Source: an uncultured Candidatus Saccharibacteria bacterium (GTDB lineage: Bacteria > Patescibacteriota > Dojkabacteria > SC72). Taken from it: 64,000 nt of DNA. Of the stretch, positions 1-64,000 are shown one piece after another; positions within the stretch are counted from its first letter, which is position 1, and each line of letters opens with the position of its first letter. A program made the position numbers and the translations under genes. The notes beneath the pieces are model-generated. The model saw only the letters and a program-made list of their open reading frames with translations. It had not been told where the DNA came from and searched no databases. The DNA is taken from assembly GCA_964405015.1 (NCBI GenBank), contig CAYOME010000001.1:77611-141610 (forward strand). The letters run 5' to 3'.

Positions 1-1
1 A

Positions 2-3000
2 GTTGAGGGAACAACAGAGGTTGATGAAACTTGTAATGTTTCAATTGGGAGTGGTATGTATTGCTATGATGATATTCAAGAAGCTATTAACAATGCGAAT
101 GATGGAAACACAATAAGTGTACTAGCTGGTACTTATGAGGTTACTAATAGTATTCTTGTTAACAAAGAAGTTTCAATCCTAGCTGAAAACGGTACAAAAG
201 TTATTAATATCGATACTCCTGCAAAATCTGTTTTTAGCATTACAAGAAGTAATGTAAGAATCGAGAATTTTGAAATTACTCATCAGAATTCTTTCCCGCT
301 TGATCATAATGAGATTGCTAATGCACTAATCTCAATCCCTGATAATGCGAACTTAACTAATGTTCAAATTAGAAATAACACTATTTATGGAAATTACACT
401 TCTGGAACATTACACAAAGATATGTATACAAGAGGTATTACAATTGGTAGTTCAGGAATCACAACATTTGATATATCTAACAATACTATTTCATCAGTTA
501 GAAATGGTATTGCTATTAGACAAAACAACACAGGAACAATAGATCAAAATATCATCTTTAATACAAAAGGTGGTGTAATGAACTATACTTCGAGTTTTGC
601 AGATGCCGATAACAGAGTAATAACAAACAACAATTGGACTGATATTCATAATGAGTGGGATATTGTATGGAATTCAGCAACCTACGGATTCCCTGATTAT
701 CAAAATAGTGTTATTACGCTATCTGTAAATAACAATAATGCATACGTGTTAGATCTAAGAAGAGACACGACTACAGAAGTTAAAACTCTATCTGGAAACA
801 GAACACCTGTTTTTGTAACAAAAACAGGTTCCGATATTGTTCATCAATCCACTGGAAATTTCAACGAACCTCTTGCATCAATTCAATTCGCAATTGAGAA
901 AGTTGCACACAACGGTAAAATTTACGTTAAAAATGGGGAATATGAAGAACAAGTTCTTCTTTCAAATAAAAATGTATCTATTATTGGAGAATCAGAAGGT
1001 AATACTAAAATCATAAGTCCCGCATCAATAGTTACAACATTTGAAAACTTAAAACCAGTAATTTCAACTTCCTTCGCAAAATTAGATTTAGAAAACATTA
1101 CAATTGACGGGCTAGGTCGAGGTAATGCCAATTATAGAATGGTAGGTATTGGTTTACAAAATTCTTTCGCCAATTTAAATAATGTCACAATCGTAAATAT
1201 AAAAGAAACACCCGCGAATGGTAATCAACACGGAGTAGGTATGTATGTATATAATTCCGACGGTATAGAGAGAATTGTTTCATTGGAATCTTTAACAGTT
1301 CATGACTATCAAAAGAACGGGTTTGTTTTTAGAGGTCAAGGATTAGTTGCAAACATTACTAATTCTCTAGTAGCTGGTCTCGGAGATATTGATTTTATTG
1401 CCCAAAATGGAATCCAATATGGAGAAGGAGCAACTGGTACTATTCAAAATAATGAAGTTTACGGAAACCTCTATACACCACAATCTTGGTCAGCCACAGG
1501 AATCCTTCTTTATAACGCTGGTAATGATTTAAAGATACAAAACAACAATATTCATAATAATGGTTGGGGAGGAATATATATATCTGGATCTGGAAACAAT
1601 CTTCAGGTATTAGATAATCATATTCATGACAATCTTGGAGATGGATTAATCTTCCAAAGTGGTTCATACGAGAACTCTTTGGTTAAAGGTAACACAATAG
1701 AGAATAATGATAACGGTATTTGGATGGATACTGGGATTTCACCAACGTTACTTGTTACTGAAAATTTCTTTAATAACACAGAATTAAATGCTTCTGATGA
1801 AGGTTCCTACTTCCTTGATAACGGCTTAAAAGGCAATTACTGGAGTGACTATACAGGCTTTGATTTAAATGGTGATGGTATTGGTGAACCACCATATCAA
1901 ATAGACTCAGACTCTTCGGATAGATATCCTCTAACAGAGCAATACTTATCAGCGAAGGTAAACAATGTAAAAGCAAATACTGATTATTACAAAAAGGGAG
2001 ATATACTTTCAGTTGAGGTTGAAGTAACTAATAATGGAAACATACCTTTGGACCCAACAAAAGAGAACTTAGTAATAAATATTACAAGACCAAATGGAAC
2101 ATATATAAGTGGTACATTCAGAGGAAAAGTATTATTAGACTTACAACCTGGTGAAACAAGATTAATTCAGTTCTACTCTACTGAACAGGCAATACCAGAA
2201 GATTGGGTAGATGGTACATATACAATACATACTTCCATATACAGTCAGAGGACTACACCTTTGAATTATCTCGTTGGAGGACAAAACTCATCCGAAACTT
2301 TCATTGTTGATTCAACAAAACCTAGTACTCCTGTAGTATTTGGATACAAAGATCCAAATACTTCTTGTGGCGGATTTACTACGAATAAAGTCACGACAGT
2401 TGATTGGTCAGATTCTTCAGATACAGGATCTTCGATAAAGGGTTACCAATATCAAATTAATTATCCTACAACAAACTCTTCAAGAGGTCTTTGGACAACC
2501 TTCTTTACTAATTCCGAATATAGAGGATCACTTAATGAGGGATCCCACTATATAAGGGTCCGAGCTCAAGACTTAGCTGGCAACTGGAGTGACTGGAGTC
2601 AGGAATGGACTAATCCTTCTAATTTAACATCCTTAGAAAAACAACAAAATTGTTCTATTACCTTAGATACCATCGTACCTCAAGCACCAACAAATCTTTA
2701 CTTCTGGGATGTAGACAATGCAAAAGCAGTACAATGCGGTGGATATAGTAATACAAGGCATATTAATGAACATTGGGATCCTTCTTCTGATGTAAATCTT
2801 AGTCACTACGAATATTCCTCCTTCAATGCTCCAAATGGGGTCGCAGGTCTTGTGAATAAAGTTCTTTTAACAAACTACTTTGATAGCTCATGGTGGAATA
2901 TACCTAAAGAAGGAACATATGGATTCCAGGTTAGGACGGTAGATCTAGCAGGCAATACTTCCCCTTTTGCTCTAACTAATGAATATGGATTTGAAAACAG

Positions 3001-4567
3001 TTGTAAGATAACAATCGATTGGACAGCACCATATGTAGAAATTACAAATCCTTCAAACAATCAATACGTGAAGGGTTCTGTAGACTTCAGAGGAACAGTT
3101 CAGGATACAAACCTCTACAGATACTATTACAGTATTCAAAATACTAAATCTGATACTCTCTATCCATCTGAATCCTTTGAAGACCTCTCCATATATCAAT
3201 GGAATACAACAGAAAAACCAGATGGAATATATGAGCTAAGACTTGAAGCAAGAGATCTAGCAAATAATAAAGATAACAATATCTCAGTAGAGTCAATAAA
3301 AGTTACAGTCGACAACACACTTCCAACAGTATCTCTCATAGATGACTTTACAATATTAGAAGGCTCTACAATACCTACAAAAGAAGTACTAGTAAAAGAC
3401 AACTATGAAATCTCTCAACTCTGTTACTCAATCACAAGTGATATTGGAGATATCTCAGAAAGATGTATTTCCCCATCTACAAGTACAAATGAATGGAATT
3501 TAGATTTCACAAATACAATATTAACACTCCTAAATACCGAATTCGGTATAACTACAATAGTAGCAGATACATCAATATTACCTGAAGGAGAATACTCAAT
3601 ATCTTACTACAGTGAAGATATGGCAGGGAATAAATCTGTTGAAGAAGAAACTGTTGTTACAATATCCAATGTATTACCAAACCTAATATTCTCATCCGAT
3701 AAGACTACTCTTGTAGAAGGAAACAATGTCATATTTAATGGACAATTTACTGATCCAGGACAAGATGACAAAGATTGGTCATACAGACTCTCTTTTGGAG
3801 ATTTAACCGCAGATATATTAGGAACAACATCTACTAATGGAAATATCATTATCAATACCTCACACACATACAACACACCAGGAACATATACAGCACAATT
3901 AGAAATCTGTGAACAAGGAGGGCTATGTACAACTTCAAATATATTGATAACTGTTAATCCGTTGATTGTAGAATCAGGAGAAGTAGCAGGAGTTACTACT
4001 ACAACGAAACCTAAAACAATACTCAAGACTCTTACAACAGTAGTTACAGATATCTTAGGTATCGGTGGAGATGAAGATGAAAAACCAGAAGAAGAATCAG
4101 ACCTTTTGGATGAGAACACATCTGAAGTAAAAGGATCTCAAACATGCGATAACCCATCAAAGATCTCAGGATATATATATCAAGACAAAGATGAGAACGG
4201 TAAAATGGATGAGAAAGAAAAGAGATATTCAGATATATCTGTAAGAATATATACAAAGATAGATGAAAAAGAAGAAACTATTAAAAATATTAAAACAGAT
4301 GACAATGGATATTGGGAAACAACCCTTTGCTCAGGAAGATATTTTGTAGAAGCAGATAAAGGTAATTTACCAAACAATTTCGATATACAAGAAAACGTTT
4401 TAGGTATAGATGTACAAGCAGAAGAAGATACAACTTTAGATTTTACTGTAACAGATGAAAGAAACTTCTTACAAAAATATTGGCTTTGGTTGTTAGTAGC
4501 TCTTACCTTAGTAGGAGGTATTGGAATATTAGTAAGCGATTCAAAGAAGAAAAAATCATACGCATAG
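2..4567 (+). CDS. Giant secreted or surface-anchored protein, 5'-truncated by the window edge. It has parallel beta-helix (NosD/PbH1-like) repeats, a PKD-like domain, an acidic linker, an SdrD-B/Cna-B-like domain and a C-terminal TM anchor.
   Basis: The ORF is open from the window start in the frame that begins at position 2. Repeated 'NNxIxxN...GI' beta-helix motifs are present. A PKD consensus reads 'SHTYNTPGTYTAQLEI'. The sequence carries an acidic D/E-rich linker and ends in a hydrophobic helix followed by a KKKK tail. Confidence 0.7.
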   Translation, partial: VEGTTEVDETCNVSIGSGMYCYDDIQEAINNANDGNTISVLAGTYEVTNSILVNKEVSILAENGTKVINIDTPAKSVFSITRSNVRIENFEITHQNSFPLDHNEIANALISIPDNANLTNVQIRNNTIYGNYTSGTLHKDMYTRGITIGSSGITTFDISNNTISSVRNGIAIRQNNTGTIDQNIIFNTKGGVMNYTSSFADADNRVITNNNWTDIHNEWDIVWNSATYGFPDYQNSVITLSVNNNNAYVLDLRRDTTTEVKTLSGNRTPVFVTKTGSDIVHQSTGNFNEPLASIQFAIEKVAHNGKIYVKNGEYEEQVLLSNKNVSIIGESEGNTKIISPASIVTTFENLKPVISTSFAKLDLENITIDGLGRGNANYRMVGIGLQNSFANLNNVTIVNIKETPANGNQHGVGMYVYNSDGIERIVSLESLTVHDYQKNGFVFRGQGLVANITNSLVAGLGDIDFIAQNGIQYGEGATGTIQNNEVYGNLYTPQSWSATGILLYNAGNDLKIQNNNIHNNGWGGIYISGSGNNLQVLDNHIHDNLGDGLIFQSGSYENSLVKGNTIENNDNGIWMDTGISPTLLVTENFFNNTELNASDEGSYFLDNGLKGNYWSDYTGFDLNGDGIGEPPYQIDSDSSDRYPLTEQYLSAKVNNVKANTDYYKKGDILSVEVEVTNNGNIPLDPTKENLVINITRPNGTYISGTFRGKVLLDLQPGETRLIQFYSTEQAIPEDWVDGTYTIHTSIYSQRTTPLNYLVGGQNSSETFIVDSTKPSTPVVFGYKDPNTSCGGFTTNKVTTVDWSDSSDTGSSIKGYQYQINYPTTNSSRGLWTTFFTNSEYRGSLNEGSHYIRVRAQDLAGNWSDWSQEWTNPSNLTSLEKQQNCSITLDTIVPQAPTNLYFWDVDNAKAVQCGGYSNTRHINEHWDPSSDVNLSHYEYSSFNAPNGVAGLVNKVLLTNYFDSSWWNIPKEGTYGFQVRTVDLAGNTSPFALTNEYGFENSCKITIDWTAPYVEITNPSNNQYVKGSVDFRGTVQDTNLYRYYYSIQNTKSDTLYPSESFEDLSIYQWNTTEKPDGIYELRLEARDLANNKDNNISVESIKVTVDNTLPTVSLIDDFTILEGSTIPTKEVLVKDNYEISQLCYSITSDIGDISERCISPSTSTNEWNLDFTNTILTLLNTEFGITTIVADTSILPEGEYSISYYSEDMAGNKSVEEETVVTISNVLPNLIFSSDKTTLVEGNNVIFNGQFTDPGQDDKDWSYRLSFGDLTADILGTTSTNGNIIINTSHTYNTPGTYTAQLEICEQGGLCTTSNILITVNPLIVESGEVAGVTTTTKPKTILKTLTTVVTDILGIGGDEDEKPEEESDLLDENTSEVKGSQTCDNPSKISGYIYQDKDENGKMDEKEKRYSDISVRIYTKIDEKEETIKNIKTDDNGYWETTLCSGRYFVEADKGNLPNNFDIQENVLGIDVQAEEDTTLDFTVTDERNFLQKYWLWLLVALTLVGGIGILVSDSKKKKSYA

Positions 4568-4573
4568 GGATAT

Positions 4574-4596
4574 AGAGGGTAGGATATCTACCCTCT
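4574..4596 (+). terminator. Probable intrinsic terminator hairpin downstream of the giant surface protein gene
   Basis: Perfect 9-bp stem AGAGGGTAG/CTACCCTCT with a 5-nt loop, lying 7 nt after the stop codon. The following U-tract is weak (GUAUUA). Confidence 0.4.
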
Positions 4597-4657
4597 GTAT
4601 TACAACCGATATTCAATGTAAAATATCCATATATATTAAAGTATTAGAAATATAGAT

Positions 4658-5332
4658 ATGCTTTTTGACACATCATATATACTGTTCATGATTCCCGCAT
4701 TCATATTAGCAATAGCTGCACAGATATGGATAACCTCATCATACAAAAAATATTCTAAACTACACCCAGGAACATCATTTACTGGTAAAGATGCTGCAGA
4801 AACAATAAATAAGGGAGAGAACTTCAATGTAGATATCCAAATATATGGACAATCCTTAGGAGATAACTTTGATCCAAGAAAAAATCTTGTAACTCTCTCT
4901 GCCTCCTCACTAGACTCTTCTGTAGCACAAATCGCTGTAGTAGCTCACGAGTTTGGTCATGTACAACAGAAGTATCAAAATTCCGCTATCTTTAATTTCA
5001 GAAATGGATTAGTACCTGTTGTTAATATTGGATCCCAATTAGGATATATATTGATAATTGTGGGGTTAATATTAAATATATTAGTAATAGCAGAAGTAGG
5101 TGTTCTTCTTTTCTCTTTAACTGCAATATTTGCTTTGATTACATTACCCATAGAGATTGATGCAAGTAAAAGAGCTTTAAAATTAATTACTAAGTACAAC
5201 TTGATAGAGGGAAGTAGAATAGATGGAGCAAAATCAGTATTGTATGCTGCAGCTACAACATATTTTGCATCCCTAGTAACATCAATACTAAATGTCTTGT
5301 ACTATGTATCCTTGATTAACAGAAGGAATTAG
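4658..5332 (+). CDS. Membrane zinc metallopeptidase (HExxH; Zn_peptidase_2-like)
   Basis: 'VVAHEFGHVQQ' HExxH motif flanked by TM helices; length ~224 aa is typical for the family. Confidence 0.6.
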   Translation: MLFDTSYILFMIPAFILAIAAQIWITSSYKKYSKLHPGTSFTGKDAAETINKGENFNVDIQIYGQSLGDNFDPRKNLVTLSASSLDSSVAQIAVVAHEFGHVQQKYQNSAIFNFRNGLVPVVNIGSQLGYILIIVGLILNILVIAEVGVLLFSLTAIFALITLPIEIDASKRALKLITKYNLIEGSRIDGAKSVLYAAATTYFASLVTSILNVLYYVSLINRRN

Positions 5333-5341
5333 ATATAATAA

Positions 5342-5356
5342 TTTGAGGGAACTTAA
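5342..5356 (+). repeat. 15-mer TTTGAGGGAACTTAA, copy 1, immediately upstream of the glmS ribozyme
   Basis: Identical 15-mer recurs at 38253-38267. An AT-rich -10-like hexamer (TATACT) follows directly. Confidence 0.5.
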
Positions 5357-5363
5357 TATACTT

Positions 5364-5498
5364 AAGCGACTGGGTATACGTATGTATACAACGAGGAGAA
5401 GGATATCGAAATAATCAGCGGGTACCTTCAGGTTGTTGTAACAACCTAAAGATGATCTACAAAGGATACAAAAGGATCACTCATTACATTCCCATATA
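5364..5498 (+). ncRNA. glmS-rz: glmS ribozyme (GlcN6P-responsive self-cleaving riboswitch) in the glmS 5' leader
   Basis: Sits directly upstream of the glmS start codon. The core 'ACGAGGAGAAGGAUAUCGAAAUAAUCAGCGGGUACCUUC' matches the conserved glmS ribozyme core (GACGAGGAuGGAGGuuAUCGAAuuuuCGGCGGAUGCCUCC). The P2.1 pair covaries: GAAGG/CCUUC here versus GGAGG/CCUCC in the consensus. A P3 hairpin GGUUGUUguaAACAACC follows, and an AGCG cleavage-site motif lies at 5365/5366. Confidence 0.7.
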
Positions 5499-5523
5499 CA
5501 ACTAAAATATTACTACTACACAT

Positions 5524-7290
5524 ATGTGCGGTATTTTTGGATACATGGGAAATTCAAATGCCCAATCAATAATTCATCATGGATTAAAAAGGTTAGAATA
5601 TAGAGGATATGACTCATGGGGTATAAGTGTAATAGAGGACGGTAAAATACATACAGACAAGAATACAGGAGAGATACCAAAACAATATATACCACAAAAA
5701 TCTTCTAATATTGGAATAGGGCATACAAGATGGGCAACACATGGAGGAGTAACAATTACAAATGCTCATCCGCATTACTCATCTGATATGAGCTTCTCAT
5801 TAGCTCAAAACGGTATAGTAGAGAACTACATTTCACTTAAAACAATGTTAATTAAAAATGGATATACCTTTTCAACTGAAGTAGATACAGAAGTAATTGT
5901 AAAACTAATTGAAGATCATCTCTCTAATTCACAAAATCTAAAACAAGCATTAATCTCCTCCTTCAAACAACTCGAAGGTAGAAACACTGTCATACTGCTT
6001 GATAGTAAAAGTAATCAAATATATGCCATTAGAAATGGAAGCCCTTTAATATTAGGAATTGGGGAGGAAGATATATATATAGCATCTGATCCATTAGCAT
6101 TCAATCAATATTGTAAAAAAATAGTAGAGATAGATAATGGTGAATTAGTAGAAATAGAGTATAAACAATACAAAATATTTGATATATCAAATAATAAATA
6201 TATTAATAGGGTACCCAAATCGATTGATTACCTTGATACAGAAGTTTCTAAAGGAATATATGATGATTACATGATTAAGGAAATAATAGAACAGAAACAT
6301 ACAATATTAACAGCAACCCAATACACACAAAAAGATCTATTAACCTTAATAACACAGATTAAAAAATCAAATACAGTATATACAATAGGAGCAGGTACTG
6401 CTGGATACAGTGCTGATCAAGTAGCCTACTATTTAAGGAAGATATCAAATATTAAGGCAATTTCTGTAAAACCATATGAGATAGAATCATATATAGAATT
6501 GATAGATAAAGATGATACCGTTCTTGCTTTCTCTCAAAGTGGAGAAACTGCAGATACATTAGAAGTAATCGAAACACTTAAACAAAAAGGTACATATATA
6601 TCAAGTGTAATAAATATGCCCAGCTCAACCCTCGAGAGACTCTCTGATAGTGTCTATATGTCCAATGCAGGTAGTGAAATATGCGTAGCCTCTACAAAGG
6701 TATTTACATCTCAAATATCATTTGGGTATCTTTTAGCTATGTGTCTTGCTGATAAATATTCTTTAGCTAAAAAAGAACTAAGTACACTATCATCAAATTT
6801 AGAAATATTCTTTTCTAAACAAATGTTAAAAAAGATAGAGAATATTTCAAAAGAATTGGTAAAACAAGAACACTTCTTTATTCTTGGTAAAGGTCAAAAC
6901 TTCCATATAGCACAGGAAGGAGCATTAAAGATAAAGGAAATATCGTACAAACATTTTGAAGGCTTTGCAGCAGGAGAACTAAAACATGGAGTAATAGCAT
7001 TAATAGAGAAGGGTACTCCAGTCATCTCTATCATTTCAAATGATGAAAACAAAAAGGATTTAATATCTGCTACTCAACAAGTTAAAGCCAGAGGAGCTTT
7101 AACAATAGGGATTGGTGATAAACAGGAAGAGAATTGTTTTGATTTTTTCATAGAAGTGCCAGATACTGATACTCTGAAATCAATATCTAATGTCATACCC
7201 TTACAACTTCTTTCATATTACATATCAAAGAAATTGGGTAATAATATAGATAAGCCAAGGAACTTAGCTAAGTCTGTAACAGTAAAGTAG
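5524..7290 (+). CDS. glmS: Glutamine--fructose-6-phosphate aminotransferase (GlcN6P synthase)
   Basis: Starts 'MCGIxG' with the Cys2 nucleophile. It has an N-terminal class-II glutamine amidotransferase domain followed by two SIS domains, and is ~588 aa. Confidence 0.95.
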   Translation: MCGIFGYMGNSNAQSIIHHGLKRLEYRGYDSWGISVIEDGKIHTDKNTGEIPKQYIPQKSSNIGIGHTRWATHGGVTITNAHPHYSSDMSFSLAQNGIVENYISLKTMLIKNGYTFSTEVDTEVIVKLIEDHLSNSQNLKQALISSFKQLEGRNTVILLDSKSNQIYAIRNGSPLILGIGEEDIYIASDPLAFNQYCKKIVEIDNGELVEIEYKQYKIFDISNNKYINRVPKSIDYLDTEVSKGIYDDYMIKEIIEQKHTILTATQYTQKDLLTLITQIKKSNTVYTIGAGTAGYSADQVAYYLRKISNIKAISVKPYEIESYIELIDKDDTVLAFSQSGETADTLEVIETLKQKGTYISSVINMPSSTLERLSDSVYMSNAGSEICVASTKVFTSQISFGYLLAMCLADKYSLAKKELSTLSSNLEIFFSKQMLKKIENISKELVKQEHFFILGKGQNFHIAQEGALKIKEISYKHFEGFAAGELKHGVIALIEKGTPVISIISNDENKKDLISATQQVKARGALTIGIGDKQEENCFDFFIEVPDTDTLKSISNVIPLQLLSYYISKKLGNNIDKPRNLAKSVTVK

Positions 7291-7292
7291 GG

Positions 7293-8006
7293 CTATAAAT
7301 CCTTAACAAGAGAATATCTAAATGCCTTTTTATGAAAGTCCGCTCTGTATAAACCAATATTAAGAGTATTTTCTACAAAATCAGGAGTAACTTGTTCATC
7401 TGTAATGTTCTCGACATTTGAGGGTGTTTTGTCTGTTCTAATTAATAACCATAATTTGTCAGTAACCAATCCGGTCATAATGGCCTTAGAATTTACTAAT
7501 GCTTTAATATCTTGGGCAGAAAAGAAATTGTAGAAGATATGACCATCTTCACGAACATGTTTAGGATGTGTATGTATATTGAATAGATATTGTACTTCTA
7601 AAGCCTTAGGTACATTTTTGTGATATACATCCTTCCTTTTTAGTAGTTTTCCATCAAGGTATAGCTCTTTACGAGCATACTGTTTTTTAAGAGGATGATG
7701 AGAATACTTTACTTGAATACTACCTCCACTTTTGACCATCTTGTCTGAACCAGTATTTACTTCTGTTAATACAACTTCACCATCAGCCCAAAATACAGAG
7801 AAAGCTCTTTCTAGTCCATCCTTGTATGTTTTGTTGTATATATTAATAAGATCATCCCAGAAATCGGAAGGAAACTGTATAGCCTTTGGAAGATTGTATG
7901 GATATGGATATAGATTAGACGATCTTAAATCAACAATCTTTCTATACAATTGTAAAAAGGTAGTAGTCTCAATTCTAGAACTAAATAAAAAATCAAAAAT
8001 TCCCAT
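7293..8006 (-). CDS. Hypothetical protein with a RadC/JAB-like (MPN+) motif
   Basis: 'IHTHP...SAQDIKAL' resembles the JAB HxH...SxxD motif of RadC-like proteins, but the spacer is longer than usual; the N-terminal half is unknown. Confidence 0.4.
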   Translation of the reverse strand: MGIFDFLFSSRIETTTFLQLYRKIVDLRSSNLYPYPYNLPKAIQFPSDFWDDLINIYNKTYKDGLERAFSVFWADGEVVLTEVNTGSDKMVKSGGSIQVKYSHHPLKKQYARKELYLDGKLLKRKDVYHKNVPKALEVQYLFNIHTHPKHVREDGHIFYNFFSAQDIKALVNSKAIMTGLVTDKLWLLIRTDKTPSNVENITDEQVTPDFVENTLNIGLYRADFHKKAFRYSLVKDL

Positions 8007-8026
8007 GTATTAATATATCATATATA

Positions 8027-9760
8027 TTACCAGGAACCACCACCAGAACCACCACCACCGCCTCCTGAACTACCTCCACCACCAAAGCCACTACCTCCAG
8101 AACTCCAACCACCTGAACTATATCCACCACCACTACCATATGATGGAGAAGGGGTATTGTATGAGCTTGGACTGTTTAATCTGTTCAATGAATCAGCAAG
8201 ATATATTGCATTGAAAGTATTAAAGTTACCGTCATACCATGTAGGCTCTTGAGTATATATATCTTCGAATTCTTTTGCCCATTTCTTCTCTAAACCGAAG
8301 ATAATGGCATATGGAAGTAATTTTTCAAATATACCTTTGTATTTCTCCGGATCATTATGAAACTCTATCCTATGCTTTTCAGCTGTATTAATGTACATCT
8401 TCAAACCCTCTAAGTAGTAATATTTCTTGTTACCATCTACAGATCTATGATCAATTGTAGATGCAAAGATAAAGAAAAGAATACCACTAAAGAATATTCC
8501 TAATCCCCATCCCAAAAGAGCATATTGAATAACAAATGACATTCCAAAAAGAATACCAAAGACTAATATAACACCAAACAAGACATACTTGTTTCTTAAA
8601 GAAAGATTCTTCTTTGAGATTAAATTTTTGTTTTTAAGAGATACCTGTCCATCAAGAAATGCCATTTGAGAAATACTAAAGAAATTTGTAAATTCCTTTA
8701 GTTTAACAGTATTTTCCTTCTCAAAAAGCTTTTTTAGAAACAATTGTGCAGAAGAAGAAAGAGTAGAAGCATCTTTTTCTAAGTTCTCTATCTCATATCT
8801 ATTCTTCTTAACCTCAATAATTTTAATATATCCACCAATAGCTAATTCAATCATTAGTGCAGTAATATGCTTTGTATTGTATTTGTTCTCAAGCAATATC
8901 CCAGAAAGTAAAGAATCCATATCCTTCTCTGGTTCATAGTTAGGAATTACAGTAATCTTTTCATTTTCATATTTCTTCTTAAGAAAACCAAAAAGAAATA
9001 TACCCAATGGAATAGGTAGGACAATACCAATATTGGAAATAATAGCTAACCATATCTGATCCTTTGTAGTATCTTCTAAAATACCTTTCTCTAACTTAAC
9101 AGCAAAGGTATACCCCTCATATGGTTGTAATGTAGTATTAGGTCTAACAACAATATTTTGATCAGAGATATTTTCAATAGTACAATCTTGAGAATCAGAA
9201 TCCATCGACCCTGTAAAACAGATACTCTCTAAGACCTTACCTGGAAGTAGAATATTGGCAGATGCTTTTTCAATAGGCATGGACCAACCAGGACCAATGA
9301 TATTTAAATATACCTCATCATTCTCTTCAAAATATGAAATACCTGAATACTTAAGAGTATATTTAATAACATATGTATATGTACCCTGTATATATTTATC
9401 TGGATCACCAATTCTTAACTTAGCCCAACCACTCTCATCAGACCTTGTGTACATATTGTATGTTTTTAAGGAAGGATTAGAAGTAGGGTAGTAATATACC
9501 TCATCAATAACTAAGGGGGTATTTCTTCTAAATAACTTTACAGAATATACATATGGTACTTCCCATTCAATACCATGCTTGTAACCTGAAGGATCAAAAG
9601 TAATTTCTTCTACAATATTAGTAGTAGCATCACTATTAACTTTAATATTACTCTTAAATTCTAATATCCTATCACCCTCACTCTGCGCAAAAACAGGATT
9701 AACAAAAAAGAATGATCCAATTAAAGCTAAAGAGAGAAGAAAGATTCTTACATTCTTCAT
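8027..9760 (-). CDS. DUF2207-family membrane protein with a Gly/Ser-rich C-terminal tail
   Basis: It has a signal peptide, a large extracytoplasmic domain, TM helices and a terminal tail 'GGGSSGGGGGGSGGGSW'. It sits adjacent to LemA, the usual LemA-DUF2207 pairing. Confidence 0.6.
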   Translation of the reverse strand: MKNVRIFLLSLALIGSFFFVNPVFAQSEGDRILEFKSNIKVNSDATTNIVEEITFDPSGYKHGIEWEVPYVYSVKLFRRNTPLVIDEVYYYPTSNPSLKTYNMYTRSDESGWAKLRIGDPDKYIQGTYTYVIKYTLKYSGISYFEENDEVYLNIIGPGWSMPIEKASANILLPGKVLESICFTGSMDSDSQDCTIENISDQNIVVRPNTTLQPYEGYTFAVKLEKGILEDTTKDQIWLAIISNIGIVLPIPLGIFLFGFLKKKYENEKITVIPNYEPEKDMDSLLSGILLENKYNTKHITALMIELAIGGYIKIIEVKKNRYEIENLEKDASTLSSSAQLFLKKLFEKENTVKLKEFTNFFSISQMAFLDGQVSLKNKNLISKKNLSLRNKYVLFGVILVFGILFGMSFVIQYALLGWGLGIFFSGILFFIFASTIDHRSVDGNKKYYYLEGLKMYINTAEKHRIEFHNDPEKYKGIFEKLLPYAIIFGLEKKWAKEFEDIYTQEPTWYDGNFNTFNAIYLADSLNRLNSPSSYNTPSPSYGSGGGYSSGGWSSGGSGFGGGGSSGGGGGGSGGGSW

Positions 9761-9770
9761 CTATATATCC

Positions 9771-10319
9771 TTAGAACTTAATCTCAACGTTCTTTTTTTC
9801 TTCCTCTGATGCCTCAAAGAAAGGCATACTCTTGAATCCTAGTAGACCTGCAATTAGGTTGTTAGGAAATACTGCAATCTTTGTATTAAAGTCTCTAACA
9901 GTACCATTGTAAAATCTTCTAGCCTTCTGGATATTGTCTTCTAATTCCTTAAGATTTGCTTGAAGTTGCATAAAGTTCTCATTTGCTTTTAACTCAGGAT
10001 ATGCCTCTGCTATTGCAAATATCTTAGCAATACCATTGGAGAGCTCACCCTCCAATGCCATCTTCTCATCTAATGTACCAGCACCCATAGCCTTGGATCT
10101 TAACTCTGCAACATTCTCAAATATCTCTTTCTCATGTTTTGCATATCCCTTAACAATCTCTACAAGATTAGGAATCATGTCATATCTCTGCTTTAGGAAA
10201 GTTTCAATATCAGATGCAGCTTCATCTACTGTAAGCTTTAATTTTACTAAACCGTTGTAAAGTGAGATTAGAAATATTGCGATTAATGCTAATACTCCAA
10301 GTAATATAGTCCAGCCCAT
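9771..10319 (-). CDS. lemA: LemA family protein
   Basis: N-terminal TM helix followed by the 'YNGLV...RYDMIPNLVEIVKGYAKHE' LemA signature. Confidence 0.85.
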   Translation of the reverse strand: MGWTILLGVLALIAIFLISLYNGLVKLKLTVDEAASDIETFLKQRYDMIPNLVEIVKGYAKHEKEIFENVAELRSKAMGAGTLDEKMALEGELSNGIAKIFAIAEAYPELKANENFMQLQANLKELEDNIQKARRFYNGTVRDFNTKIAVFPNNLIAGLLGFKSMPFFEASEEEKKNVEIKF

Positions 10320-10390
10320 ATATAGAAGAGATACTGAAATTAATATATTTAAGTATATTGAATATCTAATAAAAGTTCAAATAGAACTTG

Positions 10391-12202
10391 TTAGTTATAT
10401 CCCTTTGCTTGTTTGTTAAAATTGCTTGCGTATATACCCTTACTCTTAATTAGTTCATCATGTGTACCCTCTTGAACAATATTTCCATCTCTTAATACAA
10501 TTATTCTATCAGCATTTCTTACAGTAGAAAACCTATGTGAGATTATCAATACTGTCTTGTTATCAAAGAAATTGTATATTCTGTTAAATATCTTGTACTC
10601 TGCATCTGCATCAATTGCACTAGTAGGTTCATCAAATATTGCAAATGGTGCATCTCTGTAAAAGAATCTAGCGATAGCAATCTTTTGTTGTTGACCCTTA
10701 CTTGGTTTAATACCTCCCTTAAATCTCTCACTCATTACTGTTTGATATCCTTTCTTGTATTTAAGTATGAACTCATGAGCATCTGCATTCTTTGCACATT
10801 CAACAATCCTATCCCTATCTATACTTTTAACAGATTTACCCATATATATATTCTCTTCTACAGTAAGACTGTCATAGAAGTTAAAATCTTGAAACAGTAC
10901 TCCAACATTCTTGTACCAATCATTTAGAGTAAGATCTTTAAGATCAGTGCCATTAATTAAAATCTCTCCTTCTTGAGGATCATATATCCTACAAAGAAGT
11001 TTAACCAATGTAGATTTACCAGCACCATTCTCTCCAACTATCGCTATCTTCTCACCTGCCTCAATCTTAAAAGTAAAGTTGTTAAAGATATTTCTTTTGT
11101 TGTTAGGATAGTGGAATGATACATTCTTGAATTCAATACTAGGGGGATTAATTAATCTTTCTAATCTAATAGTTCCATCAGGTACTACCGGTTTAAGTTT
11201 AAAGAATTCATACACCTCTTTCTCTTTTAATACGATGTCTGTAAACAAAACTATCTCAGAGGAAAACCAAGACATACCTCCATAAAAATTGTTAATGGCT
11301 CCAATATAGAAGGAGGTTTGGCCAATAGACACTACTTTGTTAAATGCCATCATAAAGACCTGTACAGAACCACCTAATACAACAAAAAGGTTTAGGAAGT
11401 CTACACCAAAGCTAGTAAATGATTCTGCCTTTACAATCTTTTTGTACCCACTATTAAAATAAATAAAAAAGTTTCTGAATTTTGCATCTAAATATTTATA
11501 CCCACCAACCAATGTTACTTCATCCATAGTTTCTGGTTCAGAAAGATATCCAGAAGCCCACCATGCTTTCCTTCTTTCCTGAGTATTTTTGTCAGAGGTT
11601 TGCCATTCAAAGTCCTTTTTAAGAAAATATCTACTCTGGAAATATGAAACTATTGAAATCAATATAATAGCAATTCCTACCCAAGCAGAAAAAGAAAATA
11701 CTACTAATGCAGAAACTGCTGTTTGTACAAAAGATGCAACAATTCTAACGATACCCTGATTCACATCTACAATATTATGTAACCAATCATGTGCAATATT
11801 TCTTTTGTTAGCAACACTGGGTAATTGGATAGTTTGAACTCCAAGTTCTAATATCTTTTCATATTCCATTTGCGAAAGATATGATTGAGAAATTCTTCTT
11901 CTAACCCTGTTTATATAGCTATCTACATTGTTCGCAATAATAGATAACAGTTGAACTAATCCTAATAGAGCTACCATTGGTAATATACCTTTTATATTCG
12001 CACTCTCAGTACCTATAAGTGCAATAAGGGAATCAATAATCCTTGCTACAATATATATATTTATCAACGATGTTAAATTCCTATATATCGTAGTTATAAA
12101 TGTAGTTACAGTAAGAAATGGAGACATATTCCAATTCAACTTCAAAGACCACAGTGAAATATCTATATAATCTTTAAAAGATAAGGATTTCTTTTTTGAC
12201 AT
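10391..12202 (-). CDS. ABC transporter, fused permease/ATP-binding exporter (MsbA-like)
   Basis: Six-TM N-terminal domain; Walker A 'GENGAGKST', signature 'SKGQQQKIAIAR', and Walker B 'IFDEPTSAID'. Confidence 0.85.
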   Translation of the reverse strand: MSKKKSLSFKDYIDISLWSLKLNWNMSPFLTVTTFITTIYRNLTSLINIYIVARIIDSLIALIGTESANIKGILPMVALLGLVQLLSIIANNVDSYINRVRRRISQSYLSQMEYEKILELGVQTIQLPSVANKRNIAHDWLHNIVDVNQGIVRIVASFVQTAVSALVVFSFSAWVGIAIILISIVSYFQSRYFLKKDFEWQTSDKNTQERRKAWWASGYLSEPETMDEVTLVGGYKYLDAKFRNFFIYFNSGYKKIVKAESFTSFGVDFLNLFVVLGGSVQVFMMAFNKVVSIGQTSFYIGAINNFYGGMSWFSSEIVLFTDIVLKEKEVYEFFKLKPVVPDGTIRLERLINPPSIEFKNVSFHYPNNKRNIFNNFTFKIEAGEKIAIVGENGAGKSTLVKLLCRIYDPQEGEILINGTDLKDLTLNDWYKNVGVLFQDFNFYDSLTVEENIYMGKSVKSIDRDRIVECAKNADAHEFILKYKKGYQTVMSERFKGGIKPSKGQQQKIAIARFFYRDAPFAIFDEPTSAIDADAEYKIFNRIYNFFDNKTVLIISHRFSTVRNADRIIVLRDGNIVQEGTHDELIKSKGIYASNFNKQAKGYN

Positions 12203-12308
12203 ATATATTTAGAAAAAGGCAATTTTAACTATGAATAATATCAAACAAACGCATTCTGATGCAATATTGTATACATTTAACCCTTCTGGTATAATATAAA
12301 TGTAGTAA

Positions 12309-13034
12309 TTACTTACTTAAATACATCTTTCTCTCCTTTTCATCCATTCTCTCAATAGCATATCTTAATGTAGTTCTACTCATAGATGAGATGTTCTCAT
12401 TAAGGAATTCTCTCAATACATTAATATCTCTCTTACCAACCTCTCTTAACATCCATCCTACAGCTTTGTGAATTAAATCGTGTTTGTGATTTAACAATTC
12501 TTTAGAAATCTTCAAGGTATCTTCAAAAATATTTCTTCTAATGAAAGAGTAGGTAGATACAATTGATATCCTTTGTTTCCAAAGATCATTGGATTTAACT
12601 AAGGTATACAGGATATCCTTCCTTTGAGAATTTAAATACAAATATTCACCAACAATCTTACTACAAGAAAGATCTACAATATCCCAATTGTTTACACCAT
12701 TAAGATTTTCAATATAGAAATTAAAGATCTTTTCTTTACCAACAGTATCTTCTTTTTCAAATTTGTATGTCAAAATAATATAACCCAGTAACCTTACCTC
12801 ATGTATGGGACTTTCTACTAATTCCTTAACATCTGTTATTTGAATATCCTTGTAATATTTCTTAGCAACAAGTCGTATATTAGGTACTGTAACTCCCCAG
12901 AATGTATCACCATATCCATATTCTCCTTTGGCTGTTTTGAAAAATCGAGGAAAGAAAAGAGCTTTTTCTTTGTTACTAAGTTCTTTAAGTTCCTTTAAGA
13001 TAGCGTTAGAGATATTCATATGTAATAATAGCAT
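12309..13034 (-). CDS. DNA alkylation repair protein (AlkD/AlkC-like HEAT-repeat family)
   Basis: ~240-aa all-helical protein whose N-terminus 'ILKELKELSNKEKALFFPRFFKT...YGV' matches the DNA_alkylation family pattern. Confidence 0.5.
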   Translation of the reverse strand: MLLLHMNISNAILKELKELSNKEKALFFPRFFKTAKGEYGYGDTFWGVTVPNIRLVAKKYYKDIQITDVKELVESPIHEVRLLGYIILTYKFEKEDTVGKEKIFNFYIENLNGVNNWDIVDLSCSKIVGEYLYLNSQRKDILYTLVKSNDLWKQRISIVSTYSFIRRNIFEDTLKISKELLNHKHDLIHKAVGWMLREVGKRDINVLREFLNENISSMSRTTLRYAIERMDEKERKMYLSK

Positions 13035-13060
13035 CAGAAATTAAACTTACGTATACACAT

Positions 13061-14428
13061 ATGAAACTAATATCCCAATTCTCTAACAAATACAACAATA
13101 TTACATACAAAACATATGAACTAGATAATGGAATTAAGGTATTACACTTAGATAACCCTGCAACAATTGATTTCGATTTTGCATTAATATTTAAAGCTGG
13201 TAGTTCATTTGAAACTAAAGAAGACGTACCTAGAGGTACTGCACATTTCTTAGAGCATATGTTACTTAATCCTAATTCTACATTTAAAACAAAAGAAGAA
13301 GTGGATAGATTTGAACAAGGTAATAAAGAGAGGCCAGCAATATATTCAAATGCATATACCACTAGAAAATATATATATATTACATGTCACTCTAACGAAC
13401 AGGGAGATATGAGGGTATTAGATCGTATGGAGAGTGTATTACAATTCCCTAAAAAGAAATTTGCAAATCAAATGGAAAAGGAAAGGGGAATAATATTAGC
13501 AGAGAAGAGTAGGAAACCTAAGAAAGAGAAAGATGGATATCTAATGAGTTTGGAATTCCTTTTTAAGGGTATACAAGATGAATTCACATATGACATATTG
13601 GGAGAAAGTGATGATATTAAAAATATTAATATTGATCATTTAGAGAAATTCTTCAAAAACAGGTTTGTATCTGGTAATTGTACCCTCGCTATACAAAGTA
13701 ATGGAGATTTAAAAAAGAGTGTAGAGAACAAATTAGAAGAGATATCAAAATGTATTGCTTTAGGTGAGGTTAATAACCTACGTGAAGTAGAATTAGAGAA
13801 TAGGTTTAGGATAGGGACATTTACAGAGGAAAGAGCTAATGGTATCAGTGTTTCATTAATATATTTTAATAAGGAAGATAGAAAGATAGATTACAAGAAA
13901 TACGCTGTTGAATATATTACTGGTAGGTTAATAGATTGGCTCTCTTTTGATATTTTAAGAGAGAAGATGAGTTTAATATATGATTTTTCGGTATTTAAGA
14001 ATAGTAATCTTTCATTTGATTACTCAATGAGTGGTTTTAGGTTTGTTACAGAGAAAGAGAAGATGCCTAAGATGTTGGATGAATTTTCTAAGTTACTTCA
14101 TACAACAACATTTAGTTTTCTTAAAACTAAAAGGGGTAAGGAGTGGTTTGATGATGTAATTAGTACATATATATTTCCTAGAACTACAAAATTTAATGAA
14201 GAATTAGCTGAAAATGGTGTAGTTGTACTGTTAGAAGATAGTGAGATATTTAATTCAAATACAGCTATTAGAGAAGCTAAAAAGGTAACTATAGAGGATA
14301 TTAAAGAATATTTAAATCAAAGACTATCAATATCTCCTCATATTTGGGTAGAGAGTGATCTTTCAAAGAAAGATATGGAGAAAATGATTAAGGAATCACC
14401 TTTTTACAAGGAGTTTAATGGGGTATAA
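13061..14428 (+). CDS. M16 (pitrilysin) family peptidase-like protein
   Basis: Inverted zinc motif 'HFLEHM' (HxxEH) near the N-terminus; ~455 aa. Confidence 0.6.
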   Translation: MKLISQFSNKYNNITYKTYELDNGIKVLHLDNPATIDFDFALIFKAGSSFETKEDVPRGTAHFLEHMLLNPNSTFKTKEEVDRFEQGNKERPAIYSNAYTTRKYIYITCHSNEQGDMRVLDRMESVLQFPKKKFANQMEKERGIILAEKSRKPKKEKDGYLMSLEFLFKGIQDEFTYDILGESDDIKNINIDHLEKFFKNRFVSGNCTLAIQSNGDLKKSVENKLEEISKCIALGEVNNLREVELENRFRIGTFTEERANGISVSLIYFNKEDRKIDYKKYAVEYITGRLIDWLSFDILREKMSLIYDFSVFKNSNLSFDYSMSGFRFVTEKEKMPKMLDEFSKLLHTTTFSFLKTKRGKEWFDDVISTYIFPRTTKFNEELAENGVVVLLEDSEIFNSNTAIREAKKVTIEDIKEYLNQRLSISPHIWVESDLSKKDMEKMIKESPFYKEFNGV

Positions 14429-14861
14429 TAGGGGATTAAATATTAAGATCATTGAACTACATATCATGGTAGAAATAGAATATACCGAAGAATATCAAAA
14501 GAATTCTGCAGAATTTTTAGAGACTCTCTCCTTTTATGGTATAGAAGCAGAAAGGGCCCCAATATATATAAACCAATTAATAGGAGCTATAACTACAAAG
14601 GTACACATTACTCGTCCGAGATTAGAGAACGCATATACGATATGTCCATACAACGCCACTATCTATGAATTCGAAGGCTCGAGATATCTTCAAATAGATA
14701 CACGTTTCAACCTATTACCTGAGTACGTGTATGATGCAATAGAGGGTATTTCCATTCTCTTTCCATTAAATGGTTGGGGAAGAGTTGATCTTGATACAAA
14801 TGAGATAGAGACACAAGTTGATTGGGAAGAACTTTACATTGAGGTTAACGAAGAAAAGTAG
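14418..14861 (+). CDS. Hypothetical protein
   Basis: ORF that overlaps the end of the peptidase gene by 11 nt, which suggests translational coupling; no recognisable motif. Confidence 0.4.
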   Translation: MGYNRGLNIKIIELHIMVEIEYTEEYQKNSAEFLETLSFYGIEAERAPIYINQLIGAITTKVHITRPRLENAYTICPYNATIYEFEGSRYLQIDTRFNLLPEYVYDAIEGISILFPLNGWGRVDLDTNEIETQVDWEELYIEVNEEK

Positions 14862-14869
14862 AAAGAAAC

Positions 14870-15250
14870 ATGGCCGAAAGAAGAGAATCACCATCCTTTA
14901 TCAATGAATACAACCTCTTAATTGAGGCTTTACCTAATTATGGTATTACACAGGAACAGTTCGATACATATCTTAATGAAATGATCGATAGGATTCAATA
15001 TATTGTAGATGATCAAGGTAGAATACCATCATATTCATACCTAATGGATGTATATCATCTAAGAATATTAAACAATGAAGATGGTACATATATACAAGTA
15101 GGTACTACATTTGAAGTCCTAGAAGGGAAAAAAGATGACTTAGTAGCTAATAAAGGATGGATATATTTTCCATTTAAGGGTGATTGTGAATTTAATCTCG
15201 CTTCTCAAGAAATGTATACCAATATCACATGGCATCATATTAGAGCATAA
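14870..15250 (+). CDS. Hypothetical protein
   Basis: ORF in the same operon; no recognisable motif. Confidence 0.4.
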   Translation: MAERRESPSFINEYNLLIEALPNYGITQEQFDTYLNEMIDRIQYIVDDQGRIPSYSYLMDVYHLRILNNEDGTYIQVGTTFEVLEGKKDDLVANKGWIYFPFKGDCEFNLASQEMYTNITWHHIRA

Positions 15251-15296
15251 TTGTAATAAATAGGTTACAATATCTAATAACTTTATCCATATTCAA

Positions 15297-15971
15297 ATGG
15301 AAGAACAAATAACTAATCCAGTAGAAGTACCTGTTAAAAAGAAAAGTAATGGATGTTTAATATCCTTTCTAGTTCTTTTAGTAATATTCATATTACTTGG
15401 TGTAGTAGGATATCTTTCATACAAAGAAATAGTAGAAAAGTTTAAACCAAAAGATTTAGGAATATCATATTCACAAGAAGATCTTACTGATTTCTTTAAC
15501 AATGTTGGTTTAGATGCAGATCCAGAGAAGATATGTATAGGGTGTGAAGTACCTGTATACTCAGATCCTAAGGAAGTAAACTTAGTTATCACTAATGAAC
15601 AAGCTTCTGCAGCATTTGAATATATTAATGAGAATATGCCAGTAGGTAGTATTAGTAATACTCAGATTAAGTTTAATGATGGTTTAGCAGAAGTAACTAC
15701 TACTCTTTCATACAATGGACAAACATTCCCTATATATCTAGCAGGTACTTTAGAAAAAGATACTATTACATCTGTAAAGGGTAATATACAATCACTTAAA
15801 GCAGGTGGTATATCTGTACCAGAGAGTATTGTACAGGTAGCAGAGGAAGGTATTCTTTCAATATTTAACAAGACTCTTTCAGATATTGGTGATAACGTAA
15901 GGATAGATGTGTTAGAGATTACTTCGGATGGTTTAGTATTTGAGGGTATATTACCTTCTAAGGCTAAATAG
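15297..15971 (+). CDS. Hypothetical membrane-anchored protein
   Basis: N-terminal TM helix 'CLISFLVLLVIFILLGVVGYL' followed by a soluble domain. Confidence 0.45.
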   Translation: MEEQITNPVEVPVKKKSNGCLISFLVLLVIFILLGVVGYLSYKEIVEKFKPKDLGISYSQEDLTDFFNNVGLDADPEKICIGCEVPVYSDPKEVNLVITNEQASAAFEYINENMPVGSISNTQIKFNDGLAEVTTTLSYNGQTFPIYLAGTLEKDTITSVKGNIQSLKAGGISVPESIVQVAEEGILSIFNKTLSDIGDNVRIDVLEITSDGLVFEGILPSKAK

Positions 15972-16016
15972 GTGATATAAATATTTGAAGAAGTAGGGTA
16001 TAATATTTGTCATTAT

Positions 16017-16094
16017 GGTGGCTATAGCTCAATTGGTTAGAGCATCGGTTTGTGGAACCGAGGGTTGTGGGTTCAAGTCCCATTAGCCACCCCA
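16017..16094 (+). tRNA. tRNA-His (anticodon GTG), with encoded G-1 and encoded CCA
   Basis: A cloverleaf was built by hand. The acceptor stem is GTGGCTA/TAGCCAC with G-1:C73. D-arm is GCTC...GAGC and the anticodon stem is TCGGT/ACCGA with loop TTGTGGA. The T-arm is GTGGG-TTCAAGT-CCCAT, and the 3' end is CCA. Confidence 0.9.
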
Positions 16095-17576
16095 TTCTTG
16101 AGTTTTATTCAAATCGTATATCAGGTTAAACGGACTTTTCAGCTCTACATAGAGTTTTTTGTCGTCTACTTCAAGGTTCGAGGAAAGCATTCCTAGGAGT
16201 TGTCGTTTTCTTTCAATTTTCGAACTTTCAAATATTTCCCAAGCTCTTGATGTTATAGAAATTAGGTCTGTAACAACCTTTCCGTAGTTTATACTTGCAT
16301 CAAAGTATCTGTTCTTCTTTTCTTGTAACGACTCTTGTTCATCCTTCAATGACATTGCTTTTTTATCGTATATATCCTGTGTAATACTCTTCTTCAATGC
16401 AAAGTCCAGTAAAGTATCTAACTCTTTATCAAGTTCCTTTAAGCGTTTATCTATCCTTTCAACCTGTTCATCTTCAAATTTTCTTTTTTCTTTACTTATC
16501 CTGTTAATATCCCCAATGATTTCATCCATATATTCTGGAGGGATGACTAGTCCCTCCAAATAACTTTTGAGTTGCTCTAAAAGTATCTTTTCTGATACAT
16601 TCATATTTCCGCACTCTTCTTTTGAAGTGTTACATTGAGCATAGTTATTACCCTTTGTAGTGTATGTAGAAAACATCTTTCCACACTTCTTACATCTTAA
16701 TAGCCCTTTGAATATGTATTCCTTATCTCGATACCTTTCTGCATATCTAGATTTACCATCCTTAACCTCTTGGCATACATCAAACAGTTCTTTTGAAATG
16801 ATAGTTCCAAAATTATGAGGGTAATTAGTCTCTTTTATCCTGTATATTCCATAGTAGATAGGGTCTTTGAGCATTCTTTCAATATGAGATGTTGAAATAG
16901 GTCTCTCAATTCCACCTTTACCTTTTGTGGTTAATCCTTTTTCTCGCATTAGCTTTGCAAGTTTTTTGAAAGAGTATGTGCCTGTTGAATATAGTTCAAA
17001 GGCTTCTTTTACAAGTGGAGCTTTCTCTATGTCTAAAACCCCTTTAGAGCGTTCCTTACCGCTTATATTAACTCTTTGGTTAAGATACCCAACAGGAAGT
17101 TTCCCAATAGGTCTGCCTTGTGCTAGGTTTTCTTCTAGAGCCTTCCTAGTATTGTCGCTAACATACATACAATACATTTTTGCGCCCATAATAGACATAT
17201 CGTATCTTATCCAACTATCTGTTTTGGATTTACTGTCTATTACTAAATTTTCAGAAACGAAGTGTAAAATGACTTTACCATCTCGAATATTCTCATCAAG
17301 ATACACTTGTTCCTTGAAACCTCTTTGGAATCTATCAACTCTATCTGTAATTATTGCTAACGGCTCTTTTCCTGTCTGTTCGATAGCGTCATCTACAATC
17401 TTTAGGAATTTCTTTCTTTCGCCTCTAGTAGAGCTTTCTACTATTTGATAAGGCTCGTGGAGTAACTCAAAGTTCTTATCTTTGATATAATTATCTAACC
17501 TTCGGAGTTGTGCTTCTAGGGATAAACCATCTTCTTGGTCTCTAGAAGACACTCTAGCTATGATTATTGCTTTCAT
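16083..17576 (-). CDS. Large serine recombinase (integrase) 1
   Basis: N-terminal resolvase domain 'AIIIARVSSRDQ' with the catalytic Ser, a recombinase domain, a Cys-rich zinc ribbon (CKKCGK...C..C) and a C-terminal coiled coil. The 3' end overlaps tRNA-His by 12 nt. Confidence 0.9.
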   Translation of the reverse strand: MKAIIIARVSSRDQEDGLSLEAQLRRLDNYIKDKNFELLHEPYQIVESSTRGERKKFLKIVDDAIEQTGKEPLAIITDRVDRFQRGFKEQVYLDENIRDGKVILHFVSENLVIDSKSKTDSWIRYDMSIMGAKMYCMYVSDNTRKALEENLAQGRPIGKLPVGYLNQRVNISGKERSKGVLDIEKAPLVKEAFELYSTGTYSFKKLAKLMREKGLTTKGKGGIERPISTSHIERMLKDPIYYGIYRIKETNYPHNFGTIISKELFDVCQEVKDGKSRYAERYRDKEYIFKGLLRCKKCGKMFSTYTTKGNNYAQCNTSKEECGNMNVSEKILLEQLKSYLEGLVIPPEYMDEIIGDINRISKEKRKFEDEQVERIDKRLKELDKELDTLLDFALKKSITQDIYDKKAMSLKDEQESLQEKKNRYFDASINYGKVVTDLISITSRAWEIFESSKIERKRQLLGMLSSNLEVDDKKLYVELKSPFNLIYDLNKTQEWGG

Positions 17577-20061
17577 CAGTGTAATTCATTCTAAAACTTA
17601 TTCTATTTTCATAATTATCTTGCTTGACTAATTCGTAATAGAATTTATCATTCAGCTTTGCCTTCACTACACCTTCAGCTTCTAATCTTTCTATGGACAT
17701 TTCATTGATAAAATTGAATAAGTCTCCTTTATACAATGTGTCTTTGTTGCCTTCTAAATGCTCACCTTTGCTTTCAACAATATAGACAAAATCAAGTTTT
17801 CCATCCTCATCCTTCTTTGCTACCACAAAGTCAGGTCTAACCTTATCTTTTTGCCATCCTTGAATTGCATACCAGCCCTTACTTGCTCTATTTCTAACCC
17901 ACCAAATGGTGTTTTTTTGTCTTTCTAAATGCTTCGCGACATCAAGCTCTAATCCGTTTATGCTTGTAATATCAAAGTCTTCATATAGGTAATACTTGTA
18001 TGGGTTGTGCGGATAATCTTTGATTTTATCTTGCTCTGGTAATCTGAAACCAATTTCCTTGTCGCTAACTGCTATTACAAGTGTTTTGTCATCAACCATC
18101 CTATTAAATATCTCTTTTTCTTGGACTCTTTTGATATTTTCAAATGCTTTGATAATTTCAGAAATGATAAAACCATTATATTTACCTAAATCTTTTTCGT
18201 CTTTTACTTTCTTGATAAGTAACTTAAACAACTTTTCTGAAATATATCTAGATACAAAGGCATTTTCTATATAGTCATTTAATCTTCTTGTTAAGTATTC
18301 TGTATCGAAATGAACATCACTAAACCTTACTTCACTGCTCATACTCTCTGTGATAGCTCCTTCATCCATACCAACCTTAATAAGTGTTGTTTCAAATGTC
18401 TCATTGCCAATTAAAGGAATAATACCATCTGTTATAGTTTCCAAATCAACTCCTTCATAATCAATCTTTGGCTTTATATCTACACTATAGTTAAACTCTC
18501 TGTATAAACCATTCTTCTCTTTTATTAGCCATAAAGGAAGATACAAACTTTCAGGATACTTCTCTTTTAGCTCTCTCTTAATCTTCACGACCTTTGTTAC
18601 TGATTCACTTGTTTCAGTTTCTGTATTGATACTGTATTTGGCTAAATCATCAAGTCCTTCGTTCTTAAATCCATTCTTGATTGTAGTTAGAATATTTTGA
18701 GTATGTCCGTTACAGTAATAAATATAGCTCTCGTCTAGGATTGGAGTTCCAGTCTTCTTGCCAAATGGTTGTCTTAAGACTCTTCCTACTAACTGGGTTA
18801 CGCTTGTATTTGAATTTACATTAGGGATAATTCCCAAAATATATGCAAACGGACAATCCCAACCTTCTTTTAGAGCATCTTTAGTTATTATGTATCTGAT
18901 AGGGCATTCTCTCGAAAGAAGGTCTATATTTTCAATATCATTTACACTACTTGTTTTTATAGCGATTTCTTCATCGGGAACACCTATGTCCTTTAGATAT
19001 TCTTTAATATCTTCACTATGCACAAAACCTTTTCCTCTCTGCTCTTTACCAGTTCTTTCTACTTGTATCAAGGCTATTGGTCTTATGTATTGTCCTGTGT
19101 TACTGTCATAATCTTTAGCTACTTTCTCTATCTTCTCTCTATAATCCTTAATCTCTTTCGTCATTGTTTGCCAATCTTCATTGCTAGTTGGAGCAATTAT
19201 GTTCATATCCAGCTTAACCATTTCTGCATCTTTTAGCTCTTGTCCTGTTACAGAAACCAATACATTCATTCCTGCCTTTGGAGTTGCTGAAAAACCTACA
19301 ACCATAGAAGGATTTAATCCATTAACAGTTTCAATTGCCTTTGGTGAGAATACTTTGTGTATTTCATCAATGATAATAAGAGGTCTTGTCAACCTTAAGA
19401 CATTTCCTAAACTTGTTTTAACCTGTGGCATAAAAGAATTAACACCTTGAAAGACATCAAGATTAGGAACTTTTTCTAATAGCTCGTGATGTAAGTCATA
19501 TCTGTTATCTTGTGGAAAGAAAGAGTTGTATGAGCCACTATCCATAAACACTTTGAGGCTTTCTTTTGTAGTTCTATTTACTGATTGAATCATAAGCATA
19601 AGAACTACAAGGTTTTCTTCTACATCTTCCGCTCTTAATTCCTGATTCTTTTCTACAATAAGAGTATGTCCTGCACTTGCTTGGTCTAGTAGTTGTCTAT
19701 ATGGGTCTGCTTTATCTCTTAACCTTTCTACTGTTTGAGAGTAGATAATTTCAGATGGAACTATCCATACAACAAGTCCTGTTTTTCTTTTAGCAAATAT
19801 GTCTTGATACTGTCTTATTGTATCTACTGCCAAGAGCGTTTTACCGCCCCCTGTAGGAACTTTAATACACAGTCGAGGGTAGAACTCATTTAGACCATTT
19901 CTATCCATATCTGGGACTCTAGAGAGTCCTACCTTATTGAATGCTAGTTGAACCCAAGCGTCTGGGTCAACATCCTTCAACAAGCTTCTTACTTCAGATG
20001 CTGTTTCTAGGTAATCTTTGAGCTTTTTAGCTACTTTTGTTTGATATGGCTTGAATATCAT
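17554..20061 (-). CDS. res: Type III restriction enzyme, Res subunit
   Basis: SF2 helicase motifs: Walker A 'PTGGGKT' and DEAH-box 'IIIDEIHK'. ~835 aa. Sits immediately downstream of mod with a 2-nt gap. Confidence 0.85.
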   Translation of the reverse strand: MIFKPYQTKVAKKLKDYLETASEVRSLLKDVDPDAWVQLAFNKVGLSRVPDMDRNGLNEFYPRLCIKVPTGGGKTLLAVDTIRQYQDIFAKRKTGLVVWIVPSEIIYSQTVERLRDKADPYRQLLDQASAGHTLIVEKNQELRAEDVEENLVVLMLMIQSVNRTTKESLKVFMDSGSYNSFFPQDNRYDLHHELLEKVPNLDVFQGVNSFMPQVKTSLGNVLRLTRPLIIIDEIHKVFSPKAIETVNGLNPSMVVGFSATPKAGMNVLVSVTGQELKDAEMVKLDMNIIAPTSNEDWQTMTKEIKDYREKIEKVAKDYDSNTGQYIRPIALIQVERTGKEQRGKGFVHSEDIKEYLKDIGVPDEEIAIKTSSVNDIENIDLLSRECPIRYIITKDALKEGWDCPFAYILGIIPNVNSNTSVTQLVGRVLRQPFGKKTGTPILDESYIYYCNGHTQNILTTIKNGFKNEGLDDLAKYSINTETETSESVTKVVKIKRELKEKYPESLYLPLWLIKEKNGLYREFNYSVDIKPKIDYEGVDLETITDGIIPLIGNETFETTLIKVGMDEGAITESMSSEVRFSDVHFDTEYLTRRLNDYIENAFVSRYISEKLFKLLIKKVKDEKDLGKYNGFIISEIIKAFENIKRVQEKEIFNRMVDDKTLVIAVSDKEIGFRLPEQDKIKDYPHNPYKYYLYEDFDITSINGLELDVAKHLERQKNTIWWVRNRASKGWYAIQGWQKDKVRPDFVVAKKDEDGKLDFVYIVESKGEHLEGNKDTLYKGDLFNFINEMSIERLEAEGVVKAKLNDKFYYELVKQDNYENRISFRMNYTDESNNHS

Positions 20062-20063
20062 CG

Positions 20064-21647
20064 CTATTTTTCTCTTTCAAATAGGTTATACGGAATACTT
20101 ACGAACTTGATATTGAATTGCTCCAAGTATTCATCATCCATAAAACAAGCAGGTGCATATACAATCTTTTTAGTCTCATTCCCTTCGGAAATTTCTTTAG
20201 CCCATTCAAAGGTTATAGCCATCTTCTTAAGTTCTTCCATATCAGGAGTGTAGAGTAGGTATACTTCTGTGTGGTCTACTTTTCCTGCTAGATATTTCTT
20301 TTCATCTATATCTTTGTCTTTTGGTGATTGTCCTGTTGCAAGGTAATACACATATTTCGCTAATTGTTTATATGTAGGCAATTGTCCTGATAGTATCGTT
20401 TCAGCATCTATTGGTTGTCCAACTCTTCTATATTCAAAACCAATATCTTTATTTGTTAATTTCTTCTCAATTACTTTTACAACTCTCTCTCTTGTAATAT
20501 CTCTTGCAATATTCTTCTTTGGCTCCTTTTCACTGTTTTCAGGCATTTGAATAAGGATAAATTTTCTATTACCTTCGTCTTCTTCATTTAACTCTAAAAC
20601 TGCTTGTGCTGTAGTTCCTGAACCTGCAAAAGCATCTAGAATAATGCCATCTTTATTTGGCGATAAACTAATTAAATGTTTAAGTAAAGTAACTGGTTTT
20701 GGGTTCTCAAACAGACTTTCCTCGCCAAGTAACTCTCGTAAATCACGGCTTGCTGAATCTGTTGTTCCATATAAATCGAGCAAATTGGGTTGAGCAGAAA
20801 GGCTGTCTTCTTCTTCGAAATCGTATATTTTTAATCGAACAATTCCATCGTCACCTTTTACAAAACGACCCTTCTCTTCAAGGGCTAAAGCTTTATCTTT
20901 GCCTATTTGCCATCTTTTCCCTCTGCGTGGCTTTTGTCCCAGTATCTCGAATTGCATAGAGTCCCTTTTATAGCTTCCAGTGTTTTTCTTCTCTATAACA
21001 CTTAATCTATAATTACCCTCTTCATCATCGTATGGATATTCCCTTGTTTCAGAACTTCTTACCCTTGGGTTCAACTTTGCTTTTGTAGTTTTGGAATAGC
21101 ATAAAATATACTCCGTAAGAGAGCTAACCTCTGCACCTGTTACATTGGATGTTGTTCCTTTCTTCTTCCATAGAAAGGTTGCCTTAAAATTTTCATCAGT
21201 AAAAATTTCATCCATAATGTCTCGAAGGCGGTGTATTTCGTTATCGTCGAGACTAATAAAAATCACCCCACTTTCAGAGAGCAACTCCCTCATAAGTTTT
21301 AATCTTGGAGTCATCATAGATAACCATTTATCGTGTCTTGTTAAATCATCAGAACCTACTTCTTTACCTATCCATTCCTTTACCAAAGGGCTGTTTACAT
21401 TGTCGTTGTAAACCCAGCCCTCATTTCCTGTGTTGTAAGGCGGGTCTATATAGATACAATCAACTTTCCCTGTGTATTGTGGTAACAAGCTCTTCAACGC
21501 GGGCAAATTATCACCTTCAATAATCAAGTTTCCATCTGCTTTATCCTGTTTATATGAGAGTTTTTCATCTAAATCTAAAGTATGGTATGGAACTGACATA
21601 TGATGATTCCATATTATGTTTTTACCCTTAAATTGTAGAGTTGCCAT
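20064..21647 (-). CDS. mod: Type III restriction-modification methyltransferase, Mod subunit (N6-adenine, beta class)
   Basis: Motif IV 'IYIDPPYNTG' and AdoMet motif 'FAGSGTTAQA'; the order is mod-res, as in Type III systems. Confidence 0.9.
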   Translation of the reverse strand: MATLQFKGKNIIWNHHMSVPYHTLDLDEKLSYKQDKADGNLIIEGDNLPALKSLLPQYTGKVDCIYIDPPYNTGNEGWVYNDNVNSPLVKEWIGKEVGSDDLTRHDKWLSMMTPRLKLMRELLSESGVIFISLDDNEIHRLRDIMDEIFTDENFKATFLWKKKGTTSNVTGAEVSSLTEYILCYSKTTKAKLNPRVRSSETREYPYDDEEGNYRLSVIEKKNTGSYKRDSMQFEILGQKPRRGKRWQIGKDKALALEEKGRFVKGDDGIVRLKIYDFEEEDSLSAQPNLLDLYGTTDSASRDLRELLGEESLFENPKPVTLLKHLISLSPNKDGIILDAFAGSGTTAQAVLELNEEDEGNRKFILIQMPENSEKEPKKNIARDITRERVVKVIEKKLTNKDIGFEYRRVGQPIDAETILSGQLPTYKQLAKYVYYLATGQSPKDKDIDEKKYLAGKVDHTEVYLLYTPDMEELKKMAITFEWAKEISEGNETKKIVYAPACFMDDEYLEQFNIKFVSIPYNLFEREK

Positions 21648-21843
21648 ATTTTTTACTTTTTTCCAAAAAATTATTTAGGTCTTGGACATCTATTCTGTAT
21701 TGTTTACCGACTTTATAAGCAGTTAGCTTACCTGCTTTTACCCATCTAAATACAGTCAAATAGGATATTTTTAATAATTCAGCGATTTCATCTATTGTGT
21801 AGAATTGTGTGGCAGTTTTTTCTTGGTTATTCATCTTTATCAT
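21628..21843 (-). CDS. Excisionase/AlpA-family helix-turn-helix protein, a putative recombination directionality factor or R-M controller
   Basis: 71 aa; 'YTIDEIAELLKISYLTVFRWVKAGKLTAYKVGKQYRI' matches the HTH_17 excisionase-family HTH. Overlaps the mod start by 20 nt. Confidence 0.7.
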   Translation of the reverse strand: MIKMNNQEKTATQFYTIDEIAELLKISYLTVFRWVKAGKLTAYKVGKQYRIDVQDLNNFLEKSKKYGNSTI

Positions 21844-21883
21844 TATTTAACATTTTATATAAATATTCAAGAGATATGGAAAA

Positions 21884-23029
21884 TTATTTATGAACTACTC
21901 CTGTTAATTCTCTAGGTATAGTAACAAATAGGTTAAATTTGGATAATTGCTCATCAATATCATTGATAATATATGCCCTGTTATCCTCAACCTTTAGATT
22001 CTTAAGGAGTTTTTTGTAATTGCTCCATTTGTAACTGTCCTTTCCATACCAACCCATTGTGCTTCTTAATGCTTGAATCCCTCTAGTAGATATAATCCCT
22101 TGCATAAAAGATGTATTTATTAACTGTCTCTCTGATAGTTGTGGGTTTAGATTTTTAATAGATATCATCTTCTCGTAAAAATCCTCAGGCTTCCAAGTGA
22201 TACTTACATATTTATTTTTTATCTCTTTATTCCAAAAACTCGATAACATTGCTTGTGATAGCTTCCTACTGAATAGCTCTTTGAAGGTAAGTGGTGTTTC
22301 AGAATACTCAGGAGCGTAGCTCTGAATCTTTCTTTTTATTGCTTTCTGCCCAGTCATTCTAAACTCAAAACGCAGATAGTTATTATTAGGTAACTCATCA
22401 AGGAGATTAAGTTGTGTATATACTTGTTTATCTATACTCCTATCTTCGCTTATTTTACCTTGCTCTAATTCCCTTACTTTGTCATAAATAGCAAATTCAC
22501 TATCCTTATTATGTATATGTATTATTTGACCACCATTTTTGAATTGGTTCTCTGAGAAATCCTGCTTTAGATTGGTATCCAAAGCTTTCTTAAGCTGATT
22601 TAATACCATAGGACAGTTCAAGCCATCAGATAGCAGTATATTCTTAGAGAAGTGTATACCAACAACCTTAGAATCGATTAGACGCCCTCTAGAGATATGA
22701 AATTGATGCATCTTAAGTTTTAATTCAAGTTCATCAATGATTGATTCAAAATCATATTCACACACCTCTTGAAAATTGTTCTTGTAGAGTAGTTTAGGTA
22801 TTGAGAATTGAATATTTAAGCTAATATCTAATTCATTACGATACCTTCTGTAGAGAGTGTAAATAGGCACATATATACCTAGTTTTCTTTCTATCTCACT
22901 CGGATTTCGAGTATAAAATCTATAACCTCTGTCTGTTGTAAAAACATTCATAGCAGAGGGATTAAATTGTTCTAAATTGCCTATATCCATCTTTGTTGCT
23001 GGTATGGATAGAGTTATTGTGTCTATCAT
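21884..23029 (-). CDS. Hypothetical protein of the island core, weakly Rep_trans-like (a possible replication initiator)
   Basis: 381 aa. The N-terminus 'IDTITLSIP' and the internal 'RFEFRMTGQKA' recall rolling-circle Rep_trans proteins, but the resemblance is weak. Confidence 0.35.
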   Translation of the reverse strand: MIDTITLSIPATKMDIGNLEQFNPSAMNVFTTDRGYRFYTRNPSEIERKLGIYVPIYTLYRRYRNELDISLNIQFSIPKLLYKNNFQEVCEYDFESIIDELELKLKMHQFHISRGRLIDSKVVGIHFSKNILLSDGLNCPMVLNQLKKALDTNLKQDFSENQFKNGGQIIHIHNKDSEFAIYDKVRELEQGKISEDRSIDKQVYTQLNLLDELPNNNYLRFEFRMTGQKAIKRKIQSYAPEYSETPLTFKELFSRKLSQAMLSSFWNKEIKNKYVSITWKPEDFYEKMISIKNLNPQLSERQLINTSFMQGIISTRGIQALRSTMGWYGKDSYKWSNYKKLLKNLKVEDNRAYIINDIDEQLSKFNLFVTIPRELTGVVHK

Positions 23030-23291
23030 TCTTTTTCAATACTTCTTTTAATCTTTTATTTACTGCTTTCTCTATCGCTTGCCCTGATTCTTTGTTGATA
23101 GGGTAGTAGATATTGAAATTCTTCTCTCCAACCTTCCTTGTTGGATATACAAGTCGATATGATTCTTCTTCTAATCGCTTTATAACACCAATATTCCCAA
23201 GATAGATTGCATCTCCAATTACCAAACTTGCAAACGCTACTAATCCCTCTTTTGGCTTTACCAAATCAATACTTATTTCACTTATTTTCAT
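22962..23291 (-). CDS. SpoVG-like nucleic-acid-binding protein
   Basis: 'LVAFASLVIGDAIYLGNIGVIKRLEEESYRLVYPTRKVGEKNFNIYYPINKESGQAIEKAV' aligns with the conserved SpoVG core (KAxASITLDxxFVVxDIRVIxGxxGLFVAMPS...DIAHPINxxxRxxIQDAV). ~100 aa. Confidence 0.6.
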   Translation of the reverse strand: MKISEISIDLVKPKEGLVAFASLVIGDAIYLGNIGVIKRLEEESYRLVYPTRKVGEKNFNIYYPINKESGQAIEKAVNKRLKEVLKKNDRHNNSIHTSNKDGYRQFRTI

Positions 23292-23546
23292 TTACCTATA
23301 GCTTTAATTTAATATTCTCCTGTTCTATTTCATCTAAAAGAACAACAAAGTTAATTAGCTTCTCTATTTCGAAAGATTGTTCTGGAGATGTTTTAATAGT
23401 TGACTTATTTTCTATCAGTTTCTTCCATTTCTTATACTTTTGTTCTTTTTTGATATTTTCCATCATCAAGTAGATTCTATGATGACAGCTATAACCCTGT
23501 CGTAAAACAGGGATAAAATGGGATTTAATGGGATAGTTTGGAACTG

Positions 23547-24194
23547 TTACAATGTTACAGGGTTTTTGAATTTGATAGTGCTCTTTTCTGGATTAATGCT
23601 ATCTTCGTGGATATCAAAAAAAGTATCCTTCAGACCAGCTCTGAAACCCCATCTATCTGTAATCTTTTGGAATTTATCACTAATCACAATTCCTAATTGT
23701 TTTTCAAGTTCTTCCTTTTTATATATTGTATTTGGGTTATCATATAACCATTTGAATATACTTTCATTATCACGACCGAATTGCGGCTTAGAGAGTAATA
23801 TCTTTCCGTTTAATCTAATATTCCTATCTGATTTATACTCAACAAAAAAGTGATTGTTTTCAATTGTATTCTGGATAGAGTCGACCACATTAAGTTCCGA
23901 AGTAGCTTGAGCTATCAATTTTAAAAAATAATCTTTGTCTTTTACCTTTATATTATACCGAGCAGGAATAGGGGGTGGGAAATAACCTTCAAAGGGATTA
24001 AAAATTTCAAGTATTTCTAATTTACCATCCCTTTCAAATTGGTATAGGATAGAAAGTGCCTCATCATATTTAATATCTTTGATATGTTCACATCCAAAAT
24101 CTAATGTAGGATTTTCATCGGAAAGAACGAGCTTTGTAGCATCTATAATTGCAATAGCAAACTGTATTTTCTTTTCCTCGTAATTCATCTTCAA
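23547..24194 (-). CDS. Hypothetical protein (island cargo)
   Basis: 215-aa ORF; no recognisable motif. Confidence 0.4.
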   Translation of the reverse strand: MKMNYEEKKIQFAIAIIDATKLVLSDENPTLDFGCEHIKDIKYDEALSILYQFERDGKLEILEIFNPFEGYFPPPIPARYNIKVKDKDYFLKLIAQATSELNVVDSIQNTIENNHFFVEYKSDRNIRLNGKILLSKPQFGRDNESIFKWLYDNPNTIYKKEELEKQLGIVISDKFQKITDRWGFRAGLKDTFFDIHEDSINPEKSTIKFKNPVTL

Positions 24195-24479
24195 TACATC
24201 GTTATTTAATAGTTGTTTTAATAGTATTATAGCACTGCTTAAAGAAATCTTCTTAAGACAACTTTTATTCTCGGATATCTATATATGTAAACAACACCCC
24301 CTCCCTGGATACCCTATATCTACAAATAACAAAAATTTTCAATAAAAAGATAAGGAAGAAAGTCCTGTCTAATAAGAAAATTGACTCACGAGATGGTTTT
24401 CACAAGACCAAAATTGAATTCATAAAATTAACCCAATAAAAACAGTTGGGAAATGATTAAAAATAGGTGAGATAACTCT

Positions 24480-24800
24480 CTACTCTTTAAATCCAGTGGA
24501 ATCACGACAAAGAGTTCTTAACGTCTCTATGTCCTCTGTTCTCATATTAGGAAGACCTAGACCTTCTGAAACACATTCCATATATTTTTTTCTTTTTGCC
24601 TCGTTTTGAGATTCTAACTCTACCATTTGGTCCAGAATTAACTGTTCCTGTTGGTTTTGTAATTCCAATTCTCTTATCTGCCTATCAGAAATATCTTTGC
24701 TATTTTTTTGCCATACAAACCCAATAATAACTGCTACCAAAACTAGGGACACTCCAATAATCAAAGAGACTGTAACTGTAGTGTTATTCTTCTTTGCCAT
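24480..24800 (-). CDS. Small membrane-anchored coiled-coil protein
   Basis: An N-terminal TM helix followed by a Q/E-rich coiled coil. Confidence 0.4.
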   Translation of the reverse strand: MAKKNNTTVTVSLIIGVSLVLVAVIIGFVWQKNSKDISDRQIRELELQNQQEQLILDQMVELESQNEAKRKKYMECVSEGLGLPNMRTEDIETLRTLCRDSTGFKE

Positions 24801-24878
24801 AAGAGCAATGCTAAATTTATAACCAATTATAACAAAAATGGCTTAACGGTTACAGTTTGTTTACAGTATAATCAACAT

Positions 24879-25844
24879 ATGAGTGAAGAAGTATTGAAAA
24901 AGAAACAAATTATAGAGAAACAACACTATATTCCGCAATTTTACCTAAAACAGTTTGAAGATAAGAATCATCTGATTCAGAGGCTAGATATTAAAGCAAA
25001 CGTAATAATTAAGCCCAAGGGTAAGAAGGGTATTTGCTTTGACAAATTTTTCTATGCTTTAGAAACAGGTGTAGAAGATGAAGTCAGTCAATTGGTAGAA
25101 GAATGGTTAGGTAACCTAGAGAAACACTTATCAAAAAAACTCCCTGAGATAATAGACTCTCTATCCTGTAATGATGCTGTCCCTGATGAAGACAAATATG
25201 ATGTTGCAATGTTAATGGCAATGTTATATTTAAGAGGTCCTGTCTTCCGTAGGAAGCTAAACGAAATGAGATTATCAGGTATAAAACAACTTCTTCAAAT
25301 GTTTTCAAAAATTCCGAAAGATACAGTTGAAGATTATTTTAAGAATCGATATGAAGTTAGCCTAACAAAGGCAGAATTAAACAAACTCCTAAATGGTGAG
25401 GTTGACGACCTAAAGTTTAACAACCTTCTTCATTTGGAAATGATGAACGAGTTACGAGGTTTTTCAAATATGCTTTTTGGGCAAGAATGGCTGGTTTATA
25501 GAAATAAGTCTAGTTATCCATTTGTTACTTCTGATAATCCTTTGAGCCCTGAGAGGTTAGAAAGAAAAAACTTCTATACTGGTGCTTTTATGGATTACAC
25601 TTATCATTTCGCATTATCACCGAAGATACATATTGTTAGTAAAATGCCTAGATTTGTTGAAGGAAAAAAACTTCATAGAAAAACTTTAACAGAAACAGAT
25701 AATGATTTAGTTTTGAGATTGAATCTCTATGTAGCAGATACTTGTAGACAGTTTGTATATGCGTCGAAACGAAGTGCTTTAGAAGATATTTCTGATATTA
25801 TCAGAAGATACAAAGAAATTATTAGACTCAAACAGGAAGAATAA
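24879..25844 (+). CDS. DUF4238-family protein
   Basis: The N-terminal 'QHYIPQFYLKQF' hallmark of DUF4238; ~320 aa. A TATAAT hexamer lies 10 nt upstream of the ATG. Confidence 0.55.
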   Translation: MSEEVLKKKQIIEKQHYIPQFYLKQFEDKNHLIQRLDIKANVIIKPKGKKGICFDKFFYALETGVEDEVSQLVEEWLGNLEKHLSKKLPEIIDSLSCNDAVPDEDKYDVAMLMAMLYLRGPVFRRKLNEMRLSGIKQLLQMFSKIPKDTVEDYFKNRYEVSLTKAELNKLLNGEVDDLKFNNLLHLEMMNELRGFSNMLFGQEWLVYRNKSSYPFVTSDNPLSPERLERKNFYTGAFMDYTYHFALSPKIHIVSKMPRFVEGKKLHRKTLTETDNDLVLRLNLYVADTCRQFVYASKRSALEDISDIIRRYKEIIRLKQEE

Positions 25845-25918
25845 TCAAGCAATATTAAAACCAAAATTCAAAATTGAAACAACTCTATCAATTAGAATAA
25901 CTTGTTCAGAGTCAAGGT

Positions 25919-27571
25919 TCATAATAACGTCATATAACCGACCCCAGATAATATTTTCATAGATTCTAATGCGTTAAAAGGTTCACGAAGCTCATAGTGA
26001 AGCACCTTTTTATCACCTACAGAAATGTTCACAAACACTAATTTGACCAACTGATCAATTAGATAGGCATTTTCAGTATTTTCTATTGTAGCAACTATGT
26101 TTTTAAAGAAGTTCACAAATAAATCATAATCAGGGAATTCAACATTTGCATGATATTCAGCTTCCTTATTCTGAACTTCTAGACCCTCTCTTTCTACCTC
26201 TAGATCTCTTATTTGGTGAATAATAATCTTCATTTCTTTTGAAAGCTGATTATTAACCACTTCATCTGTGGTTTTCAATATTTTCTCACTATATAGATTC
26301 CTCTTCTTCTCAAGACTAGTAATTCTTATATTCAATTTCCTAATTTCCTCATTTCTTTCTTTTGTTAAAGAATTTACCTCTTCAAAGTAAATCATCTTAG
26401 TTTTATCATAACTAGGCCTTGTAACATTCAAATTCTTACTTATAAAATCAGTTACAAAATCTAGAATTATCTTACCTCTAATTGTATTAGCAATCGGTTT
26501 AATCTTTTTTGTCCTTCTAGTTTCTTTACACTTATTATTCCCACAAGTAACATTCAAATATCTATCAGACTTTCCTGCACTGACACCTGGAATCATAATA
26601 GAACCACAATCACTGCACATTACAAAATCCTTAAAAGGTCTGAAGTTATTATTCATTTTCCAACCTCTTGGATATATTGTTCCTCTCTTTTGAATTGCGA
26701 TGAAATCAGAAGCCGAAACCATAGGTTTAAAATCAGGATCAACAGATAATAAATCAATAACTTGATCACCATAACAATAAAAGCCCGCAGAAAATGGATC
26801 CTTAAAGAAGCCAGAAAGCTTACCCGTATTTAACTCTAATCCTTCATTTTCTAATTCAGCAACAATCTCTTTCTGGGATTTTCCTTCTTTATATTGTTCC
26901 CAAGCATAAGTATAACTATCGTAAGTGTTTTTATCGGGTCTAAAGAAATCAGCTTTATTGGGAAGATATCCTTTTTTACTGGATCCCATGTATTTACCCT
27001 CACTAACTTTCTTCTTATTTCCTCTTTTTGTATCTTCAGAAAGTTTATCCGAGAATTCCTTAGCCATTGCAAAAAGGATACTTAATGTCATTTTACCCGC
27101 CGCATCATTATTGAAAGTGTAAGAGGGGAATTTGAGGTCAATAATATGGTCGTTGTCCAACATGTCCATAATCTCACCTGACTCTTTCATGTTCCTTGCT
27201 AATCGGTCTGGATGCCATGCAAGAATGGAATTATATGAATTCCCTGAGTTCAAGGTATCAAGCATTCTTTGAAATTCAAGTCGCTTACCAGCTGTCATAG
27301 CACTTTTTTCTTCTCTAATAATCTCAACAACTTCTAGATTATTATCCTTAGCAAATTTCTTACAAATATCTATCTGATCATCAATAGATTGAACTTGTCT
27401 CTTTTCATCTTCGGTAGATTTACGAGCATAAATAACATAGAGAGCTTTCTTATCTATTAAATCTCTTTCATCTTTAGTCTTTTTCTTTTTAGAGTTGTAA
27501 ACTTGAGCGTAAGAGCGCAGTAATTCTCTAGATTGAACTTCTGTAAGTTTGTCCGCAGATTCCTTCATCAA
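25919..27571 (-). CDS. Large serine recombinase 2
   Basis: Resolvase domain 'ALYVIYARKSTEDE' with the catalytic Ser, a recombinase domain, a zinc ribbon 'CSDCGS...CGNNKC' and a C-terminal coiled coil. Same orientation as recombinase 1. Confidence 0.85.
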   Translation of the reverse strand: MMKESADKLTEVQSRELLRSYAQVYNSKKKKTKDERDLIDKKALYVIYARKSTEDEKRQVQSIDDQIDICKKFAKDNNLEVVEIIREEKSAMTAGKRLEFQRMLDTLNSGNSYNSILAWHPDRLARNMKESGEIMDMLDNDHIIDLKFPSYTFNNDAAGKMTLSILFAMAKEFSDKLSEDTKRGNKKKVSEGKYMGSSKKGYLPNKADFFRPDKNTYDSYTYAWEQYKEGKSQKEIVAELENEGLELNTGKLSGFFKDPFSAGFYCYGDQVIDLLSVDPDFKPMVSASDFIAIQKRGTIYPRGWKMNNNFRPFKDFVMCSDCGSIMIPGVSAGKSDRYLNVTCGNNKCKETRRTKKIKPIANTIRGKIILDFVTDFISKNLNVTRPSYDKTKMIYFEEVNSLTKERNEEIRKLNIRITSLEKKRNLYSEKILKTTDEVVNNQLSKEMKIIIHQIRDLEVEREGLEVQNKEAEYHANVEFPDYDLFVNFFKNIVATIENTENAYLIDQLVKLVFVNISVGDKKVLHYELREPFNALESMKILSGVGYMTLL

Positions 27572-27878
27572 CTACATTATATAGTATCCTTCGGTATCTT
27601 TTACATAATATTTTTACGTTTAGCTTTTTTAACCTTCTTTCCAGAAGATTTCGCAATTTCAGCATTAACAGACTCTATGAGAATGGGAATGTTTTTAATC
27701 GGATTTTCAATTGTAATTGGTTTTATTCTTGTCAAAAAAGTAGAAAGTTACAAGTAACTTTCCATCCTTTTTTGTGTTTTTCTCAATCATCTCACTACCA
27801 TTCCCAGTGGTAGTTATTACATTATGAAAGAATCCTATCCATTTTGCAACTCATAATATTCAGATCTATAATTAAAAC

Positions 27879-29585
27879 ATGAAGGATGATATGGAATCTC
27901 TCCAGCCTTTTTGGGCTTCAGCGGATGAACTTTATGGAGAAATAAAAAGAGAAAAGGAAACCCTTATTGATTTAATAAAGGATTTAGATAAAAGAGAATT
28001 GATAAGAATATTCTCTGAACTTGTCGATGAGATAAATAAAAACAAGATGGCATTAAATGCCCAATATATACTTCCTTATCTAAACAGAAAAGAGAGAAAA
28101 AGACTTGAAAAGATTATCGACCTTGAAAAAGACTTCTTAATACACAAACAGCAATTATTTACTGCAATGAAGATTGTCTTCAAATATGCAAATGGTGATG
28201 AAAAAGTAACCGAGGAAAACAAATCAAAAATAGGGAAGTTTTTATTAAGTATCAACTATCTTTCAGATGAAGACGCTCGAGTAAAGAATGAGGAAAGACC
28301 TGATGACCTATTAAACAATTTAACAGGTGATCTCCTACCAGTCTTCTTCATTTCTGCAATTCTTGATCCTTCCAATAGATTCACAACACATTCTTTAGCT
28401 AGACAGTATTATAATTTTGTTCGATACTGGGAAGATCACTCTGGAGATAAAGATCTTGCAGTTCTTGAAGAAGATTTTGAAAAACTCACAGGTTTAAAGC
28501 TAAAAGATTACTTTACACTTTGCTTTGCTCTCGCATATCAAATAGTAAATGAGAAAGAATTCAAACCTCTAGATCTATTAAAATACTTTTCAAATACAAC
28601 GTTAGAAAAAGAAGTGAAATATTTAGAAGGGAGATTTTCTTCGAGCATTGAAGATTATAAGAAATCACCATTCTGGAATCCGAAAGAAGAAACACTACAA
28701 TCTCTAATGAAAGCAGATTATCTACCTATTATACAAAAACCATTGTGTTTAATAGACGACAAGAACAGTATAATCTTAGACAAATCTCTCTTAGCAAAGA
28801 AAATTCTTGAAGATCCATACTGGATACTAGAAAATCATTATTTAGCTCAAAAAGATGAAAAGAAAAGAAGGCAGCTATCAAGTGCTTTTGGGAATATGTG
28901 GCAAGATTATGTTTTAAAACAAATTCAGACAAATTTAACAACCAATGTCACAGAACTAGATGAAGAAGAATCAACAGGACAAATTGCAGACTTTTTAATA
29001 GAAACAGATAGTGCAATCATTGTAATTGAAACGAAGCATTTTATATACAGTTTGGATACTCAATCTGGAAAGCTTGAGAGTTTCAAGAAGGATACAGAGA
29101 AAGTTTTTGGAGATAAGCATGGCCTAATCCAAATAGATAGCACAATAGAGAATCTCAAACTAGAAGAAAAAGGGAAAAAGATATACAGAGTTATAATGAC
29201 CGATGAACTTGTTCCTGAAAATTTTATTTACTTCAAATACTATGAAGATCAATTTCCAAGCTATACCCCGAAGAATGAAAATATCAGCTATCCCATTGTT
29301 ATCACAAAAGATGAATTTGAAAGAATTATCACAGTTGGAGAAAAAGAATTTTGTGAATTACTAGAAATCCGAGATCAGGAATTGAAAGATCACGATGGTA
29401 AGGGTTTAACAAAAAATAAAGATGTCCAGAACACAATGCTAACATTGCAAGAGCATCCTGATCTAAAAAATAAAGAAAAGAATAATGTTTATTCAAAAGA
29501 GTTATTTGATGAACTCGCAGATTACGTTCGAAAATACTTATTTCCTAAGAAATACGAAGAAGAAAAAAAGGATAAGCAAAAATAA
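27879..29585 (+). CDS. Hypothetical protein with a C-terminal PD-(D/E)xK-like motif (putative nuclease)
   Basis: 568 aa. 'IADFLIETDSAIIVIETKH' gives a D...E-x-K arrangement on beta-strand-like hydrophobic segments; the N-terminal 350 aa are helical and unknown. Confidence 0.4.
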   Translation: MKDDMESLQPFWASADELYGEIKREKETLIDLIKDLDKRELIRIFSELVDEINKNKMALNAQYILPYLNRKERKRLEKIIDLEKDFLIHKQQLFTAMKIVFKYANGDEKVTEENKSKIGKFLLSINYLSDEDARVKNEERPDDLLNNLTGDLLPVFFISAILDPSNRFTTHSLARQYYNFVRYWEDHSGDKDLAVLEEDFEKLTGLKLKDYFTLCFALAYQIVNEKEFKPLDLLKYFSNTTLEKEVKYLEGRFSSSIEDYKKSPFWNPKEETLQSLMKADYLPIIQKPLCLIDDKNSIILDKSLLAKKILEDPYWILENHYLAQKDEKKRRQLSSAFGNMWQDYVLKQIQTNLTTNVTELDEEESTGQIADFLIETDSAIIVIETKHFIYSLDTQSGKLESFKKDTEKVFGDKHGLIQIDSTIENLKLEEKGKKIYRVIMTDELVPENFIYFKYYEDQFPSYTPKNENISYPIVITKDEFERIITVGEKEFCELLEIRDQELKDHDGKGLTKNKDVQNTMLTLQEHPDLKNKEKNNVYSKELFDELADYVRKYLFPKKYEEEKKDKQK

Positions 29586-30125
29586 TACCAAGATTTTTAC
29601 CAAGTTTTCCATAGTTTTTTAGTAACAAGGGAAGTTTTGAAACGCTTATGTAAATGCTACTAGTAGTTAACCAATAAGTATCACCAGGGAAAAGAAAGTA
29701 GAGTGTCTTAAGAAATACTCTTAAACCATCCATCTATTTTCTATCCTTTGTGAGGATCACTCCCTCAACATCTATGTATATCTTCATGTTACTACTATTT
29801 AATATTAATAACCCTCAACTTTCAAACCATTTTCCACTAAACACTTCCTATATTGATCAGGAGAATGAAGAATATTTAAAAGAAAATTATAAAGTAAAGG
29901 ATTAGTCTGGAAGGATATCCCCCCTAAAACTAAGTCTATCTTCCAATATATTCCAACATGGTCATCCATACCCCGATGTAACTAATCATCTACTTTGTAT
30001 CAATTTCCGACACACTAAATATTGAAATTTTGTTTTCATACCATGTATTACCATGTTTTGTTGAAAAAAGATGTAGTAGGGTAGCAATAATGGATTTTTA
30101 TTAAAGACATTAAAATTGCAACGTT

Positions 30126-30824
30126 TTAGTAATTATTTATTAAATCTATACCCTTTTCTGCATCAGGAAATACTTCAAACTTATATTTATTTGTAAAATA
30201 ATATTCAGGTAACTGTGAGAGTATCTTAGAATTAGATTCACCTTTCAACTGGTGATCACATCCCTCTATAATATGTGTTTGAACAGTCCTTGCGCTACTT
30301 GTATATCCTTTAAGGAATTCAAGGGTGTCAGGGGCTATTACAGAGTCTTCTGAGCCTATCACAATGAATAGATCTCCCTTATATCGTGGTAAATACTTCT
30401 GAATATCTTCCCTCAAGTTAGGGAGATTTATAAATGGATTAATAACTAAGACTTTGGTTACTTCTGGAAATTCCCAAGCTGTAAGTAATGCTGAAGCACC
30501 TCCAGCTGAGAATCCCATTAAAAATATTTCAGGGGTTTCAGATACAACGAATTCCAACGTTTTTTCTAAAGTGTAGTTAATCACCGTCCTTGCAGTTTCG
30601 TTGTAATCCTGAGGTCTTTCATTAGGTATTCTTACAAATGAAGCGATATTCCTTTTTTGAAGATAATTAGCTAAATTCAAGTATTTATTCTCATATCCTT
30701 CAGAAGTTCCACCTGCTCCAGGAATATTAATAATTACTTTGTTTGTTGAAGTAGGGTGATATGAGACAGGAATATCCCACCATGATTTAAGATAGATCTT
30801 TTCAGTTATGAAGGTATCACTCAC
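30126..30824 (-). CDS. Alpha/beta hydrolase (esterase or dienelactone-hydrolase-like)
   Basis: Nucleophile elbow 'GFSAGG' (GxSxG) and a C-terminal His (CDHQ). 232 aa. Confidence 0.6.
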   Translation of the reverse strand: MSDTFITEKIYLKSWWDIPVSYHPTSTNKVIINIPGAGGTSEGYENKYLNLANYLQKRNIASFVRIPNERPQDYNETARTVINYTLEKTLEFVVSETPEIFLMGFSAGGASALLTAWEFPEVTKVLVINPFINLPNLREDIQKYLPRYKGDLFIVIGSEDSVIAPDTLEFLKGYTSSARTVQTHIIEGCDHQLKGESNSKILSQLPEYYFTNKYKFEVFPDAEKGIDLINNY

Positions 30825-30827
30825 TTC

Positions 30828-31289
30828 CTAATATAATGCTCCTTGAATTACTTTAAAATATTTACCTCTATTCCTGTGATATTGGGGAAATTCTTTCTCT
30901 AAGTTTTCTACAATTTCCTTAAGGTTATTATCAACCTTTCTCCAGCAATCTAGTTTATCCTTTTGACATAGTATTTTTTCTTCATCACCAGAGATTCTAT
31001 TAGTAAACCAGTAAACTTTGTGTCTAAAATCGATAGCATCTGTTCTCAGGTCTTCCCAATTTACAACCTTCATAAACTTTAATCTATAGAATATATCTCT
31101 CTCCAAGACTCTATCAAAGTGTTCAATTAGTAAAGACGTATCACCACTTCTACAAAGGGTAGATAATATAAATACATTTCCATCAAATATCGTAGATAGT
31201 ATATCTAGAAATTCTTTTAGGTATGGCATTTGTTTACCATCTTTTATTAATATGACATTATCAATATCTATATATGCTCTCATAATCAT
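30828..31289 (-). CDS. Small HAD-like hydrolase (possible nucleotidase)
   Basis: N-terminal 'AYIDIDNVIL' matches HAD motif I (DxDx[TV]), with 'ILSTL' and 'GDEE' as candidate motifs II and IV. Only 153 aa. A 3-nt gap separates it from the hydrolase. Confidence 0.35.
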   Translation of the reverse strand: MIMRAYIDIDNVILIKDGKQMPYLKEFLDILSTIFDGNVFILSTLCRSGDTSLLIEHFDRVLERDIFYRLKFMKVVNWEDLRTDAIDFRHKVYWFTNRISGDEEKILCQKDKLDCWRKVDNNLKEIVENLEKEFPQYHRNRGKYFKVIQGALY

Positions 31290-31325
31290 ATGATTATAAA
31301 TGATCTGTGATTCTATACAGAAGCT

Positions 31326-31829
31326 TTACTCCTTAAATAATCCTCTCCTTTGACCTTCTTCTACTCCATATCCAATTCTTACTTCAAGCCTAGAATCTAA
31401 CTGCTTTTTTAATTCTCTGTAGGAATCAATCATCATTTTATATTCAATAAAAGATATTTCTTCTTTTTTATCTTTAGCCTCCTTGAGGACTGTAATTAGT
31501 GCAGTTAACACTTGTATATTTTTCTCAAACAAGTCTAAGTATTGTTTTAAGAGAACATCCTCTGGGAAATCTTTTCGAGATTGTATTTTCTCTAAGCTTT
31601 GTTTACATACCAAAAGATCATTCAAACAATCTTCGGATTTATCCTCATTTTTATTAAGCATTAGTTGCAAAACGGATTTGTCTTTTTGGAAGTATACCCT
31701 ATCTATCTCATTAAAAATTTTGAATACCTGAAAAGAATCTACTATTGCTTGTGTGTAAGCCTCTTTATCGTCTGACATATAAACTTCTGACCAAGTTATA
31801 TATAAATTGTTTGTGAGTATTTGAGACAA
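31326..31829 (-). CDS. Hypothetical helical protein; the start codon is uncertain (TTG at 31829 or ATG at 31778)
   Basis: The 167-aa ORF in the track begins at a TTG; the first ATG would give 150 aa. First gene of a three-gene minus-strand operon. Confidence 0.4.
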   Translation of the reverse strand: MSQILTNNLYITWSEVYMSDDKEAYTQAIVDSFQVFKIFNEIDRVYFQKDKSVLQLMLNKNEDKSEDCLNDLLVCKQSLEKIQSRKDFPEDVLLKQYLDLFEKNIQVLTALITVLKEAKDKKEEISFIEYKMMIDSYRELKKQLDSRLEVRIGYGVEEGQRRGLFKE

Positions 31830-31831
31830 GT

Positions 31832-31950
31832 GGTCTCCCGCTCACAGGTAGGTATCGCTACTCTACCTACTAGGGTTTCCCCTAGTAACCAGGTCAGTGA
31901 TTGCAAGACGGAAGACCGCCTATAACACTGACCTGGATTTAATTTTCTTT
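31832..31950. other. GC-rich structured element of unknown function: three perfect hairpins, a possible pseudoknot and a T-rich tail
   Basis: H1 is GTAGGTA-(9 nt)-TACCTAC at 31848-31870. H2 is TAGGG-TTTC-CCCTA at 31871-31884. H3 is CCAGGTCAGTG-(26 nt)-CACTGACCTGG at 31889-31936. The 5' GGUCUCC (31832-31838) can pair with GGAAGACC (31910-31917) in the H3 loop. H3 is followed by ATTTAATTTTCTTT on the + strand. Local GC is far above the ~30% background. Confidence 0.5.
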
Positions 31951-32023
31951 ACCATGCCTAATAAATAGGTTTAGGTAACTAAGATAATATTATTATGAGT
32001 TTGATAATTTTACAAATGCATAA

Positions 32024-33901
32024 TTAGAATCTATATACAATGTTCTTTTTTGCCTTTCTTTGACCACTGAAATCAAGAAGCATTTTTTCGAAATTCTCAT
32101 TACTTTCTTTTAACTTTTTTTGTTTTTTATCATAATAAAGAGTATCTTCAACAAACCCTTTAATTTCACTTGATACTAACTTAGTTGTGTCTTGAGGACA
32201 AACAGACAACAATTCTAATAGCATAGAAAATACTAAATTACTGACAAAGAAATAATATGGTATTAACTCGTTATTAAAACCTACTTCTAAATGATCCGCT
32301 CCGTTGTGTATAATCTTTGAGCGATATGAATAAGCTTTGCTATATCTTTTATTAAAATTCTGAAAATTTAAGCCTAAAGACTTAATTATTTTAGAATGAT
32401 TTTTAAAGAGCTCTTTATTTTGATAATTTATTGAATGTTCGTATTCTAAAGCATTACGCATATTTGAATTTTTAAATTCAGGAACTTTGTTGATTATCTC
32501 AATTATCTTTTTAAACTCTAGGTCTCCTTCGCCTTTTCTCCTAGAAGGAGTAAAATATGCTCCGAGTTTATCTATAATTCCCCACAGCTCTACGTAGGAG
32601 GATGCTAAAGAATGGGGTTGCTTAGAATCACGGTAATCCCTCAACAAGCCTTTTATGAAAAGCCTGAAGTTCTTACCTTTTCTATGAAGATTTGTTATTG
32701 ATGGATTTAGATATTTTGCATACTCAAAACTATACAACGAATTATAGGATCTTCCTTTATGACTATTATAAATGTAATTCCTCTCTGAAAAAATCGCGTT
32801 TCTATTAAATAACGATAAAATCAAAGATATCTCTTCAAGAAATTCTAACGGTTGTTCAACTTTTTGGGAATTTAATTCTAATGTATGTGTCCAAATCATT
32901 CTCCCCTCCGATGGAGGAAATATTTCCTCTTTAATCTCAGCTGGAATCCCAAGGGAGATATCTACAGATCTCTTAGAGGTCTTAGTCGGTTTATAAAAAA
33001 ATCTCATATCTTGATCATAAGTGAGATTCTTAACAATCCTAAATCGAGATGCGGAGATATAAGGAAAGCCATCGATCTCAAAGTTGTAAAGTTTATATAG
33101 CAATATTTTACTTTTCGAATCAAGACCTCTATCCTTTATATTTATTAGCAATCCAGTTGACAAATCAGACTTTAAAAAAGTATCTTTTATAGAGATAAAT
33201 CCACCTTTGTATGAATACCTTTCTTCCAATAATTTTAACAACCTTTCTGAAAATATATAGAATTCACCTAAAAATATGTTAACAGCTTTGAAAAGTTCAG
33301 GAATAGGTGAATTGTCTCTTGGTATAATACTAATCTTTTTCGTTCCATCTTCTTCTATAGATGTTTGCGCTTTTGTCATGTTTAAATACCCTTTTTGAAA
33401 CCTGTTCAACAAAATTTGTATTTGCTGTTGATTCTCAGTTAACAGAAAAAGCTTCAAGTATTCTGCAATTGTTGTATCTCTTAGCGCTAGCTCGTTAATA
33501 ATCTCTTCAACCTGAATTTCTTCATCTTTGACACCCAAATCAAAGAAATAAGCAATAAAATTTAACATACTATATTTTATTGTGTAAATGTGGTTGATCA
33601 GATCTAACAAAAGGAAACCTTTGACGAAGTCTTTGCTATACATCTCATTAGAAAGGGGTAGTTCGCCATTTATATGTTTAACTGAAAAATTCAAATCTTT
33701 TATTCGATCACGTAAATAAATAATTCTTTGTAGAGAGGCTTGATTACGAACAAACTTGTTAATGTTTAGTTTTTCATGAATGCTAACTCCTGAATTTAAT
33801 GGATCCTCTGTTGCAAACTGCGATACAGTAGATTGTATCTTATCCCATATTTCTAATATTTTTTCCGGATCTTCTGTAACACTTAGTTTATTATGTTCCA
33901 A
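32024..33901 (-). CDS. Hypothetical protein with a C-terminal Rx4H (HEPN-like) motif
   Basis: 625 aa, mostly helical. 'YRSKIIHNGADH' near the C-terminus fits the HEPN Rx4-6H signature. No other recognisable domain. Last gene of the MmeI-like operon. Confidence 0.4.
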   Translation of the reverse strand: MEHNKLSVTEDPEKILEIWDKIQSTVSQFATEDPLNSGVSIHEKLNINKFVRNQASLQRIIYLRDRIKDLNFSVKHINGELPLSNEMYSKDFVKGFLLLDLINHIYTIKYSMLNFIAYFFDLGVKDEEIQVEEIINELALRDTTIAEYLKLFLLTENQQQIQILLNRFQKGYLNMTKAQTSIEEDGTKKISIIPRDNSPIPELFKAVNIFLGEFYIFSERLLKLLEERYSYKGGFISIKDTFLKSDLSTGLLINIKDRGLDSKSKILLYKLYNFEIDGFPYISASRFRIVKNLTYDQDMRFFYKPTKTSKRSVDISLGIPAEIKEEIFPPSEGRMIWTHTLELNSQKVEQPLEFLEEISLILSLFNRNAIFSERNYIYNSHKGRSYNSLYSFEYAKYLNPSITNLHRKGKNFRLFIKGLLRDYRDSKQPHSLASSYVELWGIIDKLGAYFTPSRRKGEGDLEFKKIIEIINKVPEFKNSNMRNALEYEHSINYQNKELFKNHSKIIKSLGLNFQNFNKRYSKAYSYRSKIIHNGADHLEVGFNNELIPYYFFVSNLVFSMLLELLSVCPQDTTKLVSSEIKGFVEDTLYYDKKQKKLKESNENFEKMLLDFSGQRKAKKNIVYRF

Positions 33902-33922
33902 TGCTTAATTATTATGTTAATT

Positions 33923-34597
33923 TTATTCTGAATTTTCTGGCCATAATTTTGGCATAGATTCAGGAGCACGAATTTGCCAAAATGTATTCGGAATACTAAG
34001 ATTCTTATCATCGTCTTCATGATAAAAAGTGATATTTTTATAGGGATCAAATGCATTAAGTCCATATTGAGAACATAGCAATATTCCAAGCGCAGCAACA
34101 GAGAACACTGCATTTTCCAGGTTCGCCCAATAAAATTTAGAGTCTCTATTATGTTTTACTTGATTATATACATAATACCAGTCTAACCATTCTCCATTAT
34201 CGCAGAACTTCCAAACATCAGAATATCCTGAACAGCTCTGCCATGTCATATAAGGAGATAAATTCGCACCATATTGTCCTTCTATTTTCCAATCAGCTAA
34301 AAGGGGAGAATAAAAACAATAATCATAAAGCTCGAGTTTATTTGCTGATTTAAAATAAGTTTCAATATTGGAATTCTTTATCTCTTCATCAGTTGAATTA
34401 TTCTTCTTTAATATCTGGCGAGAAACATTTTCAAATTCAGTCCCACATCTGAGAATTATTTCATAAAAACGATGAGAGTAGGTTTGCTTGTTTTGATCAA
34501 CAGGTTCTATATAATCAAAAGTTTTTAAAAGGTCACTCTCTAAAAGGTTGTATGCTTTGCAATTAGAAAACCTTCTATCCACTTCCAGTCTATTCAT
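33923..34597 (-). CDS. Hypothetical protein (Trp/Tyr/Cys-rich)
   Basis: 224 aa with no recognised motif; a 21-nt gap separates it from the next gene. Confidence 0.45.
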   Translation of the reverse strand: MNRLEVDRRFSNCKAYNLLESDLLKTFDYIEPVDQNKQTYSHRFYEIILRCGTEFENVSRQILKKNNSTDEEIKNSNIETYFKSANKLELYDYCFYSPLLADWKIEGQYGANLSPYMTWQSCSGYSDVWKFCDNGEWLDWYYVYNQVKHNRDSKFYWANLENAVFSVAALGILLCSQYGLNAFDPYKNITFYHEDDDKNLSIPNTFWQIRAPESMPKLWPENSE

Positions 34598-34636
34598 GGC
34601 CTTTTATTACATTAATTTAGTCATCCATTACGTTAA

Positions 34637-37600
34637 TTAGAAAGCCACAGTGTCAATTTCTTTGATTATTTTATCAGTTTCTCTAAGAACTATTGTTATC
34701 ATGGAATAGTGTTCAATATCATCAGGACTTAATTCTCTCCCTTTCCTATCCATCAACCATTTCTGAGCTGGTTGATATCCACCTATATAGAAATTCCAAG
34801 CTACTTCGGATACATTTCCGAAACATTGAGTAGAGTTGACATATATCTTTCCATCCTCAAACTTTGTCCTTTCAACAACATTATTTCCTTCTCCTAGGTA
34901 TGATACCTCGTATGGGTCTATATTCTTGTGTTCGAGTAGATGATATTTGATAAGTTCATTTCCTAATTTAGTCAATTTATCAAATGTCTCCCGGTCTTTA
35001 GGATATGGAATTCTAGGATAATCAATTTTTAAAAATTCTTGAAATTTCTCTCTATATTTTGAACTATTAAGAACAGCGTAAGTATACCTAAGAATCTCTT
35101 CTGGAGTTATTTTGCCAATGTGAGACTCTATCTTTTCAATGATACCTTCGTTTAAGTTAGCTTTCCTCACATCTTCACCCTCGGTAAAAGTATAGAGTGG
35201 AAATATTTGCTCTGCACCTTGCATACCTGGCCGAGACCAATATCTTCTGTCGACAATTCGATTAGAGATAAAACAAGGGGAGCTTCGAGATTCGTCAAAA
35301 CCTCTTTTCACAATAAGACCTACATTATTTCTCAACATATACTTCATAACGTTATATCTGCCATTGCATACAAAGCCATTCTGTTTACCGGTATAGAAGG
35401 TCTTACGAATATCAAAGGGTCTATATAAGATATCAACAAAATTAGTATATTCACCGATATTTTGAAGGATGTCTGCCTTTGCTCTGTTGATTTTCCAATC
35501 TCGTGAATCCTTCGTTTTATATTTTAAGGCAATTTCGTTTTCCGACAGATCGGCAAAATCATCAACAACATTCCGGATTTCTTGATCTGTAAATTGAATT
35601 GCTATCGAATCCCTAACAGTTTCAACACCAGAGACAGATTGAATAAATAAACCATCTATAGGAATATATTCATCGTAAATTGACTTATTCGTAAAATCTT
35701 TTTTAACAAAATAAAAATTTGGTTTAGTATAGTCAAGCTTAGAATACTCAATCTTATCAAATTCATTTGATAATCCCTCAAATTTCTTTTTTCTCAATCC
35801 AAATAGATCTTTATGATAAACACTTGCTAAGTTTGTTTTATCATTTCCAACTTTAACAAAAATGTTAATAGAAACACCTTGTTGGATATCAAAAACATTC
35901 TCATCCCTTGAACCATCTGGTGCAACTTCCTTCTTTTTTGAGTTTCCATGCAAGTCTAGTATATAAATATTATCAAATGTCTCTAAAAGGTGCTTTCGCA
36001 TTTGCCTATGGGTGATACCATCCAAAAATGAATTATTTGTAATCATTGCCACAATTCCACTACCATTCTTCTCAACTAATGATTCTGCAAACCTTATAAA
36101 CTTTATATAATCATCATCTAGATTTATTTTTTTCTCATTTAAATCTTGTTTGTATACTTTAATTAAATTCTGAATCCAATCTCCTTTATTTTGTGAACTA
36201 ACACTATATGGAGGGTTTCCTAATATAACCATTATGGGTTTGTCTTTTTTAATCTCAGAAGCTTCTTTAGACTCTTGAGATATACTATCAGCTAAACCAA
36301 AGCCTTCGAACATATCACCAATTGTGTTTCCTTCTTCCAGAGAATTAGTTAGGTAGATTCCTAATCTTCTGTTGTTAAAGTATTTGAAACCCATTTCTTT
36401 TAACAACATACTCATCTTCAGATGAGCAATGGTATATGGAGCAATCATTATTTCAAATCCAAATAACCTCGGAAGAACTTCATGTAATACATAGCTTCCC
36501 CAATTTCCAGCTTGTTTTTGTCTTCTCTCGTGTATTATCTTGATAACTTCCGTTAAAAAAGTTCCTGTTCCTGTAGCAGGGTCTAATACTTGAACTACAT
36601 GTCCTTTTTCATTCTTGGAGCTGTTCGCAAGTCCTCCTGTGAGCTTAAAATCATGTTCTAGTATATGGTCTACACTTTTTACAATGAATTGAACAACTGG
36701 AAGTGGGGTATAGTAAGCTCCAAATTCTTTTCTCTTCTTACTATCATACTCTTGTAGAAAATCCTCATAGAAGTGTATTACAGGGTCTTTAGATCCTTTC
36801 TCCGTGCCGTAATAATTACTGATGAGTTTAGAGATATCTGAATGAGAAAATACTCTACAAAGCTCATCAACGATACTATCCAATCTGTCATCAAAATCAG
36901 CTCCTGCTATATGGTCGAAGAAATGTCTTAGTAGTGGGTTTGAAGCTGGAACTAAATCCCTAGCTTCTGACCTAGTAAAAGTATCAGGAGATGTATCGTG
37001 GAATCTTGCAACAAACAAGCCGTAGACTAGAGTTTGTGCATACATGTCTGCGAAATCATCGGTTGACATATCATGTATGAGTTGTCTTTTCATGGTCTCG
37101 TAGACTTTATAGATACTTCGCTTCTCTTTTTCAGGACTATTAAGCATCTCTCTTGCATTCTCTCTAATACGATATGCTTTTCCACCCATTATCTTAGCCA
37201 GATGAGAACCAGATTTAATTGCTTCTTTATGAGATTCCGTAAATTGGATTAATGTTTTTCTTAATAGCTCAAAGTTTTCTGGATTGTATGATAGGGTTCT
37301 TTCTTTTTTATCGTATGAAGCAATAGAAATAGGCTCAACGTATTTAATTCCGTTCCTGTAGAATCTAAATTCTAAATAATCTGTTAATATGAGATTGTCA
37401 TATCCATAATATCGCGTAAGTTGTTCAGATTTCTCAATCTTATCAAGTGATACTCCAATATCTTTTACTTCTACATAAAGTAGGGGAACACTTCCTTTTG
37501 ATAAAACAAAGTCTGGCTTATTACCACCTACAGCCTTTCCATCGTGATCAATGTTTGTAACTTTTATTTCGCTAAATATTTCTTTTAGAAAGTTTTCGAA

Positions 37601-37708
37601 TGGTGTCCGGTATCCATATTCCGATGTTTGTGTTTGTGAATACTTTTCAGATACTTCGTTTAAGTAGCGATTCAATATCTCGTAGGTTGTTTTTAAAGTT
37701 GTATCCAT
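34637..37708 (-). CDS. MmeI-family Type IIL restriction-modification enzyme (fused PD-ExK endonuclease, gamma-class N6-adenine methyltransferase and target-recognition domain)
   Basis: The N-terminal 'PDFVLSKGSVPLLYVEVKDIGVSLDK' parallels the MmeI nuclease motif 'VDLFWPGILLIEMKSRGKDLDK'. 'GAYYTPLPVV' matches MmeI 'GAHYTSEANI'. Motif IV 'ILGNPPYSV' matches MmeI 'ILGNPPFVG'. 1023 aa. Confidence 0.85.
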   Translation of the reverse strand: MDTTLKTTYEILNRYLNEVSEKYSQTQTSEYGYRTPFENFLKEIFSEIKVTNIDHDGKAVGGNKPDFVLSKGSVPLLYVEVKDIGVSLDKIEKSEQLTRYYGYDNLILTDYLEFRFYRNGIKYVEPISIASYDKKERTLSYNPENFELLRKTLIQFTESHKEAIKSGSHLAKIMGGKAYRIRENAREMLNSPEKEKRSIYKVYETMKRQLIHDMSTDDFADMYAQTLVYGLFVARFHDTSPDTFTRSEARDLVPASNPLLRHFFDHIAGADFDDRLDSIVDELCRVFSHSDISKLISNYYGTEKGSKDPVIHFYEDFLQEYDSKKRKEFGAYYTPLPVVQFIVKSVDHILEHDFKLTGGLANSSKNEKGHVVQVLDPATGTGTFLTEVIKIIHERRQKQAGNWGSYVLHEVLPRLFGFEIMIAPYTIAHLKMSMLLKEMGFKYFNNRRLGIYLTNSLEEGNTIGDMFEGFGLADSISQESKEASEIKKDKPIMVILGNPPYSVSSQNKGDWIQNLIKVYKQDLNEKKINLDDDYIKFIRFAESLVEKNGSGIVAMITNNSFLDGITHRQMRKHLLETFDNIYILDLHGNSKKKEVAPDGSRDENVFDIQQGVSINIFVKVGNDKTNLASVYHKDLFGLRKKKFEGLSNEFDKIEYSKLDYTKPNFYFVKKDFTNKSIYDEYIPIDGLFIQSVSGVETVRDSIAIQFTDQEIRNVVDDFADLSENEIALKYKTKDSRDWKINRAKADILQNIGEYTNFVDILYRPFDIRKTFYTGKQNGFVCNGRYNVMKYMLRNNVGLIVKRGFDESRSSPCFISNRIVDRRYWSRPGMQGAEQIFPLYTFTEGEDVRKANLNEGIIEKIESHIGKITPEEILRYTYAVLNSSKYREKFQEFLKIDYPRIPYPKDRETFDKLTKLGNELIKYHLLEHKNIDPYEVSYLGEGNNVVERTKFEDGKIYVNSTQCFGNVSEVAWNFYIGGYQPAQKWLMDRKGRELSPDDIEHYSMITIVLRETDKIIKEIDTVAF

Positions 37709-37782
37709 ATACTGTATCTGCTTAGTCTCGATAGACGTTACTCATCTGACCCATTATACTTCGAAATCGTCTCTATTTAAAA

Positions 37783-38250
37783 CTAATATTTTTTATATGT
37801 CGTTATGGTTATATCTGTCTTCTCAATTTCTATAGTTTCAACCATATCACATTTAATACCGTATGCCTTCTTTATACGGTTCACTTCTTCTTTTTGAGTT
37901 TTCCTTCTAGTTATCTTTTTAATAACCTTGATAGGTTCTGCAATCGCAAACTCGACAAGCTTTTCAATTAAGATTCCCTTCACCAGATCAGGAATACCCT
38001 CCCAAATGTTGAGTATTATTTCTTGAATAGATGCTCCAGCACCTCTTTCTTCATGTATGTATCTTCTCTCAACTACATAATAAGAGTTCGTTAATTCAAA
38101 GCCCTCACGCGACTCTAAATACTCTTCGAGGGCATTAAAATCAAATTGATCAGGTAGGTCAACTTCAATTACCTCGACAAGCTCTCCTTCCCCGGGGTTA
38201 TCATCAGTCCTAAGATATCTCTTAATAATGAAATTGTTGATATCACTCAT
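37783..38250 (-). CDS. Hypothetical protein, first gene of the MmeI-like operon
   Basis: 155-aa acidic protein; 74-nt gap to the MmeI-like gene. Confidence 0.45.
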   Translation of the reverse strand: MSDINNFIIKRYLRTDDNPGEGELVEVIEVDLPDQFDFNALEEYLESREGFELTNSYYVVERRYIHEERGAGASIQEIILNIWEGIPDLVKGILIEKLVEFAIAEPIKVIKKITRRKTQKEEVNRIKKAYGIKCDMVETIEIEKTDITITTYKKY

Positions 38251-38252
38251 TA

Positions 38253-38267
38253 AGTTTGAGGGAACTT
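38253..38267 (+). repeat. 15-mer TTTGAGGGAACTTAA, copy 2
   Basis: Identical to 5342-5356; lies just upstream of the start of the minus-strand 155-aa gene, inside the island. Confidence 0.5.
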
Positions 38268-38536
38268 AAGTTATTTATGTATTGTATACGAAAGCTTCAC
38301 TTTGTTAAACTCCATAGAAGCATGTTCAACTAATACAAATTTCACCCTTTAGAATATTATGTTCACAACAAATCCTCCTAACATAGAAGGATATTAAAAT
38401 TTATAATCTATAAAATACTTTACTTCACTATTCAGATCTTTAGATAAGATATCATTTAGCTGTTTTATAGCCTTCTTGAAGTTCTCTACTGTCAGTTTAG
38501 ACAGTAATTCAAAATGTTCACGTTGATAGATCTTCT

Positions 38537-38545
38537 CCACCCCAT
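38537..38545 (+). repeat. Candidate attR core: a direct repeat of the tRNA-His 3' end (CCACCCCAT)
   Basis: Exact 9-mer copy of 16087-16095 (the tRNA 3' terminus). It is GC-rich in an AT-rich intergenic region and sits where the accessory cargo ends. Confidence 0.4.
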
Positions 38546-38607
38546 ATCCTAATATCTCAACCTCTGTATATATAGTATAATTTCTTTATAAACTATATCT
38601 CAATCAT

Positions 38608-39249
38608 ATGAATGTACAATTAAGAGAAAGACTGATTAATATAACCAAAGAAAAAATAAGATCTGATGATCCCTCCCATGACATTCTTCACATATTAAGA
38701 GTTCTTGCAAATGCTGAATATATCGCAAACAAGGAGGGGGGAGACTTAGATATTGTAATACCTGGAGCATTATTCCATGATTTAATCTGTTACGATAAAA
38801 ACGACCCAAGAGACAAATATTCAATAAGTGAAAGTGCAGAAATGGCAAGTAAAATACTTAAAGAGATAGAAGAATATCCAAAAGAGAAAATAAAGAAAGT
38901 TCAAAGTGCAATATTATCTACATCATTCACCCATGGCAAAGAAACTGAGAATTTAGAAGATGAAATAGTACAAGCTTCTGATATGCTTGAAGCTGTAGGA
39001 GCTATTTCAATTATGAGAACATTCTCCTCTGGAGGAAAAATGAATAGAAAATTCTATGATATCACTGACCCATTTGGAGAAAGAAGGAATTTTGATGATA
39101 TGAAATATTCTATTGATCTTTTTTATACAAGACTATTGAAAATAAAGGATAGAATAAAAACTAACACTGCAAAGGAAATTGCTGAAAGAAGAACTAAGAT
39201 TGTTATAGAATTTTTAGAAGAATTTAAGAGAGAATTAAAGGGAGAATAA
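38608..39249 (+). CDS. HD-domain phosphohydrolase
   Basis: 'HDILHILRV' and 'FHDL' give the H...HD...D metal-binding pattern. 213 aa. Confidence 0.65.
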   Translation: MNVQLRERLINITKEKIRSDDPSHDILHILRVLANAEYIANKEGGDLDIVIPGALFHDLICYDKNDPRDKYSISESAEMASKILKEIEEYPKEKIKKVQSAILSTSFTHGKETENLEDEIVQASDMLEAVGAISIMRTFSSGGKMNRKFYDITDPFGERRNFDDMKYSIDLFYTRLLKIKDRIKTNTAKEIAERRTKIVIEFLEEFKRELKGE

Positions 39250-39285
39250 CTCTATACGTTTTTAAAGAATTTGATATATTAGACT

Positions 39286-39828
39286 ATGCATCCAATACAA
39301 GCCCTTTTATTATTTTTCTCTCTTCTCATCATTCTATTATTCTCACTCATGCTAAGGAGACCCAAGGATAATCAAAAAGAAGAGAGACGAATGAAAAGTG
39401 GATTTTACTTAGATGAAGAAAGAATTAAGAAAATACTTGCAACACAAAATAAGAAAGGAGAAGGTGTTATTATACACCATGAAGATGAACCCTCTTTGCA
39501 ATTATGTTATCGAGAAGCAATAGAATACTCAGGAGAAAAATGTATATCCGTAATTGATGCATATGAGTTATTTGACCTTTTGTCACATCAAAAATGTAAA
39601 CTCCTAATAACAGGTATGTTACAAAACAGAGTAAATGGGTTAGAGGTAATCGATATTGTTAGAAATACACTTAAATTAAAAGTCCCGATATTAGTACTTT
39701 CAAACGTATCTGCAGAGTTAATGATAAAAGATGCATTCGAGCTAGGAGCAGATGTATATTTAGTAAAAACAGATATTAAAACAATTGAAGATTTAATGAC
39801 ACCAATTTATAAACTTATCAAGAAATAA
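39286..39828 (+). CDS. Membrane-anchored receiver-like (pseudo-receiver) domain protein
   Basis: N-terminal TM helix followed by a CheY-like (beta-alpha)5 pattern, with 'LLITGMLQNRVNGLEVI' where the phospho-acceptor Asp would be; the Asp is replaced. Confidence 0.35.
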   Translation: MHPIQALLLFFSLLIILLFSLMLRRPKDNQKEERRMKSGFYLDEERIKKILATQNKKGEGVIIHHEDEPSLQLCYREAIEYSGEKCISVIDAYELFDLLSHQKCKLLITGMLQNRVNGLEVIDIVRNTLKLKVPILVLSNVSAELMIKDAFELGADVYLVKTDIKTIEDLMTPIYKLIKK

Positions 39829-39891
39829 TCCTATTACTAACTCCTTAATCTGATATAATCAGTTCAAGAGATATTTTAAAAACTTGTTAGA

Positions 39892-41301
39892 ATGCAAATG
39901 CTTTCTTTACAATTCCTCCTCTTTTTAATACTAGTATTACCCATAACAATCATCTTCAAATGGAAAAGGAAATATCTACCAATATGGATATTAATAATCT
40001 CTCTGATCTTTTACTACCTAGCAGGACCTAATTACTTAGTACTAACAATATCTTCAATATTAATAAATTACATATTTAATATATTAATATCTAAAGGAGA
40101 CAAAAGATCGAAGATATTCTTTGTAATATCGATAATCTTGAATGTACTCTTCTTAAGTACATTTAAATATTGGAAAGTAGTATTAGATGAGATACTAATA
40201 CTAAACAGTACATACAAATGGGATATGAACATACCACAAATAGAGTTGATAATACCTTTAGGTTTGTCATATTACACATTTAAACAAATAGCTCATTTAG
40301 TAGATGTATATAGAGGTACAATACAAAAGATAAATTTCTTTAAATATGCATCCTACATACTCTTCTTCCCAGAAATAATATCAGGACCAATTACAAAACC
40401 ACTCGAATACTACTCACAACTACATACACACGAAAACAACAAAATAGAAGTAGGTGAGGTTGGTAAGTTACTAATATCCTCTATTATAAAAAAATGGGTA
40501 ATAGCTAGTTACCTATATATGTATGTAGAAGGACCATTTAGAACACCTGAAATGTATAGCAGTATTGATTTAATAATTTCAATGTTTGCATACTCCACAA
40601 TGATATATTGTGACTTTAGTGGGTATACTGATCTAGCAATATTAGTAAGTAAATTACTAGGATTTAAATCAACTGAAAACTTTAATTCACCATACAGTGC
40701 AACTAACATTAAAGACTTCTGGTCTAGATGGCATATATCCCTCTCTAGTTGGTTAAAAACATATGTATATATATCATTGGGTGGAAATAGAAAGGGTATA
40801 TTAAGAAAATATCTCAATATTTTTTTAACAATGATAGTTAGTGGACTATGGCATGGAGCAGGATTAACATATTTAATATGGGGTCTAATACATGCCGTTG
40901 GTACGGTATTCTCACATATATTTGGAGATATTAAGAGGGTTAGAGAGAATAGTATATTTTCTAAAATATTATCTCTTGTAGGATGGATATTAACAACATT
41001 ACTAGTATCATTTGCATGGATATTCTTTAATGCAGATACCACAACAACAGCTACAACCTTTATTAATGGAATATTTACCTCCTCAATAGATCAACACAGA
41101 CTACTTAATGCATCAATAATTTTAGTAATATCCTTCGTATATATTTCCAATCTACTTAGAGGTAAGATTGGATTAATATTCGAGAAGATCTTAAACAAAC
41201 AAAAGACATATATTGCATACATATTAATAGTAATATTCACATTACTTGCACTCTCCTTAGGTCCTGAAACTGTCCCCCCATTTATATATTTTAACTTTTA
41301 A
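39892..41301 (+). CDS. MBOAT-family membrane O-acyltransferase (AlgI/DltB-like)
   Basis: Multi-TM protein with the conserved MBOAT histidine region 'SGLWHGAGLTYLIWGLIHAVG'. 469 aa. Confidence 0.75.
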   Translation: MQMLSLQFLLFLILVLPITIIFKWKRKYLPIWILIISLIFYYLAGPNYLVLTISSILINYIFNILISKGDKRSKIFFVISIILNVLFLSTFKYWKVVLDEILILNSTYKWDMNIPQIELIIPLGLSYYTFKQIAHLVDVYRGTIQKINFFKYASYILFFPEIISGPITKPLEYYSQLHTHENNKIEVGEVGKLLISSIIKKWVIASYLYMYVEGPFRTPEMYSSIDLIISMFAYSTMIYCDFSGYTDLAILVSKLLGFKSTENFNSPYSATNIKDFWSRWHISLSSWLKTYVYISLGGNRKGILRKYLNIFLTMIVSGLWHGAGLTYLIWGLIHAVGTVFSHIFGDIKRVRENSIFSKILSLVGWILTTLLVSFAWIFFNADTTTTATTFINGIFTSSIDQHRLLNASIILVISFVYISNLLRGKIGLIFEKILNKQKTYIAYILIVIFTLLALSLGPETVPPFIYFNF

Positions 41302-41304
41302 TAT

Positions 41305-42279
41305 ATGAAAAAGGATCTCAAAATATTAATATTCCTTCTCTCATTGCTATTACTCCTTGTAATACTTTCTCTCTCATCAATATCTAAAGATATATCATCA
41401 AAGAGTGATAAATATTCTAATATCTTTAATTCAAAGATTTTTAAAGTTGTTAGTGCTCCTTCAGAATATATTGAAAAAGTAGCATTAAATATTAAAGAGG
41501 ATATATTACTTAATCCGAAATCATTGTACATACAAGATAATACCAAAGTAGAAAAAGAAGAAGAGGTGAGTACTGAAAAAGAATTAGTAATAAATGAAGC
41601 AGAGGTAATTAAACCTGAGGTAATAAAACCAAAGAAGAACAATATACAATTACCATTGAAAGCATTACTAATAGGGGATTCGTTAATAATCGAGAAATTT
41701 GGGCCAGCAGTAGAACAAAGACTTAAATCAATAGAGGGTATTGATGTATATAGAGAGGGCCACTATTCAACTGGTATAAATAGAATAGACTACTATGATT
41801 GGTATAAACGAACTAGAGAATTAATATCTAGTTACAATCCAGATATATTAATAGTATTTCTTGGTGCTAATGATGGTCAAAATATACATGGTACCGATGG
41901 TTCATATGGTAAATGGCCTAGTACTAATTGGGATAGTATATATAAAGAGAGAGTCGATACTTACCTAAGTGAGTTTTCACCATTAGTAGATAAAATATAT
42001 TGGATTGGTCACCCTATACCTCGAACTACCGATTTTCAAAGCAAATTTTCAAAGATGAATTCTATATATATATCGTCAATAGAGGAATATAAAAATGTTA
42101 AATATATTGATAGTTGGAATAGATTTGCAGTTAATGGAGCATATTCTCCAACCCTTGCAGATGATACTGGTCTAGTACAGTATGTTAAGGCTTCAGATGG
42201 TGTTCATTTAACACATCATGGTTCTAAGATATTAACAGATTTGTTAATTCAATATATGAAAGAGGATATAGAGTTTTAA
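41305..42279 (+). CDS. SGNH/GDSL hydrolase-fold protein (AlgX/AlgJ/DltD-like partner of the MBOAT)
   Basis: Signal or TM N-terminus, 'LLIGDSLII' GDSL block and 'DGVHLT' DxxH catalytic block; 3-nt gap to the MBOAT gene. Confidence 0.65.
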   Translation: MKKDLKILIFLLSLLLLLVILSLSSISKDISSKSDKYSNIFNSKIFKVVSAPSEYIEKVALNIKEDILLNPKSLYIQDNTKVEKEEEVSTEKELVINEAEVIKPEVIKPKKNNIQLPLKALLIGDSLIIEKFGPAVEQRLKSIEGIDVYREGHYSTGINRIDYYDWYKRTRELISSYNPDILIVFLGANDGQNIHGTDGSYGKWPSTNWDSIYKERVDTYLSEFSPLVDKIYWIGHPIPRTTDFQSKFSKMNSIYISSIEEYKNVKYIDSWNRFAVNGAYSPTLADDTGLVQYVKASDGVHLTHHGSKILTDLLIQYMKEDIEF

Positions 42280-42280
42280 T

Positions 42281-42868
42281 ATGAAATACTTACCATTACT
42301 ATTATTTATTTTTCCATTTTTGTTTTTATCTTTTATCTTGTGTTTAAGATATACCAATTGGGGAAAAGGTTTCTCTGGGGAATTGATTGTCTCATTGTTT
42401 TTAAGGAAATTAGATCCTAAGATATACAAGGTAATAAACAATATCTATATATCAAATTCTAAAGACGTAGTTCAAATAGATCATATTGTAATTTCTAAGT
42501 TTGGAATCTTTGTAATAGATACAAAGAACTGGTTTCAAGAAATTAAGGGAAATGTTAATGATAATCATTGGTGGAATAAAGTAATCTATCAGAACGAAAA
42601 GCATAAATCATTATTAAAAATTGTTTTGGAGTGTAATCCAAGAATGGTATCTATTGTAGCTTTTTCTGGATATTCAAAAATTAATGTAAAAGGAAATATA
42701 AAGGATACGTATCTTGTAAATATTTCTAAATTACTTGAAATAATACGTTCATATAACGAGATCAAGCTTGAAAAGAATGAAATAATTGCAATATATAACA
42801 AACTTTTGAGTATAAAGAAAAATATGCACAAATACAGAATATTACATAAATCAAAATATCGTTCCTAA
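42281..42868 (+). CDS. NERD (nuclease-related domain) protein
   Basis: 'IDHIVISKFGIFVIDTKNW' matches the NERD core; N-terminal TM helix. Confidence 0.6.
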   Translation: MKYLPLLLFIFPFLFLSFILCLRYTNWGKGFSGELIVSLFLRKLDPKIYKVINNIYISNSKDVVQIDHIVISKFGIFVIDTKNWFQEIKGNVNDNHWWNKVIYQNEKHKSLLKIVLECNPRMVSIVAFSGYSKINVKGNIKDTYLVNISKLLEIIRSYNEIKLEKNEIIAIYNKLLSIKKNMHKYRILHKSKYRS

Positions 42869-42884
42869 ACATTCAATTAACAAA

Positions 42885-43538
42885 GTGATACAATCTACTA
42901 TGAAAAAATACGTAATACCAATAATAATATTAACAATATCAATAATCCTCTCTATATACTTCTACCCATTACTACCAGAGAGTGTAGCATCACACTGGAA
43001 TGCAAATGGGCAAGTAGATGGATATTCCTCAAAATTAACTAGTGTAATAATGTTTCCAGCGCTTCAATTATTCATGTTAGTACTACTAGTATTCATACCA
43101 AGAATAGATCCAAAGAGAGAGAATATTAAGACATTTGAAAAGGAATTCCTTCTGTTTATAAACTCAATGTTAATATTCTTTACCTTAATACAATTACAAA
43201 CCTTTCTTTGGAGTACAGGAACTCAAATCCCCATGAACTCAACAATGGCTGTATTAATGGGAGCCCTTTTCTTAGTTATGGCATACCTAATTAAAAATGC
43301 TAAACAAAATTACACAATAGGTATTAGAACACCATGGACATTAAATAGTGAAAAGGTATGGAACAAAACACATGCCCTAGGATATAAACTCTTTGGGATA
43401 TCTGGAATACTTTCCATATTGTCTGCATTTGTTCCTCAATACTCATATATTATCGTGTTAGCAAGTGTCTTAACCTCTTCTGCATATGTATTCCTCTATT
43501 CATACCTAGAATACAAAAAAGAATTGCATAATAAATAG
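42885..43538 (+). CDS. Polytopic membrane protein (SdpI/DUF1648-like)
   Basis: Four or five TM helices; no catalytic motif. Confidence 0.4.
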   Translation: MIQSTMKKYVIPIIILTISIILSIYFYPLLPESVASHWNANGQVDGYSSKLTSVIMFPALQLFMLVLLVFIPRIDPKRENIKTFEKEFLLFINSMLIFFTLIQLQTFLWSTGTQIPMNSTMAVLMGALFLVMAYLIKNAKQNYTIGIRTPWTLNSEKVWNKTHALGYKLFGISGILSILSAFVPQYSYIIVLASVLTSSAYVFLYSYLEYKKELHNK

Positions 43539-43539
43539 T

Positions 43540-43974
43540 ATGAGATTAGAAACTTCAATATTAAAAATTTTCATCCTTCTTTTGGCAATATTTGTACTTG
43601 GTTTTGCTTTCATAGTAATACCCGATGAAATTAATATGAATGGAATCGGCAAAGACCTTTTACTTTTTACTGTAATGTATATTTCTCTAATTCCATTTTT
43701 GTATTCCTTGTTCCAAACCTTTAACTTACTTACATATATCGAAAAGAATAATCTTGTATCTGAGCTAGGAATAACAGCCTTAAAAAAAATTAAATACTCT
43801 GCATTAATATTTAGTCTCTTGTATACCATCCTACTACCAAGAATGTTTGAGATAACACAGAAAGAAGATGCTCCTGGAGTACTCTTAATAGGATTAACCT
43901 TTACTTTTGTACCATTGATAATTGCTTTGTTTGTATCCTTAATGGGCAAGATTCTTTCAAAAAAGATCATTTAG
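43540..43974 (+). CDS. Small polytopic membrane protein
   Basis: Four predicted TM helices; 2-nt gap to the previous gene. Confidence 0.4.
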   Translation: MRLETSILKIFILLLAIFVLGFAFIVIPDEINMNGIGKDLLLFTVMYISLIPFLYSLFQTFNLLTYIEKNNLVSELGITALKKIKYSALIFSLLYTILLPRMFEITQKEDAPGVLLIGLTFTFVPLIIALFVSLMGKILSKKII

Positions 43975-44114
43975 GTATTAAATCTCATTTTTCATAACTA
44001 TATCTTTCCTTTCATATTTCGTGTACAATGCATATTGTAGATTGAAACAGTTCAATTTCCTTTCAAAGAATTTGTTGTTAATACATTTACATATTAATTT
44101 TTATTTATATTTAA

Positions 44115-44378
44115 ATGGATAACACCAAGTTATTTGTAGGAGGAATCTCCTGGAACCTAAGAAACGAAGACCTTCAAAAGGCTTTCGAAGAGATAGGTGA
44201 AGTAGTAGAGGCTGTCATAATCATGGACAGAGCTACTGGTAAATCTAAAGGATTCGGATTCGTAACCATGAAGACAGTTGAAGATGCTCAAAAAGCAATC
44301 ACTGAATTAAATGGTAAAGAATTAGACGGAAAACCATTGACAGTTAACGAGGCAAAACCTCAGAAACCTAGATTTTAA
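44115..44378 (+). CDS. RRM-type RNA-binding protein
   Basis: RNP2 'LFVGGI' and RNP1 'KGFGFVTM'; 87 aa. Confidence 0.9.
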   Translation: MDNTKLFVGGISWNLRNEDLQKAFEEIGEVVEAVIIMDRATGKSKGFGFVTMKTVEDAQKAITELNGKELDGKPLTVNEAKPQKPRF

Positions 44379-44389
44379 GGATTTAAGAG

Positions 44390-44414
44390 AAGGACCCCTA
44401 GGGGTCCTTTTTTA
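44390..44414 (+). terminator. Intrinsic terminator
   Basis: Perfect palindrome AGGACCCCTAGGGGTCCT followed by TTTTTT, 12 nt after the RRM stop codon. Confidence 0.75.
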
Positions 44415-44435
44415 AATAAGTAAATATCAATTTCT

Positions 44436-45317
44436 ATGCAATATCACAAGATCCTCTCCATAGGGCTTAATACATCATCAGAAGAAAAATACAGGATTCA
44501 AACAGAACTCCTAAAAAAAAACATCTCCTTAGATATTGCTTCCATTAAAGATCCGATCTTCAAAATAATTGAAGGCATTGTATATGCAGATATAAATGGA
44601 AACAATCTAACAGGATATGAATACGTATGGATACAATCAGGATGGAATACTACCCATATGGCATATCTTCTTCATATATATCTTACATATATGGGAATTC
44701 CACATAACATACCTAGTAAACAAGATACAAAGATTACAGATATCTTCTCCTTGGCTATTAACAACGTAAGTGTACCAAATACATTCTTTCACAATGGATT
44801 AAAAATAAATGATACACACATAGATGAAATAGAAAGAATTTGTAATATACCATGTATATACAAGAAACTCTCAGGATCTCTTGGTTCACAGGTATTTTTA
44901 ATACAAGATAAATCGTTGATATACGAAGCTATTAGAAAAAACCGTAAATACAACAGCTATATATTTCAACAATACATACCAAATGATTTTGATTACAGAG
45001 TTGTAATAGCAAATGAATTAACTACTTCCGTATGTAAAAGAACAAGAGTAAGTGACTCATACAGAAACAATGTAGCTCTTGGAGCCTCAGAAGAGTTCAT
45101 AGATATTGAAGATACCCCTATTGATATACTAGAGTTAGCACAAAATGCATCAAAAATATTAAATCTCAATTGGGCGGGAGTAGATATTGTAGTAGATAAA
45201 GAAACAAACAAAAATTACATATTAGAAGTAAACAGAAGACCAGGACTAACAGAAAACTCAACAGAGATATCAGCCTTCTATTCACAAATAAATGGAATAT
45301 TAGCCAACATATTCTAA
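44436..45317 (+). CDS. ATP-grasp family protein (RimK/glutathione-synthetase-like)
   Basis: 'IPCIYKKLSGSLGSQVFL' ATP-grasp B-loop-like segment and the overall ~290-aa architecture. Confidence 0.45.
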   Translation: MQYHKILSIGLNTSSEEKYRIQTELLKKNISLDIASIKDPIFKIIEGIVYADINGNNLTGYEYVWIQSGWNTTHMAYLLHIYLTYMGIPHNIPSKQDTKITDIFSLAINNVSVPNTFFHNGLKINDTHIDEIERICNIPCIYKKLSGSLGSQVFLIQDKSLIYEAIRKNRKYNSYIFQQYIPNDFDYRVVIANELTTSVCKRTRVSDSYRNNVALGASEEFIDIEDTPIDILELAQNASKILNLNWAGVDIVVDKETNKNYILEVNRRPGLTENSTEISAFYSQINGILANIF

Positions 45318-45477
45318 CTAAACCTCTTGAATATTCCAGATATAATACTAAAATGAATTCATAAAGAAATTCATAATAATAAGTACAATCTTACTCTTTC
45401 TTTCTGTATTCATAATTCTCTACTTTTTTGTATTCACATATAATATATACAATCAAAAGATTGAAATAGAACCTTCT

Positions 45478-46995
45478 GTGTTTTCTACCCCAATACCAAT
45501 AGCAAACCCTCTATCTACAAAAGAAATTTACAAATTACCTGCAAACTTTGAAGATATAATAACTACTTACAATCTACCAATTGGTAACAAAGAAATAAAT
45601 GAGTTACTTTTAACTGGTTACATATACATTGAAAATCCAACCTCCGAAGCTATTTCAGAAAATACACCCCTTACAATTACATCAGAGAATATTCAAGAAT
45701 ATATATCTCAAGAAATAAATATAGTTGAAGAGAAAATTAAATATAGAATTGAAAAAGAACTTATTAAAGAAATACAAAAACAAAGATTCAAAGTCCTTTT
45801 TATATATCCAATATCAGAAGGGGAAGAAAAAACAATATTATTAAATGTATTAACAAATAATATTGAAAGATTACAATCTTCTAATATTGAAAGGTTTCTT
45901 TCACTTACCAATGACTCAAAAAGAAATTTCTCACTATTAAATGTTCACAAAGAAATTGGAGAATCTAATATCCCTAATGAAGAAATATCGCAGATTAAGA
46001 ATCAGACAAATGTTGTAGACGAACAAGAATATATTGAACAACTAAGAAACTACATAGAACAAAAACGAAAACATTTACAATCCTTAGATATTTACAACAA
46101 TGACTATGAAGAAGTTCTTCTTAAACTTGATGAGATACAAAACAAAGATAAAGAAACTTTAAGTAAAATACTTTCTGAAGAGTACCAACACAATATATTT
46201 TGGGTAAATAAAGACGGATTGTTATCTCTTTCAAAAACAAACAGAATTTATCAGAATGCAGTATTGAATAATGATAACTTCAATATTGGATATGACATTC
46301 AACCGAATTCTCAAACTCCAAATACCGTACGAATACCCATACTAATGTATCACCACATAGGATATCCCCCAGAAGGATCTTCTAAATTTGTCTCTGGCCT
46401 ATACACCTCTCCAGAGATATTTGAAGAACAAATTGCATACTTAACAAAGAAGAATTACAAAACATTAAACTCAAAAGACTTTTTACAAATATTATCAACA
46501 AATCAAAACCCCTCTCAAAAAAGTATTCTTTTAACTTTTGATGATGGTACTTCCTCTCACTATTCTCAAGCATACAAAATATTGAAAAAATACAATCAAG
46601 TAGGAATATTTTTTGTAACCTCAAATCGATCACAACTTTCAACATTACAATTAAAAGAAATGGCTTCAAATGGTATGGATATTCAATCACATTCACAAAC
46701 ACATCCAGATCTCTCTAAAATATCTGATTCTTCTCGCATACAAAGTGAAATAGGGGGGAGTAAAACCAATCTAGAAGCTAGAACCGGATATAGTGTAATA
46801 TCTATCGCATATCCAGGATGTGCTGCAAATTCATATATATTCAAATCCGTAGCTAATAACGGATATCAGTTAGGCTTCTCTTGTGGAAAGAGTATAGACC
46901 ATAGATATTCCTCACGTCTCTCTCTCTCGAGAGTACATAATCCTAATAATCTTGATGATCTTAAAAAGATACTCTCAGGAATATATCCATTTTAA
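45478..46995 (+). CDS. Polysaccharide deacetylase (NodB-domain) protein with a long N-terminal extension
   Basis: C-terminal 'ILLTFDDGTSSH' (NodB motif 1: D-D plus His), followed by 'H..H' metal-ligand blocks. Confidence 0.65.
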   Translation: MFSTPIPIANPLSTKEIYKLPANFEDIITTYNLPIGNKEINELLLTGYIYIENPTSEAISENTPLTITSENIQEYISQEINIVEEKIKYRIEKELIKEIQKQRFKVLFIYPISEGEEKTILLNVLTNNIERLQSSNIERFLSLTNDSKRNFSLLNVHKEIGESNIPNEEISQIKNQTNVVDEQEYIEQLRNYIEQKRKHLQSLDIYNNDYEEVLLKLDEIQNKDKETLSKILSEEYQHNIFWVNKDGLLSLSKTNRIYQNAVLNNDNFNIGYDIQPNSQTPNTVRIPILMYHHIGYPPEGSSKFVSGLYTSPEIFEEQIAYLTKKNYKTLNSKDFLQILSTNQNPSQKSILLTFDDGTSSHYSQAYKILKKYNQVGIFFVTSNRSQLSTLQLKEMASNGMDIQSHSQTHPDLSKISDSSRIQSEIGGSKTNLEARTGYSVISIAYPGCAANSYIFKSVANNGYQLGFSCGKSIDHRYSSRLSLSRVHNPNNLDDLKKILSGIYPF

Positions 46996-47033
46996 TACCA
47001 AAAATACCCATTGATTAGATGATATAATCTAGA

Positions 47034-48155
47034 ATGAAATTCATATTTACATTCATAACCGCGATATTACTCTTCATCCCTTCATTTCTTTCTCCAAATA
47101 GTATAACCAAAATAGAGAGAGTACAAGTTGAAGAAAAAGTAGATATTAAATCTAAAGAAGAGATACTACTAGAGAGTATGACCATAGAGGAGAAGGTAGG
47201 ACAACTCTTCATATTTGGCTTTGATGGTACTACATTAACAGAAAGTAATAGGAATTTTCTTTCACAAAGACACATCGGAGGAGTAATACTCTTCAGTAAG
47301 AATATTTCCAATGAACAACAATTAAAAGATTTAATAACTGATATACAGAGTTTAAACAGAATTCCACTCTTTGTATCAATTGATCAAGAAGGTGGTAGTG
47401 TAGCAAGAATAAAGTGGAATGATGTACTTACAAAATCCCAAAGCAATATTTCAAATCCCCAAGAAGCATACAATATAGCTAAAAGTAGAGGAGATCTTCT
47501 AAAACAATATGGTATTAACATGAACCTAGCCCCAGTTATTGAATATTCTACTAATACCAACTCCTTTATGTACAAAAGAGTGTTCAGAGGATCTTTAGAA
47601 GAAGTAATACAAAAAGGAATATATTCAGTAAATGGATACAAAGATGCAGGAATATTAGCTATACCAAAACACTATCCAGGTCATGGAGATACTTTAGTAG
47701 ACTCACATTACTCATTACCTGTAGTTGATGTAACTGATCAGGGATGGAATGAATATACCAGACCATTCATTGATGTCATCCAAGGTAGTAATCCTGATGG
47801 AATAATGGTGGGACATATTAAATATCCAAATATTGATACTTTACCTTCTACAATATCGGGTAAAATAATTGAAGAGAAACTAAAAACTAATCTTAACTTC
47901 AATGGTCTAGTTATTTCAGATGACATGGAAATGGATGCCTTAGAAGGCTTCGGAACTCATCAAGAGATGGCAAAAAGTGCTCTTTTAGCTGGTAACGATA
48001 TTCTCATATACAGTAAATACAGAGAAGAGATACCTACAATACAAAAGGATGTATATGAATACATCTTGGAAGAATGTAGGAGTGGAAATATTAATATAGA
48101 GGAGAAGGTTTTAAGGATATTAAAAATGAAGTATAAATACGGAATTATTAATTAG
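47034..48155 (+). CDS. nagZ: Beta-N-acetylhexosaminidase (GH3, NagZ-like)
   Basis: Signal peptide, GH3 N-terminal domain with 'KHYPGHGDT' and an 'ISDDMEMDAL' Asp-nucleophile region. Confidence 0.8.
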   Translation: MKFIFTFITAILLFIPSFLSPNSITKIERVQVEEKVDIKSKEEILLESMTIEEKVGQLFIFGFDGTTLTESNRNFLSQRHIGGVILFSKNISNEQQLKDLITDIQSLNRIPLFVSIDQEGGSVARIKWNDVLTKSQSNISNPQEAYNIAKSRGDLLKQYGINMNLAPVIEYSTNTNSFMYKRVFRGSLEEVIQKGIYSVNGYKDAGILAIPKHYPGHGDTLVDSHYSLPVVDVTDQGWNEYTRPFIDVIQGSNPDGIMVGHIKYPNIDTLPSTISGKIIEEKLKTNLNFNGLVISDDMEMDALEGFGTHQEMAKSALLAGNDILIYSKYREEIPTIQKDVYEYILEECRSGNINIEEKVLRILKMKYKYGIIN

Positions 48156-48224
48156 TCAAAGAAATGCTTTACAAAATTTTTTGTAACTGGCAATATTAGA
48201 ATAATAATATAAAGCCCCGATATA

Positions 48225-51200
48225 ATGAAAACAAGGATTAAGGGAAGATCATTTCCAATACTCTTTCTAGGACTACTTACTCTAATACCCTTACTCCTTT
48301 TCGCTTTTTTCACATATAAAGACTCCTTTGTTAAACTAGTAAATGCAGATGCATTTACAGATGCATGTGTTAATCAGTGTGTAACATCGACTGGTGACCC
48401 TGACTTTATGAGTGATGGATGTAGCTATCTTTGTAATGATGGAAATACCACATATGGTTGTTTACTTGCTTCTGAAATAGGATGGTTTGATCCAGCATAC
48501 TCTGTAGATGCACCACAGTGGTGTATACATGTACAAACTCCAACACAAATGTGTATTGATAGATGTAAGCTTCAAAACGATAGCTATGATGATTATGAAT
48601 CAAAGTGTACTACTACTTGTACAAATGCAAATGGAGACAGTACTTCTTGTTGGCTAATGTCAGAAATGAATTTCGATGCAAGTGTAAATCGTGAATTCTG
48701 TTCTCTTTTGGATTTTGTACCAACAGGTTCAGGAACTTCAGATGAAATGGCAATCTTTCCAGCCTCGAATTACTACGATGTAGAAACAGGATATTCTCAA
48801 AATATCACAGGTACAATAACCTCTCTTTATCCAATTAGTTATCTTGATATAAGAGAAGACTTGGATGGAGGATTTTACGGTTCTTGCGATTACGAACAAA
48901 TAGGTGAAAGTGAATATTCTTTTTCCTGTTACACTGGGACATTAAGTGATCCAAATTCATCATATTTCTATTTTCTTTTTGGAGAAAATGCGAATTCTGA
49001 ATATGTTCAATCCGATTATATAGAATTACATACCTACGTTTTAGAAGAACCTGGAGGAAATCCAGAAATTAGACTTACCTTGGTACCATCAAAGACCATT
49101 AATGACACTTTCCTAGTAAGAGGAATAGCTGCTAATCCAGGAGGTACAAATATTACTGATATAAATATCCTTTCTAACTATGTAGGAGGCTTCTCCACTG
49201 CAACAAGCCCATGTACAGCAGTTGATGGTACCCTAAATTCAAATTCTGAAGAATTTAGTTGTTCATTTCCAATTACAAATACTGATGGTATTAATGAATA
49301 TTGTGTAGAATACTATGATCAAGATCTGAATCGTATAGAAACATGTTCACAGGTCATTCATACAACTAATGTCACAGATGGGTTAGTGGGATATTGGTCT
49401 TTAGATGGTCTTACACCTTTAAATGAGATAACCGGATATGGTGGTATAGGGGCTATAAATCATGCTAACGGTCTTGATTCTGTACCAGGATATTTAAATG
49501 ATGCAATGAGTTTTTACAATGGCTCATACTTCTATACTAGTGATTACAATGAACATTTTTCATTCTCCAATCCAGATTCCGAATTTATCGTTGAAACATA
49601 TGTTTACTTAAATGAGGCCCCTGGTGGATACCCAATACTTGTTTCTAAAATGTCTGATGGAGTAGATGGTATGGGAATGCCACAATATTCCTGGTCATTA
49701 GGTTTAACAAATGCAGGAGGTATTTCTTGTGCAATAAATGGTTATGAAAATAGGATAATGACTCATGCAGAAGCAGCTATTACTTTCGGACAGTGGAACA
49801 AGTTAGCCTGTTCTTGGAATGCGGGAACTCATGAATTAAAAGGATATATCAATGACGAAGAAGTAGCTTCTACAGTATTAAGCCCTGAAATAATTCCATA
49901 CGCTTCAGATAAAAATATTACCTTTGCTGCAAGACAAGACGGGTATGAAGCTTTTACAGGCCAATTAGATGAAATAAAAATATATGATTTAACTGTACCA
50001 ACAGGATCTGGTTCTGTAGATTACTTTTCAAATCTTAACACTCCAGCAGTCATCGAAGATGTTTCCACCTTTAATCTTACAGGGACATCTGCACATACTG
50101 GTAATATTGAGAATGTACAGTACAGGAAATACGAAGTAGGATTAGCTGAAAATGACAACTGGCAAAACTGTACATGTACAGATGGATCATGTAATTTCTC
50201 AGAAGAAGAATTCTCATGTTCAATATCCAATATTTCAGAATCTGGGACATATGCATATCAACTTAGATTAGTATCAGAAGGTGTAAATCTTTCTCCAAGT
50301 GATTGGGAGACTGCCGAAGTAACAAGAGAAGATACGAGAGAGTTAATAGCCTGGTGGGGATTTGATAATGCTACAACTCTGTATGATTACTCAGGTAACA
50401 ACTATAACGGAACAATAGGAGGTACAACTTCAGTAAGTACATCTCCAGTAACAGGATCATCCACCAATACATTCGATACCAATACTATCGCTACAATTCC
50501 AGATCCAACAGGAGCTTTTGATTTTGCAGAAGAGAATGCTCATTACGAATTAGAGATGAGAATTAAACAAAATTCAGATACTCTCGCAGGTGATTACGAT
50601 TTCATTCAGAAATACAGAAATGATGGTGGTAATTCATGGGATATTGATTTCATGACTAACAGAATTAATGGAGCTATATATTCAGCGAACAACGAATTCT
50701 TTAGAACATCTCAATCTACACCAGGTACTACGATACTCTCTCCAGATACATGGCATACAGTTAGATTTGTATACAGTAATACCGATCAAACAGTATATAT
50801 TCAAGTAGATGGAAATACCCCAGAATACTTTGGAAGTACGAGAGAATTCCCTCTTCAAGTATCTACAGGAAACTTAGTCATTAAAGCAAACAACTACTTC
50901 AGAGGTGAAATAGATGATATTAAGATATTTAGAGGAGGTGATGCAAAAGCTCCTGATGTATCCTTTGAACAATTCTCAGATTTAGACAGAGTGACAAGTA
51001 ATGTTGTAAACCTCGATGTTACAGTTACTGATCAAACAGGAATTGAAAATTTTGAATATCTCTTCCACAATAGTGACTATGGAATAGATCTTGATTCACT
51101 AGGATGGATTCAGGCAACAAATCCTACAACCGGAAACTGGGGAGATAAACAATTGGTATTTAACATTGAGTCTTTACCACTTACAGATGGTCCTTGGTAT

Positions 51201-54200
51201 TTGTATGTAAGAGCTACAGACTCTTACAACTTTAAACACTTGTATGAAAATGGATGGTTTACTACTTACTCAACAGCTTCCCCATCAGCAATGCCATATC
51301 TCCATTTCATTGTTGAAGCACAAGATACAACCCCACCATATATTTTTGCTCATTCCATTATTCCAAACCCTACGGTAGATAAAAGCCCAGGTGTAAGAGG
51401 ATATGTTAGGGATTTTGAACAACAAAATACTGGAGATACAAGTAGTAATATCTTAAGTATTGAATATAGACTTAATGGAGGCAATTGGAATTTAATACCT
51501 TCATTGGATAATTCGTATGATTCTCCAAATGAAGAATTCTATTTCTTACTAAACGATCTTACTCCAGGTGAATATACCTTAGATATTAGAGCAACAGATG
51601 CAAGTGGAAATAGCACAGATGATAATGATTCATCACATACAGAAACCTTCACCATATACGAACTAGAAGAAACACCAGATATATCAGTAATCAGTAAGGA
51701 GGAGGATTTTAATGACCATACATATCATGATGTTCTTTTCTCTGATGGTGTTTGGGGAAATGGGATACTTAGATTAAGACAAAGTATGGAATTTAACCAA
51801 ACAACAGCACTCTTTACAAATAATAATGATTTTGGTTGGGAATATGGAGATACAAGAACAGGAGTAATAGAGGCATACGATGGGAATGTATGGGTAATTA
51901 CAAATAATAACAATGTAATACTTTACAACGTAAATACTACCCAATATGAAGAATATCTACCATTCAAAAGTACATTAGAGAGAATATCCGATATTAAAGA
52001 TTTTGTTAACAATGGAAGAAGATATTTACTCATTTCTTACGAGAATGGAAGTACATTAATATATGATTTAAACAATACTCCTTTTGATTCATCAGATGAT
52101 ATAGGTCCAGTCGACTATGGTACAAAAGATGGTTTCAATCTCTTTAGAATGTTTACAGATGTTAGTATAGATACAAGAAACGGAAAGTTTGCATATTTTG
52201 CAGAAGTAAATAATCCATCTCCAGAAGGAACTGTATACTTCTATATATGGATCGATACTAAAGGAACCATAATGGATGTATCAGATGATACATATGTTAC
52301 ATGGGGAGCAGAGGATAACTTGTTCTATAGAAATGAAGCATATGGATACCAAGATGTAAATGACTTCACAGCAACATACTTTGATCAATCCTCAAACATC
52401 TTCTATGCCGCAAGTTTTGATTGGTCAATATACCAATGTACAGATGGCGGAACACCAGAGGATAAGAGTGATGACTCATGTCAAAGATTTGCATATCCAA
52501 ATGGAACATACCAAGTCTTCGATATTCTTAAAGATAGCAATGGACAATTCTGGTTTGGAGGAAATCTTGGATTAACGAGATTGAATAACAAAGGAACACT
52601 TAGTATCTCCGATGATGAAAAAGTAACAGTTCTTTCAGCTCAAGACCTTGGTTCTCAAGAAATCTCTAAATTAGGGTGGATCGAAGGAGAGTATCCAGTT
52701 GGTGATGAAATATGGATGATGACAAGGAATGGATACCTCAAAGCCCTAGAGATGAACTTCACATATAATGATACGTTAGATGATACTTACTACAATTATA
52801 AAATAAAGAATCTTTCTAACAGACAGGGTAATCTAGGACTTTTTACAGTAGGAGATAGAAATACAATATATACATCAATACAAGGATACGGTTTACAAAA
52901 GATAGAGCTTGAGAGAGATTTTGAAGATTTAAATAAAATAGAGATGCTTCCTATACCTCCAGATGGTATTCTTGCAATAAATTACATAGACTTAGAAGAA
53001 GTACTTGGATCTGTAACCAATGGAAGTGCATATACATTCAATGACTTAGTCTCATATGAAGTCTCTAATGACTCAGGAGTAACTTGGTATCCAATATCAG
53101 AAGGTAATAGGGTAGAATTCCCAACTCCAGATTATAAATTAAAACTAAGAATAAATCTTACAAAGGGATCTTCTCCAATAATTGATTTAATCCGTCTTTC
53201 ATATATAACATATCCTGAAAAAGATCCTGATCTCTGTGATATTAGGATTAACACACTTAAACCGCAAATCTCTACAATACAAAACAATGGTTCCAAGAGC
53301 CTTGTCTTAAATTTTACAGGTATAAGTGGTGAACCAAATATTCAAGGATATACTTTAGAATATGGACTCTCTGAGACAGTATTCCAATACACTCCAGTTT
53401 CATTAAATACCTCAACAACTACTTACACATTAAATGACCTGTCTCCAAATACTAAATACTTCTTTAGAATTAAAGGTATTACTGATTGTACTACTAGTGA
53501 TTGGTCCTCAGTCCTATCTGCAACAACATCTTCGATAGTTACAACAACACCAAAAGCTCCAACCCCTAAGACACCAGCTCCTACAGAAGAACCACTACAA
53601 TCCATTTGTGGAGAGATCTGTAATATTGATTCCGATTGTACAGATTCAAACAATTTCTGTAATTTGGGAAAATGCGAATTAAAAAGTAGTCAATGTGATA
53701 TTGGACAGAAACTTGATGATAATAAGTGTTCATGTGTACAAGAAACTTCAATTGGAGGAATGTGTGGACAACCATGTACTGGGAACTCACAGTGTACAGA
53801 AGCAAACAATGAGTGCAATGGTGATAAATGTGTATTAATTTCATGCCCATCTGGATACAAAATAACCAATGATAGCTGTGGATGTATATTAATAACTAAA
53901 GAGGACAATACCAATGATAAACAAGGAATATTTGAAAAATTTCTTAACTTTATCCAAAACTTAGATATTCCGAAGACATCTGCAACAACAACCGCTGCAT
54001 TAGTTGGAGTATCTTTACTTTCAATCTTCGTTGGCAAATCTCATGTATTAGGATATGCTCTTCAATCTACTGGTTGGTTCTTATCAATATTTAAGATAAG
54101 GAAAAAAGACCAAGAATATGGATTGGTTTACAATTCTATTACAAAAGAACCTATTAATAGAGCTATTGTAAGAATCTATAACGAGAATAATAAACTTGTA

Positions 54201-54896
54201 TTAACTACAGTTACAAATATATATGGAGTATTTGATGTAAATATTAAGGAAAAAGGTAAATATACAATAGAAGTCTCTGATAAAGATACACAATTCCCTT
54301 CAAGATTAATCACAGGAAATAGTGATGGTATATATAACAATATATATAAAGGTGAAGAGTTCTTCTTTGATTCAGATTCTCCTTTAAACTTCTCTATACC
54401 ACTAGACCCTATCAACGAAAAATCAGAAAAATATACACAAACTATATTAAGAAATCGAATTTCTACGGTAATAAATCTCTTACAAAATATATTCTTTGTT
54501 GTCGGAATCTTACTTTCTACCTACCTATTTATTAATTATCCATCCACTATAAATACCCTAATTATGATTCTTTACATCATAATATTAATAATAAACATAT
54601 ATATACTTTTGAAAGGATTCAGAAGATATGGAAGTATTAAGAATCAATATAACGATACAGTTCCATATTCTGAAATAGGATTAAAGGATTTAGAGTTTGG
54701 TGAAATAAAATATCAAAGAATAGCAGACGAAAAAGGAAGATATAGATTCATTATAGAAGGTGGAGATTATGAATTAGTATCTCTATCTCCTAAATATAGT
54801 ATTGATGAGGCTCAACAAAAATATATAAAGAGTATGAATAATGGTATGAAAGTAATTAATAGGGATGTATATATTAAAGAGAAAAATATAGTATAG
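48225..54896 (+). CDS. Giant (2223 aa) cell-surface protein with Cys-rich modules, concanavalin/LamG-like jelly-rolls, FN3 domains, a Pro/Thr linker, EGF-like Cys repeats, a carboxypeptidase-regulatory-like domain and C-terminal TM helices
   Basis: N-terminal TM or signal segment, a FN3 consensus 'YTLEYGL...YFFRIKGI...W', a 'TTTPKAPTPKTPAPT' linker, a 'CxxxxxC' EGF-like tandem and 'IVRIYNENNKLVLTTVTNIYGVFDV'. A hydrophobic C-terminal region is also present. Confidence 0.7.
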   Translation: MKTRIKGRSFPILFLGLLTLIPLLLFAFFTYKDSFVKLVNADAFTDACVNQCVTSTGDPDFMSDGCSYLCNDGNTTYGCLLASEIGWFDPAYSVDAPQWCIHVQTPTQMCIDRCKLQNDSYDDYESKCTTTCTNANGDSTSCWLMSEMNFDASVNREFCSLLDFVPTGSGTSDEMAIFPASNYYDVETGYSQNITGTITSLYPISYLDIREDLDGGFYGSCDYEQIGESEYSFSCYTGTLSDPNSSYFYFLFGENANSEYVQSDYIELHTYVLEEPGGNPEIRLTLVPSKTINDTFLVRGIAANPGGTNITDINILSNYVGGFSTATSPCTAVDGTLNSNSEEFSCSFPITNTDGINEYCVEYYDQDLNRIETCSQVIHTTNVTDGLVGYWSLDGLTPLNEITGYGGIGAINHANGLDSVPGYLNDAMSFYNGSYFYTSDYNEHFSFSNPDSEFIVETYVYLNEAPGGYPILVSKMSDGVDGMGMPQYSWSLGLTNAGGISCAINGYENRIMTHAEAAITFGQWNKLACSWNAGTHELKGYINDEEVASTVLSPEIIPYASDKNITFAARQDGYEAFTGQLDEIKIYDLTVPTGSGSVDYFSNLNTPAVIEDVSTFNLTGTSAHTGNIENVQYRKYEVGLAENDNWQNCTCTDGSCNFSEEEFSCSISNISESGTYAYQLRLVSEGVNLSPSDWETAEVTREDTRELIAWWGFDNATTLYDYSGNNYNGTIGGTTSVSTSPVTGSSTNTFDTNTIATIPDPTGAFDFAEENAHYELEMRIKQNSDTLAGDYDFIQKYRNDGGNSWDIDFMTNRINGAIYSANNEFFRTSQSTPGTTILSPDTWHTVRFVYSNTDQTVYIQVDGNTPEYFGSTREFPLQVSTGNLVIKANNYFRGEIDDIKIFRGGDAKAPDVSFEQFSDLDRVTSNVVNLDVTVTDQTGIENFEYLFHNSDYGIDLDSLGWIQATNPTTGNWGDKQLVFNIESLPLTDGPWYLYVRATDSYNFKHLYENGWFTTYSTASPSAMPYLHFIVEAQDTTPPYIFAHSIIPNPTVDKSPGVRGYVRDFEQQNTGDTSSNILSIEYRLNGGNWNLIPSLDNSYDSPNEEFYFLLNDLTPGEYTLDIRATDASGNSTDDNDSSHTETFTIYELEETPDISVISKEEDFNDHTYHDVLFSDGVWGNGILRLRQSMEFNQTTALFTNNNDFGWEYGDTRTGVIEAYDGNVWVITNNNNVILYNVNTTQYEEYLPFKSTLERISDIKDFVNNGRRYLLISYENGSTLIYDLNNTPFDSSDDIGPVDYGTKDGFNLFRMFTDVSIDTRNGKFAYFAEVNNPSPEGTVYFYIWIDTKGTIMDVSDDTYVTWGAEDNLFYRNEAYGYQDVNDFTATYFDQSSNIFYAASFDWSIYQCTDGGTPEDKSDDSCQRFAYPNGTYQVFDILKDSNGQFWFGGNLGLTRLNNKGTLSISDDEKVTVLSAQDLGSQEISKLGWIEGEYPVGDEIWMMTRNGYLKALEMNFTYNDTLDDTYYNYKIKNLSNRQGNLGLFTVGDRNTIYTSIQGYGLQKIELERDFEDLNKIEMLPIPPDGILAINYIDLEEVLGSVTNGSAYTFNDLVSYEVSNDSGVTWYPISEGNRVEFPTPDYKLKLRINLTKGSSPIIDLIRLSYITYPEKDPDLCDIRINTLKPQISTIQNNGSKSLVLNFTGISGEPNIQGYTLEYGLSETVFQYTPVSLNTSTTTYTLNDLSPNTKYFFRIKGITDCTTSDWSSVLSATTSSIVTTTPKAPTPKTPAPTEEPLQSICGEICNIDSDCTDSNNFCNLGKCELKSSQCDIGQKLDDNKCSCVQETSIGGMCGQPCTGNSQCTEANNECNGDKCVLISCPSGYKITNDSCGCILITKEDNTNDKQGIFEKFLNFIQNLDIPKTSATTTAALVGVSLLSIFVGKSHVLGYALQSTGWFLSIFKIRKKDQEYGLVYNSITKEPINRAIVRIYNENNKLVLTTVTNIYGVFDVNIKEKGKYTIEVSDKDTQFPSRLITGNSDGIYNNIYKGEEFFFDSDSPLNFSIPLDPINEKSEKYTQTILRNRISTVINLLQNIFFVVGILLSTYLFINYPSTINTLIMILYIIILIINIYILLKGFRRYGSIKNQYNDTVPYSEIGLKDLEFGEIKYQRIADEKGRYRFIIEGGDYELVSLSPKYSIDEAQQKYIKSMNNGMKVINRDVYIKEKNIV

Positions 54897-54925
54897 TTTG
54901 TATACCTAACGTAGAATTACAATCA

Positions 54926-55450
54926 ATGTACCTATCTAACAAAACAATTAAAGAATATATAGAGAATGGAAAGATTGCTGTAATAGGGGATATAAATATC
55001 GAAACAGTAGGTATCACTATGCATCTTGGGAATGAATTACTAATACCTGCTCTTAATCAAGTAATTGATCCTCATAATTTAAAGGATGTTAAATATATTA
55101 AGGAAGATATTTCTGTAAAACCCCATCTCTTAACTCCAAATGAATTTGTATTAGGAAGTACTAAGGAAATATTAAGAACAGATAAAGATATACTCACACT
55201 AATTGATGGAAGAAGTACATATGCTCGATTAGGTATATCTATACACATATCTGCAATGTCTTTAGATGGTTTACCCTTTGGTTTAGAGAGTTCCGTATTA
55301 GAGATAAAAAACAATGGTAACAATTCTGTATTACTGTATTCAGGAGAGGCATTTGGTACATATCTTTTTGCCAAACTTTCAGAACCAATAGAGGGAGAAA
55401 AGAATTCACCATACAAAAATCAAATCGGAGTTACACCTCCAATGATATAA
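54926..55450 (+). CDS. dcd: dCTP deaminase/dUTPase-fold protein
   Basis: ~174 aa; N-terminal 'MYLSNKTIKEYIENGKI' and a trimeric dUTPase-like beta pattern with conserved Ser/Asp blocks. Confidence 0.65.
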   Translation: MYLSNKTIKEYIENGKIAVIGDINIETVGITMHLGNELLIPALNQVIDPHNLKDVKYIKEDISVKPHLLTPNEFVLGSTKEILRTDKDILTLIDGRSTYARLGISIHISAMSLDGLPFGLESSVLEIKNNGNNSVLLYSGEAFGTYLFAKLSEPIEGEKNSPYKNQIGVTPPMI

Positions 55451-55454
55451 AAAA

Positions 55455-55478
55455 AGAGAAGGCCATACGGCCTTCTCA
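55455..55478 (-). terminator. Intrinsic terminator, mainly for the convergent minus-strand cupin gene
   Basis: Perfect 9-bp stem GAGAAGGCC/GGCCTTCTC with an ATAC loop; on the minus strand it is followed by TTTTTTTA. Located between convergent genes. Confidence 0.6.
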
Positions 55479-55498
55479 ATTACATACTCAACAGGAAT

Positions 55499-55879
55499 TT
55501 ACTGATGGTGCTCTTCTGCAGCCATAGCATCCTCTTTTGTTACATGCTCTGTACCCTCGGGATGATTTGAAGGACTATATATTGTATATAGCTTTAAATC
55601 CTCGTCAGAATCATTTATTACATTATGCAATGTACCAGCAGGTACAATAGCTACCATATCTTCCTCTAAGATACTCTCTTCACCATTCATCACTATCTTA
55701 GCTCTACCTTCTTCAACTCTAAAGAATTGATCTACATCATTATGAACCTCTTCACCGATATCCTCACCGGGCTTAAGAGACATAACTACAAGTTGCATAT
55801 GAGAACCAGTAAATAGTACCTTCCTAAAACTACTGTTTTGAGAAGTCCTATCCTCAATATTATCTACATATCCGATCAT
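55499..55879 (-). CDS. Cupin-domain protein
   Basis: Small beta-barrel pattern with 'G.E..EH.H' and 'H.V.N' motifs. 126 aa. Confidence 0.55.
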   Translation of the reverse strand: MIGYVDNIEDRTSQNSSFRKVLFTGSHMQLVVMSLKPGEDIGEEVHNDVDQFFRVEEGRAKIVMNGEESILEEDMVAIVPAGTLHNVINDSDEDLKLYTIYSPSNHPEGTEHVTKEDAMAAEEHHQ

Positions 55880-55917
55880 ATATATAATTGTAAAAACTTA
55901 GATATATATATCTTACA

Positions 55918-56541
55918 CTACGATTTCAATTGCTTCCAATATATACTGGATCTTTGTATAAAGTGGTTCATAGCAAAGGTACCCATAATTAATGCTAGTT
56001 GAGCATGCCAGAAAAGAAAATCAAATTCTAAGTCATACAAAGAAGTAATTTCATATCTCAATATTAAAAATATACCGAATCCGAATGTAGGAACAAGAAA
56101 GAATATACCCATTAAAGTAGTAAACAATGCATTGAATTTTAATATTGTAAAACCCTTAATATATCCCTTCTTGGATATATAGTTAAGACCCCAATACAAT
56201 GCTGTAACAAGAAGAATAGGTAAGAGTAATTTATATGAGGCTTCCTTTTGAGCATCACCAATACCAAATGTCTCTAACAATCTATAAGAGTTAGGGTTAT
56301 GATCTCTTCCTTCCCCTCCCTTATCTTTGAAAGATTGTGTTATATCAGTACCACAATATTCTCTAATATCTACAAATCTTTCATGAGATCTAATATATTT
56401 AGAAATATCATATACCTTGTCCTCAAATATTACCCAACAATCATTCTCTAAATTATGCTTAGATATCTCTTCTTTGGTATATGCAAAAAGAGGTGTAACA
56501 GATAACAAAAGTAAAACAAAAGAGAGTAAATACTTTTTCAC
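55918..56541 (-). CDS. Membrane protein with a cytochrome-b5-like domain (HPGG replaced) and C-terminal TM helices
   Basis: 'DCWVIFEDKVYDISKYI.SHERF...CGTDITQSF' follows the cytochrome-b5 fold pattern but has HERF instead of HPGG. Confidence 0.3.
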   Translation of the reverse strand: MKKYLLSFVLLLLSVTPLFAYTKEEISKHNLENDCWVIFEDKVYDISKYIRSHERFVDIREYCGTDITQSFKDKGGEGRDHNPNSYRLLETFGIGDAQKEASYKLLLPILLVTALYWGLNYISKKGYIKGFTILKFNALFTTLMGIFFLVPTFGFGIFLILRYEITSLYDLEFDFLFWHAQLALIMGTFAMNHFIQRSSIYWKQLKS

Positions 56542-56562
56542 AAAATTACTTACTAAAATTAT

Positions 56563-57321
56563 CTATACAAGTTTAGGGAGTAATACTCCTGTATTTTTTA
56601 CATATTTAGCATATTCCTCATTACCCTCATATCTCTTCATATATGATTTCTCTAACGTAGGAATACCTGATACGAAAAGAAGAAGATATGAAATATATAT
56701 TGGAGAAACAATTGTTAACAATGCGATACCATTTAAATATGGAAGCGTAAATACAAATACACCAATCCACATAAGGATCTCACCTAGATAGTTAGGATGT
56801 CTTGAATATTTCCATAGACCTGTATTAATCCATTTACCTTTGTTCTCTTCCTTATTCTTAAATATATATTTTTGAATATCAGCAATAGTCTCAATTGTTA
56901 AACCAAATAGTGAGATAAACAAACCTATTATGGAGAATGTATTTAATTCTGTATTACCTTCATAAAGAAGTACATATGTAGTAGGAAGTAATATTACAAA
57001 TATAGAGATAGCTTGTAATATCCAAAAGCCTCCGAATTTTGTAATACTCTCTCTAATACCATCAAATCTTTTATCTGTTTTAGTTTTTAATATCCTAACA
57101 AACAAATATATTGATATTCTTAATCCCCATAACACTATTAGAGAAGTTAATACCCATTTATATACTGATATATATTCATATCCCAAATACAAAGCGAATA
57201 GGGAAGAAAAGATAAAAGTTAAACCGTATGAAAGATCTGTTACTTTGTCGGTTTTCCTTAATGCTGCATATATGAAAAAGAGAACTTGAAGAATGAATAT
57301 AAAAAGGAATACGTACAACAT
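56563..57321 (-). CDS. DUF1295/ICMT-like membrane methyltransferase-fold protein
   Basis: 'WKYSRHPNYLGEILMWIGVF' C-terminal signature of the ICMT/NnrU/DUF1295 superfamily; multi-TM. Confidence 0.55.
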   Translation of the reverse strand: MLYVFLFIFILQVLFFIYAALRKTDKVTDLSYGLTFIFSSLFALYLGYEYISVYKWVLTSLIVLWGLRISIYLFVRILKTKTDKRFDGIRESITKFGGFWILQAISIFVILLPTTYVLLYEGNTELNTFSIIGLFISLFGLTIETIADIQKYIFKNKEENKGKWINTGLWKYSRHPNYLGEILMWIGVFVFTLPYLNGIALLTIVSPIYISYLLLFVSGIPTLEKSYMKRYEGNEEYAKYVKNTGVLLPKLV

Positions 57322-57665
57322 ATATTAATATACTAATATTATCCTTACATTATACCTAAACATAGATATTAGTAAATTACTCAAGACATAAATATTGACA
57401 ATGATATTTCCAAGATGTAGATTTTAGGTACATGGATACTTGAATCCTAATGGCTAGTCCTTGAGACAATGTTTTGATAGAGGTCCAATCATCGAAATCT
57501 TAACTACCATGGATGAGAGTAATACTGTTAGTAACTTCGGTTACTGACGCTTAAACAGTTGATTGGTGTAATTACTAATCGTATATATCTGTTTAAGTTA
57601 ACACTTGTACTGAGATGTATAAGTTCCTTGTATTGAACAGTATAGATTGGTATGCTGTTCTCCTT

Positions 57666-59264
57666 TTACACTTCCATTAATTTCCGGATTGTTCTTACCT
57701 TAGAAGTCGCTAATTCAATGATTGATACTGCATCTACAAACACATTACCATTGTAATCCCCCTCTTGTTGAAGTTTGTTAACATGAATATCAAATTGTTC
57801 CTGAATATGAGATACCAATTCAATCTCCATCTTGCGAATTTCCTTTATCTTTTCTTCAGATGGTTCAAGAATTAGAGGTACAACATATTTTAATAGCTCT
57901 AAATATTCACTATGAAGAGAATTCAACTCATCAATACACACATCCTTATCCTTGTATCCTAAGTCATGCATTCTATTAAAGACATTTGATAGATCCTTTC
58001 CCAAATCACCAATCTGTTCAATTGTATTGGATATTTTTACTAGTAATACACTGCTATGAGCATCAACAATTGATAATCTCTTTTTAGCAACATCCACTAT
58101 CGCTTTAGTTATCTCTTCATCTAAGTAGTCATTTAAGGTCTCTAGCTTTTGTATTTTCATTTTAGTCTGCTTACTTGGGTTGTAATATATACTAATTGCT
58201 TCTTGATATATTTTAATAGTGTTTTGAATTGAATATACTAATTCCCTTCTAATATTTTGTAATTTAACTTCTGGAGTACTCTTTCCACTGTTTAGATATT
58301 TTGGTTTAAACAATACTTCCTCTTCTTCACCTCTAACTATCTTTTTTACAAGGCTTTCAAATGGAGAAAGTAATATGAGGAAAAGAATAGAGTTAATTAC
58401 ATTAAACAAAAAATGTGCTAAAGCAGCCTGATTCGCAACTTCCTCTACTAAATATCCCAAGACACTAATGAATTGGGGGAGAAGAAGCATGAATATGAAA
58501 GTACCAATGAGGTTGAAAAGAAGATTTGCAACACCAGCTCTTTTCGCATGTAAAGAGAGTCTAAAGGATGCTATAAAGGCAGTAAAGCTAGAACCTACAT
58601 TTGCACCTAAAATCATAGGAATAGCTACTTCAACAGGGATTAGTCCCTCAAGAGAAAGTATTACTACTATACCAGAAGTAACAGAACTAGAATGAATTAT
58701 TAATGTTAGTAATGCTGATACTAAGTAAGCAAATATTGGATTCGAAAGATCAGATAATATTTCTTTCACCATTAGATTGTCACTTAATGGAGCAATAGCA
58801 GAGGAAAGAAGATTAAGAGTAAATAGTATAAAACCTAAAAAGAATATTGGCTTCCCTATTAACTTAAACCTCCTACCTGCAAATCTTAATATAGTACCAA
58901 CAATTATCAATATCGGAGCAATAGCTTGGGAATTTATCAATACCAACTGAGCAGTAATTGTTGTTCCAATGTTTGTACCAAAGATAATGCTTAGACTTTC
59001 ACTAAAGGAAATTACTCCTGTGTTAACAAGTATAACTGCTATCACTGAAACTGCAGAACTAGATTGTATAACTGCAGTGGATATAGCTCCAGTTATTAAT
59101 CCTACAATCCTAAATTTCGCTAATTCCCCTATTAAGTTCCTAAATTTCTCTGCAGCTAATATTTGAAACTCATTACTTAAACTATCGATAGCATAGAGAA
59201 ATAGTATTAAGGCAGAGGTAATACCAAGAAATATATTTAGATATATTGGATCAATAGATATCAT
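57666..59264 (-). CDS. Na+/phosphate cotransporter (NptA/YjbB family) with a C-terminal PhoU-like domain
   Basis: Two internal transporter repeats with 'QSSSA...GTNIGTT' motifs, plus a C-terminal helical PhoU-like domain. Confidence 0.75.
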   Translation of the reverse strand: MISIDPIYLNIFLGITSALILFLYAIDSLSNEFQILAAEKFRNLIGELAKFRIVGLITGAISTAVIQSSSAVSVIAVILVNTGVISFSESLSIIFGTNIGTTITAQLVLINSQAIAPILIIVGTILRFAGRRFKLIGKPIFFLGFILFTLNLLSSAIAPLSDNLMVKEILSDLSNPIFAYLVSALLTLIIHSSSVTSGIVVILSLEGLIPVEVAIPMILGANVGSSFTAFIASFRLSLHAKRAGVANLLFNLIGTFIFMLLLPQFISVLGYLVEEVANQAALAHFLFNVINSILFLILLSPFESLVKKIVRGEEEEVLFKPKYLNSGKSTPEVKLQNIRRELVYSIQNTIKIYQEAISIYYNPSKQTKMKIQKLETLNDYLDEEITKAIVDVAKKRLSIVDAHSSVLLVKISNTIEQIGDLGKDLSNVFNRMHDLGYKDKDVCIDELNSLHSEYLELLKYVVPLILEPSEEKIKEIRKMEIELVSHIQEQFDIHVNKLQQEGDYNGNVFVDAVSIIELATSKVRTIRKLMEV

Positions 59265-59319
59265 ACTTTACCTAATTTATCATACTCTTGAAAAAGTACC
59301 AACATATACATCCATACCA

Positions 59320-60138
59320 TTGAAAATATTCAATATCCTGGATAGGATATATATAATTAAATTTTTTAAACATAGTATGGATAAATACAAAAATCTAAGA
59401 ACCTACAACATAGTAATGGGGTTCTTTCACTTTGTACAAGCAGTACTCATGGTTGTACTAAGTAATGACTTTGCTCTACCTGTAGTTACAAATTACCTAA
59501 AGTTCAATACACAGACTCTCTCGTTACAACCATTAATGGAAAATCTAACAGACTTAAGAGTAGGGTATCTAGTAGCATCCTTCCTCTTCCTTTCATCCAT
59601 AGCCCACTTTACAATTTCCCTTCCTAAGGTATATGAATGGTATGTAGCAAATCTAAAAAAGGGTATCAACTATGCTAGATGGTATGAATATTCACTCAGT
59701 TCATCAGTAATGATTGTAGTAGTCGCTATGTTAGTAGGTGTATATGACCTAAGTACATTAATCCTTCTCTTCTTCATGAATATGATGATGATTCTCTTTG
59801 GATTGATGATGGAATTACATAACCAGACTACTAAAAAGACTGACTGGACATCATACATATTTGGATGTATTGCAGGAGCTATCCCATGGGTAGTAATTGC
59901 ATTGTATCTATTCGGGTCTGGTGATGGTGAGAACAAAGCTCCTGACTTTGTATATTGGATATTCTTTAGTATTTTTGTATTCTTTAATTCCTTTGCCTTT
60001 AATATTGTTCTTCAATACAAAAAGATTGGTAAATGGAGCGACTATACATTCGGAGAGAAGGTATATATATTACTAAGCCTTGTAGCAAAGACATTACTTG
60101 CATGGCAAGTATTTGCTGGAACATTAAGACCTGTATAA
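59320..60138 (+). CDS. Heliorhodopsin
   Basis: Seven TM helices. 'YNIVMGFFHFVQAVLMVVLSNDFALPV' matches the heliorhodopsin TM1 signature. The TM7 Schiff-base lysine lies in 'LLSLVAKTLLAWQVFAG'. Confidence 0.8.
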   Translation: MKIFNILDRIYIIKFFKHSMDKYKNLRTYNIVMGFFHFVQAVLMVVLSNDFALPVVTNYLKFNTQTLSLQPLMENLTDLRVGYLVASFLFLSSIAHFTISLPKVYEWYVANLKKGINYARWYEYSLSSSVMIVVVAMLVGVYDLSTLILLFFMNMMMILFGLMMELHNQTTKKTDWTSYIFGCIAGAIPWVVIALYLFGSGDGENKAPDFVYWIFFSIFVFFNSFAFNIVLQYKKIGKWSDYTFGEKVYILLSLVAKTLLAWQVFAGTLRPV

Positions 60139-60147
60139 GTATATATA

Positions 60148-60654
60148 GTGGGGAAATTAATAACCGTATTCGACAAAATGCAAAATGGCTATCAATATGA
60201 GCTTACAGAAGATATTGGTAGCCATTTTCATCCAGATTTCAAACCAGAGTTAACTCCTAAAGAAATGCTTGAATTAGGAGTATTTGGAGGCAAATATATG
60301 ACAGATTGTCAGAATGAATTCCCCAAAGAATGGTTTACTCATGCCAAGCTATCCCCTCTTAAAAAGAATATCTCTCTTAATTACTTTAAAGTAGATGCAA
60401 GTATGCCATTGTCATATTGGCAAGAAAAAGGTTGGATATATGAAGATGATCCTAGAGGATGGTTTCAATGGTATTGTAGATATTACATGGGTAGACGATT
60501 ACCAAAGGAAGATCAAAGACAGATTAAAAGATGGAAATCAATAACTAGACATGTACAAGCAGTAAAGAAAAATTGTAAGAGTGGAGATTTAGAATGTAGA
60601 AAAAAACAAAGACAAGCACTTCTACACTGGGCATATGATAGTAGAAAATATTAA
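60148..60654 (+). CDS. Conserved hypothetical protein co-transcribed with the heliorhodopsin
   Basis: Only a 9-nt gap after the heliorhodopsin stop. Trp/Arg-rich, with 'GWFQWYCRYYMGRR'. No known motif recognised. Confidence 0.45.
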   Translation: MGKLITVFDKMQNGYQYELTEDIGSHFHPDFKPELTPKEMLELGVFGGKYMTDCQNEFPKEWFTHAKLSPLKKNISLNYFKVDASMPLSYWQEKGWIYEDDPRGWFQWYCRYYMGRRLPKEDQRQIKRWKSITRHVQAVKKNCKSGDLECRKKQRQALLHWAYDSRKY

Positions 60655-60678
60655 TTTCTAGTACTCATACCCACCCCC

Positions 60679-61863
60679 ATGGTAAAATATTGGGATATGG
60701 AAAAAACAATATATTTAGACAACGCTGCTACTACAAAAATACACCTAGAGGTACTTGAATCAATGATGCCATATCTAACAGATACATATGGTAATCCATC
60801 AAGTATATATACCTTGGGTAGAAAAAGCAGAGAGGCTATAGATTTATCCAGAGACAAAATTGCAAAGATATTAAATGCAAAATCTTCAGAGATCTATTTC
60901 ACAAGTGGAGGTAGTGAGTCAGATAACTGGGGGATTAAGGGCGTTGCTTTTGCTAATGAGAAAAAAGGTAAACATATAATTACTACAAATATTGAACATC
61001 ATGCAGTACTTCATACTTGCCAATATTTAGAAAAATATGGATTTGAAATTACATATCTTCCTGTTAAAGAAAATGGAATAGTGGATATTAATGATCTAAG
61101 GAATGCAATTAGGGATGATACCATTCTTGTATCAGTAATGTTTGCAAACAATGAAATTGGAACAATCCAACCTGTTAAAGCAATAGGGGAAATTACAAAA
61201 GAGAAGGGGATATATTTTCATACTGATGCTGTACAAGCAGTAGGTAATATTCCAATTGATGTAGAAGAGTTAAATATAGATTTAATGTCACTTTCAGGTC
61301 ATAAATTTAATGGACCAAAGGGAGTGGGTATTCTCTACGTTAGAAGTGGAGTAAATATTCAAAGCTTAATACATGGAGGAGCTCAAGAGAGAAATAGGAG
61401 AGCTGGTACAGAGAATGTAGCAGGTATAGTAGGAATAGCTAAGGCATTAGAATTGGCAACTAAGGATATTGAAAAAAAGAATGAATACCTTTCTTCATTA
61501 AGAGATATGACAATACAAGGATTAATGAAAAGAATACCCGATACAATATTAAATGGTGATCCCAATCTTCGATTACCAGGGAATGTAAATGTCTGTTTTA
61601 AATATATAGAGGGGGAATCAATATTACTAATGCTAGATATGAAAGGTATATATGCTTCTAGTGGATCAGCATGTACCTCAGGATCCCTAGATCCTTCACA
61701 CGTACTTTTAGCAATAGGTAGACCTCATGAGATTGCTCATGGGTCCTTAAGGTTAACATTCTCAATGGAAAATACTAAAGAGGATGTAGAATATATATTA
61801 GATGTATTACCTCCAATTGTTCAAAGGCTTAGAGATATGTCTCCATTAATTTCTAAAGAATAA
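60679..61863 (+). CDS. nifS: Cysteine desulfurase (NifS/IscS)
   Basis: PLP-lysine motif 'SLSGHKFNGPKG' and active-site Cys in 'SSGSACTS'. Confidence 0.9.
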   Translation: MVKYWDMEKTIYLDNAATTKIHLEVLESMMPYLTDTYGNPSSIYTLGRKSREAIDLSRDKIAKILNAKSSEIYFTSGGSESDNWGIKGVAFANEKKGKHIITTNIEHHAVLHTCQYLEKYGFEITYLPVKENGIVDINDLRNAIRDDTILVSVMFANNEIGTIQPVKAIGEITKEKGIYFHTDAVQAVGNIPIDVEELNIDLMSLSGHKFNGPKGVGILYVRSGVNIQSLIHGGAQERNRRAGTENVAGIVGIAKALELATKDIEKKNEYLSSLRDMTIQGLMKRIPDTILNGDPNLRLPGNVNVCFKYIEGESILLMLDMKGIYASSGSACTSGSLDPSHVLLAIGRPHEIAHGSLRLTFSMENTKEDVEYILDVLPPIVQRLRDMSPLISKE

Positions 61864-61867
61864 TCAT

Positions 61868-62251
61868 ATGACAGGATACAGTGAAAAAGTTATGGATCAT
61901 TTTTTTAATCCTAGAAATGTAGGAGTAATAGAAGATGCAGATGCAATTGGTGAAGTTGGTAATCCTAAATGTGGGGATATAATGCGTATGTATTTAAAGA
62001 TAGAGAAGGATGTAATAGTAGACGTTAAATTTCAAACATTTGGATGTGGTGCTGCTGTAGCTACTAGTAGTATGGTTACTGAATTAATTAAGGGTAAAAC
62101 AATAGACGAGGCATTAGAGATTACAAATAAACAGGTAGCTGATGCATTAGATGGTCTTCCCCCAATTAAAATGCATTGTTCTAATCTTGCAGAATCTGCA
62201 GTTAAAAAAGCTATTGAGAATTATAAATCAAAGAATGGAAACAAAAAGTAA
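61868..62251 (+). CDS. nifU: Fe-S cluster scaffold protein (NifU/IscU)
   Basis: 'GNPKCGD', 'FGCGAA' and 'HCS' conserved Cys blocks. Confidence 0.85.
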   Translation: MTGYSEKVMDHFFNPRNVGVIEDADAIGEVGNPKCGDIMRMYLKIEKDVIVDVKFQTFGCGAAVATSSMVTELIKGKTIDEALEITNKQVADALDGLPPIKMHCSNLAESAVKKAIENYKSKNGNKK

Positions 62252-63302
62252 TAAAAAAGTAATGCTAGGAATGAGTGGAGGAGTAGATAGTTGTGTATCT
62301 GCATATCTACTTAAACAACAAGGATATGATGTAATAGGGGTACATATGCAAGTATGGACAGACACATCACATGATGATGGTTGTTGTTCTCTTTCATCAG
62401 TTGAAGATGCTAGAAGGGTAGCCAATTTAGTTGGTATCCCTTTCTATGTTTTTAATATGAAAGAGGATTTTCAGAAGTATGTAATTGAATATTTTGTAAA
62501 AGAATATGAATCAGGAAGAACACCAAATCCATGTATCGCTTGTAATAGGTATGTGAAGTTTGGAGCTTTGTTAGACAAGGCAAAGAGTATGGATATCGAA
62601 TATATATCTACTGGTCACTATGCACGTATAGAGGAGAAGGATGGGAGATATCTTCTTAAAAAGGCAGTAGATAGTAATAAAGATCAAACATATGTACTTT
62701 ACAACCTTACACAAGATCAACTCTCTAAAACGATATTTCCTTTAGGAGGATATATTAAAGAAGATGTGAGAAAGATAGCTAAAGAATTAGGTTTTTCTGT
62801 TGCTTCTAAACCAGATAGCCAAGAAATATGCTTTGTTACAGATAACGATCATAATAGATTCATCAAAGATCATACCGGGAAAGATCCTCTACCTGGAGAT
62901 TTTGTAGACATAGATGGGAATATATTAGGTAAACATGAAGGTATTACAAAATATACAATTGGTCAAAGAAGAGGGTTAGGTGTAGTTACTGGTAAACCTA
63001 TGTTTGTTCTTGATATAGATGCAACAAATAACCAGGTAATACTAGGAAGTAACGAGGATCTCTTTACAGATGAAATAGTTACAAACGATCTTAATTGGAT
63101 ATCGATAGGTGAATTAAAAGAACCAATGAATGTAAAAGCAAAGATTAGGTACAAAGCTACTGAGTCTGATGCATTACTAACACCAATTTCAGATACCGAA
63201 GTAATCGTAAAGTTCAAAGAAAAACAAAGAGCTTCTACCTCAGGCCAATCAGTCGTCTTCTACGATGGAGATACGGTAATAGGTGGTGGAATAATTGTAT
63301 AG
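62235..63302 (+). CDS. mnmA: tRNA 2-thiouridylase MnmA
   Basis: PP-loop 'LGMSGGVDS' and the 'CIACN' Cys block. The start is moved to the ATG at 62235 (METKSNKK...) rather than the track's 62151, which would overlap nifU by 100 nt. Confidence 0.85.
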   Translation: METKSNKKVMLGMSGGVDSCVSAYLLKQQGYDVIGVHMQVWTDTSHDDGCCSLSSVEDARRVANLVGIPFYVFNMKEDFQKYVIEYFVKEYESGRTPNPCIACNRYVKFGALLDKAKSMDIEYISTGHYARIEEKDGRYLLKKAVDSNKDQTYVLYNLTQDQLSKTIFPLGGYIKEDVRKIAKELGFSVASKPDSQEICFVTDNDHNRFIKDHTGKDPLPGDFVDIDGNILGKHEGITKYTIGQRRGLGVVTGKPMFVLDIDATNNQVILGSNEDLFTDEIVTNDLNWISIGELKEPMNVKAKIRYKATESDALLTPISDTEVIVKFKEKQRASTSGQSVVFYDGDTVIGGGIIV

Positions 63303-63383
63303 ATACAAGAGAAACTCTTCCTCCTTGCTTGTCCTCCTTTTGATGTGTTAACTTAGAGGTAGAATAATTTTAAGTATTAACAT

Positions 63384-64000
63384 ATGGAAGATATTTCCCT
63401 ATCAACTCCTGTAGTAGAACAGGAAAAAGGTAAGAAAAGTAAAACCTTACTCTTTATTTTCATTGCTACAACAATTCTATCCTTAATTGCATTAGTAACA
63501 TTAGGCTACCTGTATCTACAAGAGATGAAATCTCAAGGTAAAAATATTTTTACAATTAACAGTGTAGATCCATCTATAGCTAACAAGCTTTCAGGTGCAA
63601 TCGTGTATTCATCAGATAAAAGTGAAAACGCAGATTACTTCTCTCCATCATTGGAGTTGACATTTAAATACAATGAAAAGGTTTTAACAATGTCTGAAGG
63701 TTCTTCATATATCTCAGTTATGCCAAAAGAGTGGGAGATCTTTTCAACAGGATATCTTAAAACAACACCTACATCTGATATTAAAGGATTCTTCTTAGCA
63801 AACAACTTGTATACAGATTTAGAGGTAAAGAAAGAAGAAAATAAGGATGGTATTGGATATATACTTTTCTCCTATTCCCAGAAATCATTACTAGATGATT
63901 CTAAGACTACAAAGAGTCTTTCCGTTGTTTATAAACAGCTAGAGGAAGGTAAGAGTGCTTACTTTGAAATTAGAGAATATGACTACCAATCTAATACAGA
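63384..64000 (+). CDS. Membrane-anchored hypothetical protein, 3'-truncated by the window end
   Basis: Open frame from the ATG at 63384 to the window end with no stop codon (manually translated MEDISLSTPVVEQEKGKKSKTLLFIFIATTILSLIALVTLGYLYLQEM...). N-terminal TM helix. Confidence 0.45.
   Translation, partial: MEDISLSTPVVEQEKGKKSKTLLFIFIATTILSLIALVTLGYLYLQEMKSQGKNIFTINSVDPSIANKLSGAIVYSSDKSENADYFSPSLELTFKYNEKVLTMSEGSSYISVMPKEWEIFSTGYLKTTPTSDIKGFFLANNLYTDLEVKKEENKDGIGYILFSYSQKSLLDDSKTTKSLSVVYKQLEEGKSAYFEIREYDYQSNT

Follow-up and report, generated by a model that had tools for sequence, protein, structure and literature searches.

The window, by which we mean the whole stretch of 64,000 nucleotides that was analysed (GC ~32%), holds a tRNA-His gene whose 3' end contains the 9-nt sequence CCACCCCAT (16087–16095). 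This sequence occurs exactly twice in the window, the second copy (38537–38545) sitting just past the last island gene; two copies occurred in 0 of 100 shuffles, and the pair probably marks the ends of an integrated island of ~22.4 kb. The island contains a structured RNA, LOOT, together with two serine recombinases, two restriction-modification systems and a protein of 625 amino acids. LOOT is 6.6 and 15.8 kb from the two island ends, well inside the limits, and the preliminary description of this DNA was right to place its hairpin cluster within an island. One restriction-modification system (17554–21647, minus strand) is a type III-like pair of a ResIII helicase and an N6_N4 methylase; the other (34637–37708, minus strand) is a single-chain type IIG/ISP enzyme (PADLOC REase_MTase_IIG, E 1e-268). 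The features around the RNA are:

16087–38545, no strand: probable integrated island (9-nt repeat CCACCCCAT at both ends, Pfam matches)
25919–27571, minus strand: large serine recombinase 2 (Resolvase match), on the LOOT strand and 4.2 kb downstream of LOOT
30126–31289, minus strand: 153-aa protein and 232-aa alpha/beta hydrolase, the remainder of the co-directional operon (translations, Pfam)
31326–31778, minus strand: 150-aa protein, first gene after LOOT; likely start ATG 31778, a TTG at 31829 falling inside the RNA
31808–31979, minus strand: whole LOOT element, comprising the Rfam core, a pseudoknot tail and the start of a downstream competing segment (model R2)
31984–31989, minus strand: -10-like hexamer TATTAT, candidate LOOT promoter, ~6 nt upstream of P1 (read from sequence)

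LOOT thus precedes the ATG at 31778 of the 150-aa/153-aa/hydrolase operon. The 150-aa protein had no match in Pfam, NCBIfam or PADLOC, and a word-indexed homologue search returned only the protein itself; a gene call for it is present in L001, and tblastn placed homologues directly after LOOT at two other loci, L004 (49% identity) and L263 (60%). The hydrolase is 62% identical to the gene at the equivalent position in L004. The order from RNA to gene is kept in the related islands L004 and L263; the preliminary description had suggested checking homologous islands for such an arrangement.

Identity and fold of the RNA

An Rfam scan of the whole window gave three matches above gathering score: the tRNA-His gene, a glmS ribozyme and, at the hairpin cluster, the LOOT RNA family (RF03000; 31851–31977, minus strand; 57.9 bits against a gathering score of 46.4; E 2.8e-8 for the whole window). 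The match spans model positions 1–121 of 121; all family helices are formed in the window copy, and alignment to the RF03000 consensus placed both its CCUAA..GCAUGG hairpin and its GAAA loop. A cmsearch with model R2, made from 107 family members, returned a single window match (31808–31979, minus strand; 70 bits, E 2.3e-21), which ranks among the lowest-scoring members by comparison with copies from candidate-phyla-radiation (CPR) genomes (72–146 bits). The hairpin cluster is a divergent minus-strand copy of the LOOT RNA, a family of no known function; because this family was already catalogued, the element is not a new kind of object. The preliminary description had foreseen reclassification as a known mobile-element end or a REP-type repeat. 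The first part holds in so far as the element belongs to a catalogued RNA family tied to mobile elements; the second does not, because LOOT is single-copy in the window, and a REP-type repeat was rejected. At E values up to 10, the other Rfam families at the site were chance snoRNA-level matches only; no Rfam riboswitch family matched the element, and no tRNA or tmRNA was found at its site.

LOOT comes from the screen of Weinberg et al. (2017; PMC5737381), whose main text gives no description of it. The Rfam 14 paper (PMC7779021) displays it as a 'metagenomic-based' family, and a structural note in PMC7657543 is the sole other mention found in the literature searched, in which no function, host range or partner is on record. 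Rfam assigns LOOT the type 'Gene; sRNA'. The window copy shares with RF03000 the helices, the GAAA loop and the receptor-like hairpin in a full-length match; neither the Rfam model nor its entry covers the pseudoknot tail, segment C, the link to recombinases or the gene context. The parts of the RNA are:

31851–31977, minus strand: LOOT core per RF03000 (covariance-model match)
31949–31978, minus strand: P1–P2 hairpin with internal loop CCUAAAC (31975–31969) / GGCAUGG (31958–31952) (folds)
31937–31948, minus strand: A-rich linker J1/3 (AAGAAAAUUAAAU), which aligns with the AAAA conserved in RF03000
31889–31936, minus strand: P3, perfect 11-bp stem (31926–31936 with 31889–31899) enclosing P3a (folds)
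31906–31921, minus strand: P3a, inner hairpin enclosed by P3 (folds)
31908–31917, minus strand: segment A (GGUCUUCCGU), which forms the loop and 5' strand of P3a and also the pseudoknot 5' strand
31868–31887, minus strand: P4, 8-bp stem with a GAAA tetraloop (31876–31879) (folds, Rfam alignment)
31847–31867, minus strand: P5, 5+3 bp with a bulged A and a GCGA (GNRA) loop (31855–31858) (folds)
31832–31841, minus strand: segment B (GCGGGAGACC), pseudoknot 3' strand, outside the Rfam model and followed by a U-poor tract, CCACUUGUC
31812–31846, minus strand: B:C hairpin (UGUGAG..GAGAC CACUU GUCUC..CUCACA) of the nested minimum-free-energy fold, which excludes the pseudoknot

Folding of 31825–31955 was far better than that of shuffled sequence on the plus strand (−48.4 kcal/mol, z −4.85) and on the minus strand (−55.0 kcal/mol, z −5.52), with 0 of 200 shuffles as good in either case, so that the hairpins are real. 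Model match and covariation together show an RNA of five helices in which the GAAA loop of P4 matches the receptor-like loop of P1–P2. Its 11-bp perfect stem had been described correctly; the stems given as 7 and 5–6 bp are the 8 bp of P4 and the 5+3 bp of P5, and the limits of 31832–31950 were too small, omitting the 5' hairpin (31949–31978) and the downstream segment to ~31812. The minimum-free-energy nested fold of 31745–31979 contains P3a plus B:C, with A:B as the alternative duplex. This A:B pseudoknot (31917–31908 with 31841–31832; 10 bp, −18.6 kcal/mol), which the preliminary description had sketched, is genuine, and the family data given below bear it out. Two of its pairs are G-U on the minus strand; because these become A-C mismatches on the plus strand, and because the covariance model matches the minus strand, the functional strand is the minus strand.

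A plus-strand sRNA that carries a terminator and lies antisense to the first operon gene's start codon had also been put forward. This reading takes the wrong strand, as model match and G-U pairs are both on the minus strand; what was seen as a T-rich terminator is simply the opposite strand of the linker (31937–31948), A-rich and conserved in the minus-strand RNA, and no terminator-like sites were found on either strand across 31200–32400. The candidate was rejected.

The classical 11-nt GAAA-tetraloop receptor is CCUAAG/UAUGG, and we take the P1–P2 internal loop to be a variant of it that differs only by A-C replacing G-U. The loop pattern occurs once in the window against 0.01 expected, and the identical CCUAAAC...GCAUGG internal loop is found inside a group I intron (L105, RF00028), a likeness to group I intron P-domain hairpins. 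Established motif knowledge and the same loop in the intron suggest that P1–P2 is GAAA-tetraloop-receptor-like. LOOT differs from the intron in that its site has neither catalytic core elements nor an RF00028 match; that model has no match in the window, though it detects L105.

By comparison with the family, the window copy has a longer A-rich linker, a 6-bp inner hairpin and a degenerate U-run. At the relative position of its TATTAT, the loci L004, L261 and L263 have TATAAT, and a -10 box lies upstream of most family members among the matches listed. A two-hexamer promoter scan found no recognisable promoter for the window LOOT and did not flag TATTAT.

Relatives, covariation and competing pairings

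Scanning a single genome for each species with a sequence pattern gave at least 119 loci, ~110 of which are LOOT among the matches listed, as judged by our own models and Rfam. Receptor, GAAA loop and some of the linker were fixed by the pattern itself, and their conservation therefore rests on the Rfam consensus and not on the sample. The loci examined were ~8 kb each, and errors in their MAG labels are possible; the methods for calling ORFs, testing hydrophobicity and searching for recombinases (four queries) were crude. CPR/Patescibacteria lineages are named in 48 of 80 genome titles among the matches listed, and LOOT is widespread in CPR genomes. With a narrower pattern, 15 of 15 metagenome matches were true LOOT, three of which (L261, L263 and L264) belong to the subfamily of the window copy. 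Viral contigs contain very few LOOTs: a first scan yielded none among the 44 most stable tested, of the matches listed, a second gave two chance matches and a third gave three true LOOTs among five matches. On the three scans together, a phage-borne element was rejected.

The loci L004 and L005, which encode homologues of the 625-aa protein, carry LOOT (55.5 bits). The RNA of L004 is 89% identical to that of the window, though the 625-aa proteins are 35% identical. Four pairs are altered on both sides between the two copies; the compensatory changes comprise two in P3 and two double changes in the pseudoknot, and extend to P5, which in L004 keeps the same architecture with a GUGA loop and altered stem pairs.

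Covariation was then assessed in an alignment of 107 LOOT sequences from the matches listed (A4), in which 87% of helix cells are paired, against 66% in shuffles and 38–48% in slid controls. The A:B pseudoknot is 92.8% paired and 11/11 of its pairs covary, for a helix that lies outside the Rfam model; P4 is 96.7% paired (8/8 pairs covarying), P3 has 10/11 covarying pairs, and P3a is 74.5% paired (3/4). Since A:B and P3a are mutually exclusive and each covaries, two exclusive pairings are both conserved. In the same alignment strand-specific G-U pairs are common in the helices, the variable parts are paired helices and not free guide-like loops, and the J1/3 columns are A-rich, partly forced by the search pattern; the pseudoknot sequence falls into several covarying classes among the matches listed.

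Directly downstream of B, at least five of 9 nt are U in 104 of 107 copies, the window copy having the lowest number (3). A segment C complementary to B follows in ~60% of loci among the matches listed; B:C complementarity across the family is −13.3 kcal/mol, against −9.1 for shuffled (p 2e-16) and −10.3 for cross-locus pairs (p 1e-9). C is in turn complementary to the sequence downstream of it (−9.0 kcal/mol versus −7.1 in shuffles, p 1.6e-6) and often pairs with the SD or AUG, for example in L127, L128, L202 and L240; family support for this last pairing is modest, and it is not evident in the window copy. Mutually exclusive conserved pairings that would form an expression platform, as looked for in riboswitches and attenuators, were therefore found in A:B versus P3a, B:C and the U-run. 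As C is transcribed after the U-run, a classical antiterminator role is impossible for it.

Genes beside LOOT and the islands that carry it

Among the matches listed, the next ORF is co-directional with LOOT at 102 of 106 loci, usually within ~60 nt, and upstream genes are mostly divergent from it. The window has the same leader arrangement, and the family strand matches that of the operon, in keeping with an earlier proposal that the element, read on the minus strand, is a structured 5' leader of what was called the 167-aa/HAD-like/hydrolase operon. Loci L261 and L263 are 93% identical over LOOT and the leader to the start codon, and thereafter have unrelated ORFs; homology between related loci begins at the LOOT 5' edge or ends at the 3' edge.

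The downstream proteins form 78 similarity clusters among 102 and have no common or dominant Pfam family. An N-terminal hydrophobic segment was detected in 61 of 99 downstream proteins versus 9 of 108 upstream neighbours, and a TM-like segment in 73 of 99 versus 13 of 108. The downstream genes are hyper-diverse, and by this crude hydrophobicity test 62–74% are predicted to encode membrane or secreted proteins. No pathway or function is shared by them beyond this membrane/secreted bias, and no ligand-pocket-like conserved junction is evident in LOOT beyond the tertiary-contact motifs; a classical pathway riboswitch was rejected on the first of these grounds.

The absence of a function common to the downstream genes would also suit a free-standing trans-acting sRNA gene with its own promoter and terminator, next to which the downstream gene is incidental. 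The Rfam type, the -10 box and the U-run after the last helix in most copies are compatible with such a gene, which we nonetheless consider quite improbable given the orientation of the flanking genes, the strong enrichment of membrane proteins downstream, the conservation of the L261/L263 leader up to the start codon, and B:C and C:start complementarity that reaches past the U-run.

Across the ~8-kb loci, the only recurring neighbour of LOOT among the matches listed is a large serine recombinase gene. It is present at 54 of 125 LOOT loci and at none of 121 control loci that add up to the same length (p 1e-19); roughly every second LOOT locus shows no recombinase within its 8 kb. The recombinase is upstream and divergent in 40 cases, downstream on the same strand in 11, upstream on the same strand in 4 and downstream on the opposite strand in 0, at distances of 0.1–5.8 kb, its start lying ~90–300 nt from LOOT in several loci. 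In L261 a recombinase likewise lies downstream of LOOT, and recombinase 2 of the window shares 49% identity with it. No link between LOOT and serine recombinases was found in the literature searched.

Genes for tRNAs lie upstream of LOOT in 18 cases and downstream in 2, several of them directly past the recombinase 3' end, and in L171 LOOT adjoins tmRNA. In unrelated loci a tRNA gene converges on the recombinase gene so that the two 3' ends touch or overlap: in the window (16083–17576, minus strand, with tRNA-His at 16018–16094, plus strand), in L004 (5569–7167 / 5536–5607), in L261 (5872–7479 / 7461–7534) and in L128, and a tmRNA gene takes this place in L171. This suggests that the attachment site of the elements lies in the tRNA end and in the recombinase's own coding end. 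Taken together, the neighbourhoods show LOOT to be carried by integrative islands whose enzyme is a large serine recombinase and whose insertion points are tRNA or tmRNA genes; within these islands LOOT heads co-directional and highly variable cargo genes.

The preliminary description had considered LOOT itself as a DNA-level site: an att or recombination site on which serine recombinase 2 would act, or alternatively a single-strand origin. Association with serine recombinases, homology breakpoints at the LOOT edges and the inverted repeat of P1–P2 could be read in this way. The evidence on where the boundaries lie is difficult to reconcile with it: the att site of a large serine recombinase is a short dyad-symmetric site at the element boundary, LOOT is kilobases from both island ends and single-copy per island, and the recombinase 3' ends abut tRNA/tmRNA genes, so that the att sites must lie there. 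The strand-specific G-U pairs, GNRA loops and GAAA-receptor motif are moreover features of RNA. LOOT was rejected as integration target or att site, and we regard a DNA-level role of any of these kinds as extremely improbable.

A physical role of the RNA in the life cycle of the element, as replication primer or origin of an excised circle, or as a recombinase cofactor or directionality factor, would draw on the recombinase being the only conserved gene partner, in strict geometry and in several loci with its start close to LOOT, and again on the breaks of homology at the LOOT edges. RNA-based prophage replication origins exist (PMC7157519). We think such a role improbable: the recombinase varies in distance and may be divergent or co-directional, about half of the loci have none, the variable LOOT parts are paired helices and not guide-like loops, and neither the coupling to the next start codon nor the pairings B:C and C:start would be accounted for.

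The second neighbour of LOOT in the window is the gene for the 625-aa protein (32024–33901, minus strand), which had no match in Pfam, PADLOC or NCBIfam and only two non-self homologues among 5.8 billion proteins. Its C-terminus has an R-x4-H motif (YRSKIIHNG; RRSNLIHTA in L004) that looks HEPN-like by eye. That LOOT might be the RNA partner of this protein, as a type III antitoxin or guide, is raised by their adjacency in the window, by the adjacent 35%-identical homologue in L004/L005 and by the conserved motif, read from translations. The orientation of the two differs, however, between the window and L004; in L261 a 985-aa RelA_SpoT-domain protein takes the equivalent position beside LOOT, and the 625-aa protein is absent at the other LOOT loci. 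LOOT is a single non-repetitive element without ToxI-type tandem repeats, its would-be partner is not conserved, and the HEPN assignment has no backing from Pfam or PADLOC. A partnership with the 625-aa protein is very improbable and was rejected.

A candidate switch and its alternatives

On balance we favour, with moderate confidence, a reading in which LOOT is an element-borne, cis-acting, switchable leader with two exclusive folds that gates the cargo genes. In the off state A would pair with B, and the U-run that follows B in most copies would make this a terminator-like helix; the C-rich segment C, set free, would mask the ribosome-binding or start region. In the on state A would be locked in P3a and B paired with C, so that the cargo genes could be transcribed and translated. 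A ligand, a protein or the state of the element are candidate triggers for the choice of fold. Because the U-run of the window copy is degenerate, control there would more likely act via B:C and translation or RNA stability than via termination.

The CI RNA of satellite phage P4 and the c4 RNA of P1/P7 are immunity RNAs of mobile elements that lie in the leader of the operon they control and shut down its genes. LOOT resembles them as an element-encoded leader RNA in which one segment is complementary to an upstream and a downstream segment, B pairing with both A and C. This raises the possibility, which we hold to be doubtful, that LOOT serves its element as an immunity or maintenance RNA and works in trans as well: a stable species of ~150–170 nt would be cut or terminated from the leader, its exposed segment would pair with matching A or C segments in transcripts from its own element or from a related one that enters the cell, silencing the genes on them, and the variable pseudoknot would define specificity types. 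Carriage on integrative elements beside a recombinase, the A-B-C layout, terminator-like ends in most copies, several covarying pseudoknot classes and a compact fold suited to a stable RNA all fit. LOOT shows no sequence or model similarity to these RNAs, however, and no c4 or other immunity-RNA family matched it in Rfam even at E up to 10; its pairing is an intramolecular pseudoknot, and A:B formed in cis would hide B. The copies L186 and L194, in one genome, share an identical pseudoknot sequence, which also tells against this reading. P4/P1-type elements use tyrosine recombinases and LOOT elements serine recombinases. The immunity RNA and the cis-acting leader are not mutually exclusive.

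The c-di-GMP-I riboswitch (GEMM-I) is a tetraloop-receptor riboswitch in 5' leaders, with alternative pairings and a terminator-like helix. LOOT shares with it the leader position, the GNRA-receptor contact, alternative pairings that include a terminator-like helix, and varied downstream genes of which many encode membrane or secreted proteins, and differs in having no riboswitch match, known ligand or pocket-like junction and in its strong tie to mobile elements. In the integron platform an integrase gene is divergent from the promoter that drives variable cassettes, and the commonest LOOT layout is alike: a recombinase, a divergent promoter region and co-directional variable genes, with a sharp boundary after LOOT. 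LOOT elements differ from integrons in using a serine and not a tyrosine recombinase, in showing no attC-like repeats and in inserting at tRNA/tmRNA genes; LOOT is furthermore an RNA and usually single-copy.

A bolder reading, in our view rather unlikely, is that LOOT is the signature RNA of an undescribed family of integrative elements in CPR bacteria and their relatives, which a large serine recombinase would insert at tRNA or tmRNA genes. LOOT would be their P4-CI-like immunity or maintenance switch and would gate an exchangeable cargo slot, in which the pseudoknot would set specificity classes and membrane-protein and defence cargo would be swapped at the LOOT 3' edge.

The pseudoknot and competing pairings of LOOT, its leader position, the membrane-protein bias of the genes behind it and the recombinase link appear not to be on record. 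The window on its own is a modest finding, since it adds to a known family one divergent copy whose terminator-like tract is degenerate; it does give an orphan RNA a defined setting, in a tRNA-His island and in front of an operon. If these leads hold, LOOT would serve as a marker by which mobile islands, and the cargo they carry, can be found in CPR genomes, where little is known of mobile elements; it would also be a candidate new regulatory RNA mechanism.

Several minor observations were made among the relatives. Two LOOT copies lie a few kb apart in L171 (4059–4213 and 6699–6845) and in L140 (741–905 and 4876–4980), and L186 and L194 are two copies in one MAG with paralogous downstream genes. 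A conserved ACAAYUKAAUA stands ~5–15 nt before P1, after the -10 box, in most CPR copies (L127–L245); the window subfamily lacks this motif or has an altered form of it, and there a similar ACAAUUUA follows LOOT. The motif before P1 may be the transcript 5' end, an operator or the divergent recombinase promoter. A different RNA, from Bacteroidales and viral contigs (L157, ~2130–2295; L183, ~3088–3280), has the CCUAAAC...GCAUGG hairpin of LOOT at its start and a tRNA-like GGTTCGAGTCC arm at its end, and scores weakly against the LOOT model (22–36 bits); it is probably a group I intron within a tRNA gene.

Elsewhere in the window, the glmS ribozyme (RF00234; 5354–5490, plus strand; 60.2 bits) lies directly upstream of glmS (5524–7290), an ordinary arrangement. 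Two giant surface proteins (1503 and 2223 aa) are also encoded, and a heliorhodopsin gene (59320–60138, plus strand; PF18761, E 1.4e-103) is found amid housekeeping genes.

Follow-up and report, generated by a model that had tools for sequence, protein, structure and literature searches.

A Type IIL restriction-modification gene and two HEPN-type genes as apparent independent neighbours in a probable mosaic island at tRNA-His of an uncultured Candidatus Saccharibacteria bacterium

Does a gene encoding a single-chain restriction-modification (R-M) enzyme, packed tightly among three genes without an assigned family, form a composite defence system with them, or are the four genes independent neighbours? 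This question is raised by four open reading frames in a 64,000-nucleotide stretch of DNA (the window) from an uncultured Candidatus Saccharibacteria bacterium, all encoded on the minus strand: p155 (37783..38250, 155 aa), p1023 (34637..37708, 1023 aa) and p224 (33923..34597, 224 aa), each with an ATG start, and p625 (32024..33901, 625 aa), with a TTG start. The ORF listing gives intergenic gaps of 74, 39 and 21 nt in this order, and the sizes, coordinates, gaps and shared orientation reported in the initial annotation are exact. This annotation described a four-gene operon, of which the tight spacing stands; no terminator was predicted between the four genes by a scan that performed at chance level, and spacing and terminator prediction together appear compatible with co-transcription. 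Promoter-like sites in the promoter and terminator scan were also at chance level (41 seen vs 44 expected). However, the co-directional run goes on with p167 (31326..31829, minus strand, after a 194-nt gap), p153 (30828..31289, minus strand), for which profile searches including Pfam, PADLOC and NCBIfam found no significant family match, and p232 (30126..30824, minus strand), an alpha/beta-hydrolase with Pfam Hydrolase_4 and Abhydrolase matches, so that a limit of four genes is an arbitrary cut.

Analysis of p1023 predicts an intact single-chain Type IIL/IIG R-M enzyme that is DrdV-like. The complete domain set and the catalytic motifs lie in one chain, in agreement with the first description of the large gene as a single-polypeptide R-M enzyme, i.e., an N-terminal PD-(D/E)XK nuclease (PDF at residue 65, EVKD at residue 80), a gamma-class N6-adenine methyltransferase (AdoMet motif DPATGTG at 376, NPPY at 498; Pfam N6_Mtase 1.9e-15, Eco57I 3.7e-11) and a Type ISP-like target-recognition domain (TRD; Pfam Type_ISP_C, residues 687-1016, 4e-76). 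Pfam also returned a weak HSDR_N match, and PADLOC REase_MTase_IIG scored 892 bits, with models that span the N-terminus. No helicase, ResIII or ATPase domain was found in Pfam, which sets p1023 apart from Type ISP enzymes. The best PDB match was DrdV (7lo5, 4e-44, residues 312-937), with LlaBIII and LlaGI next. DrdV from Deinococcus radiodurans (PDB 7lo5/7lvv) is described as a self-sufficient, single-chain Type IIL enzyme of 1029 aa with a TRD related to Type ISP enzymes; p1023 is of similar length, has a TRD with the same Type ISP relationship, likewise carries no ATPase domain, and follows the same order of N-terminal nuclease, connector, gamma-class N6A methyltransferase and C-terminal TRD, although the sequence similarity is only remote and the nuclease domain is left unaligned by phmmer. 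The earlier label "MmeI-family" is correct in part: p1023 is Type IIL, matches MmeI_Mtase in Pfam (33 bits vs a cut-off of 27) and, like the MmeI family (PDB 5hr4), joins nuclease, methyltransferase and TRD in one polypeptide, but its specificity domain is Type_ISP_C and its closest solved relative is DrdV. We rejected MmeI proper, as the MmeI-type N-terminal, helical, TRD and C-terminal Pfam domains were all unmatched; no MmeI chain was present among the PDB matches at E <= 1e-3. PADLOC PglX and DrmMI gave weak methyltransferase-domain cross-matches at this locus, and since PADLOC identified no PglZ, BrxC/PglY or DrmA/B partner in the neighbourhood, BREX and DISARM were rejected, as the initial annotation had proposed. 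By homology to DrdV, p1023 alone would use its Type ISP-like TRD to recognise an asymmetric site, methylate one adenine for self-protection, and cut foreign DNA at a fixed distance once several unmodified sites are bound together; it would be autonomous, with a partner protein unnecessary.

Examination of gene neighbourhoods demonstrated that the four genes do not travel together. Seven relatives of p1023 (36-77% identity), from Saccharibacteria, Dojkabacteria, Paceibacterota, Gracilibacteria and other groups, differ in their neighbours in every case, with GmrSD, DUF2779, DUF2726, TraG and a Panacea antitoxin encoded nearby, and 0/7 carry a homologue of p155, p224 or p625 within 5 kb. A Type IIG gene was present in none of the nine other p625 loci and in none of the three distinct contexts of p224 homologues. 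The first gene, p155, is acidic as first described (computed pI 4.9) and has no match in Pfam, PADLOC, NCBIfam, PHROG, the PDB or plasmids; its sole match in 5.8 billion protein clusters is an identical copy, and on these searches we class it as a lineage-specific orphan. A conserved four-gene defence system was therefore rejected, since the component genes do not co-occur across the genomes examined, and the proposal of a composite system fails the test set for it, i.e., that the MmeI-like gene should travel with the three accessory genes.

The wider window offers another explanation for this arrangement. A tRNA-His gene (16018..16094, plus strand; ARAGORN) is the integration site of an island, and is overlapped by the 3′ end of a large serine recombinase gene, rec497 (16083..17576, minus strand; Pfam Resolvase, Recombinase and Zn_ribbon_recom), an overlap also seen in the loci L006, L016 and L018. 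The rec497 protein is 53-55% identical to the recombinases of L006 and L011. Beyond it lies a Type III R-M cargo (17554..21647, minus strand), with Res (17554..20061; Pfam ResIII; PADLOC REase_III, 483 bits) and Mod (20064..21647; Pfam N6_N4_Mtase; PADLOC MTase_III, 427 bits) being 61% and 59% identical, respectively, to their L011 counterparts. The island backbone follows on the minus strand, with a Rep-like gene (21884..23029) and a SpoVG-like gene (22962..23291; Pfam SpoVG) that are 44-45% and 57-59% identical to those of L006 and L011, where Rep has a weak Phage_CRI match, and with p215 (23547..24194), a weak homologue by tblastn (BLASTP: 25% identity over 85 aa, E 1e-9) of a 242-aa backbone gene located directly after the p224 homologue in related islands. 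A DUF4238 protein (24879..25844, plus strand; Pfam 3e-35) is encoded between this recombinase module and a second, whose large serine recombinase, rec550 (25919..27571, minus strand; Pfam Resolvase, 2.5e-25), is 57% identical to the one that adjoins tRNA-His in L018, an island with a IIG gene; junction alignment showed that the rec550 3′ end retains half of a tRNA-His junction. Overall, the window backbone matches the islands with p224 homologues at 45-61% identity. The genome around the island is low-GC, and the best relatives make Saccharibacteria/CPR its probable affiliation.

These observations favour, with a probability of about 0.7, a reading in which large serine recombinases have inserted a mosaic integrative island, or two islands in tandem or nested, at tRNA-His, occupying window positions ~16.0-38.3 kb; on this reading the four genes, although neighbours, are independent of one another, each being either cargo or backbone. 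Gene content, domain and fold assignments, patterns of family conservation and the non-conserved neighbourhoods are direct observations; we infer the order of the insertion events, as well as the RNase activity and defence role considered below. As in known tRNA-targeting islands with large serine recombinases, the recombinase abuts the tRNA gene, the backbone is kept across relatives and the defence cargo varies (Type II, Type III, Type IIL, GmrSD); the hosts here, unlike those of the known islands, are CPR bacteria. We found no description in the literature searched of the backbone set, i.e., a HEPN-fold terminal gene with the 242-aa, SpoVG-like and Phage_CRI-like Rep genes.

The terminal gene of this set is represented in the window by p224. 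Like p155 and p625, p224 gave no match in Pfam, PADLOC or NCBIfam, consistent with the earlier statement that none of the three could be placed in a family, but p224 is a HEPN-fold protein, with HEPN toxins of the MNT-HEPN type as its best structural matches. A scan of the whole sequence found no Rx4-6H, and the invariant motif is the non-canonical YNxVKHNR (Y144-N-x-V-K-H149-N-R151); lacking the catalytic arginine, p224 may not be an RNase. Sequence identity between p224 and the HepT/MNT-HEPN toxins (HI0074, SO_3166, PDB 7ae2) and AbiV is only 5-12%, and p224 departs from them in missing the Rx4-6H arginine, in an additional insert with beta structure and in being extended at its C-terminus; the MNT partner gene of the HepT/MNT-HEPN pairs is absent. 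In a small sample (six non-identical homologues), homologues with 55-70% identity occupy island edges in the order [p224-like]-[242 aa]-[SpoVG]-[Rep]-[variable R-M]-[serine recombinase]|tRNA-His, with the R-M slot, filled in all three complete islands, holding either NgoPII with a C5 methyltransferase or a Type III system. More distant relatives are found beside cos in a P2-like phage and, on plasmids, in defence-type neighbourhoods. p224 is the conserved terminal gene of this island family, and may have an island-borne function as a toxin, in Abi or in stabilisation, or a part in non-catalytic RNA or nucleotide binding.

The invariable position of p224 homologues beside the 242-aa, SpoVG-like and Rep-like genes, together with the toxins that head the structural matches, also fits an explanation in which one or both of p224 and p625 work for the mobile element and not for host defence, e.g., by stabilising the island as addiction toxins or by taking part in the control of recombination or replication, with the R-M enzymes as ordinary selfish cargo. 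The neighbourhoods of p625 bear on the same point. Across about 10 p625 loci including the window, a small sample, no neighbours recur except serine recombinases and homologues of p232 and p167. A serine recombinase is near the p625 homologue in the window, L001, L031 and L032, and in L031 and L032 the two genes are directly divergent; p167 is 50% identical to the N-terminus of a 358-aa gene adjoining the p625 homologue in L001 and L002, and p232 is 62% identical to a gene adjoining the homologue in L001, with a fragment in L025. In these contexts p625 travels not with the R-M gene but with p167, the p232 hydrolase and a serine recombinase. We nevertheless regard service to the element as unlikely, since neither p224 nor p625 adjoins an MNT-type or other recognisable antitoxin gene, the p625 homologues of L025-L030 have no recombinase nearby, and the phage and plasmid locations of the distant p224 relatives are typical of defence genes.

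Quite improbable, in our estimate, is the coupling first proposed for this locus, in which the Type IIL enzyme would restrict DNA and keep p224 and/or p625 inactive until phage inhibition of the R-M enzyme frees the HEPN RNase(s) to shut down translation. Its conceptual model is that of the R-M-embedded HEPN anticodon nucleases PrrC/EcoprrI and RloC, where, as here, a HEPN-type gene adjoins an R-M gene, and at this locus two such genes lie immediately downstream of p1023 with operon-like spacing and no predicted terminator. Linkage to R-M systems is known for at least 16 HEPN clades, one being ApeA, which occurs within epsilonproteobacteria R-M operons (PMC3710099). We rejected the PrrC/RloC type, as p224 and p625 have no ABC-ATPase N-terminal domain (no ATPase domain was found in either by Pfam) and the R-M linkage is not conserved. 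Partner genes adjoin none of the Type IIG relatives, Type IIG genes adjoin neither p625 nor p224 homologues elsewhere, p155 is an orphan, and DrdV-type enzymes act alone. In addition, the R-M systems that share islands with p224 homologues vary in type (Type II, Type III, Type IIL), and their position is at the opposite island end, at a distance of 3-5 kb, which argues against a specific protein-protein partnership. The HEPN-type motif behind the proposed abortive-infection effector is supported, but a tie between this gene and the R-M gene is not. As an R-M module is present in each of the three complete islands that have a p224 homologue, and as a large N6_N4 methyltransferase fusion comes after the p625 homologue of L026, two observations that would also suit coupling, a loose HEPN/R-M link of the kind described earlier (Anantharaman 2013) is possible.

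The motif in question, YRSKIIHNG at residues 526-534 of p625, would be weak evidence alone, and is meaningful because of its conservation across the family. This family is rare, with about 20 representatives among 1.84 billion. In 15 family sequences at 20-36% identity, R527 and H532 (RSKIIH) are the sole invariant residues, as they are the only invariant columns in a 14-sequence alignment; member P0021 exceeds the Pfam HEPN_Apea gathering score in the region with the motif (24.9 bits vs 24.4), and standalone proteins of 155-170 aa consist of the C-terminal domain alone (P0025, P0026). Although p625 contains five Rx4-6H matches vs 1.7 expected from composition, 14 of the 15 members lack a significant HEPN Pfam match and none matches PADLOC ApeA, this conservation makes it very doubtful that the Rx4H is a coincidence in an uncharacterised helical protein whose activity is of a different kind, e.g., one around the conserved WTHTL, SHK or YRxxxQP. 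The Rx4H therefore very probably is a real HEPN-type active site, as predicted from sequence and as the initial annotation had suggested. The AF2 model of p625 was poor (pLDDT 45.6), and for the C-terminus neither PDB profile searches nor hhalign gave a match.

ApeA is reportedly a single-gene defence system (Gao 2020); Ec1ApeA, at 601 aa, is one such single-protein system, in which R521 belongs to the C-terminal HEPN motif, RNKITH. With RSKIIH at R527 of 625 aa, p625 shares the layout of a single protein of ~600 aa in which a large N-terminal region is followed by a HEPN domain, predicted in p625, at the C-terminus; one family member reaches the HEPN_Apea model, and the variable neighbours fit a stand-alone gene. 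We rejected p625 as ApeA by family model, since Pfam ApeA_NTD1 and PADLOC ApeA were unmatched at E <= 1 in all 15 members. The family also differs in its extreme rarity, in the N-terminal ~230 aa of p625, predicted helical, where ApeA-NTD1 is described as mostly beta, and in its own motifs, with WTHTL and SHK in the central part and YRxxxQP as a further one. We propose p625 as a candidate ApeA-like single-protein RNase and defence effector, in which a putative sensor region of about 400 aa would precede the Apea-like HEPN RNase domain, two copies would build a composite Rx4H site as a dimer, and this site would cleave RNA once the N-terminal part senses infection. Taken with p1023, p224 and p155, the locus looks like a mosaic defence island whose modules are autonomous, with one self-sufficient R-M enzyme, two HEPN-type proteins that differ from each other, and an orphan gene.

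The flagged cluster comprises four minus-strand ORFs, named here by the length of their products: p155 (37783..38250, 155 aa), p1023 (34637..37708, 1023 aa, the R-M enzyme), p224 (33923..34597, 224 aa) and p625 (32024..33901, 625 aa, with a TTG start). Our ORF listing gave their coordinates, sizes and intergenic gaps (74, 39 and 21 nt) exactly as in the initial annotation, and p155 is acidic, as described there (pI 4.9). The cut at four genes is arbitrary, because the co-directional run goes on with p167 (31326..31829), p153 (30828..31289) and p232, an alpha/beta-hydrolase (30126..30824). Since a consensus promoter and terminator scan performed at chance level, and gave no terminator between the flagged genes, we rate their co-transcription no higher than possible. 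Downstream of the hydrolase gene, at ~29662-29787 on the minus strand, a 42-aa stretch with 45% identity to the p153 N-terminus (found by tblastn in the identical contigs L003 and L004 and converted to window positions) may be a decayed p153 duplicate.

Pfam analysis of p1023 found Type_ISP_C (4e-76, residues 687-1016), N6_Mtase, Eco57I and a marginal MmeI_Mtase match (33 bits), with no helicase domain, and PADLOC labels the protein REase_MTase_IIG (892 bits). Its top solved relatives are DrdV (7lo5, 4e-44) and, next, LlaBIII and LlaGI, both Type ISP enzymes, with no match to MmeI in this search of solved structures, and the motifs PDF65, EVKD80, DPATGTG376 and NPPY498 are intact. DrdV, a Type IIL enzyme of 1029 aa in a single chain, is self-sufficient, and its MTase and TRD are similar to those of Type ISP enzymes (10.1101/2021.01.06.425610). 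Taken together, these domains, relatives and motifs identify p1023, as judged from its sequence, as a DrdV-like Type IIL enzyme, so that the class given in the initial annotation stands and its family label, MmeI, was imprecise.

The proposal that this enzyme and its three neighbours form a composite four-gene defence system is not supported, as the partners are not co-conserved. p155 is an orphan, with only identical copies among 5.8 billion clusters, no homologue in the PDB, and no tblastn match in phage and plasmid collections. A scan of genome contigs identified seven relatives of p1023 (36-77% identity) in Saccharibacteria, Dojkabacteria, Paceibacterota, Gracilibacteria, Aurantimonas and Verrucomicrobiota, and 0 of these 7 have a homologue of p155, p224 or p625 within 5 kb. 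Their neighbours vary case by case: GmrSD and a serine recombinase at tRNA-His in locus L018, DUF2779 in L019/L020, DUF2726 in L021, and TraG-like and Panacea-antitoxin genes in L022. At L018 (3247-11112, from a Saccharibacteria MAG), the GmrSD gene (Type IV restriction) immediately precedes a Type IIL gene with 68% identity, which is followed by a serine recombinase like rec550 of the window, overlapping tRNA-His; this R-M gene thus serves as cargo in another island as well. Two leads were rejected: the 502-aa gene beside the IIG homologue of L019/L020 had been taken for a recombinase from a 34-aa tblastn match and is DUF2779 by Pfam, and hhalign found no relation between p224 and the 231-aa gene downstream of the IIG homologue of L021.

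The p625 family is rare, with about 20 representatives among 1.84 billion. A word-indexed search retrieved one distinct homologue only (35% identity), and an exhaustive HMMER search of the 1.84 billion representatives added ~13 full-length proteins and two stand-alone C-terminal domains; a 10-sequence alignment served as the query for the metagenome scan. Across a 15-sequence alignment, R527 and H532 are the sole invariant residues, and the motifs WTHTL, SHK, YRxxxQP and LWEIID are also conserved. These two residues bound RSKIIH (residues 527-532), a motif that by itself proves nothing, because p625 contains a further four Rx4-6H matches, where 1.7 are expected. The C-terminal domain of the homologue P0021 reaches 24.9 bits with the Pfam HEPN_Apea model across the motif-bearing stretch (E 3e-5; gathering score 24.4), and a second family member has a weak score. 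No family member matches Pfam ApeA_NTD1 or PADLOC ApeA, profiles of the family and of its C-terminal domain retrieved nothing credible from PDB sequences, hhalign found no relation of the p625 C-terminus to the p224 family, tblastn found no p625 match in phage and plasmid collections, and the AF2 model of p625 is of poor quality. The HEPN assignment of the 625-aa protein is supported by the invariance of R527 and H532 but not by structure. Known as a single-protein defence system, ApeA works as a homodimer (10.64898/2026.03.20.713152). It has the same layout and motif position as p625, whereas the N-terminal region of p625 is different and partly helical; for this reason we call p625 ApeA-like, by analogy in its probable mode of action, and place it outside the ApeA family.

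We analyzed the neighbourhoods of p625-family genes at ten loci (the window, L001/L002 and L025-L032), and a Type IIG gene is beside the p625-family gene in 0 of 10, as counted here. An all-against-all comparison of neighbours showed only two recurrent kinds, serine recombinases and homologues of p232 and p167. A serine recombinase overlapping tRNA-Asn lies 3 kb from the p625 homologue in L001, and one is directly divergent from it in L031 and L032, with rec550 as the window counterpart. L001 also contains homologues of p232 (62% identity) and p167 (50% identity), and L025 a p232 fragment; in L026 a large N6_N4 methyltransferase fusion comes next after the p625 homologue.

The 224-aa protein, which the initial annotation could not assign to any family, unexpectedly turns out to have a HEPN fold. 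Its six non-identical homologues (37-70% identity) share the invariant residues YSHR, RxxTEFE and YNxVKHNR, the Rx4-6H motif is absent from the family, and none of the homologues adjoins a Type IIG gene. Weak Pfam matches of p224 to DUF5677 and DNA_pol3_a_NII (E 0.01-0.06) were set aside. More distant relatives (phrog_19461, 1.9e-12) are found as portions of hypothetical proteins of ~330 aa. In the Salmonella phage SEN8, which is P2-like, gene 1 (L036, 128-1126) encodes such a domain within a 332-aa hypothetical protein, and is located between cos and the HNH/portal module, a site that frequently harbours accessory genes. Plasmid-borne distant relatives occur in Bacteroides, adjoining RloB/ATPase and RhuM, in Chryseobacterium, near AAA-ATPase and UvrD, and in Klebsiella. 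Scans of viral contigs found no member of the p224 or p625 families.

In the P0008 and P0007 groups of p224 homologues, which are on long contigs, a conserved island opens with the p224-like gene, followed by a 242/243-aa gene, a SpoVG-like gene, a Rep-like gene (weak Phage_CRI), variable R-M cargo and a large serine recombinase, with the recombinase 3′ end overlapping tRNA-His in L006 and L016. The cargo is an NgoPII endonuclease and C5 methylase in L006, and an HTH gene with Type III Mod/Res in L011; every complete p224-family island seen contains R-M cargo. On the short contigs of the P0006 group (L015-L017), the p224 homologue precedes the same 241-aa, SpoVG-like and Rep-like genes, and is itself preceded by other unannotated genes, so a terminal position is not established there. 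A heliorhodopsin gene adjoins the island in the related genome of L006 (6604-7371). We found no description of such Saccharibacteria tRNA-His islands in the literature searched. Judging by the closest relatives, the window itself probably comes from a Saccharibacteria/CPR host.

The window shares this backbone, with p215, SpoVG, the Rep-like p381, Type III Mod/Res and the large serine recombinase rec497 at 45-61% identity to L011. It is complete at window 16018-24194, where the end of rec497 overlaps tRNA-His (16018..16094), with 45-61% protein identity to the islands of L006, L011 and L016, from metagenomic genomes with different R-M cargo. p224 and p215 are ~9.7 kb apart in the window, a stretch absent from L006 and L011, and L015/L016 contain another insert at the corresponding place, a 61-aa gene and an NfeD/SDH-protease gene. 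The 3′ end of the second large serine recombinase, rec550 (25919..27571), reads TTATCTGGGGT at window 25850-25930 and diverges right after GGGGT; in L018, with a 57%-identical recombinase, TTATCTGGGGT runs into an intact tRNA-His. The rec550 end thus resembles one half of an att site, as successive insertions would leave it, and the arrangement would fit successive, tandem or nested, insertions of tRNA-His-targeting elements. Only chance-level matches emerged when we looked for direct repeats of att type or for another copy of the 3′ end of tRNA-His. Under the tandem and nested models alike, the assortment of these genes in relatives shows, as far as gene content can, that three units, namely the Type IIL gene, p224 and the p625/p167/p232 module, are each mobile on their own.

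Further ORFs were observed on the plus strand. A DUF4238 protein gene (24879-25844, Pfam 3e-35, no PADLOC match) lies between the two recombinase modules, and a 568-aa ORF inside the island (27879-29585) has no Pfam or PADLOC family match and no homologue in the related loci examined; both are on the opposite strand. Just past HD, response-regulator, MBOAT and SGNH genes are genes encoding a NERD (nuclease-related) domain protein (42281-42868) and an SdpI/DUF1648 membrane protein (42885-43538), both of which may be additional defence or accessory genes, located at the island's far side. Two ORFs are very large (48225-54896, 2223 aa; 56-4567, 1503 aa).

Our analysis favours the view that these genes simply reside together in one island of defence or cargo genes. 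That HEPN and R-M genes occur side by side has long been recognised: links to R-M systems are documented for no fewer than 16 HEPN clades, and in epsilonproteobacteria ApeA is located inside R-M operons (PMC3710099). Even a coupled reading would therefore be a variant of a known idea. In its most novel form, such a reading would make the HEPN-type p224 and p625 island-borne guards of whichever R-M module their island carries. Acting with the Type IIL enzyme, they would add up to a layered defence (“restrict, then shut down RNA”) repeatedly assembled from mobile modules; the p224 family would mark new tRNA-His islands of Saccharibacteria/CPR, and p625 would be an ApeA-like RNase of a new kind whose sensor region is novel. 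We consider this improbable as a whole. With co-residence as the preferred reading, the novelty lies in two HEPN-type families, both uncharacterised, together with one family of tRNA-His islands in Saccharibacteria. The main value of the result is clarification: what looks like a plausible operon is an accretion of separately mobile genes, and so should not enter catalogues as a new composite defence system. The p625 family, with its ApeA-like layout and invariant Rx4H, is a cheap, testable candidate for a new single-gene anti-phage RNase, and the p224 family has a HEPN fold, lacks the catalytic arginine and occupies a fixed place at the end of serine-recombinase islands. Recognisable tRNA-His integrative islands shuttle R-M systems among Saccharibacteria, a pattern relevant to the question of how ultra-small episymbiotic bacteria obtain their defence genes.

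Follow-up and report, generated by a model that had tools for sequence, protein, structure and literature searches.

The heliorhodopsin gene and the gene of a 168-aa soluble protein (p168) that lie side by side in the window (the whole 64-kb stretch of DNA analysed here) probably became neighbours through gene loss and do not form a dedicated sensor-effector pair; p168 is better read as a putative stress protein linked to TspO. We give this interpretation a probability of about 60%. The function of heliorhodopsins is still being worked out via their operon neighbours, and a false partner would therefore mislead. Our comparisons show that the adjacency is lineage-specific and a product of gene loss. 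The more valuable result is p168 itself, which represents an unannotated conserved family with a confidently predicted fold for which there is no solved relative.

Heliorhodopsin and its neighbours in the window

The genes of the locus, in window positions, are:

55918..56541, minus strand: cytochrome b5 domain fused to a membrane segment (Pfam Cyt-b5, E 1e-14), adjoining DUF1295
56563..57321, minus strand: DUF1295 membrane protein (Pfam DUF1295, E 7e-66)
57666..59264, minus strand: Na/Pi cotransporter (Pfam Na_Pi_cotrans, E 1e-47), divergent from heliorhodopsin
59377..60138, plus strand: heliorhodopsin gene, 253 aa plus stop (Pfam PF18761, NCBIfam HeR equivalog, alignment with TaHeR 6IS6)
60139..60147, plus strand: spacer of 9 nt (gtatatata) from the heliorhodopsin stop to the p168 GTG
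60148..60654, plus strand: p168, a basic, Trp-rich soluble protein of 168 aa from a very large unannotated family
60679..61863, plus strand: NifS-type cysteine desulfurase (Pfam Aminotran_5, E 2e-90), 24 nt 3' of p168
61868..62251, plus strand: NifU_N-type Fe-S scaffold (ORF; orthologues with PF01592)
62235..63302, plus strand: MnmA tRNA 2-thiouridylase (ORF; orthologues of 355-356 aa with tRNA_Me_trans domains)

The mechanically called reading frame of the heliorhodopsin begins further upstream, at TTG 59320. Its homologues are 253 aa long, a length also seen in orthologues from sister lineages, and start with MDKYKNL; ATG 59377 is therefore the likely start, and the stop codon occupies 60136-60138. 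The protein matched PF18761 over profile positions 1-242 of 242 (E 1.4e-103; 345.8 bits, cutoff 26.7) and the NCBIfam HeR equivalog NF038020 with 356.6 bits (cutoff 100), a full-length family match above the curated cutoffs of both databases. It also aligned over its full length with TaHeR, whose structure is solved (6IS6; E 1.6e-81), placing SLVAKTLLAWQ of its TM7 on SLVAKSALAWQ of TaHeR, and RWYEYS on RWFEYS. From established knowledge of TaHeR we take the aligned residues to be the retinal Schiff-base lysine of TM7 and the counterion glutamate of TM3, both of which appear to be present in the window protein. Identity to TaHeR of ~60% further suggests an inverted topology (N-terminus inside) and retinal binding. 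Judged from its sequence, 59377-60138 is a canonical heliorhodopsin, typical of the family and close to TaHeR. The initial annotation had made this identification with reference to the TM7 lysine, and our searches bear it out.

That annotation was also accurate about the tight spacing, since the 9 nt between the heliorhodopsin stop and the p168 start can be read directly from the sequence. The spacer contains no terminator-like site, and the two genes have the appearance of an operon: one strand, a short gap and no terminator. The N-terminus of p168 lines up with those of its homologues (MGK..V.DKMQ), which supports the GTG at 60148 as start codon of the gene ending at 60654. Further downstream, mnmA, read from its likely start (METKS), begins within nifU, so that the two genes share 17 nt, and the same overlap occurs in orthologues. 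Co-transcription of heliorhodopsin, p168, nifS, nifU and mnmA, all on one strand, is plausible. Promoter-like sites at the locus were fewer than in shuffled sequence and were therefore given no weight. The Na/Pi cotransporter marks the left edge of a variable region, which it also flanks in the sister lineages A and B described below; DUF1295 and the cytochrome b5 protein lie 2.8-3.6 kb upstream of p168 on the opposite strand. TspO is absent from the 64-kb window.

Gene order and its history

In one sister lineage of the Dojkabacteria (lineage A: P0001, P0003, P0006, P0007), the heliorhodopsin is 84-88% identical to that of the window, and five genes, two of them on the opposite strand, separate it from p168. 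Another (lineage B: P0002, P0009) shares the flank of Na/Pi cotransporter and DUF1295 with the window and has no heliorhodopsin. Orthologues of the small opposite-strand genes are found there (73 and 135 aa in P0002; only one, of 136 aa, in P0009), and the 71- and 137-aa genes themselves are absent from the entire window. DUF1295 was present in all Dojkabacteria loci that reach upstream of the Na/Pi cotransporter. On the other side, nifS-nifU-mnmA is preceded by p168 in each of the Dojkabacteria relatives examined, in most of them immediately, with a gap of 24-45 nt to nifS; two lineages carry an extra gene in between, encoding a 1454-aa protein (L258) or a ferredoxin-thioredoxin fusion (L111).

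We infer the ancestral order DUF1295(-), Na/Pi(-), heliorhodopsin(+), 71-aa(-), 137-aa(-), then (M23 peptidase, 171-aa, 786-aa), p168(+), nifS, nifU, mnmA. Heliorhodopsin and the intervening genes would have been gained or lost among the group, p168 staying upstream of nifS-nifU-mnmA. The window lineage would have lost the genes that divide heliorhodopsin from p168 in its relatives, and the present adjacency would be due to that loss. Both the gene order and its history are apparent from this comparison.

The initial annotation had proposed a functional partnership of heliorhodopsin and p168, which fails the test of conserved synteny that the annotation itself had set. We examined 6-kb neighbourhoods of p168 in 80 diverse genomes, with genes called by our own crude ORF selection, and none of the 80 had a heliorhodopsin within 6 kb. 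Conversely, p168 followed heliorhodopsin in only 2 of 67 related heliorhodopsin loci, and heliorhodopsins 76-79% identical to that of the window occupied other contexts. The adjacency thus failed to recur across heliorhodopsin-bearing lineages and is broken in the sister Dojkabacteria, and p168 is common without a nearby heliorhodopsin in Proteobacteria, giant-virus metagenome-assembled genomes (MAGs) and jumbo phages. The arrangement is nevertheless seen in L111, where the spacer is similarly short, and in L118, a more distant lineage in which heliorhodopsin and p168 (62% and 64% identical to those of the window) are separated by 20 nt. Given this second lineage, the adjacency has arisen or been retained on at least two occasions, which is above the naive chance expectation and counts against reading it as an accident.

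The p168 family and its neighbourhoods

Searches of Pfam, NCBIfam, PHROGs, PADLOC and PDB sequences yielded no match to p168, in agreement with the earlier description of a protein without known motif, and the best hit of a profile search of the PDB (E 0.21) was judged to be chance. The same description called the protein Trp/Arg-rich. This holds for tryptophan (7 residues, 4.2%); arginine, with 10 residues (6%), is outnumbered by 20 lysines (12%) and is concentrated in the conserved core DPRGWFQWYCRYYMGRR. The pI is 9.3. Four cysteines are conserved in the core clade and to 57-80% family-wide. The exact window sequence was absent from the contig index searched, and literature searches on the motif GWFQWY and on DUF5872 gave nothing useful.

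The family spans many bacterial phyla, and homologues also occur in giant-virus MAGs, in jumbo phages, on rhizobial plasmids and in two records labelled as eukaryotic, one from a jakobid and one from a liverwort. Identity is 65-80% across bacterial phyla and ~50% in giant-virus MAGs. A homologue is present in 15 large phage genomes (145-290 kb) and in at least 405 contigs of IMG/VR, many of which are giant-virus MAGs. The eukaryote-labelled proteins bear long basic low-complexity N-termini, and searches seeded with them recovered only unnamed and bacterial sequences and no named eukaryotic member, e.g. from Chlamydomonas. Two representatives are fused to DUF5872 and one to a phrog_19090-like domain, in which we read a possible methyltransferase-like motif; these partners yielded no function. 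A multi-domain ORF of 1696 aa was set aside as probable gene-calling read-through. By sequence comparison, p168 is free-standing and belongs to a very large and highly conserved family, which ranks among the larger ones that still lack annotation.

AlphaFold modelling with 35 close homologues in the alignment gave an unusable model (pLDDT 57), and a diverse alignment of 56 sequences gave a pLDDT of 97. No solved fold counted as a structural match to the confident model. The best match was the Erv-type sulfhydryl oxidase R596 of Mimivirus (PDB 3td7), and p168 is predicted to adopt a fold without solved relative.

Recurrent neighbours of p168 were TspO, fatty-acid hydroxylase, DUF1295, cyclopropane-fatty-acid (CFA) synthase, SOUL and YbgA-like proteins. 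TspO was the most recurrent, occurring in 7/80 p168 loci compared with 0/80 heliorhodopsin loci and 0/80 viral loci. The TspO-bearing loci include Saccharibacteria, unclassified MAGs, Nitrobacter and Rhizobium, with TspO preceding p168 in Rhizobium and L050 and following it in Saccharibacteria, L020 and Nitrobacter. The adjacency hence recurs in unrelated lineages and in variable order, and rhizobial plasmids agree; in Rhizobium and Sinorhizobium the two genes overlap by 4 nt. In Mesorhizobium the pair lies beside genes for an ECF sigma factor and an anti-sigma factor; we considered the latter as ChrR and rejected this, as it is of the RskA type.

Other loci carry further stress-related genes. 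The order in Lysobacterales is CMAS, DUF1295, amine oxidase, CMAS, p168, SOUL, GST, Pirin. An actinomycete has DUF1295 9 nt upstream of p168, plus DegV and catalase. DUF1295 is near p168 in other phyla too (L003, L012, L015, L056), L035 carries a relative of the window cytochrome b5 protein at a distance of 2.8 kb from p168, and L267 has MsrA, MsrA and MsrB nearby. YbgA-like DUF523/DUF1722 proteins adjoin p168 in a Thermotogae MAG and a Coprobacillaceae MAG; E. coli YbgA is encoded in one operon with photolyase, and photolyase itself was found within 6 kb of p168 in 0/80 loci. In Chlamydomonas, CFA synthases, SOUL, fasciclin, DUF1365 and DUF1295 are induced by singlet oxygen in a SAK1-dependent manner (PMC4067076). 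Several neighbour families of p168 are thus known from the response to singlet oxygen or light stress, which makes a loose connection with light stress plausible. The theme covers only ~20-27 of the 80 loci, many others having unrelated neighbours, and since some clades contribute several of the supporting loci, independent events are fewer than the counts suggest.

These neighbourhoods suggest that p168 would be a soluble member of a photo-oxidative or oxidative-stress gene set, linked most tightly with the tetrapyrrole-binding membrane protein TspO. As to its molecular activity we can offer a guess, namely that it might bind or process a small planar or phosphorylated ligand via a conserved Trp/Tyr/Arg/Asp/Glu surface. 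The putative ligand pocket would be lined by Y17, Y50, E57, N78, D101, R111, R116, R117, D122, Q125, R128 and R134. With neighbours from light and singlet-oxygen stress families, co-expression of p168 and a light sensor may carry meaning through this shared theme, though not in the sense of a dedicated transducer. The bacterial role of TspO itself is debated. The recurrence of TspO and singlet-oxygen/light-stress genes alongside p168 is the first functional lead for the family, and it is directly testable because culturable hosts carry p168 (Rhizobium etli CFN42, Sinorhizobium medicae, Nitrobacter, Acetobacterium).

Alternative readings and known systems

A broader and rather doubtful extension of the stress reading would make p168 the founder of a new family without structural precedent, whose members are soluble companions of membrane proteins with small chromophores, namely of TspO with its tetrapyrroles and, in some CPR bacteria, of heliorhodopsin with its retinal. 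They would belong to an ancient module for photo-oxidative stress that is common to bacteria, aquatic phages and giant viruses. If so, p168 could act on a photosensitising ligand by binding or detoxifying it, or pass on the state of the membrane protein, and the heliorhodopsin-p168 operon of the window would be one functional instance of the module.

It is also unlikely, though worth weighing, that p168 is a factor of nucleic-acid or nucleotide metabolism, dealing with modified bases, nucleotides or DNA damage and carried by viruses as an auxiliary gene. The many viral and phage homologues fit such a role, as do the basic pI, the conserved arginine and aromatic residues and the basic N-termini of the eukaryote-labelled proteins. 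In phage YerA41 the homologue, annotated as encoding a virion protein, has ribonucleotide reductase on one side, an ATP-grasp protein on the other and dUTPase nearby; in pVa-21 it adjoins thymidylate synthase; and YerA41 and Carin-5 have T-hypermodified DNA (PMC9023294, PMC12686479). The contexts in Carin-5, immuto and vB_pir03, however, consist mostly of hypothetical proteins and are uninformative, the synteny among giant-virus MAGs reflects their relatedness, and the 80 bacterial loci showed no consistent neighbour from nucleotide metabolism. The p168 model likewise has no structural similarity to known nucleic-acid enzymes. If the contexts in phages and giant viruses hint at any function, it is nucleotide metabolism, and this counts against the stress reading.

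That p168 serves nifS-nifU-mnmA in sulfur mobilisation, Fe-S assembly or tRNA 2-thiolation, for instance as a sulfur-relay or tRNA-binding accessory factor, is very improbable. Its constant position upstream of these genes in Dojkabacteria, with short gaps where adjacent, would fit, as would its basic character, conserved arginines and the four cysteines of the core clade. However, NifS was near p168 in only 1/80 loci outside the lineage, genes have been inserted between p168 and nifS in L258 and L111, and the cysteines are incompletely conserved across the family. Moreover, L093 has nifS-nifU-mnmA and no p168, neither within ~2.3 kb upstream of nifS nor elsewhere in its 10.8-kb locus.

The idea that p168 is a cytoplasmic transducer or light-regulated enzyme dedicated to heliorhodopsin, raised in the initial annotation, can draw on the operon-like arrangement, on its presence in L111 and L118 and on the precedent of heliorhodopsins regulating operon neighbours (PMC9529153, PMC11109279), but it is not plausible given the 0/80 and 2/67 counts, the sister lineages with opposite-strand genes in between or with p168 kept without heliorhodopsin, the abundance of p168 in Proteobacteria, giant-virus MAGs and phages, and its absence from the ten published groups of heliorhodopsin neighbours (PMC11109279).

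The probably loss-made adjacency of heliorhodopsin and a putative TspO-linked stress protein can be compared with known systems. Reported same-operon partners of heliorhodopsins are glutamine synthetase (AbHeR), photolyase and the ABC transporter OmrDE (OcHeR). As in these, the heliorhodopsin gene of the window is followed within a few bases by a same-strand gene for a soluble protein, and co-transcription of the pair is probable. Unlike them, the p168 family lies outside the ten published groups (PMC11109279), and its adjacency is confined to 2 of 67 related loci, with none in the sister lineages.

The TspO/MBR operons of Rhizobiaceae have the order fasciclin, DUF378, TspO, hypothetical protein. 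The hypothetical protein, whose gene overlaps tspO at its end (RHE_RS25990 in R. etli CFN42; also in S. medicae), belongs to the p168 family and in these two species shares 62-67% identity with the window protein. In contrast to these operons, the window is without TspO, and its p168 is preceded by a 7-TM retinal protein instead of a 5-TM tetrapyrrole-binding protein.

Gene sets for singlet-oxygen and blue-light stress include the sigmaE-ChrR regulon of Rhodobacter and the SAK1-dependent genes of Chlamydomonas (CFA synthase, DUF1295, DUF1365, SOUL, fasciclin, Msr). p168 differs in that it is not known to have been listed in the sigmaE-ChrR or SAK1 regulons and that neither photolyase nor ChrR was seen beside it, the Mesorhizobium pair being of the RskA type. 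It resembles them in its company: p168 is surrounded by these families in Lysobacterales, one actinomycete, Flavobacteriales and further lineages, and in the window DUF1295 lies 3 kb from p168.

Heliorhodopsin and the gene downstream of it

The heliorhodopsin and the 168-aa protein that follows it (p168) correspond to these entries of the ORF listing:

59320-60138, + strand, heliorhodopsin ORF, with a mechanically assigned TTG start at 59320
60148-60654, + strand, p168 ORF, with a GTG start 9 nt past the heliorhodopsin stop

The heliorhodopsin identity proposed in the initial annotation was confirmed. The protein covered the whole Pfam model PF18761 (E 1.4e-103), scored 357 bits against the NCBIfam HeR equivalog (cutoff 100) and aligned over its full length with the solved structure of a Thermoplasmatales heliorhodopsin (6IS6, E 1.6e-81), the TM7 lysine and RW(Y/F)EYS glutamate segments both being in register. 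Because its orthologues are 253 aa long, its true start is most likely the ATG at 59377 (MDKYKNL), not the TTG at 59320. It is an ordinary family member.

The 9-nt spacing reported earlier was read again in the sequence, and in an alignment the N-terminus of p168 matched up with those of its homologues. The protein (20.4 kDa) had been described as Trp/Arg-rich; with 7 Trp, 20 Lys, 10 Arg and a pI of 9.3 it is Trp-rich and basic rather than Arg-rich. It carries no known motif, as had been stated, and gave zero matches in Pfam, NCBIfam, PHROGs, PADLOC and PDB sequences. Downstream of p168 lie nifS (24-nt gap), nifU and mnmA, on the same strand throughout, and no terminator-like site was found on the + strand between 59000 and 63600. 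Co-transcription from the heliorhodopsin gene through p168, nifS and nifU to mnmA is plausible from this sequence.

Other features of the window were:

5354-5490, + strand, glmS ribozyme/riboswitch (Rfam RF00234, 60 bits, full length), directly upstream of the following ORF
5524-7290, 588-aa ORF, presumably glmS
31851-31977, - strand, LOOT RNA (Rfam RF03000, 57.9 bits, gathering score 46.4, full length), an sRNA motif of unknown function
48225-54896, + strand, very large ORF (2223 aa)
56-4567, + strand, very large ORF (1503 aa)

The p168 family and its predicted structure

A word-indexed search gave at least 8000 family clusters at 90% identity (all E ≤0.001), and a full HMM scan across 1.84 billion representatives gave 2667 at the 50% level; none of the sources searched named any member meaningfully. 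A scan of one genome per species gave at least 598 loci, and the best 80 (63-75% identity to p168 of the window) were retained. These 80 span Planctomycetes, Flavobacteriales, many Alphaproteobacteria, Gammaproteobacteria, Firmicutes, Actinomycetes, Chloroflexi, Thermotogae, Spirochaetes and several CPR groups. Homologues were also present in 50 rhizobial plasmids or chromids, annotated, where at all, as 'hypothetical protein'. On pSymA of S. meliloti 1021 (NC_003037.1, 589922-590233) a truncated match to residues 14-117 had no annotated feature, and other S. meliloti plasmids likewise had only a truncated match; this looks like a decayed copy of a gene that S. medicae and Rhizobium keep in full, overlapping tspO. 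Such a large, highly conserved and unannotated family merits a follow-up of its own.

In a diverse alignment of 56 sequences, three positions were invariant (P37, P59 and R116) and another 27 were at least 90% conserved, among them Y17, G44, F46, G48, Y50, E57, W62, N78, W91, W96, D101, G104, W105, W108, R111, G115, R117, D122, Q125, R128, R134, Q156 and W161. A metal or Fe-S site common to the whole family is unlikely, since the four cysteines are conserved to only 57-80%. If p168 acts in a stress response (see below), its conserved cluster of aromatic, Arg, Asp and Glu residues would suit a planar or phosphorylated small ligand, though any such activity is a guess.

The structure prediction suggested in the initial annotation yielded a confident model. 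An alignment of 35 homologues at 70-80% identity took AlphaFold to a pLDDT of 57, and one of 56 diverse homologues down to 41% identity took it to 97.3 (pTM 0.91); model quality was thus decided by alignment diversity, not depth. An N-terminal β-hairpin (residues 4-8 and 13-19) is followed by about seven helices. Foldseek found nothing in the PDB and a single unnamed viral homologue in BFVD, and on present evidence the modelled fold would have no solved relative.

Viruses carry the family as well: homologues occurred in at least 405 IMG/VR contigs (~50% identity), many of them giant-virus MAGs, and in 15 phage genomes of 145-290 kb, including YerA41, Carin-5 and pVa-21. This distribution suggests a nucleic-acid or nucleotide factor, a reading that we consider unlikely. 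The DNA of YerA41 and Carin-5 contains oligosaccharide-hypermodified thymidine (PMC9023294, PMC12686479). The fullest phage matches were YerA41_065 (locus L173, 4998-5531) and Carin5_00075 (locus L255, 3998-4531); the former, flanked by a ribonucleotide reductase and a glutathione-synthetase-like ATP-grasp protein, has 'virion structural protein' as its annotation.

Two records were labelled eukaryotic, from the jakobid Andalucia godoyi and the liverwort Calypogeia fissa, each protein being extended at its N-terminus by a long, basic, low-complexity stretch. The Calypogeia protein has its best relatives in Alphaproteobacteria, so it may represent transfer or contamination.

Conservation and origin of the adjacency

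Synteny of heliorhodopsin and p168 was not conserved across genomes. By tblastn with the heliorhodopsin of the window, none of the best 80 p168 loci had a heliorhodopsin within ±6 kb. In the reverse view we took the 80 closest metagenome heliorhodopsin loci (57-89% identity), 67 of which had sufficient downstream sequence, and p168 followed in two. One of these, L111, shares the lineage of the window (heliorhodopsin identity 89%); the other (L118) represents a second lineage, with a heliorhodopsin 62% and a p168 64% identical to those of the window and a 20-nt gap. In L118, paralogues of 130 and 209 aa (20-1044, + strand), both ending in FKITWD and without a Pfam match, lie directly upstream of the heliorhodopsin.

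Heliorhodopsins with 76-79% identity (L093-L101) occupy other contexts; in L093 the order is nifS-nifU-mnmA-heliorhodopsin, followed by a 168-aa ORF unrelated to p168. No neighbour was conserved in this heliorhodopsin clade. The commonest, an unnamed family of 184-aa ORFs located ~340 nt further downstream in the same orientation, occurred in only 12 of the 80 loci. A second ORF family, showing sequence motifs of ABC-type ATPases, occurred in 11; neither family is conserved enough for partner status. Several lineages keep the heliorhodopsin no more than a few kb from nifSU-mnmA, though its exact position shifts: it lies on the opposite side of the cluster, without p168, in L093 (2332-5762) and L094 (2-940), and 2.2 kb upstream of nifS-nifU in L169.

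The closest relatives of p168 (75-82% identity) were from Dojkabacteria (source name of P0001: HGW-Dojkabacteria-1), where the orthologous region shows three states.

Gene order in the three states of the region (HeR, heliorhodopsin; strand in brackets)
Lineage A (P0001, P0003, P0006, P0007; HeR 84-88% identical to that of the window): GH3(-), DUF1295(-), Na/Pi(-), HeR(+), 71-aa(-), 137-aa(-), M23 peptidase(+), 171-aa(+), 786-aa(+), p168(+), nifS, nifU, mnmA
Lineage B (P0002, P0009; no heliorhodopsin; P0009 without the 73-aa gene): DUF1295(-), Na/Pi(-), 73-aa(-), 135-aa(-), p168(+), nifS, nifU, mnmA
Window: DUF1295(-), Na/Pi(-), HeR(+), p168(+), nifS, nifU, mnmA

Lineages A and B share the 71/73-aa and 135/137-aa genes as orthologues (~50% identity); these have no Pfam match and are absent throughout the 64-kb window. 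The pair was located at 683-1333 (-) in L081 and at 5184-5896 (-) in L087. Heliorhodopsin and p168 are thus adjacent in the window because intervening genes were lost there. In lineage A the two opposite-strand genes between them preclude a shared transcript, and lineage B retains p168 without any heliorhodopsin in the region. The adjacency is very probably derived and lineage-restricted, and not a sign of a dedicated sensor-effector pair.

Throughout the Dojkabacteria group p168 lies upstream of nifS-nifU-mnmA, though not tightly, as a 1454-aa gene (L258) or a ferredoxin-thioredoxin fusion (L111) may intervene before nifS; beyond the group, NifS was near p168 in only 1 of the 80 loci. A function as an accessory of nifS-nifU-mnmA is very improbable. 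The transducer role raised in the initial annotation, with p168 dedicated to heliorhodopsin, is likewise very improbable.

TspO and stress genes near p168

For the neighbourhood survey of the 80 genome loci, a crude selection of non-overlapping ORFs flanking p168, made in this analysis, was clustered and named by Pfam. None was universal, and several families recurred. TspO/MBR was near p168 in seven loci: 16-22 nt downstream in a Saccharibacteria locus (L019) and an unclassified MAG (L020), upstream in L050 and two Rhizobium loci (L078, L080), and at 0.7 kb in L064 and 3.2 kb in Nitrobacter (L073). By HMM, TspO was found in none of the 80 heliorhodopsin loci, none of 80 viral loci and nowhere in the window; the enrichment (one-sided Fisher p ~0.007, hand calculation) refers to lineages that are not independent. 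Annotated records of R. etli CFN42 p42e and S. medicae show fasciclin, DUF378, TspO and p168 genes, the last two sharing 4 nt. On a Mesorhizobium plasmid, TspO-p168 is divergent from an ECF sigma/RskA-type anti-sigma pair and a fasciclin gene is also present, and in L019 DUF378 precedes p168.

In six loci, from Alphaproteobacteria or unclassified Proteobacteria, the gene immediately upstream of p168 on the same strand encodes a membrane protein of the fatty-acid hydroxylase family; in a seventh locus this gene is ~3.8 kb upstream. DUF1295 was near p168 in 4 of the 80 loci, from different phyla; in an actinomycete (L015) DegV and catalase genes come first and DUF1295 follows, 9 nt upstream of p168. 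The window and every Dojkabacteria locus reaching upstream of the Na/Pi cotransporter have DUF1295 as well. In the window a cytochrome b5 domain-membrane segment fusion directly adjoins DUF1295 (both genes within 55918-57321, - strand), and the two could form an electron donor/membrane-enzyme pair.

A Lysobacterales locus (L056) reads CMAS, DUF1295, amine oxidase, CMAS, p168, SOUL, GST, Pirin; its amine oxidase-CMAS-p168 core is shared with L038 and L046, the latter also with SOUL. YbgA-like DUF523/DUF1722 proteins adjoin p168 in a Thermotogae and a Coprobacillaceae MAG, and in E. coli ybgA directly precedes the photolyase gene. Two further loci have MsrA, MsrA and MsrB (L267) or GST, nitroreductase, MarR and SDR genes (L269) near p168. 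On a plasmid of Phaeobacter sp. G2, from an Emiliania huxleyi culture, p168 (L270, 5980-6492) and the end of a replication-initiation gene share 4 nt, and p168 faces a GAF-domain protein, a context matching neither the TspO nor the stress theme.

Singlet-oxygen-induced genes dependent on SAK1 in Chlamydomonas include CFA synthases, SOUL, fasciclin-like, DUF1365, DUF1295, DUF2177 and a methionine sulfoxide reductase, and the Rhodobacter sigmaE singlet-oxygen response includes CFA synthase (PMC4067076). In Vibrio cholerae, blue light induces CFA synthase and photolyases (PMC5241685). We tentatively place p168, as a soluble component, in a response to photo-oxidative or oxidative stress, with its tightest coupling to TspO (probability roughly 35-40%). 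The stress theme covers about a quarter to a third of the 80 loci, several of them interrelated, and many loci show unrelated neighbours. For the family, TspO and the stress genes provide an initial link that can be tested.

Among the neighbour groups published for heliorhodopsins are photolyase, MerR, SDR and DUF2177 (PMC11109279). Heliorhodopsin and p168 thus each tend to lie among light/oxidative-stress genes, without a specific partnership between them. Heliorhodopsin genes with a co-directional gene behind them are already known; in this arrangement the p168 family is a new neighbour, and a barely conserved one.
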